Shown: piece by piece, positions 1-23,280 of the stretch
Position numbering within the stretch: position 1 is the first letter of the stretch
How the letters are laid out: each line of letters opens with the position of its first letter
Source of the DNA: Candidatus Sericytochromatia bacterium
GTDB lineage: Bacteria; Cyanobacteriota; Sericytochromatia; S15B-MN24; VGJW01
DNA length: 23,280 bases
Assembly: GCA_035285865.1 (NCBI GenBank)
Contig: JAYKHS010000013.1
Span: 1 to 23,280, forward strand
Direction: 5' to 3'
The notes under the pieces: model-generated
Database searches by the model: none
Told to the model about the DNA's origin: nothing
Seen by the model: only the letters and a program-made list of their open reading frames with translations
Translations under genes and position numbers: made by a program

Positions 1-2
1 TC

Positions 3-584
3 GAAGGCCTGACGTGGTGGGATGCGTTGGCCTACGCAAATGCCCGATCCATGGCCGAGGGCCTTTCGCCTGTCTACCGTCTGACGGATTGTGCCGGACA
101 GCCCGGGCTCGGCATGACGTGTGCCAACGTCGAGGTTCTGGCACCCGGGGGCAGTCCCTATCTGGCAGCAGCCTATCGCTTGCCGACCGAGGCCGAGTGG
201 GAGTACGCCGCCCGGGCAGGGACCACGACCAACCTTTACATCGGTCACGTTGCCGAGGGGGATCCGCGCATAGCCGATGCAGCCTGGTATGAGGTCAATG
301 CCGGCGGGACCACGAAGCCGGTGCGCACGCGGCCAGCCAATCCCTGGGGCCTCTTTGACATGGCCGGTAATGTCTTCAACTGGGTCTGGGATGCGCAAAC
401 GGTCTATCCGGCTTCCGCCACGGATCCGTGGGCGCCGTATTCCGGGCAGAACGGAATCTGGCGCGGTGGGTGCTATCACCACGGCCTGTACTACTTGAGG
501 TCCGCAGCGCGGTACTTCCCCCCGTTGTCGACAACGGGCTTCGCAGCAGGAGTACGGCTGGCACGGACTCATCCTGCGCCCTGA
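3..584 (+). CDS. FGE-sulfatase (SUMF1/C-type-lectin fold) domain protein, 5'-partial
   Basis: The frame is open from the window start (EGLTWWDALAYAN). Family motifs: YRLPTEAEWEYAARAG, ANPWGLFDMAGNVFNWVWD, RGG...R...GVRLART. Stop TGA at 582-584. The catalytic Cys pair of true FGE is not evident. Confidence 0.9.
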   Translation, partial: EGLTWWDALAYANARSMAEGLSPVYRLTDCAGQPGLGMTCANVEVLAPGGSPYLAAAYRLPTEAEWEYAARAGTTTNLYIGHVAEGDPRIADAAWYEVNAGGTTKPVRTRPANPWGLFDMAGNVFNWVWDAQTVYPASATDPWAPYSGQNGIWRGGCYHHGLYYLRSAARYFPPLSTTGFAAGVRLARTHPAP

Positions 585-619
585 GAGCCGGCGGAGGCGA
601 TGCAGGGCGTCGAATCAGG

Positions 620-1564
620 TCAGGTGTTGCGCGACGCCACCACGGCCGCCACGGCCTGCCGCATGAACTCCGGAATGAAGGTGCCGTAGGTACGCGGCAT
701 GGACCCTTCGTCCGTCATCCGGAACTGGATTTCCTCGTATTTTGCCTGCCCGTGCTTGGCGATGATGCTCTCGCGCTGTTCGGGCTTGCTGAAGTGCGCC
801 TGCATGCCCTCGGGATCCGCTTCCGGGTGGAACTGACAGCCCAGGATCTCCGGGGACACGCGCATCGCCATGACGGCGCGCTCCAGAGGCACATGGGGCC
901 GCTCCTTCTCGATGGCGAGGATGCTGGCTCCGACGGCCTGGATGGTGTCATGACGAGGCTTGAGGACCTGCCACTCACGGAAGTCCGCACCGTAGAACGG
1001 GTCGGGGAGCCGGCCCATCACGGCATCGGACCGTCCGGCCTCCGTCAGGTGGACGGGCAGGATCCCGAAGGAACCTGAGCGCCTCGGTTCCACCTCGGCC
1101 AAGCCGAAATGGCGGCACATCATCTGGAAGGAATGGCAGATGGCGAGGAAGTATTTTCTCGGGCCTTTGCCCTGATTGTGGGCCCAGACCTCGTCCAGCA
1201 GCTTGAAGTAGGCAATTTCCCAAGCCTCGCCCTCGCCGTCGTAGGGGCTTCCCGGACCGCCGGAGCTGACGTAGATGTCGAAGCTGGCGTCGGGAACCTG
1301 CTGCGCCCCCCGGATGTCGAATTCGGTGACCTGCAGGTCCACGGCGGGGTGCGCCTTGGCTGCATCGGCCAGTTGTTGCCGAAGGCAGCGCATGCCCTGA
1401 TTGGCGACGCCCTTGTAGAGATCCAGCAGGGCAACCCGGACGACGGTCCTCGATGAAGCCGGTACGCCGCGGCGGCGACCGGTGCCGGCAGCACGCGTCC
1501 CGCGCGACCTCGAGGTCTCGGAGGTCGGGGCAAGGACGGCGCCGGCCGTGGGTTCAGGCGTCAT
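620..1564 (-). CDS. Class I glutamine amidotransferase-like protein (stand-alone GATase1)
   Basis: Motifs SSGGPGSP, nucleophile elbow LAICHSFQMM (Cys) and QFHPE (His-Glu of the triad). The ATG at 1564 has an upstream GAGGTGG Shine-Dalgarno, so it is preferred over the ORF-track start at 1705. Confidence 0.85.
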   Translation of the reverse strand: MTPEPTAGAVLAPTSETSRSRGTRAAGTGRRRGVPASSRTVVRVALLDLYKGVANQGMRCLRQQLADAAKAHPAVDLQVTEFDIRGAQQVPDASFDIYVSSGGPGSPYDGEGEAWEIAYFKLLDEVWAHNQGKGPRKYFLAICHSFQMMCRHFGLAEVEPRRSGSFGILPVHLTEAGRSDAVMGRLPDPFYGADFREWQVLKPRHDTIQAVGASILAIEKERPHVPLERAVMAMRVSPEILGCQFHPEADPEGMQAHFSKPEQRESIIAKHGQAKYEEIQFRMTDEGSMPRTYGTFIPEFMRQAVAAVVASRNT

Positions 1565-1734
1565 CAACCACCTCTTGATGGGGCCACGAGGCCCGCGACA
1601 TGTACACGATAGCCCAAAGCAGCGTCCTGACAAGGGTTTCGGGACGCAGGCACGGGTTCCTCGTCCGCCAGTGATGAAAATCGGGCGCGCTCGGCCGACG
1701 GTCAAGGCCCCGGCGATTGAGGTATGAAGGGGGC

Positions 1735-2439
1735 ATGGTCGACACGGCGCAAGTCGTCGAGGAGCTGTCGCCCGGAGGGCGTTACGGGCCTTCCGGGGGC
1801 ATGGCCGAGGTGTTGGCCCAGGGCGTGCCGGAAGGTCCGTGGATGTACCTTCCCTGCGACGTGCGGGGCCTGCCGCGTGCGCCCAGATCCTGGCATCCGG
1901 GGTGGGTGCTTCTGGTCATGGCCGGACTGTCCGGTACGGCCATCGGCTTGCTCTGGGGGGAGGGACTTCTGGCCATTCTCGGCTTCCTGGCCCTGGTCGG
2001 CGGTGGCCTGGGCCATGCGTTCTCGGGATGGCTTTCCGGGGTCTGGACCTGGTTGCAGGGCCAGGCTGGCGAGGTTTCCTGGGGTTCCGGTTGGATCGTT
2101 GCGACCAACGGGTCCGAGCTCCGTTTCGTGGAGTGGAGACGGCTCGAGGCCCGTGGTTCTTGGCAATGTCGGCTTGCGTGGCTGGGCCATCTGGACGCCT
2201 TGGGCGGACTCGGCCCGATGCGCTCGGGTCGCTTTCACCTTGAGGTGCCCGACCATCGCGCGGTCACCGTCGGTCCTCTTCCGGCCGGCCATCCCCTCAT
2301 GGCTTTGGTGACGTGCCGGAAGGGTTGTCTGATGGGCGTGCTGGACCTTTGGGCCCTGCTGGAGGCCCTGCGCGAGAAGGTGGCTCAGGTGCCCTTCGAC
2401 ATCGGGGCTCCGGTGCCCTTCCACACCCGCAGAAAGTGA
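1735..2439 (+). CDS. Hypothetical membrane protein (about 2 TM helices)
   Basis: ATG at 1735 follows GAAGGGGG. Hydrophobic stretches WVLLVMAGLSGTAIGLLW and LLAILGFLALVGGGLG. The stop lies 2 nt before the next ATG. Confidence 0.6.
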   Translation: MVDTAQVVEELSPGGRYGPSGGMAEVLAQGVPEGPWMYLPCDVRGLPRAPRSWHPGWVLLVMAGLSGTAIGLLWGEGLLAILGFLALVGGGLGHAFSGWLSGVWTWLQGQAGEVSWGSGWIVATNGSELRFVEWRRLEARGSWQCRLAWLGHLDALGGLGPMRSGRFHLEVPDHRAVTVGPLPAGHPLMALVTCRKGCLMGVLDLWALLEALREKVAQVPFDIGAPVPFHTRRK

Positions 2440-2441
2440 CG

Positions 2442-3443
2442 ATGGCGAACAGCGAGGGGAACCTGCCGTGGCAAGCTGAGCGCGGCATTCGTGGCCGTGC
2501 GCGAGGATGCCTCGCCGGTCTGCTCATCGGTGATGCCCTCGGCAGTCAGGTCGAGTTCGCAGACCCGCAGGCCATTCGCCGATGCTTCCCGGATGGTCTG
2601 CGCGATATGGGTCCCAGCAGGGTCTGGGGGACGCTTGCCGGCCAACCGACGGATGACGGCGAGATGGCCCTCGCGCTTGCGCGCGCGATGTGCGCGCTCG
2701 GAAGCTATCATCCCGACGAAGCCTTGGGCGCCTATCGCGCCTGGGCGCTGTCGCATCCCTTCGACATGGGCGGTACCGTTCGTGCGGGTCTCTTCGGGAC
2801 CCGGAACTTCCGCAGCGAGGCGAACGGTGCGTTGATGCGCGCGGCTCCGCTCGCCCTTCCAGGCGCAGGGGGCGATTTTGCCCGATGCGAGGACTGGGCC
2901 GAGCAGGATGCACTCCTGACCCATCCCGCGCCGACATGCCTCGCGGCCAACCGTCTCTACGTGGGGCTGATGGCGCGTGCCGTCGCGGGGGCATCCAGAG
3001 AGGCACTGGCGGCTCACACGCGGGCCGAGGCCACGGCCCCCGACTTTCCGCCCCGGCTTTCCGCGTGCGTCCTTGCCTCCTTCGAGGCCCCGCCCGAGGA
3101 CTACCTCACGCACGCAGGCCATGCCCTCGTGGCCTTGCAGCATGCCCTCTGGTGCGCGTGGCAGGAGCAAAGCGTGGAGGACCTGCTCGTCCGGACCATC
3201 ATGGAGGGTGGCGACAGCGACACCAATGCCGCGATCACCGGAGCCCTGCTGGGGGCGATGCACGGCATCGAGGCTTTCCCGTCCGCCTGGCTGGCGACGG
3301 TTCTGGCTTGTAGACCGGCAGCCGGACTGCCGGATGTGGAACAGCCACGACCGCCACGATATTGGCCCGGAGATTGCCTTGAACTCGCCGATGTCCTGAG
3401 TGGGTGGGCATCGGAGGCTGTCGTGCCAATTGCCCGAGCCTGA
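2442..3443 (+). CDS. ADP-ribosylglycohydrolase (DraG/ARH family)
   Basis: Motifs LAGLLIGDALG, QPTDDGEM, NGALMRAAP and GGDSDTNAAITGALLGA (metal-binding TDD and DxDT). Confidence 0.92.
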   Translation: MANSEGNLPWQAERGIRGRARGCLAGLLIGDALGSQVEFADPQAIRRCFPDGLRDMGPSRVWGTLAGQPTDDGEMALALARAMCALGSYHPDEALGAYRAWALSHPFDMGGTVRAGLFGTRNFRSEANGALMRAAPLALPGAGGDFARCEDWAEQDALLTHPAPTCLAANRLYVGLMARAVAGASREALAAHTRAEATAPDFPPRLSACVLASFEAPPEDYLTHAGHALVALQHALWCAWQEQSVEDLLVRTIMEGGDSDTNAAITGALLGAMHGIEAFPSAWLATVLACRPAAGLPDVEQPRPPRYWPGDCLELADVLSGWASEAVVPIARA

Positions 3444-3506
3444 GCCCTGGCGGGGCCGGGTGCACGCGCTGGCCGGAAGCCATCAAGGTTGTCTTTTGAT
3501 TAGCCT

Positions 3507-3526
3507 CTTGTTTCAATTGTGACAAG
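3507..3526. promoter_or_regulatory. Imperfect palindrome CTTGT-TT-CAATTG-TG-ACAAG, candidate operator upstream of the ether-lipid operon
   Basis: 16 of 20 positions are dyad-symmetric. It sits in an AT-rich patch about 120 nt upstream of the AGPS start. Confidence 0.4.
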
Positions 3527-3645
3527 TTTCCTGTTCCGACCCCATTGACGGGACCTGATCCGTCCGTTGTCCCTTGCGCAGCAGCCTGAGGGCCGGCCCC
3601 GTCCAGAAATATGCCTGTCTGCAGGTCTGTCCCCGAGGAGTTCTC

Positions 3646-5448
3646 ATGCGTCGTCGTCCCCCCCTGGCGCATCGGGAAGATTCCCGGTTCATCCCGAGCC
3701 TTCCTGCTTGGCCTTTGGCTGACGAGAACCCCGGACAGTGGGGCCATGCCGGCTCGCGTTTCCAGTTGGATGCCGACGGCCACGTCGTGATGACGGGCGG
3801 CCGCTACGCCATCAGTGGCAAGCCGCTCAAGAAGCTTCTGCCTTGGTTCCGCTCCATCATCGCCCTGCCGCTGGCGGCGGACGACATCATCCCGTCGACG
3901 TTTCCGCCTTCCGTCCCGGCTCCTGTCCAGAACCCGGCCTTCGTTGAGACGCTGCGTGCCCACCTCCCGGAGGAGGCCATCAGCCAGGACGGTTCAGTCC
4001 GCCTTCGCCACGGCCATGGGCATACGCAGGGTGAGCTCCATGACCTGCACCACGGCCAGGTGACCCGTGTCCCTGATCTGGTCGTCTTCCCGACGGAGGA
4101 AGAGCATGTGCTCGCGCTCGTCGATCTGGCGCGTGCCCATGACGTCGTGCTGGTTCCCTACGGTGGCGGCACCAATGTCACCGAGGCGCTCAAGTGCCGT
4201 CCTGAAGAACGCCGGATGATCGTTTCGGTGGACATGCGCCGCATGAACCGCATCCGCTGGGTCGATCGAGTGAACGGGATGGCCTGCATCGAGGCCGGGG
4301 CGACCGGGTCGCAGTTGGTTGAGCAGCTTGCGGAGCTGGGGCTGACGATGGGCCATGAGCCCGACAGCCTCGAGTTCTCCACGCTTGGCGGCTGGGTGGC
4401 AACCCACGCCAGCGGCATGAAGAAGAACCGCTACGGAAACATCGAGGACATCGTGCTCGATGTACGTGTCGCGACGGCTCAGGGCCTGCTGCACCGTCAG
4501 GCTGTCGCACCGCGGGAATCCGTCGGCATCGATCCCCGGTGGTGGCTCTTCGGCTCGGAGGGCAAGCTCGGCATCGTGACGGCGGCGATCGTCAAGGTGC
4601 ATCCGCTGCCCGAGGTTCAGGCCTACGACTCGGTGCTGCTGCCCGACTTCAGGGCAGGCATCGCCTTCATGCACGATCTGTCGCGCACGCGCCCCTGGCC
4701 TGCCAGCGCCCGATTGGTCGACAACGTGCAATTTCAATTCGCGATGGCCTTCAAGCCCGAGTCCCAGGGGCTGCACAAGCTGAAGTCCACGCTGTCGCGT
4801 CTGCTCGTGACCCGGGTGCTCGGTTACGCACCGGATCGGATGGTGGCGTGCACGCTGGTCTTCGAGGGCACGCGTGCCGAAGTCAAGGCCCAGCGCCAGA
4901 CCCTGGCCGTCCTTGCGAAGCGTCACTGCGGCATGTTGGCGGGGGGCGAGAACGGGGCCAGCGGTTATCAGTTGACCTTCGCCATCGCCTACATCCGGGA
5001 CTTCATGGCCCGCCACTGGGTCTTGGCCGAGTCCTTCGAGACCTCCGTGCCGTGGAGCAAGGTCGAATCCCTCTGTGACCGGGTCAAGGCCCGCATCCGC
5101 GACGAGCACGAGCGGCGCGGCCTGCCCGGCAAGCCGTTCGTGTCTTGCCGCGTGACGCAACTCTACGAGACGGGAGCTTGCGTCTACTTCTACTTCGCCT
5201 TTCACCACAAGGGCGTCGAGCGACCGATGGAGGTCTATGCGGCCATCGAGCATGCTGCGCGCGAGGAAATCCTGGCCTGCGGAGGCTCGCTCTCCCACCA
5301 TCACGGCATCGGCAAGCTGCGCGAGGGCTTCATGGCGGACATCCTTTCGCCGGCCGGCCTTGCGTGGCAGGAGCAGGTCAAGCGCGCGCTCGACCCCACG
5401 GACGTCTTCGGGTGCGGCAATCAGTCCGTCGAGGCGGCCCACGGATGA
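3646..5448 (+). CDS. agpS: Alkyldihydroxyacetonephosphate (alkylglycerone-phosphate) synthase, FAD-linked, eukaryote-like
   Basis: RBS GAGGAG. Motifs PYGGGTNV, GHEPDSLEFSTLGGWVATHASGMKKNRYGNIED, GSEGKLGIVT, PASARLVDNVQFQF, ESFETSVPW, CRVTQLYETGACVYFYFAF and GGSLSHHHGIGKLR. As I recall them, these closely match animal AGPS, including the catalytic His cluster, Tyr and Arg. Confidence 0.93.
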   Translation: MRRRPPLAHREDSRFIPSLPAWPLADENPGQWGHAGSRFQLDADGHVVMTGGRYAISGKPLKKLLPWFRSIIALPLAADDIIPSTFPPSVPAPVQNPAFVETLRAHLPEEAISQDGSVRLRHGHGHTQGELHDLHHGQVTRVPDLVVFPTEEEHVLALVDLARAHDVVLVPYGGGTNVTEALKCRPEERRMIVSVDMRRMNRIRWVDRVNGMACIEAGATGSQLVEQLAELGLTMGHEPDSLEFSTLGGWVATHASGMKKNRYGNIEDIVLDVRVATAQGLLHRQAVAPRESVGIDPRWWLFGSEGKLGIVTAAIVKVHPLPEVQAYDSVLLPDFRAGIAFMHDLSRTRPWPASARLVDNVQFQFAMAFKPESQGLHKLKSTLSRLLVTRVLGYAPDRMVACTLVFEGTRAEVKAQRQTLAVLAKRHCGMLAGGENGASGYQLTFAIAYIRDFMARHWVLAESFETSVPWSKVESLCDRVKARIRDEHERRGLPGKPFVSCRVTQLYETGACVYFYFAFHHKGVERPMEVYAAIEHAAREEILACGGSLSHHHGIGKLREGFMADILSPAGLAWQEQVKRALDPTDVFGCGNQSVEAAHG

Positions 5449-8078
5449 CGACTCGCGAACTTGGGCATCCGGCCCTCGAACTTCCCGGTGGCGTTCGTGT
5501 TGCCGAGGCCATGGAGGCCGTGCTGGTCACGGGGGCAACCGGATTCATCGGCAAGGTGCTCGTGGCGCGCCTCCTGCACGATGCGGAGGCACTCGGCCTG
5601 CAACGCCTGTACGTGCTGATTCGTCCCAAATCCGGTCATGCCCCGGCGGAGCGACTGCAGCGAGACCTGCTCTCATCGCCCTGCCTCGACGGACTATCAG
5701 CCGCGCAGTTGGCCAAGGTCCGCGTGGTCTCCGGTGATCCCACGTTGCCCGGCCTGGGCATGGAGCCCGAATTGCGGGAGACCCTGGGGCAGGACCTGAC
5801 CCATGTGCTGCACGTTGCGGCCTCGGTCCGGTTCGATCTGCCCTTGTCCGACGCCGCACTGCAAAACACGCACGCGACTCTGGCGATGCAGGACTGGGCT
5901 CGCGAGATGCCGCGTCTGCGCCGGCTCGTGCTGGTGTCCACGGCGTACGTCACGCCGTGGCGCGAGACGCCTGTCGTCGAAGCGTCGGTCACGGTATCGG
6001 AAGACCCCGAAGCCCTGTTCATCAGCATCGTGGCGGGCCGCGAGCGCGAGTCCGAGCACCTTGCGCGGACCGGGCATCCGAACACCTACACCTTCACCAA
6101 GGCCCTGGCGGAGCAGATTGCCCTGCGGCGACAGGGCGATCTGCCCATGGTCATCGTCCGGCCCAGCATCGTCTCGGCCTGCAGGCAGTTCCCCAGGGCC
6201 GGCTGGATCGACTCGGTGGCGGCCTTTGGCGCGTTCGCCTCGCTGGTCCTTGCCGGACGCCTGCGCGTGATCCTGGGCGGGCCGGGCGAACGCCTCGACA
6301 TCGTGCCTTGCGATGAGGTCGTGTCCCGGATCGTGGCTGCGGCAGCAGAACCCCTGGAGCCTGGCCAGGTGGCGATCCGTCATGCCGTCAGCGGCATCGA
6401 GCAGGGCCAGACCGTGGCCGAACTGGCGGGCGCGGTGCTGCGGCATGCCCAGGCCATGCCCCTTGGCGCCCGTCCTGAAGTGCGCTATCTCGGCCACCAT
6501 GGCTTGCGGGGCCGCCTCATGGAGTGGTGGCATCACCAGCTTCCGCTGACCCTGCAGATGCTGGTGCTCGGCGTGCTGGGCCAGAGCGAGGCCGTGTCCC
6601 AATTGCGCTGGCTCAGGGGTAATCTCGCCTCGATCAATGCGACCTTCCGGCACTTCACCACGCATACCTATCGCTTCGTGTCGACTTGGCCCATCGAGGC
6701 TCCCGTGCAGCACGATGCGTATGTCGGTGCTGCAATTGCGGGCCTGCGGCGTCATCTGGCGGCCGAGTGGTCGGGACACGCCGTCATCGCCGGATCCGAG
6801 GCCAAGGTCTGGTCCTCCGACTGGGCTTGGTTCCGCTCCCTCAGGGCTGGCCATCTGGTGCTGCGGCTTGCGGCTCTGCTGATGCTCAAGGTCCTGCGCA
6901 AGGCCTTCACCACGGTCTCGGTCGACGTGGATTCCTTCCGCCGTCACTTGGCGGATCTGCCCCCGGGAACGCCCATGGCCATCCTGCCGACGCATCGGAG
7001 TTTCCTGGACTTCGTGCTGGTTTCCTATCTGGGCGTCACGCGTCCTGAGCTGGGCATGCCCATCCCCCATGTGGCGGCGGCCGAGGAGTTCTCCAGAGTC
7101 CCGTTGCTGGGCTGGTTCTTCCGCAAGGCGCATGCCTTCTTCATTCGCAGGGGGCAGGGGCGTGCGGACGAACGCTTGAACGACACGGTCCGTGGCCTCG
7201 TGGACGAAGGCAAGGCCATCGAGTTCTATCCCGAGGGGCAGCGCAGCCGCACGCGGCAGTTCCTGCCGCCGCGTACCGGCATGATCCGCAGCCTGCAGGC
7301 GACGGGACGCGATATCCTCCTTGTTCCGGTAGCCATCAGTTTCGAACGCCTCGCCGAGGAGGATGCCCTTGCGCTCGAGCGCGAGGGGCATCCCCGGCCA
7401 CCCTTCACTCTCGGACCCCTGCTGCGCTGGACCCGTCGGATGTGGCGCGGAGAGGTACGCCTCGGGCGGGTCCACATGGCTTGTGCGGAGCCGCTGGTCC
7501 TGCGACCGGCCGATGATGCCCGGGCTGCGGCCGAGGCGGTCGTGGCGCGGTTGCGCAAGGCCACCGTCGTGACCCGCTGGCATCTCGAGACGTTCCTCGA
7601 CCACCATCCCGTGCCGGGCATCTCGGTGGACGACATCGTCCGGTGGATCGAGGCGCGCGGGGGGCGGGTACTGACCTCCGGCACACCGGAGCAGATGCGC
7701 GTTTCACGATTGGTGGCCGATTCGCTGGTCCATCAGTGGCTGCACCACTTCGTGGCCGACGCCCGTCTGCTGCATCCCGAGGATCCTTTCCTCGCGTCAC
7801 TCGATGCGCTGTGGGCCACGGACACGGCACAAGCCGAGGCGCGGACTGCAGCGGCCGCACTCAGGGACCCGGCCTGCCAGCGTTTCGTCTCGGTCGTGTA
7901 CGGTCCGCTGCTGCTGGATGCCCACCGCACGATTCAGTCGATGTCCGTATTCGCCTCGCCCCGGGTCCATCACGCCGTATCGCTCATGGCCGACCTGCCC
8001 GGGGCCAGCTTTGCGAATGTCGAACTGGCGATGGCTTTCCAGGGTGCCCGTCCGGGGCCGGCAAGGCCTGTCCGTTGA
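5445..8078 (+). CDS. Bifunctional fatty acyl-CoA reductase / glycerone-phosphate (or glycerol-3-phosphate) acyltransferase fusion (FARAT-like)
   Basis: N-terminal FAR motifs: LVTGATGFIGKVL, YVLIRPK, HVAASVRFD, VSTAYV, HPNTYTFTKALAE, IVRPSIV, GWID. C-terminal PlsB/GNPAT-type acyltransferase motifs: ILPTHRSFLDF (HxxxxD), AFFIRR, EFYPEGQRSRT, VPVAISFE. The start overlaps the AGPS stop (ATGA). Confidence 0.9.
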   Translation: MTTRELGHPALELPGGVRVAEAMEAVLVTGATGFIGKVLVARLLHDAEALGLQRLYVLIRPKSGHAPAERLQRDLLSSPCLDGLSAAQLAKVRVVSGDPTLPGLGMEPELRETLGQDLTHVLHVAASVRFDLPLSDAALQNTHATLAMQDWAREMPRLRRLVLVSTAYVTPWRETPVVEASVTVSEDPEALFISIVAGRERESEHLARTGHPNTYTFTKALAEQIALRRQGDLPMVIVRPSIVSACRQFPRAGWIDSVAAFGAFASLVLAGRLRVILGGPGERLDIVPCDEVVSRIVAAAAEPLEPGQVAIRHAVSGIEQGQTVAELAGAVLRHAQAMPLGARPEVRYLGHHGLRGRLMEWWHHQLPLTLQMLVLGVLGQSEAVSQLRWLRGNLASINATFRHFTTHTYRFVSTWPIEAPVQHDAYVGAAIAGLRRHLAAEWSGHAVIAGSEAKVWSSDWAWFRSLRAGHLVLRLAALLMLKVLRKAFTTVSVDVDSFRRHLADLPPGTPMAILPTHRSFLDFVLVSYLGVTRPELGMPIPHVAAAEEFSRVPLLGWFFRKAHAFFIRRGQGRADERLNDTVRGLVDEGKAIEFYPEGQRSRTRQFLPPRTGMIRSLQATGRDILLVPVAISFERLAEEDALALEREGHPRPPFTLGPLLRWTRRMWRGEVRLGRVHMACAEPLVLRPADDARAAAEAVVARLRKATVVTRWHLETFLDHHPVPGISVDDIVRWIEARGGRVLTSGTPEQMRVSRLVADSLVHQWLHHFVADARLLHPEDPFLASLDALWATDTAQAEARTAAAALRDPACQRFVSVVYGPLLLDAHRTIQSMSVFASPRVHHAVSLMADLPGASFANVELAMAFQGARPGPARPVR

Positions 8079-9127
8079 CGAGCCCCGCTTGGCTCGTCAC
8101 CGGGGGAAGCGGATTTCTCGGCCGGCTGGTGCTGCCGGCGCTTGCGTCGCGTTCACCTGTCCTTGCCTTGACCCGCAAGCCCGAGATGGCCGAATCGATC
8201 GAGGGCGTGGTCTGGATCGGCGGTGACCTCGACGATCCGGCCGCGTGGCTGACGTCGCTCGACCAACGACCCCTTGCCGGCATCCTCCACATGGGGGCCA
8301 ACGTGGCCCATACGCGGAAGGGTGCCGATGCTGCCGTCCGTGCGCAGGTCCGCGCCGTGGCCGACTTGGCTGGCCGCGCGCGCGCGCGCGGCATCCGGTT
8401 CGTTTTCGTATCCTCGTCGGGGACGGTGGGCTGCTCCCGCGACCCCTTCGCGGCTCCGGACGACGACGCCCCGCACGCATGGGAGTGTGTCCGCGATTGG
8501 CCTTACTACAGGGGCAAGGTCGAGGCCGAACGTGAAGCCTTGCGCCTGCTGGGGGACCGCCGTGGCCAACTCGTGATGTTGCGTCCCCCGATGCTGCTGG
8601 GTCCCGGCGACACGCTCGGACGGTCCACGTCCACCCTGCGCCGATACCTGGGGGGGCGACTGCCCTTTCTCATCCGGGGTGGCATTCACGTCGCGGACGT
8701 CCGGGACGTCGCAGGGGCCGTCGTGGCCGCCTGTACGGTGGCCGATCCCGCGCAGGCCTACAACCTGCCGGGCCACGCCGAGGCGTTGCAGCCTTTCCTG
8801 CAGCGCTGCGCGCGCTTGTGCGGGGTGCCGGCACCGGCGCGACATGTGCCGTGGCTGGTGGCGTGGCTGGCAGCGCATGTGAGCGCCCGGGTCGCGGATC
8901 GGACCGGCAGGCATCCGTGGCTGCCGGATCCCGTGGTCATCGAGATGGGACGGCACCACTGGGGCCTCGCCGGTTCACGTGCTCCGCGGGATCTGGGCTA
9001 TCATCCGAGACCGGTCGACGAGACCTTGGCCGAGACCCTGGACTGGCTTCGCCGGGACATGGCCCTCGATGCACCCGGACGCATTCCCGACGCTTCCACC
9101 CCGACCGCAGACAGGACGACGGCATGA
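8075..9127 (+). CDS. Extended SDR (NAD-dependent epimerase/dehydratase family); candidate acyl/alkyl-DHAP reductase
   Basis: Motifs WLVTGGSGFLG, FVFVSSSG, YYRGK (YxxxK), LRPPMLLGPGD and DVRDVA. The TTG start overlaps the upstream stop (TTGA). The specific function is inferred from context. Confidence 0.85.
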   Translation: MTSPAWLVTGGSGFLGRLVLPALASRSPVLALTRKPEMAESIEGVVWIGGDLDDPAAWLTSLDQRPLAGILHMGANVAHTRKGADAAVRAQVRAVADLAGRARARGIRFVFVSSSGTVGCSRDPFAAPDDDAPHAWECVRDWPYYRGKVEAEREALRLLGDRRGQLVMLRPPMLLGPGDTLGRSTSTLRRYLGGRLPFLIRGGIHVADVRDVAGAVVAACTVADPAQAYNLPGHAEALQPFLQRCARLCGVPAPARHVPWLVAWLAAHVSARVADRTGRHPWLPDPVVIEMGRHHWGLAGSRAPRDLGYHPRPVDETLAETLDWLRRDMALDAPGRIPDASTPTADRTTA

Positions 9128-10785
9128 TCACCGAAGAACCGCCCAAGGCCCCGATCCACGTGGCAGGCACCTTGCAGCGCACCGTCGGTTTCGGCGGTCT
9201 GCTGTTCATGTCGTTGGGCTCGATCATCGGTTCGGGTTGGTTGCTCGGGGCCCTGAACGCGGCTCAGGCGGCGGGACCTGCCTCGATCCTGTCGTGGATT
9301 CTGGCGGCGGGCATGCTGTCCCTGCTGGCCCTGACGTTTGCCGAGTTGGGCGCGGCTTATCCGGTGGCCGGGGGCGGTGGACGCTTCCCCTACTACTCGC
9401 ACGGCCCCGTGGCCGGCTTCGTCGCGGGCTGGGCCTCGTGGTTGCAGGCGGTCTTCATCGCACCCATCGAGGTCCTGGCCTGCATCACCTATGTGAACAG
9501 CGTCGACTGGGTGAACCGGAATTTCAACATGATCACGCGCGAAGGTCCCAACGCCGGCCTGCTCAATGAAACGGGCCTGATCGTGGCGGTGGTGATGCTG
9601 TTGCTCTTTACGGCCATCAACCTGGCCAGCGTCAAGGTCGTCTCGGAGAGCAATTCGCTGGTGGTCATTTGGAAGACCCTGGTGCCGGTGCTTGCCGTCG
9701 TCTGCCTGCCCTTCATCGCCTTTCATCCGGAGAATTTCACGGCAGGGGGCGGCTTCATGCCCTTCGGGTTTCATGGGGTCTTTGCCGCGCTTACGGGAGG
9801 GGTGGTCTTTGCCCTGCAGGGCTTTGAGCAGGCCGTCCAGTTGGCGGGCGAAGCGCGTAACCCGCGTCGGGATCTCTCGCGTGCCGTGCTTACGGCCATG
9901 GCCATCGGAGCGGTGCTCTACGCGGCCTTGCAATTCACGATGCTGGGTCTGCTCGAGCCCGCCAATGTCAAGGATGGCTGGAGTCATCCGCTCGGTACCG
10001 ACCCGTCCGCGTATGGCGCGTGGTACACCCTCGCGCTTGCCCTTGGTGCCGGCTGGCTGGCCAAGGCGCTGCTGATCGATGCCGTCGTGTCGCCTGCCGG
10101 AACAGGCATCGTCTACATCACCACCACGGCGCGTCTGTCGTATGCCTTGGGCGAGGAGCGCGAGATGCCTTCCGCGCTCACGCGCACCAACAGCAAGGGC
10201 GTGCCCGTCGTGTCGATCCTGCTGGCAGCCGGGGTCGGCCTGCTGGCGCTCGGGCCCTTCAAGAGCTGGAATGCGCTGGTGTCCGTAGCCACCGGTTCGA
10301 CGGCCATCATGTATGCGTTCGCCCCGATCGCCTTGGCCGCCTTGCGTAAGGTGGATCCTGACAGAAAGCGCAGCTATCGCGTACCCATGCCGGGCTTCGT
10401 CCTGCCCGGCGCATTCTGTTCGGCGAACCTGATCATGTATTGGGGGGGCTTCGGGCTCACGTGGAAGCTCACTCTCGCGATGTTGGCCGGCCTGGTGCTG
10501 TTCGGCATCGGCGCGTGGGTTCGGAGGACGGGTGCGTGGACATCCTTGCGCCACGCCGTCTGGATTCCCGGATGGCTGGGTGGACAGGTCCTGCTCGGTT
10601 ACTTGGGACGCTATGGCGAAGGCGCCCAGTCACTGCTGCCCGCCTGGGTCGACCTGGGGGCGGTCATCGTCTTTTCGGTCGGCATTTTCCATTGGGCCGT
10701 GGCCTGTGCGCAGCCGCCCGAGCGTGCGCGTGAGGCTGTTCAGAAGGACGCGCCGCAGTTGGAGGGTGCTCCCGAACTGGAGTAG
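9124..10785 (+). CDS. APC-superfamily amino-acid permease (YveA/YbeC-like)
   Basis: Motifs LGSIIGSGWLLG, AGPASILSW, FAELGAAYPVAGG and GFEQAVQLAGEARNPRR, with many hydrophobic segments. ATGA overlap with the SDR stop. Confidence 0.92.
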   Translation: MITEEPPKAPIHVAGTLQRTVGFGGLLFMSLGSIIGSGWLLGALNAAQAAGPASILSWILAAGMLSLLALTFAELGAAYPVAGGGGRFPYYSHGPVAGFVAGWASWLQAVFIAPIEVLACITYVNSVDWVNRNFNMITREGPNAGLLNETGLIVAVVMLLLFTAINLASVKVVSESNSLVVIWKTLVPVLAVVCLPFIAFHPENFTAGGGFMPFGFHGVFAALTGGVVFALQGFEQAVQLAGEARNPRRDLSRAVLTAMAIGAVLYAALQFTMLGLLEPANVKDGWSHPLGTDPSAYGAWYTLALALGAGWLAKALLIDAVVSPAGTGIVYITTTARLSYALGEEREMPSALTRTNSKGVPVVSILLAAGVGLLALGPFKSWNALVSVATGSTAIMYAFAPIALAALRKVDPDRKRSYRVPMPGFVLPGAFCSANLIMYWGGFGLTWKLTLAMLAGLVLFGIGAWVRRTGAWTSLRHAVWIPGWLGGQVLLGYLGRYGEGAQSLLPAWVDLGAVIVFSVGIFHWAVACAQPPERAREAVQKDAPQLEGAPELE

Positions 10786-10810
10786 GCCACGCTGGTCTGA
10801 ACCTAAAGCG

Positions 10811-10854
10811 CAAGGCGACGGGCACCGCGATGCACCGCGGTGCCCGTCGCCTTG
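10811..10854. terminator. Perfect 19-bp inverted repeat between convergent genes (probable bidirectional terminator)
   Basis: CAAGGCGACGGGCACCGCG-atgcac-CGCGGTGCCCGTCGCCTTG. There is no strong U tract on either side. Confidence 0.7.
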
Positions 10855-10855
10855 A

Positions 10856-11728
10856 TCAACCCTGGATTGCCTGGTCTGCAACGCCCGGGCGCGAGGGGCC
10901 ACCGGGCCTGGAGTTGGCCTGTGCATCCTCGAGGCTGAGCAGGCCGTCACGCTTGGAGGCGCGCAACCTCTCGATTGCCTCGAGGCCAAGGGTGCCAACC
11001 GGATTGAAGGGCAGGAGCCTGCGGAACTCTTCAAGCGGCAGGATGAAGCCGGGGCGGGGGAGCAGTGGCTTGTTATTCCCGCCGCCGAACAGTCCACCAA
11101 GCGGCGGCTTGATGCCATTGGCGCGGCCGTCGAGATACTCCTGCCGGGTCACCTTGCCGTCCTTGTCGGCATCGAAGGCTCCAAGATTCCTGGCTTCCGT
11201 GCCCGAAAGCACGTCGTCCTCGTTGATGTCGAGCGACTTGAATTCCTTGTCGTGCTTCAGCTCCTGCTTATCCCGGTCTTCGGCAGCGAGACCCTTCAGG
11301 TATTCCTTTTCGGTGATGCGGCCATCGCCGTCCTTGTCGAGACGGCGAAGCCCCGTGGCTTCCGTTCCCGTCAGCACACCGTCCTTGTTCTCATCCAGAC
11401 TGCGGAACTTCAGCTTGCGGCCGAGTTCGGCGAGGTCCTTGATCTCATTCGTGGCCGCGCCGCGATACTCGGCATAGGTGATCTTGCCGTCGCCATTGGC
11501 ATCCTTTTGCTCGATGCCCTTGGTTTCGTTGCCCGACAGGACGCCATCCGCGTTCTTGTCACGGATTCTGAACTGGAAGGAGTCCAGTGACGGACGGACG
11601 CCAGGAAGGTCCTTTACCGGGAGATCGGGAGTGGGGCGCTGCCCGATGACGTCCTCCAGATCCGGAGTGGGCTTGCGCACCCCCGGAAACGAGATGGGGC
11701 CGGTGGCAGAGGACTTGATGTCACGCAT
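10856..11728 (-). CDS. EF-hand repeat calcium-binding protein (three EF-hand pairs)
   Basis: Loops DKNADGVLSGNE, DANGDGKITYAE, DENKDGVLTGTE, DKDGDGRITEKE, DINEDDVLSGTE and DADKDGKVTRQE. GGAG lies upstream of the ATG. Confidence 0.85.
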   Translation of the reverse strand: MRDIKSSATGPISFPGVRKPTPDLEDVIGQRPTPDLPVKDLPGVRPSLDSFQFRIRDKNADGVLSGNETKGIEQKDANGDGKITYAEYRGAATNEIKDLAELGRKLKFRSLDENKDGVLTGTEATGLRRLDKDGDGRITEKEYLKGLAAEDRDKQELKHDKEFKSLDINEDDVLSGTEARNLGAFDADKDGKVTRQEYLDGRANGIKPPLGGLFGGGNNKPLLPRPGFILPLEEFRRLLPFNPVGTLGLEAIERLRASKRDGLLSLEDAQANSRPGGPSRPGVADQAIQG

Positions 11729-11903
11729 TTTTTGGGGGGACTCCGTTAGGACAGGAACCTGCTGAGTAGTCTATCCACGGCGTGCCTGCCCGTGAGCGCG
11801 CATTCTAACAAGAACAATGCTGAATTTAACGGAAACCCAATAGGGTTCTGCTTGCAGGCCAGACGGGTAAGCCTTGCACCTACGGAGAATCTTCGGCAAC
11901 GCC

Positions 11904-11944
11904 CAAAAAGGACCGAAAGGACGCCGACATCTGTCGCGTCCTTC
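11904..11944 (-). terminator. Intrinsic terminator downstream of tRNA-Ala
   Basis: Minus-strand hairpin AAGGACG-CGAC-agat-GTCG-g-CGTCCTT followed by TCGGTCCTTTTT. Confidence 0.6.
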
Positions 11945-11962
11945 CGCCAAGTCACCAAGAAG

Positions 11963-12035
<73 letters not shown>

Positions 12036-12047
12036 GAAGGGAGTCCC

Positions 12048-12077
12048 AAGATACCTTGCGGATGCGCGTCTGGTCAA
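12048..12077 (-). promoter_or_regulatory. Sigma70-type promoter for tRNA-Ala
   Basis: TTGACC-N18-TATCTT ending 12 nt before the mature tRNA 5' end. Confidence 0.6.
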
Positions 12078-12108
12078 GCCACCGAGTCTCTCACGCGCCG
12101 GGAAGCGC

Positions 12109-13128
12109 TTAGAAATCTGAGGGCGGGGTTGGCATCGGGGGCATCGTCGGGACCGGTGGCGCGGTCGGCATCGGGGGCATTGTCGGGACCGGTGGCGCGG
12201 TCGGCATCGGGGGCATGGTCGGTGCCGGGGGCGCGGTCGGCATTGGCGGCATCGTCGGGACCGGGGGCGCGGTCGGCATCGGCGGCATTGTCGGGACCGG
12301 GGGCGGGGTCCAATTGTCGAAGGCCCACGGCATGGGCGTCGGGATCTCGAACTGCAGAAGGGCCGCATTCATGGCGTTGAGTCTTTCGATGATCGCGGCG
12401 TTTTGCTGCTGGATGTCTTCCATCGCCTTGGTGGTCTGCTCGAAGGACCGCAGGGCATCGATGTGCGCTTGCCGTGCCTGAGCTTCCAGATCCCGCGTCA
12501 ACTGTTGGAAGCTCTCCAGTGAACCCAGGTCCAGGGCGGCCTTGTTGCCGAATTTCTTGCGGAAGCCGGCCGTGGCAAGGGTCGTGGCCACGGACAGCGG
12601 CTGGGCCGAACTCCGGAATGGCAGGCTGGTCAGGGAGACGGGACGCTCCCCCAGCTGGAAGCGCGAACGCAGTTCCACCGCCTTAGCCGCGCCGATGGCG
12701 ATGTCGTAGTAGCCTCTGTCGTCCGTCAGGCCCTTGGCAACCTTGCCGTCCTCGAGAACGACCTCGACCGAGGCACTGGCCACCGGCAGCTCTTCGTCGG
12801 TTGCGGGAGACGAGGTGGCCTCGGGCGCGGTAGCAAGAGCCCTGCGCAAGCCGGCATTGTTGGACACCAGACTGCCCGCCATGTTGGCAATGAGGGCCCC
12901 GGACCCGTTGGCCGAGACGCCGAGGCCTGCCTCGGCGCGGATCTTGGAGGGCACCGTCACCCGGCCGGACCATCGACCTTCAGGATCGGGCTGGGCCACG
13001 AGGGACCGGGTCACGGCATCCTGCGCCGCCTGGCCTTCCGGGCCCTTGACGGCACCGGTTCCCGTCGTGGTGTTCGCGGCACAGGCCACGGCAAGCGGCA
13101 AGAGTGGGAGCAGCAGGCGCTTCTGCAT
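12109..13128 (-). CDS. Hypothetical lipoprotein with C-terminal Pro/Met/Thr tandem repeat
   Basis: MQKRLLLPLLPLAVAC lipobox-type signal and GAGG RBS. An alternative start exists at 13158. Confidence 0.75.
   Translation of the reverse strand: MQKRLLLPLLPLAVACAANTTTGTGAVKGPEGQAAQDAVTRSLVAQPDPEGRWSGRVTVPSKIRAEAGLGVSANGSGALIANMAGSLVSNNAGLRRALATAPEATSSPATDEELPVASASVEVVLEDGKVAKGLTDDRGYYDIAIGAAKAVELRSRFQLGERPVSLTSLPFRSSAQPLSVATTLATAGFRKKFGNKAALDLGSLESFQQLTRDLEAQARQAHIDALRSFEQTTKAMEDIQQQNAAIIERLNAMNAALLQFEIPTPMPWAFDNWTPPPVPTMPPMPTAPPVPTMPPMPTAPPAPTMPPMPTAPPVPTMPPMPTAPPVPTMPPMPTPPSDF
12124..12303 (-). repeat. In-frame tandem repeat, 5 x 36 bp (PPVPTMPPMPTA)
   Basis: Five near-identical 12-aa units with synonymous changes and one Val-to-Ala change. 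Confidence 0.92.
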
Positions 13129-13234
13129 CGTGGACCTCGGAGAGCTGACGATCGACATCGTCACCATACCCTTGCCGGGCCGCTACTGGCCACCTCCCGA
13201 GTGCCCATTGGGCTCCCCTGGGCTGCTCGATTCG

Positions 13235-14539
13235 TCAGCGTTGCGCGAAGGCAGCGTCGATGGCGCGGCCGGCGTCGATGCGACCGTGGCCGTACTCGGC
13301 GCTGAAACCCAGGCCAACGGGGATGGCCGTTCGCTCGAGGTGGGCCTTCACGGTCGCGGCGGACCAGTCCCTCCGGGTGTCGGCGACGAGCGCGGCCAGT
13401 CCCGCCGCATAGGGCGTGGCCATCGAGGTGCCGGACTTCTGGCCATAACCGGTTTCCTTGCTGTTGTTCGGGAAGGTCGGCAGCAGCGAGAGGATGCCCT
13501 GGCCAGGGGCCACCAGCGAAATCCACGTGCCGAAGCTCGAGAAGCTGGCCTTGCGGTCCTGTTCGTCCGTGGCGCCAACAGCGAGGACACCCGGCATGGC
13601 CGCCGGGTACAGGATGTCGTTACGGCCGCTGTTGCCCATGGCAGCGACCACGAGCACGTCCTTGCCCTGGGCGTAGGCGATGGCGTCGCGCAGCAGCGGC
13701 GACAGCGTCGGGGACCCGAGGCTCATGCTGAGGACATGGGCTCTGGCGTCGACGGCGTGCACGATACCGGCCGACACCGAGGTGGCATCGCCGTAGCCGT
13801 AGTCCGAAACGACCTTCTCGGCCAGCAGGTGGATGCGCGGGGCAACGCCCACGATCCCTTGCCGATTGTTGGCCGTGGCCCCCGCGATCCCTGCGGCGTG
13901 GGTGCCGTGGCTGTCCCCGTCGACCGGGTTGTCGGTCTTCTTGAGCCAATCCCTGCCGAGGATGACCCGGCTGTGTCCGCCATCGTCGCGGAGGTCCGGA
14001 TGGGCCGGATCGATCCCGGTGTCGAGAATGGCCAGCAGGGTCCGCGGGCTGCCCTCCGTGCGGGCGTGCGCCTTCGCGAGGCCGATGCGGGCGACGGCCC
14101 ACTGGCGCGGTGCCAGAGGGTCATTGTAGCTCGTCTCGATCTCGGGACCGCCTGCGGCGCGAACAGGGACAGGACGGGTCATCGGCGTCGAGAGGCACGC
14201 CTCGGCAACCTCGGGCGCTTCCCCGAGTGCCGTCAGGGCCGAACGGGCGGTCTTGTCCCCCGTCGGCCGCAGGACCTTCCAGCCCAGTTTGCCCAGCGTG
14301 TCGTGCCAGCCCGGTTCCTCCACCAACCCTCGCTCCGACATCAGGCGCGCGAGGGCAGCCCGTGCGCTCGATGAGCGCAGTTTCACGAGGACGCGTCTTG
14401 CCGCCTGGGCTTCGAGCACCTGGTCCTCGGCGTGCGGATCGAAACGGGGATGCGGATTGGGCGTGGCCTCCGTTCCGCAGGCTGTGAGGACGATGCCGAG
14501 CAGGGCGGTGGCGGGGAAACGAAGACGCGTGCGGGGCAT
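13235..14539 (-). CDS. S8 subtilisin/thermitase-like serine protease, lipoprotein
   Basis: Triad motifs ILDTGID, HGTHAAG and SGTSMATP, oxyanion motif AAMGN, and lipobox LTAC after MPRTRLRF. Confidence 0.93.
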   Translation of the reverse strand: MPRTRLRFPATALLGIVLTACGTEATPNPHPRFDPHAEDQVLEAQAARRVLVKLRSSSARAALARLMSERGLVEEPGWHDTLGKLGWKVLRPTGDKTARSALTALGEAPEVAEACLSTPMTRPVPVRAAGGPEIETSYNDPLAPRQWAVARIGLAKAHARTEGSPRTLLAILDTGIDPAHPDLRDDGGHSRVILGRDWLKKTDNPVDGDSHGTHAAGIAGATANNRQGIVGVAPRIHLLAEKVVSDYGYGDATSVSAGIVHAVDARAHVLSMSLGSPTLSPLLRDAIAYAQGKDVLVVAAMGNSGRNDILYPAAMPGVLAVGATDEQDRKASFSSFGTWISLVAPGQGILSLLPTFPNNSKETGYGQKSGTSMATPYAAGLAALVADTRRDWSAATVKAHLERTAIPVGLGFSAEYGHGRIDAGRAIDAAFAQR

Positions 14540-14677
14540 GGTCGGCAAGAACTCCCATCGAGGCTGTGTGACCAGCCTGGTGATGGCACCTCCCACGCAC
14601 CTCCCAGTGTTAATGGAGTGTTGGATCTAGCGCATAGGTCCGTGAAGAGCCTGATGGTTCGGCAGGGGGGTGTCGCC

Positions 14678-15799
14678 ATGCAGACCAGCACCGGCAAGGT
14701 GGAATCGATAACGCTGTCATCTTCGGTTCGTCAGCCGGCCGATGCGCGGGGGACGTCCCGTGGCGCGGAAAGTCCGGAGGCCAGCCGCGCGGCCACGCGC
14801 AGGGACAGGATGTCCGTGCGTCCCGGACAGGTTGTCGTGACCGCGGGGGACTCGCTGTCCGTGCTTGCCAGGCGCCACGGTGTGCCGCTGGACGACTTGC
14901 TGCGCCTGAATCCCGGGCTGACGACGCCGGTCGATGGGGGACGCCCCCGGGCTGCCGACGGGCGTTGGATCTATCCCGGTGACGTCGTGCAGTTGAGGCC
15001 GGCTGGGGCAAAGGGTCTGCCCAAGCTCCCGGAGCCAGTCAAGCCGGACCCAGCCGTTCATCCCGCGAGGCCCCGTGCTGTTGAGGTCGTGGGCAAGCGC
15101 GCGGCGTCCGGTGCCCCCTCTTCGCCTGCACCCAAGGCAGCGGTCCCTGCTGCGGAGGACCCAGGACGCGCCGAGGTGCGCTCTGGCCGGAAACGGGTTT
15201 CGCCTGGTGAGCCTTTCGTCCAGGCCACGCCGCTGGCGGAGGGTGGTCGGACCAGCCGGCCTCGCCCGGACGCTGCGGTCAGAAAGCCCGAAGGCCAGCC
15301 TGGCGGCAGCGTCGCCGATCAGCAACCGGTGACTCGGAAGCCTGCGGTCCCGCAGCCTGCACCGGAGCAGAAGTCCGTGACCCAGGCCAAGCCGCTTGTT
15401 CAGCCGAAGCCCGCCGCCCCGGTGGCGCCAAAGCCAGTTCCGGCTGTCGATCGGTCCGGTGTCCCCGAACTGATCTCCCGCATTCCCAAGGGCACGGGGA
15501 CGGTGCTCGGCATGGTGTCCGTCACGATTGCCCGCATCGGCAACGGTCTGAAGATCCAGGCGGGCAGCTTCGGGACCTTCCTGTTCCAGAAGACAGGAAA
15601 GGGTTGGTGCATTACCGGGGCGGGGCAGGAGCCCCTTGCCGTCGACAAGGTCCGACAGGCACGGGATGGTTCGGGCAATACGGTCTTCAGCCTCGAGTTC
15701 CCGAAGGGCTCGCCCGTGCCCTTCAACCCGGCGGTCGTCTCGGTCGCGCCGGATGGTCGCTCCTTCTCGATGGCCGGCTACTCGATCACGATGGAATGA
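14678..15799 (+). CDS. LysM domain protein with Pro/Ala/Lys-rich linker and unknown beta-rich C-terminal domain
   Basis: VVVTAGDSLSVLARRHGVPLDDLLRLNPGL...IYPGDVVQL. A G-rich RBS precedes the ATG at 14678; the start is uncertain (alternative 14654). Confidence 0.8.
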   Translation: MQTSTGKVESITLSSSVRQPADARGTSRGAESPEASRAATRRDRMSVRPGQVVVTAGDSLSVLARRHGVPLDDLLRLNPGLTTPVDGGRPRAADGRWIYPGDVVQLRPAGAKGLPKLPEPVKPDPAVHPARPRAVEVVGKRAASGAPSSPAPKAAVPAAEDPGRAEVRSGRKRVSPGEPFVQATPLAEGGRTSRPRPDAAVRKPEGQPGGSVADQQPVTRKPAVPQPAPEQKSVTQAKPLVQPKPAAPVAPKPVPAVDRSGVPELISRIPKGTGTVLGMVSVTIARIGNGLKIQAGSFGTFLFQKTGKGWCITGAGQEPLAVDKVRQARDGSGNTVFSLEFPKGSPVPFNPAVVSVAPDGRSFSMAGYSITME

Positions 15800-15870
15800 G
15801 ACGGCAGTCGTTGCCAGTACGTGGGATAGGGGGGACCATGGAACGTCCCCTCGTCCTCTGACCCCGCAGC

Positions 15871-18800
15871 ATGGCCTTGCTCACCGTCGAGCCGCTTTCC
15901 CCGCCCGGGGAGGGCGGGATGGTGTTGCGCGAAAGCCTGGGCGCTTGGCTATCGGGGGGAGCGCCAGCGGGGCGCGTGTGGTTGCTGCAGGCCGGCCCGG
16001 GGGCGGGCAAGCGTGAGACGGCAAGGCAGTTGCTGCTCGCGCCGGGTATTCCGGCTTTCCGGGTGGAGTTGCCCGAGGATGTCGGCGCCGCCGATGCGGA
16101 ACGACTCTGGGGTCAGTTGGCCGCGGGCGGCACTCCATTTGCGCTCGACATCGGTTGTCCGACCGGAGGGAACGATGGGGCAGAGGCCTTCGTCGTGCGC
16201 TGGCTGGCGTTGGCAGGGGACCGTGTGGCCACGGCCGTCCGCAGCGCGAGACGGCCGGCCTGGTTGACACCGCGGATGCTGGCCACGGGCAAGGTCACCC
16301 TGCTGTCAGCCCAGGACCTTGCCTTCACGGCACAGGAGTGTGCGGTCATGGCCGGCGCTCGCGGGCTCTCGCCCGAAGCTCTCCTGCCGACAGCCGGATG
16401 GCCGTTGGCCGTCGCCACGGTCCTGCGGATGCCCGGAGCGCCAGGACTGGCTTCGCTGCTGGACCAGCTGGCGGTGAGCGAGCTCTGGCAGGGTCTGGCG
16501 GACGGAGAGCGGGAGCAGGCGCTGGACTTGTGGCCGATTTCCGGTTGGCAGCCTGATGACGTGCCCCTTGGAGAACATGATCTCGCGGCGCTGGTGGAAC
16601 ATCTGGTGCGCTGGGGAGCGATGGTGCTTGACCCTGATCGGACCGCATCTTGGCATCCGTTGCTTCGCGGGCACCTCGAAGCCGAATGGTTGCGGCGGGG
16701 AACCGCCGAGGAGCGCGCCGACCGACAGGCGCGACTGGCCGATTGGCTTGTCGCGCGTGACCCGGTCCGGGCCGTGCCGGTGCTGGTGGGCCTCGGGCGC
16801 CGGGACGAAGCCGAGGCCGTCCTGCTGAATCTGGTGCACACCGTGCCGTGGACGGATGCCCAGGACCGGATCGTCGCCGAAGCCCTTGCCCGCTTCCCCG
16901 CGAAGGACCGACATGAACGCCCCGTGCTCGGCATGGTGCAGGGCACGCTCTGGCTGCGTCGGGGGCATCATCAGGATGCCTTGGCTGATCTGGAGGCTGC
17001 CGGTGAGGCCTTTGCACGAGTCGGCGACGCAGGCCATGCCTTTGCGTGCTGGGCCCGGGTATTGGCCGTCGCCCTGCAGATCGAGAATCTGGATGTCGGC
17101 CTTGCGGCGGTGGAGCGCGCCGATCCGCTCGAGGACTCCGTTCGGGTGGATGATCGGGTCGGCTATGCCGTGAACCGGGGTAATCTGGCCTTCTTGCAGG
17201 GGCGCGAGGACGAAGCCATCGAACACGTGCTGCGTGCGCTGGCCTTCCCGCATCTGGGCCGCCCCCGAATCGCCCTGACGCGCGCCGAGGCTGCCTTGAA
17301 CCTTGCCTTGCTGCATCACGAACGTGGCAGCTATGGCCAGGCCCGGCGAACTCTGGAACGCCTGCTGGGTGATGCCTTGGCCCTTGAACTGGACCCCAGC
17401 CTCGAGCGCAGGGCCACCAGTCACCTCGTGTTGCTGCATCTGGAGCAAGGCGAGTTCACCGAGGGCGTCCGTCTGCTCGCACGCACCCAGGCGTTGCTGC
17501 TGCCGGCCAATGGTTACCATCAGGCGGCGTGCCTGCGGCTCGAGGGCTCGGCCTGCTTGCGCCTGCGGCGCCTGGACGATGCCCACCGGGTGCTGGGGCG
17601 TACCCTCGACCTTTTGCATGGCCATGGCCTCGAGGCCGGTACCGAGAGTGCCTCGACGCTCGTCATGCTGGCCGAGGTCGCGCGCAGACGGGGTGCCGTG
17701 GACGAGGCTGCGGTCCTGATCGACCGGGCACGGCCCCTGACGGGTGGATTCCCGCGCATCAGCGCGATCCTGCATCAGCACCTTGGCATGCTGGCGTGGC
17801 AGGCCGGCCGCACTGCAGATGCCGTGGCAGCCTTCACGGAAGCCGCTGCCTGTCTGGAGCCCGTGGTTGCCAGGCCCCAGCGGGCGTGGTTGGCCCTTGC
17901 GCTGGCTTGTCTCGAAAATCGGCCAGAGCTGCGGGCCCCGCTCCGGCGCGAGGCCCATCGCCTGCTGATGGAGGGCCCTTACCCCTTCCTGCCGCTCAGC
18001 ATTCGCGAATTTGCTCCTGCGATGCTGACCTGCTTGGCCGAGGAGGAGGGTTCTGCGCTGGTCTCGGACATCGGCTCACGGTTCCCCAAGGCGTGGGAGG
18101 CCATCTTGAGCGAGGCCCACCCGGCGGCCCGCGTCGAGATTCGGACCTTCGGCAGGCTGGTGGTGACGGTGGCCGGAAAGACCGCCGCCTTCCCCCGGCG
18201 CAAGGCCAGGGTCCTGCTGGCCCAGCTGCTGGAACGGCCTGGCGGCATGTCGCGTGATGAGGCTGCGGACGTGCTCTTCCCCGATCTGGACTGGGACGAG
18301 GCCCGTCATCAGGTGGACAACCTGACGAGCGTGCTCCGTCGTGCCCTGAATCCGGGCGGCGCGCGGGATGCCGCGCCGCTGCTGCTGCGCGAGGGTGGAC
18401 GTTATCGCCTGTCCCGCGAAGGGGTCTGGCTGGATCTGGATCTGTTCCATAGGGCCCGTGCCGCGGGGGATGCGGCGTGGCAGGCCTGGCAGCAAGGTGA
18501 GGCTGCCGGGCATTATGCTTCGGCACTCGATCTGGCGGTGGGCCCATGGCTTGCAGAGCCCGACATGCAGGAGTGGTTCGAGGCGGCCAGAACGGCCATC
18601 TCCGGTCAGGTGATGGTCATGCGCGAGCGCCTCGCTGCACATGCGCTGGAGCAGGGTGCATGGGAGCAGGCGCGCGAGCAGGCCGAGGGGATGCTTCGCG
18701 AGGAGCCCGCGCACGAGGGGGCACACCGGGTGCTGATGCGCCTCTATGCAGCCCTGGGCGAGGCCAGTCTGGTGCAGCGTCAGTTCGAAGCCTGCGCTCA

Positions 18801-18891
18801 GGTTCTGCGCAGCGAACTGGATGTCTCTCCCTCGGCCGAAACACTGGCCCTGCGGGAGGCCCTCAGGCGGCAGGACAGGGCCCGCGCCTGA
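15871..18891 (+). CDS. Large transcriptional regulator: degenerate MalT-like N-terminus, TPR-like region, C-terminal SARP-type winged helix and BTAD
   Basis: AGPGAGK, QDLAFTAQE, TAGWPLAV and WHPLLRGHL are MalT-like. IRTFGRLVV, KARVLLAQL, WLDLDLF, EPAHEGAHRVLMRLY and ELDVSPSAET fit SARP/BTAD. Confidence 0.87.
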   Translation: MALLTVEPLSPPGEGGMVLRESLGAWLSGGAPAGRVWLLQAGPGAGKRETARQLLLAPGIPAFRVELPEDVGAADAERLWGQLAAGGTPFALDIGCPTGGNDGAEAFVVRWLALAGDRVATAVRSARRPAWLTPRMLATGKVTLLSAQDLAFTAQECAVMAGARGLSPEALLPTAGWPLAVATVLRMPGAPGLASLLDQLAVSELWQGLADGEREQALDLWPISGWQPDDVPLGEHDLAALVEHLVRWGAMVLDPDRTASWHPLLRGHLEAEWLRRGTAEERADRQARLADWLVARDPVRAVPVLVGLGRRDEAEAVLLNLVHTVPWTDAQDRIVAEALARFPAKDRHERPVLGMVQGTLWLRRGHHQDALADLEAAGEAFARVGDAGHAFACWARVLAVALQIENLDVGLAAVERADPLEDSVRVDDRVGYAVNRGNLAFLQGREDEAIEHVLRALAFPHLGRPRIALTRAEAALNLALLHHERGSYGQARRTLERLLGDALALELDPSLERRATSHLVLLHLEQGEFTEGVRLLARTQALLLPANGYHQAACLRLEGSACLRLRRLDDAHRVLGRTLDLLHGHGLEAGTESASTLVMLAEVARRRGAVDEAAVLIDRARPLTGGFPRISAILHQHLGMLAWQAGRTADAVAAFTEAAACLEPVVARPQRAWLALALACLENRPELRAPLRREAHRLLMEGPYPFLPLSIREFAPAMLTCLAEEEGSALVSDIGSRFPKAWEAILSEAHPAARVEIRTFGRLVVTVAGKTAAFPRRKARVLLAQLLERPGGMSRDEAADVLFPDLDWDEARHQVDNLTSVLRRALNPGGARDAAPLLLREGGRYRLSREGVWLDLDLFHRARAAGDAAWQAWQQGEAAGHYASALDLAVGPWLAEPDMQEWFEAARTAISGQVMVMRERLAAHALEQGAWEQAREQAEGMLREEPAHEGAHRVLMRLYAALGEASLVQRQFEACAQVLRSELDVSPSAETLALREALRRQDRARA

Positions 18892-18904
18892 GGGTGCCCT
18901 GTCG

Positions 18905-20158
18905 TCACGGCGTTGCCAGGCCTGCAGCGAGTTCGAGCAGGTAGCGGGCGGCCGGTTCATTCTCCCGCCAATACTGGGGCACCTTGGCGAAGGGTGGCGT
19001 GAAGCCGTCGTCCCAGCTGCCCACTTCCGCGGTGAAGGCCATCGTCCCTTGCGTCCCGAAGGCCCAATCCGAAATGTCGCCGCTGGTCAGATACAGATCC
19101 TTGCTTTGGATTCCCCTGTAGCCGGTAAGCTGCGCGAGCTTCCGGCCGATGCCGGGAAGGCGGGGATCGGGGGCGGGGGCTTCGGTATGCCCCCAAGGCC
19201 AGAGGATCAGGTTGCTGTAGGAGTGGTAACTCATCATGTACCTGGCATTGCGCCCTCCGATGAGCCGCATCAGGGCCTGGGTTTCAGGCTCCGATCCACC
19301 TGCGGCTCCCCTGAAGGTGGGACTCAGAGGGTCCTTGGACGCTCCGACCTCACCCCAATGGAACGGGAAATTCCTGTTGAGATCGACACCGGGGAAGGCG
19401 TTGCCGTCGAGGCCGAGCAGCCCCATTCCCCCTTGGCTGTCGTTCATGTTCTTGCGGCGGTTCTCGCCGGCGACGACCTTGGCATGGCCATCCGGATTGC
19501 TCATCGGGACCACCCACGTCTCGCAGCGGCCCGTGATGTCGGCAAGCGCCGGATCGGTCTTGCGCCCCTCGAGCAGCATGCGGATGACACGGATGCCCAT
19601 TTCCGGCGTCACGATCTCGCGGGCGTGCTGCTCGGCGACGAACACCACCACAGGCAAATCGGCAGCGGCAGCCGGGCCGATGCGCATCGCGAGGATCGGG
19701 CGGTTGGCCCGACCGCGGCTGGTCTCCCAGGAAGGCCCGATGTTGTGGATCGAAGCGACATCCCCGTGGGCTGAGGCAAGTGCCTGCATGGTCTGGACTA
19801 CGCCGGCATAGCCCATGTAGCTCGAGTCGATGCCGGGGTTGGCTGCGGTGCGGACTTCCTCGGCGACGGACAGGCCAAGGGCCGTAAGGCGTGCCCGGTC
19901 GCCGGGCGTGCCCGTGACGCGGGCCCGGTGCCCCACCGGGTCCTGGGCTTCGATCTCGAGACCGAGCCGGTCGACCTTGCCGAGCAGGGCAGGCGTCGTG
20001 CCGGTCACGGTGTACCGGACGAGGCTGGCGTCGGCGTTGCTGCCGGTCTGGCCTTGGCTGACCCTGCCCAGTCCGGGCAACCCGAGTTGTCCGCAGCCAG
20101 CAAGCACCAGAGCGGTGGCGAGCGCCAGCCCCTTGTCGAAGGAATGCGTGTGCGCCAT
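18905..20158 (-). CDS. M14 zinc carboxypeptidase (carboxypeptidase T-like), lipoprotein
   Basis: Motifs QHARE (HxxE), NPDG, RRKN, GVDLNRNF, SEPET, SYHSY and SDW...E, with lipobox LAGC. Confidence 0.92.
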   Translation of the reverse strand: MAHTHSFDKGLALATALVLAGCGQLGLPGLGRVSQGQTGSNADASLVRYTVTGTTPALLGKVDRLGLEIEAQDPVGHRARVTGTPGDRARLTALGLSVAEEVRTAANPGIDSSYMGYAGVVQTMQALASAHGDVASIHNIGPSWETSRGRANRPILAMRIGPAAAADLPVVVFVAEQHAREIVTPEMGIRVIRMLLEGRKTDPALADITGRCETWVVPMSNPDGHAKVVAGENRRKNMNDSQGGMGLLGLDGNAFPGVDLNRNFPFHWGEVGASKDPLSPTFRGAAGGSEPETQALMRLIGGRNARYMMSYHSYSNLILWPWGHTEAPAPDPRLPGIGRKLAQLTGYRGIQSKDLYLTSGDISDWAFGTQGTMAFTAEVGSWDDGFTPPFAKVPQYWRENEPAARYLLELAAGLATP

Positions 20159-20400
20159 CAGTTGCGGCCCCGACGAAGCGTCTGCCCGTCGAGCCAACGC
20201 TCGGCGAGGGTGGCGAGGCTCAGCATCACGAGGGCGTAGCCGAAACCCACGAGGCTCAGGCCCTCGAGCGTGTGGTCGTAGAGGGTCCAGAGGCCGCCGG
20301 CAATGCTGACGATGCCAAAGGCGACCATGGCTTGCAACGCCGGGCCGGGGAGCATCATCGCCGGCGCGCGTCGCGCCGCTTCACGAATCTGGGTGGGCAT
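20158..20400 (-). CDS. Small two-TM membrane protein
   Basis: Two hydrophobic helices. Its TGA overlaps the ATG of the carboxypeptidase (TGATG). Confidence 0.55.
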   Translation of the reverse strand: MPTQIREAARRAPAMMLPGPALQAMVAFGIVSIAGGLWTLYDHTLEGLSLVGFGYALVMLSLATLAERWLDGQTLRRGRN

Positions 20401-20612
20401 CTGCTGGAAACCTGCTTGTCACGCGTGCCGCTTGAAGGGGCACGCAGGCATCGTCGGTGACCGACCTCCCACGAACCTCCCATGGGCTCGCTGGGAGGTG
20501 ATGGGTGACAACATTCAGGAACCGTGAACTCTAGATTTACGATGCATTTCGAGTCCGACAAGGAAGGTGTCGAAGGGCTCGGGGGGGGGCGGGACGTCTG
20601 GAGGAAGACGAG

Positions 20613-21284
20613 ATGGCACATCATCGGGTGCATGGCGGCGGGGGGCACGCCCACCATCACGGCGGTCACGCCCGGACGCACGCGCACGCCACGGGTGGCC
20701 ATCACGGCGCCGCCCACGCCGCGAGGGCCGCGGGCGATCATGCGGCGAAGGAAGCCGCACGAAAGGCGGCCGAGCGCGAGATGGCCAAGCAAGCGGCCAA
20801 GAAGGATGCGGAGCGCCAGGCTGCGAAGCAGGATGCGGACAAAGTAACGAAGCCCGGCGTGCAGGCGTCCGGCATGAAGCTTCAGGACGAGGGGGCCGGA
20901 AAGGTCAAGGCCGGCGGCAGTCCCCGGGATCGGGCCCGTGCCGCCATCCAGCAGGCAGCCGACCTTGTCGTTGCCAGTGGTGTCCCTGCCAGCAAGATCA
21001 ACGTGGATGCTCTGGTGAAGGTAGCCGGCAAGGAGTCGACCTGGAATCCCAGGGCCATCAACCGATGGGACAGCAATGCCAAGGCGGGTCATCCCTCGAA
21101 GGGCCTGCTGCAGACCATCGATTCGACCTTCCAGCGCTACAAGCTGCCCGGCCGCAACGACATCTTCAATCCCGTGGACAACGCCGCTGCTGCCATTCGC
21201 TATGCCGTCGATCGGTATGGTTCGGTGGACAACCTTCCGGGTGTCCGCAGCATGGCGCGCGGCGGCCAGTACAAGGGTTACTGA
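20613..21284 (+). CDS. Lytic transglycosylase (SLT-domain) protein with His-rich N-terminus
   Basis: GGAGGA RBS. KESTWNPRAINRWDSNA (catalytic Glu), SKGLLQTIDSTF and DIFNPVDNAAAAIRYAVDRYG. Confidence 0.9.
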   Translation: MAHHRVHGGGGHAHHHGGHARTHAHATGGHHGAAHAARAAGDHAAKEAARKAAEREMAKQAAKKDAERQAAKQDADKVTKPGVQASGMKLQDEGAGKVKAGGSPRDRARAAIQQAADLVVASGVPASKINVDALVKVAGKESTWNPRAINRWDSNAKAGHPSKGLLQTIDSTFQRYKLPGRNDIFNPVDNAAAAIRYAVDRYGSVDNLPGVRSMARGGQYKGY

Positions 21285-21335
21285 TCAGCCTGCGGTCGCA
21301 AGGCCGTCATCCTGAGGCAAGGGCAGGCTTCCAGG

Positions 21336-22616
21336 ATGGCGGCCATGGCCATAGGGACTGCAGAAGGCAAGTATGGTGCGGGAGGCTGGGGCCTGCTGGG
21401 GCTGCTCCATGCGTGGTTCACCCAGTTGGCTCGGCCCGTGCCTCAGGAAGTGGCGGTAAGGGCCTTCCTCGCCGACGTGGCCGAGATGCTCGCTGCGGCG
21501 GAGGCCGAGGTCTGGGCGCGGGGCTCCCACGGCGGCTGGCGTCGCCTCGCTGCGCTGAGTGATGGCGATCTGTTGTCGCCGGATGTCCTGCAAGAGGCCA
21601 TGGGCGCGGCGGTCGGTACCGCGATGGAGGAGTCAGGGCCCCGGCTCTGGCTGGGATGCCGCTGCCCCGGGCCCGGTGGGGAAGGCCGTGAGCGCGGGCG
21701 ATGGCTGGGCACGCCGCTCGTGACGGATCGCGACCTGCATGGCGTGATGGTGTTTCGACGTGGGGCGGGACAGGCAGCCTTCCCGATGGAACTGGTGCCC
21801 CTTGTGGCCGTTGCTGCGCGGCCGCTGGCGTTAGTGCTGGATCACCAGCGCCTCAAGGACGCCTTCGTGGCTACGGTGTCGCATGAACTCAGGACCCCGC
21901 TCGCGACTCTTCGCGGGTTTAGCGAGTTGCTGGCATCCGCGCCGATGGCCTACGCCGATCAGCAACCGATGTTGCAGGTCATGCTGCGCGAAACCGAGCG
22001 CCTGGGACGCATGATCGAGGACTTGCTCGACCTGACGCGCATGCAGGCGGGTGCGCGGTCGATCCGGCTGCGACGTTGTGTGGCGAGGCCCCTGTTGGAG
22101 CGGGCCCTGGCGCCGTGGATGCAGCATCCGGAGCACAGGGGCCGCCTGGCCTTGGCCGTTACGCCCGAAGACCTGCGCGTGCGGGTCGATTCCGACCTCT
22201 TCATCCGGATCGTGGTGAATCTGGTGGGCAACGCTTTCCGGCATGCGTCACCGGCCGTGCGGATCGAGGTGGCGATGCGTCGGGAACCCTCGGGCTGGAT
22301 GCTCGAAGTCACGGATCACGGCGCCGGCATGGACCCGAAGGTCCGCCAGAGGCTCGGGGAGGCATTCGTGCAAGGGGGGGGCGCGCCGTCCGGTGGGCTC
22401 GGACTGGGGTTGGCCCTTACGCGGGGGATGCTGGATCTGCACGGGGCAACCCTTGGGGTGGATGAGCCGGATGGTGGGGGCACGAGGTTCCTGTGTCGCT
22501 TTCCGGCCACGGCGCGTCTTGTCAGGGCCCGTGGTAGGCGGCATGCGGGAACGGGTCAGCAGTCTGCCGCTGGTTCCGACCGGGCTGTCCTTGACCCCGC
22601 CTCCGGAGGGGCTTAG
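21336..22616 (+). CDS. Sensor histidine kinase (GAF-like, HisKA, HATPase_c), apparently cytoplasmic
   Basis: H-box VSHELRTPL, N-box NLVGNAFRH, G1 DHGAGM and G2 GGLGLGL. The start codon is uncertain. Confidence 0.88.
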   Translation: MAAMAIGTAEGKYGAGGWGLLGLLHAWFTQLARPVPQEVAVRAFLADVAEMLAAAEAEVWARGSHGGWRRLAALSDGDLLSPDVLQEAMGAAVGTAMEESGPRLWLGCRCPGPGGEGRERGRWLGTPLVTDRDLHGVMVFRRGAGQAAFPMELVPLVAVAARPLALVLDHQRLKDAFVATVSHELRTPLATLRGFSELLASAPMAYADQQPMLQVMLRETERLGRMIEDLLDLTRMQAGARSIRLRRCVARPLLERALAPWMQHPEHRGRLALAVTPEDLRVRVDSDLFIRIVVNLVGNAFRHASPAVRIEVAMRREPSGWMLEVTDHGAGMDPKVRQRLGEAFVQGGGAPSGGLGLGLALTRGMLDLHGATLGVDEPDGGGTRFLCRFPATARLVRARGRRHAGTGQQSAAGSDRAVLDPASGGA

Positions 22617-22619
22617 GCT
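22591..22619 (+). promoter_or_regulatory. Sigma70-type promoter for tRNA-Lys embedded in the kinase 3' end
   Basis: TTGACC (22591-22596)-N17-TAGGCT (22614-22619), 8 nt before the mature tRNA. Confidence 0.65.
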
Positions 22620-22627
22620 AACGGTGC

Positions 22628-22700
22628 GAGACAGTAGCTCAGTCGGTAGAGCATCTGACTTTTAATCAGAGGGTCCTGGGTTCGAGCCCCAGCTGTCTCA
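22628..22700 (+). tRNA. tRNA-Lys (anticodon UUU), CCA not encoded
   Basis: Acceptor stem GAGACAG/CTGTCTC, anticodon arm TCTGA-CTTTTAA-TCAGA and T-arm CTGGG-TTCGAGC-CCCAG. Confidence 0.97.
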
Positions 22701-22752
22701 TGTAGGCGGGGTAAGGGTTTTAGCGATCCGCCAGATCTGCTCGGATTGTGCT

Positions 22753-22772
22753 GGGGGGACGCCGGGGGGACG
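22753..22772. repeat. Direct repeat GGGGGGACG x2 with 11-bp period
   Basis: Copies at 22753-22761 and 22764-22772, about 50 nt downstream of tRNA-Lys. Confidence 0.6.
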
Positions 22773-23039
22773 GCGGGAGTGAATCTCAGTCACTCGCGGC
22801 GGGCCTCACGCTCTGGCTGATCGGCCGCTCTTGCTACGAGGGCAGGACGGTTCTTGTGGTTGCCCGGGCAGATGAGCCTCGAGGCCCGGAAGGGGAGGGT
22901 ACTATCATCCCACCCGGCAACGGAAAAACGCCTTCTACGGCCTTGTAGAGAGCCGATCTTGAGCCCGGGCCGGCTTCGCTTCGGCTCCGAGCTCAGGACC
23001 AGTGTCCGAGGGTTCAAGGATCAAGGGTTCGCCCTCGGC

Positions 23040-23280
23040 CTACGGCCTCGACCTTACAAGGCGGAAGCCGAGGCCGGAGAAGCGGGTGTCCGGGATGTCG
23101 TTGAGCATCCGGAACGCCGCCCGAGCGTACGTCGCGTCGTGGGTCCACGCACCACCCCGGTTGATCCGGGCCGAGCCCGACGAAGGACCAGTCGGGTCCA
23201 TATCGTACGCCCCGTTGCTATACGACTCGCCATACCAGTCCCAGCACCACTCCCGCACATTGCCCGCCATATCGTACAGC
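23040..23280 (-). CDS. FGE-sulfatase (C-type-lectin fold) domain protein, C-terminal part only
   Basis: LYDMAGNVREWCWDWY...RINRGGAW...GFRLVRSRP. The gene runs off the window end. Confidence 0.9.
   Translation of the reverse strand, partial: LYDMAGNVREWCWDWYGESYSNGAYDMDPTGPSSGSARINRGGAWTHDATYARAAFRMLNDIPDTRFSGLGFRLVRSRP

Follow-up and report, generated by a model that had tools for sequence, protein, structure and literature searches.

The three + strand open reading frames at positions 3646-9127 of the window (the whole 23,280-nucleotide stretch analyzed, from Candidatus Sericytochromatia bacterium), each pair linked by a stop/start overlap, probably (roughly 60%) form an accessory operon for 1-O-alkyl glycerolipids that is orthologous to MXAN_1676-1675-1674 of Myxococcus xanthus. 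This reading was made from sequence. ORF calls and domain matches bore out an earlier note that had read three genes coupled by ATGA/TTGA overlaps and encoding AGPS, a FAR-acyltransferase (AT) fusion and an SDR; that gene set stood, but a coupled fourth gene at 9124, an APC permease, had been missed. The suspicion that the host was not a myxobacterium was correct, as it belongs to Sericytochromatia. Feature coordinates are given in Table 1. 

Table 1. Features of the operon and its neighbors (positions in the window).
Feature	Positions	Strand	Description
ADP-ribosylglycohydrolase	2442..3443	+	PF03747; upstream neighbor only
Gene 1: AGPS (alkyl-DHAP synthase)	3646..5448	+	600 aa; ATG start; PF01565 + PF02913; ortholog of MXAN_1676
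Gene 2: FAR-acyltransferase fusion	5445..8078	+	877 aa; ATGA overlap with gene 1; PF07993 + PF01553; ortholog of MXAN_1675
Gene 2, FAR domain core	5526..6326	+	Residues 28-294
Gene 2, acyltransferase core	6954..7340	+	Residues 504-632; subfamily apart from PlsB, without GPAT_C match
Gene 3: extended SDR (DFR/CCR-like carbonyl reductase)	8075..9127	+	350 aa; TTG start; TTGA overlap; PF01370; MXAN_1674-like; candidate alkyl-DHAP reductase
APC amino-acid permease	9124..10785	+	553 aa; PF13520; ATGA overlap with gene 3

A GAGGAG stands at 3635-3640, ahead of the gene 1 ATG. The promoter and terminator scan returned no promoters and two terminator-like sites, with no excess over shuffled sequence. 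GC3 of the operon genes was 0.80-0.83 vs. 0.82 for the adjoining permease, and operon GC resembled that of the genome. The order AGPS, FAR-AT, extended SDR was found at 34/80 AGPS loci from several phyla, so the arrangement is not chance. The ADP-ribosylglycohydrolase was upstream of AGPS at two of the 80 loci (L001 and L002). The APC permease was rejected as a pathway gene: it follows the operon at only 3/80 loci and also occurs in two family genomes that lack the operon, and is thus a genus-specific neighbor, probably without a part in the pathway.

Gene 1 is almost certainly a true AGPS (EC 2.5.1.26), predicted to carry out acyl-to-alkyl exchange on acyl-DHAP. It matched guinea-pig AGPS (4bby; E = 6.7e-154, 517 bits) and Dictyostelium AGPS (2uuu; 293 bits), vs. 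86 bits for D-lactate dehydrogenase. R356, R451, Y514 and H551-553 were invariant across 80 aligned sequences. Y514, R356 and R451 aligned with the sites altered in the 4bca and 4bc7 variants and with the Dictyostelium catalytic residues Y508, R352 and R447, from which the numbering differs by 3 residues throughout as aligned; H551-553 correspond to the AGPS His triad. The AGPS phylogeny proposed by the earlier note grouped gene 1 with eukaryotic AGPS: at 100% support (FastTree, 234 rows; quick IQ-TREE, 62 rows) it fell within a clade that also holds AGPS of nematodes, apicomplexans and oomycetes. Named single-domain eukaryotic AGPS fell outside a 98%-supported group containing the bacterial operon clade, and animal AGPS were not seen nested inside that clade in either tree. 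The top NCBIfam match, GlcD (128 bits vs. a cut-off of 568), would suit a GlcD/D-lactate-dehydrogenase-type oxidase in a cluster making wax esters or ester lipids; given the 517 vs. 86 bits, the tree placement and the retained catalytic residues, this was rejected as highly improbable, and the AGPS assignment of the earlier note was upheld.

The FAR-acyltransferase fusion read in gene 2 was confirmed by Pfam (PF07993, 199 bits; PF01553, 80 bits), and an AlphaFold model (pLDDT 86.9) had rice FAR DPW (7eoz) and human GPAT1 (8e4y) as its closest folds. In the FAR domain TGxxGxxG (29-36), S165 and Y215-xxx-K219 were invariant (47 aligned sequences); the Sterile domain (PF03015) had no Pfam match, yet the model aligned with rice FAR DPW over 480 columns (target TM 0.72). 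In the acyltransferase H517-xxxx-D522, R569, E597, R600 and R602 were invariant across the 47 sequences, and the GNPAT/PlsB (PTHR12563) motifs HxxxxD, FxxR, EGxRSR and the block IV proline were all present. These motifs cannot tell DHAP from G3P specificity. GPAT_C (PF19277) had no Pfam match in gene 2. In a tree without GNPAT the acyltransferase branched apart from 15 PlsB-type proteins, to which it was sister, and phmmer gave 63 bits to PlsB 9vuq vs. 99-204 to AT domains of polyproteins. Of 26 long proteins that were scanned, 17 had the acyltransferase fused with both FAR and AGPS, so its product is tied to AGPS, and from this fusion and the linkage DHAP would be the acceptor. The earlier label 'eukaryote-type' holds for AGPS; the closest eukaryotic relatives found for the acyltransferase were diatom polyproteins.

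Gene 3 matched PF01370 and not PF00106, and TGxxGxxG, R34 and Y144-xxx-K148 were invariant across 35 sequences. Its closest solved structures were Gox2253, CCR and DFR, and the nearest relatives with solved structures reduce aldehydes or thioesters; Gox2253 presumably reduces aliphatic aldehydes. Compared with Ayr1 and DHRS7B (EC 1.1.1.101), which we assume to be classical PF00106 SDRs, gene 3 is not a classical SDR, and may function alike without membership. Ayr1 and DHRS7B are termed SDRs in PMC13256971. The gene 3 group was sister to SDRs that follow ElbD-like genes (ElbE-like proteins), the M. xanthus proteins themselves lying outside the alignment, and next-tier homologs stood directly 3' of ElbD-like genes in 10/14 regions examined. 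Inactivation of elbE reduces ether lipids (PMC9131029).

The third slot of the 80 AGPS loci held an extended SDR (36), a classical SDR (14), a DegT aminotransferase (5), none of these (13, of 68 uncut loci) or a contig end (12), and never two enzyme kinds directly. All three kinds work on carbonyls. Acidobacteriota accounted for 13 of the 14 classical-SDR loci and the five DegT loci were a single clade, so the swaps represent few independent events. AGPS-classical SDR fusions were also found (P0062 and P0089). The sister relation to ElbE-like proteins, together with the swap of the slot for a classical SDR or DegT elsewhere, suggests that the target of gene 3 is alkyl-DHAP, at its C2 ketone, with fatty-aldehyde reduction as the rival activity. 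The small number of independent swaps, the 13 uncut loci with none of the three enzymes and the lack of a PF00106 match count against this assignment.

Under that rival, which we consider unlikely, FAR stops at the fatty aldehyde, gene 3 makes the alcohol, and the alkyl-DHAP ketone is reduced by an enzyme elsewhere, which would leave the operon short of a full set of steps. Fusions of FAR with gene 3 homologs, without AT or AGPS (P0321-P0323), and a FAR-AT-gene 3 triple fusion (L066) fit it, as do Gox2253 and CCR as top structural matches; the sister family of gene 3 adjoins ElbD, the FAR of which is proposed to yield aldehyde (PMC9131029), and ElbE works with a system having no AGPS in its cluster. 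Against it, gene 3 homologs lie 3' of AGPS without FAR at two loci (L017 and L024), FAR domains of this family serve DegT operons and diatom polyproteins without a gene 3 homolog, and in fold the FAR domain is matched best by a plant FAR. The DegT relatives, moreover, act on keto-sugars and inososes, which resemble the ketone of DHAP more than they do a fatty aldehyde.

Another reading places the product outside the bulk membrane: the operon would make a neutral or signaling ether lipid (alkylglycerol or alkyldiacylglycerol) or remodel lipids of prey or detritus, with little bulk membrane phospholipid. The minor role of the M. xanthus operon and the ether storage lipid TG-1 of that species (PMC9131029) agree with this, as do the patchy presence in the class (15/47 genomes) and the intact housekeeping ester route; we nonetheless regard it as improbable, since the operon is the sole ether route found in its own genome and seven of the 15 class genomes with the operon also have PF10520, whose known substrate is an alkyl-PE.

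For the preferred reading, an accessory alkyl-glycerolipid operon, four steps are proposed. The FAR domain would, judging by its family, reduce acyl-CoA or acyl-ACP with NADPH to a fatty alcohol; the acyltransferase would, from its context, acylate DHAP; AGPS would, with near certainty from its sequence, exchange the acyl group for the alcohol via a flavin adduct to give alkyl-DHAP; and gene 3 would reduce the C2 ketone to 1-O-alkyl-glycerol-3-phosphate. Host PlsC-like, PssA/Psd and PgsA-like enzymes may then complete plasmanyl-PE or -PG, with ordinary ester lipids made by a separate PlsY/GpsA route. The genome encodes PlsY, GpsA, three more PF01553 genes and six AMP-binding enzymes, as well as Psd adjoining a PF01066 gene, a second PF01066 gene and COX1; 16S rRNA was not in the assembly. 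The search for CarF/TMEM189 put forward in the earlier note came back negative here: PF10520 (CarF/PEDS1) was found neither in this genome (83% complete) nor in the seven other family genomes, including two congeners 94-98% complete, and the same search found it in 14/47 class genomes. The lineage therefore probably stops at alkyl ethers, not plasmalogens. ElbD-like FAR and PF09989 were likewise not found in the 83% complete genome, and with ElbD and CarF both not found the operon would be the sole ether route, ending at alkyl ethers.

The resemblance to an M. xanthus cluster, named in the earlier note, proved to be to MXAN_1676-1675-1674, which comprises AGPS, a FAR-acyltransferase fusion and a gene of the NAD-dependent epimerase/dehydratase family (PMC9131029; PMC13012113, Fig. 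1B legend). The same three genes occur co-oriented, with the same order and domains; the M. xanthus_A counterparts of genes 1 (600 aa) and 2 (877 aa) have 631 and 868 aa (PMC13012113 datasets), and gene 1 is about as distant from mammalian AGPS (about 43%, counted here) as is reported for M. xanthus (about 42%). On these grounds of order, domains and lengths the operon matches that of M. xanthus and is not new as such, while differing in its Sericytochromatia host and in that ElbD and CarF were not found. Loss of MXAN_1676 reduces ether lipids in M. xanthus, where its operon accounts for a minor share of them (PMC9131029). The earlier view of the route as rare and known mainly from M. xanthus was not supported: at least 555 AGPS-related stretches were counted in GTDB, the operon occurs in many phyla and in 15/47 Sericytochromatia genomes, and animal-type AGPS was found in those 15/47 and in 29/201 sampled genomes of the phylum holding a Myxococcales locus. 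Sericytochromatia AGPS fell in three places in the trees, and an AU test did not reject a single clade (p = 0.19), so no claim of several separate acquisitions is made. A 2026 PNAS study already has close Sericytochromatia relatives of the gene 1 and gene 2 proteins in its tables, and its Fig. S5 names further phyla and may show Cyanobacteriota.

Relative to mammalian peroxisomal FAR1/GNPAT/AGPS/DHRS7B, AGPS shares its clade and catalytic residues and the chemistry would be the same, but FAR and AT are fused, AT has no PF19277 match and an extended SDR takes the place of candidate reductase. The layout resembles protist FARAT (Tetrahymena, Dictyostelium), in which an N-terminal FAR is fused to a C-terminal acyltransferase and feeds AGPS (PMC13012113, PMC13256971); gene 2 (877 aa) was likened to TtFARAT (1,140 aa) by domain layout. 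The Sericytochromatia and M. xanthus fusions are in the FAR table (S4) of PMC13012113 and absent from its GNPAT table (S2) and tree files. The myxobacterial elbB-E cluster likewise combines FAR with an acyltransferase, and its post-ElbD SDR and gene 3 are sister groups; unlike gene 2, ElbD has AMP-binding and carrier domains with a PlsC-like acyltransferase, and the elb cluster has no AGPS.

The five DegT operons belong to a Gemmatimonadaceae clade and include a PlsC-like gene (L005 being a four-gene DegT operon). A DegT subfamily dedicated to ether operons was unsupported: AGPS or FAR-AT lay nearby at none of 80 metagenome DegT loci (about 7 of them close relatives, several contigs short), nor beside the single match that a Gemmatimonadota sample of 251 genomes gave. 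Diatoms encode ACBP-DegT-FAR-AT-AGPS polyproteins (P0132, Thalassiosira profunda KAL9182467.1; P0139, Nitzschia inconspicua KAG7374222.1) of the same FAR-AT family and AGPS clade as the operon, differing from it in being one chain of ~2,200-2,700 aa with a PLP aminotransferase instead of the SDR and an extra acyl-CoA-binding domain. On this basis diatoms would be expected to have a pathway to an amino-ether lipid; a literature search found no published report of such a lipid. More tentatively, the operon family may be a modular alkyl-DHAP factory in which the last gene sets what becomes of the C2 ketone. In that case the extended SDR of the MXAN_1674/ElbE-like kind would be a bacterial alkyl-DHAP reductase of a class unrelated to Ayr1/DHRS7B. 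DegT, in the five operons and the diatom polyproteins, would yield 1-O-alkyl-serinol-phosphate, and N-acylation would turn this into a ceramide-like ether-amide lipid so far undescribed from these organisms; the diatoms would then have a second eukaryotic branch of the pathway, sharing the bacterial acyltransferase family.

Taken alone, the operon contributes another host and no new mechanism. New in this analysis are the sister relation of gene 3 to ElbE with the slot swaps, and the acyltransferase branch with its recurrence in diatoms; these comparative results outweigh the operon and offer a directly assayable reaction for MXAN_1674 and ElbE. The published GNPAT table has PlsB-type proteins among its myxobacterial rows, and the operon acyltransferase branches separately from these, so the FARAT HGT tree merits redoing with it included. 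With ElbD and CarF not found, the operon is seemingly the only ether route in its genome, which makes it a clean test case. If ether lipids are made, a sister class of cyanobacteria that does not photosynthesize would have them, a point of relevance to the reading of alkyl-ether biomarkers.

The three coupled genes claimed in the earlier note were confirmed by ORF coordinates and ATGA and TTGA overlaps linking genes 1-3 (table), in a window that is the entire 23,280-base contig (genome 2.8 Mb, 83% complete). A fourth gene, an APC permease, is coupled by the same kind of overlap; because it lies downstream of the operon in just 3 of 80 AGPS loci (the best 80 of at least 555 AGPS-related stretches in GTDB) and also occurs in two family genomes without the operon, it was regarded as a mere neighbor.

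Features of the window and of related loci (L-handles; AT, acyltransferase)
Feature	Coordinates	Strand
Gene 1, AGPS	3646-5448	+
Gene 2, FAR-AT fusion	5445-8078	+
Gene 3, extended SDR	8075-9127	+
APC permease	9124-10785	
EF-hand protein, repeated motifs, 290 aa	10856-11728	-
tRNA-Ala(GGC)	11962-12035	-
Lipoprotein-like ORF, 352 aa, proline-rich tandem repeat at end, no Pfam match	12109-13167	-
Subtilase S8	13235-14596	-
LysM protein	14681-15799	+
TPR-BTAD transcriptional regulator, 1,006 aa	15871-18891	+
M14 carboxypeptidase	18905-20197	-
SLT transglycosylase, His/Ala-rich start	20613-21284	+
Histidine kinase	21336-22616	+
tRNA-Lys(TTT)	22628-22700	+
FAR-AT-SDR fusion, Nitrospira, 1,170 aa	L066:9836-13348	
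Four-gene DegT variant	L005:11839-13814	
Four-gene DegT variant	L044:4008-5995	
Four-gene DegT variant	L056:11920-13910	
Four-gene DegT variant	L057:11827-13817	
Four-gene DegT variant	L077:11911-13940	

Gene 1 aligned with guinea-pig AGPS at 517 bits (~43% identity, counted manually on the alignment), with Dictyostelium AGPS at 293 and with D-lactate dehydrogenase at 86. Its R356, R451 and Y514 aligned (constant offset 3) with Dictyostelium R352, R447 and Y508, given as catalytic in a review (PMC3509576), and match positions altered in PDB variants 4bc7 and 4bca; with H551-553 they were unvarying across 80 aligned sequences. In two trees, gene 1 and the AGPS of nematodes, apicomplexans, oomycetes and heteroloboseans formed one clade (100% support), within which gene 1 fell in a bacterial subclade (97-99% support). 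Scores, clade and catalytic residues uphold the assignment to AGPS rather than to GlcD/D-lactate dehydrogenases.

Gene 2 carries PF07993 and PF01553, with reductase and acyltransferase motifs intact (47 sequences). Its structure model (pLDDT 87) matched a rice FAR best, and human GPAT1 too; GPAT_C had no match in the AT. In a quick 69-row tree (no GNPAT or FARAT included) this AT clustered with other operon ATs and AT domains of eukaryotic polyproteins (91%), a group sister to 15 PlsB-type proteins (99%). The DHAP specificity proposed for this AT is argued from context, and steps 2 (DHAP acylation) and 4 (alkyl-DHAP ketone reduction) of the proposed pathway are putative. A separate PF19277 protein was present in 41/41 genomes sampled from the phylum of a Myxococcales locus.

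Gene 3 is an extended SDR with TGxxGxxG, R34 and Y144-xxx-K148 unvarying in 35 sequences; R34 suggests NADPH as cofactor. By profile and fold, the closest solved structures were Gox2253, cinnamoyl-CoA reductases and dihydroflavonol reductases, with sugar epimerases ranked lower. The slot after AGPS or FAR-AT held an extended SDR in 36 of the 80 loci (including the fusion L066), a classical SDR in 14 (13 Acidobacteriota, 1 Leptospiraceae) and a DegT-type aminotransferase plus PlsC-like gene in 5; 13 had none of these and 12 were cut off. Pfam was run on 3/5 aminotransferases and 4/14 classical SDRs, the remainder being called by motif and similarity. All classical SDRs were coupled to AGPS with no FAR-AT nearby (L016, L019, L020, L029, L032, L037, L043, L052, L059, L063, L065, L067, L069, L070), and AGPS-classical SDR fusions were found (P0062, P0089). 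These mostly acidobacterial pairs are a candidate route, for own ether lipids or lipid salvage. A gammaproteobacterial protein (P0125) fuses a PlsC-like AT to AGPS.

In the Myxococcales-phylum sample, 17 of the top 19 matches to gene 3 come after an operon-type AT, and an ElbD-like gene precedes 10 of 14 lower-scoring matches whose regions were extended (12 chosen from 82 matches in that phylum, 2 from the host class). FAR and AT were present in 7/7 Pfam-scanned ElbD-like genes, with full AMP-binding domains in 5; the gene 3 group and the ElbD-adjacent SDR group were sisters (91% support each). The simplest reading is that the slot enzyme acts on the C2 ketone left by AGPS, and ketone reduction by gene 3 is given a probability of about 0.6; the few independent slot swaps count against this reading. 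Three FAR-gene 3 fusions without AT (P0321-P0323) and the proposal that ElbD yields an aldehyde (PMC9131029) speak for aldehyde reduction instead, which we consider an improbable role for gene 3. ElbD-like genes with an ElbE-like SDR also occur in two Sericytochromatia-class genomes (L223, G027:C94; L224, G004:C338); their AMP-binding domain is weak or missing, and G004 also has PF10520.

The chemistry proposed earlier mostly stood (AGPS identity, FAR-AT motifs), but the supposed rarity of the route in bacteria was wrong. Gene 1-type AGPS (at least 54% identity in the class count) was found in 15/47 host-class genomes (5/7 families) and 29/201 sampled genomes of the Myxococcales-locus phylum, and the 80 best GTDB loci span Gemmatimonadota, Acidobacteriota, Spirochaetota, Gammaproteobacteria and Nitrospira, among others. 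All three genes lay on a single contig in 13 of the 15 class carriers and were split at contig ends in 2. The three closest loci (AGPS identity 93, 92 and 80%; Sericytochromatia or Tanganyikabacteria) retained the same neighbors. A CarF/TMEM189 desaturase (PF10520, CarF/PEDS1), for which a search had been proposed, was found neither in the host genome (83% complete) nor in 7 other family genomes; PF10520 occurred in 14/47 class genomes, including 7 that carry the operon. The host genome encodes PlsY, GpsA, three additional acyltransferases, six AMP-binding enzymes, Psd, two PF01066 genes and COX1; at 83% completeness, neither an ElbD-like FAR nor a PF09989 protein was found. Many class genomes have a second, distant AGPS-like family (L095-L107, L109, L110; 28-36% identity) outside the animal-type clade. 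Stand-alone FAR or operon-type AT genes (L226, L227, L228-L230) occur in class members without animal-type AGPS (G018, G019, G038, G046, G036), and a second stand-alone AT in several operon carriers.

The operon is already known in kind, because MXAN_1676 (AGPS), MXAN_1675 (FAR + GNPAT-like) and MXAN_1674 (NAD-dependent epimerase/dehydratase family) of M. xanthus were described (PMC9131029) and Sericytochromatia proteins were tabulated (PMC13012113). The MXAN_1676-1675-1674 share of ether lipids was minor, and elbE inactivation lowered ether lipids (PMC9131029). All four enzymes were reported in 73 bacterial genomes, 12 beyond Myxococcota (PMC13012113); Datasets S4 and S5 hold VGJW01000009.1_112 and _111 (proteins of locus L002) and further Sericytochromatia FAR-AT, AGPS and PEDS1 entries, on which the available main text is silent. 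The FAR table of that study (S4) includes FAR-AT fusions from M. xanthus and Sericytochromatia that are absent from its GNPAT table (S2), where all 13 Myxococcaceae rows are PF19277+PF01553 proteins and none lists a FAR domain. Broad agps homolog distribution was also reported (PMC11868695; bioRxiv 10.64898/2026.06.23.733905; PMC13159169). Literature searched mostly outside subscription journals yielded no paper on a bacterial alkyl-DHAP reductase or Sericytochromatia ether lipids.

The five DegT operons (AGPS, FAR-AT, DegT aminotransferase, PlsC-like AT) all belong to a Gemmatimonadaceae clade and are predicted to make an N-acyl amino-ether lipid. Gene 1 was also searched against 50%-identity representatives, where many matches were long proteins, and 26 of the 150 matches listed, picked by length, were scanned: FAR, AT and AGPS were joined in 17, with DegT added in 12 of those. 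Nine of the 26 (2,200-2,460 aa) had the arrangement ACBP-DegT-FAR-AT-AGPS (P0132, P0138, P0139, P0141, P0142, P0145, P0146, P0159, P0165). Two polyproteins were assigned to diatoms, Thalassiosira profunda and Nitzschia inconspicua. Polyprotein ATs scored 99-204 bits against gene 2 (PlsB 63, human GPAT1 45), a profile built from the aminotransferases of the five DegT operons matched 15 polyproteins, most with PLP Asp and Lys motifs, and a gene 3-like domain was in none.

RtxA offers a precedent for DHAP transamination to serinol phosphate (PMC3222319), and we infer that the DegT product is alkyl-serinol-phosphate, later N-acylated. Against this, the DegT subfamily is found apart from such operons (0/81 further loci with them) and is part of other fusions; the enzyme could instead aminate the fatty aldehyde. 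Proteins P0308 and P0309-P0314 fuse this subfamily to a CDP-alcohol phosphatidyltransferase or FAD_binding_4 domain. No published account of the polyprotein or amino-ether pathway was found in literature mostly outside subscription journals, nor on looking for PF01041 and PF00887 in 15 PNAS supplement files (PMC13012113). For P. tricornutum, Dataset S5 of that paper lists a 554-aa AGPS only, perhaps a truncated gene model. The operon, known as it is, makes the MXAN_1674/ElbE reaction testable, and its analysis led to the diatom polyprotein variant.
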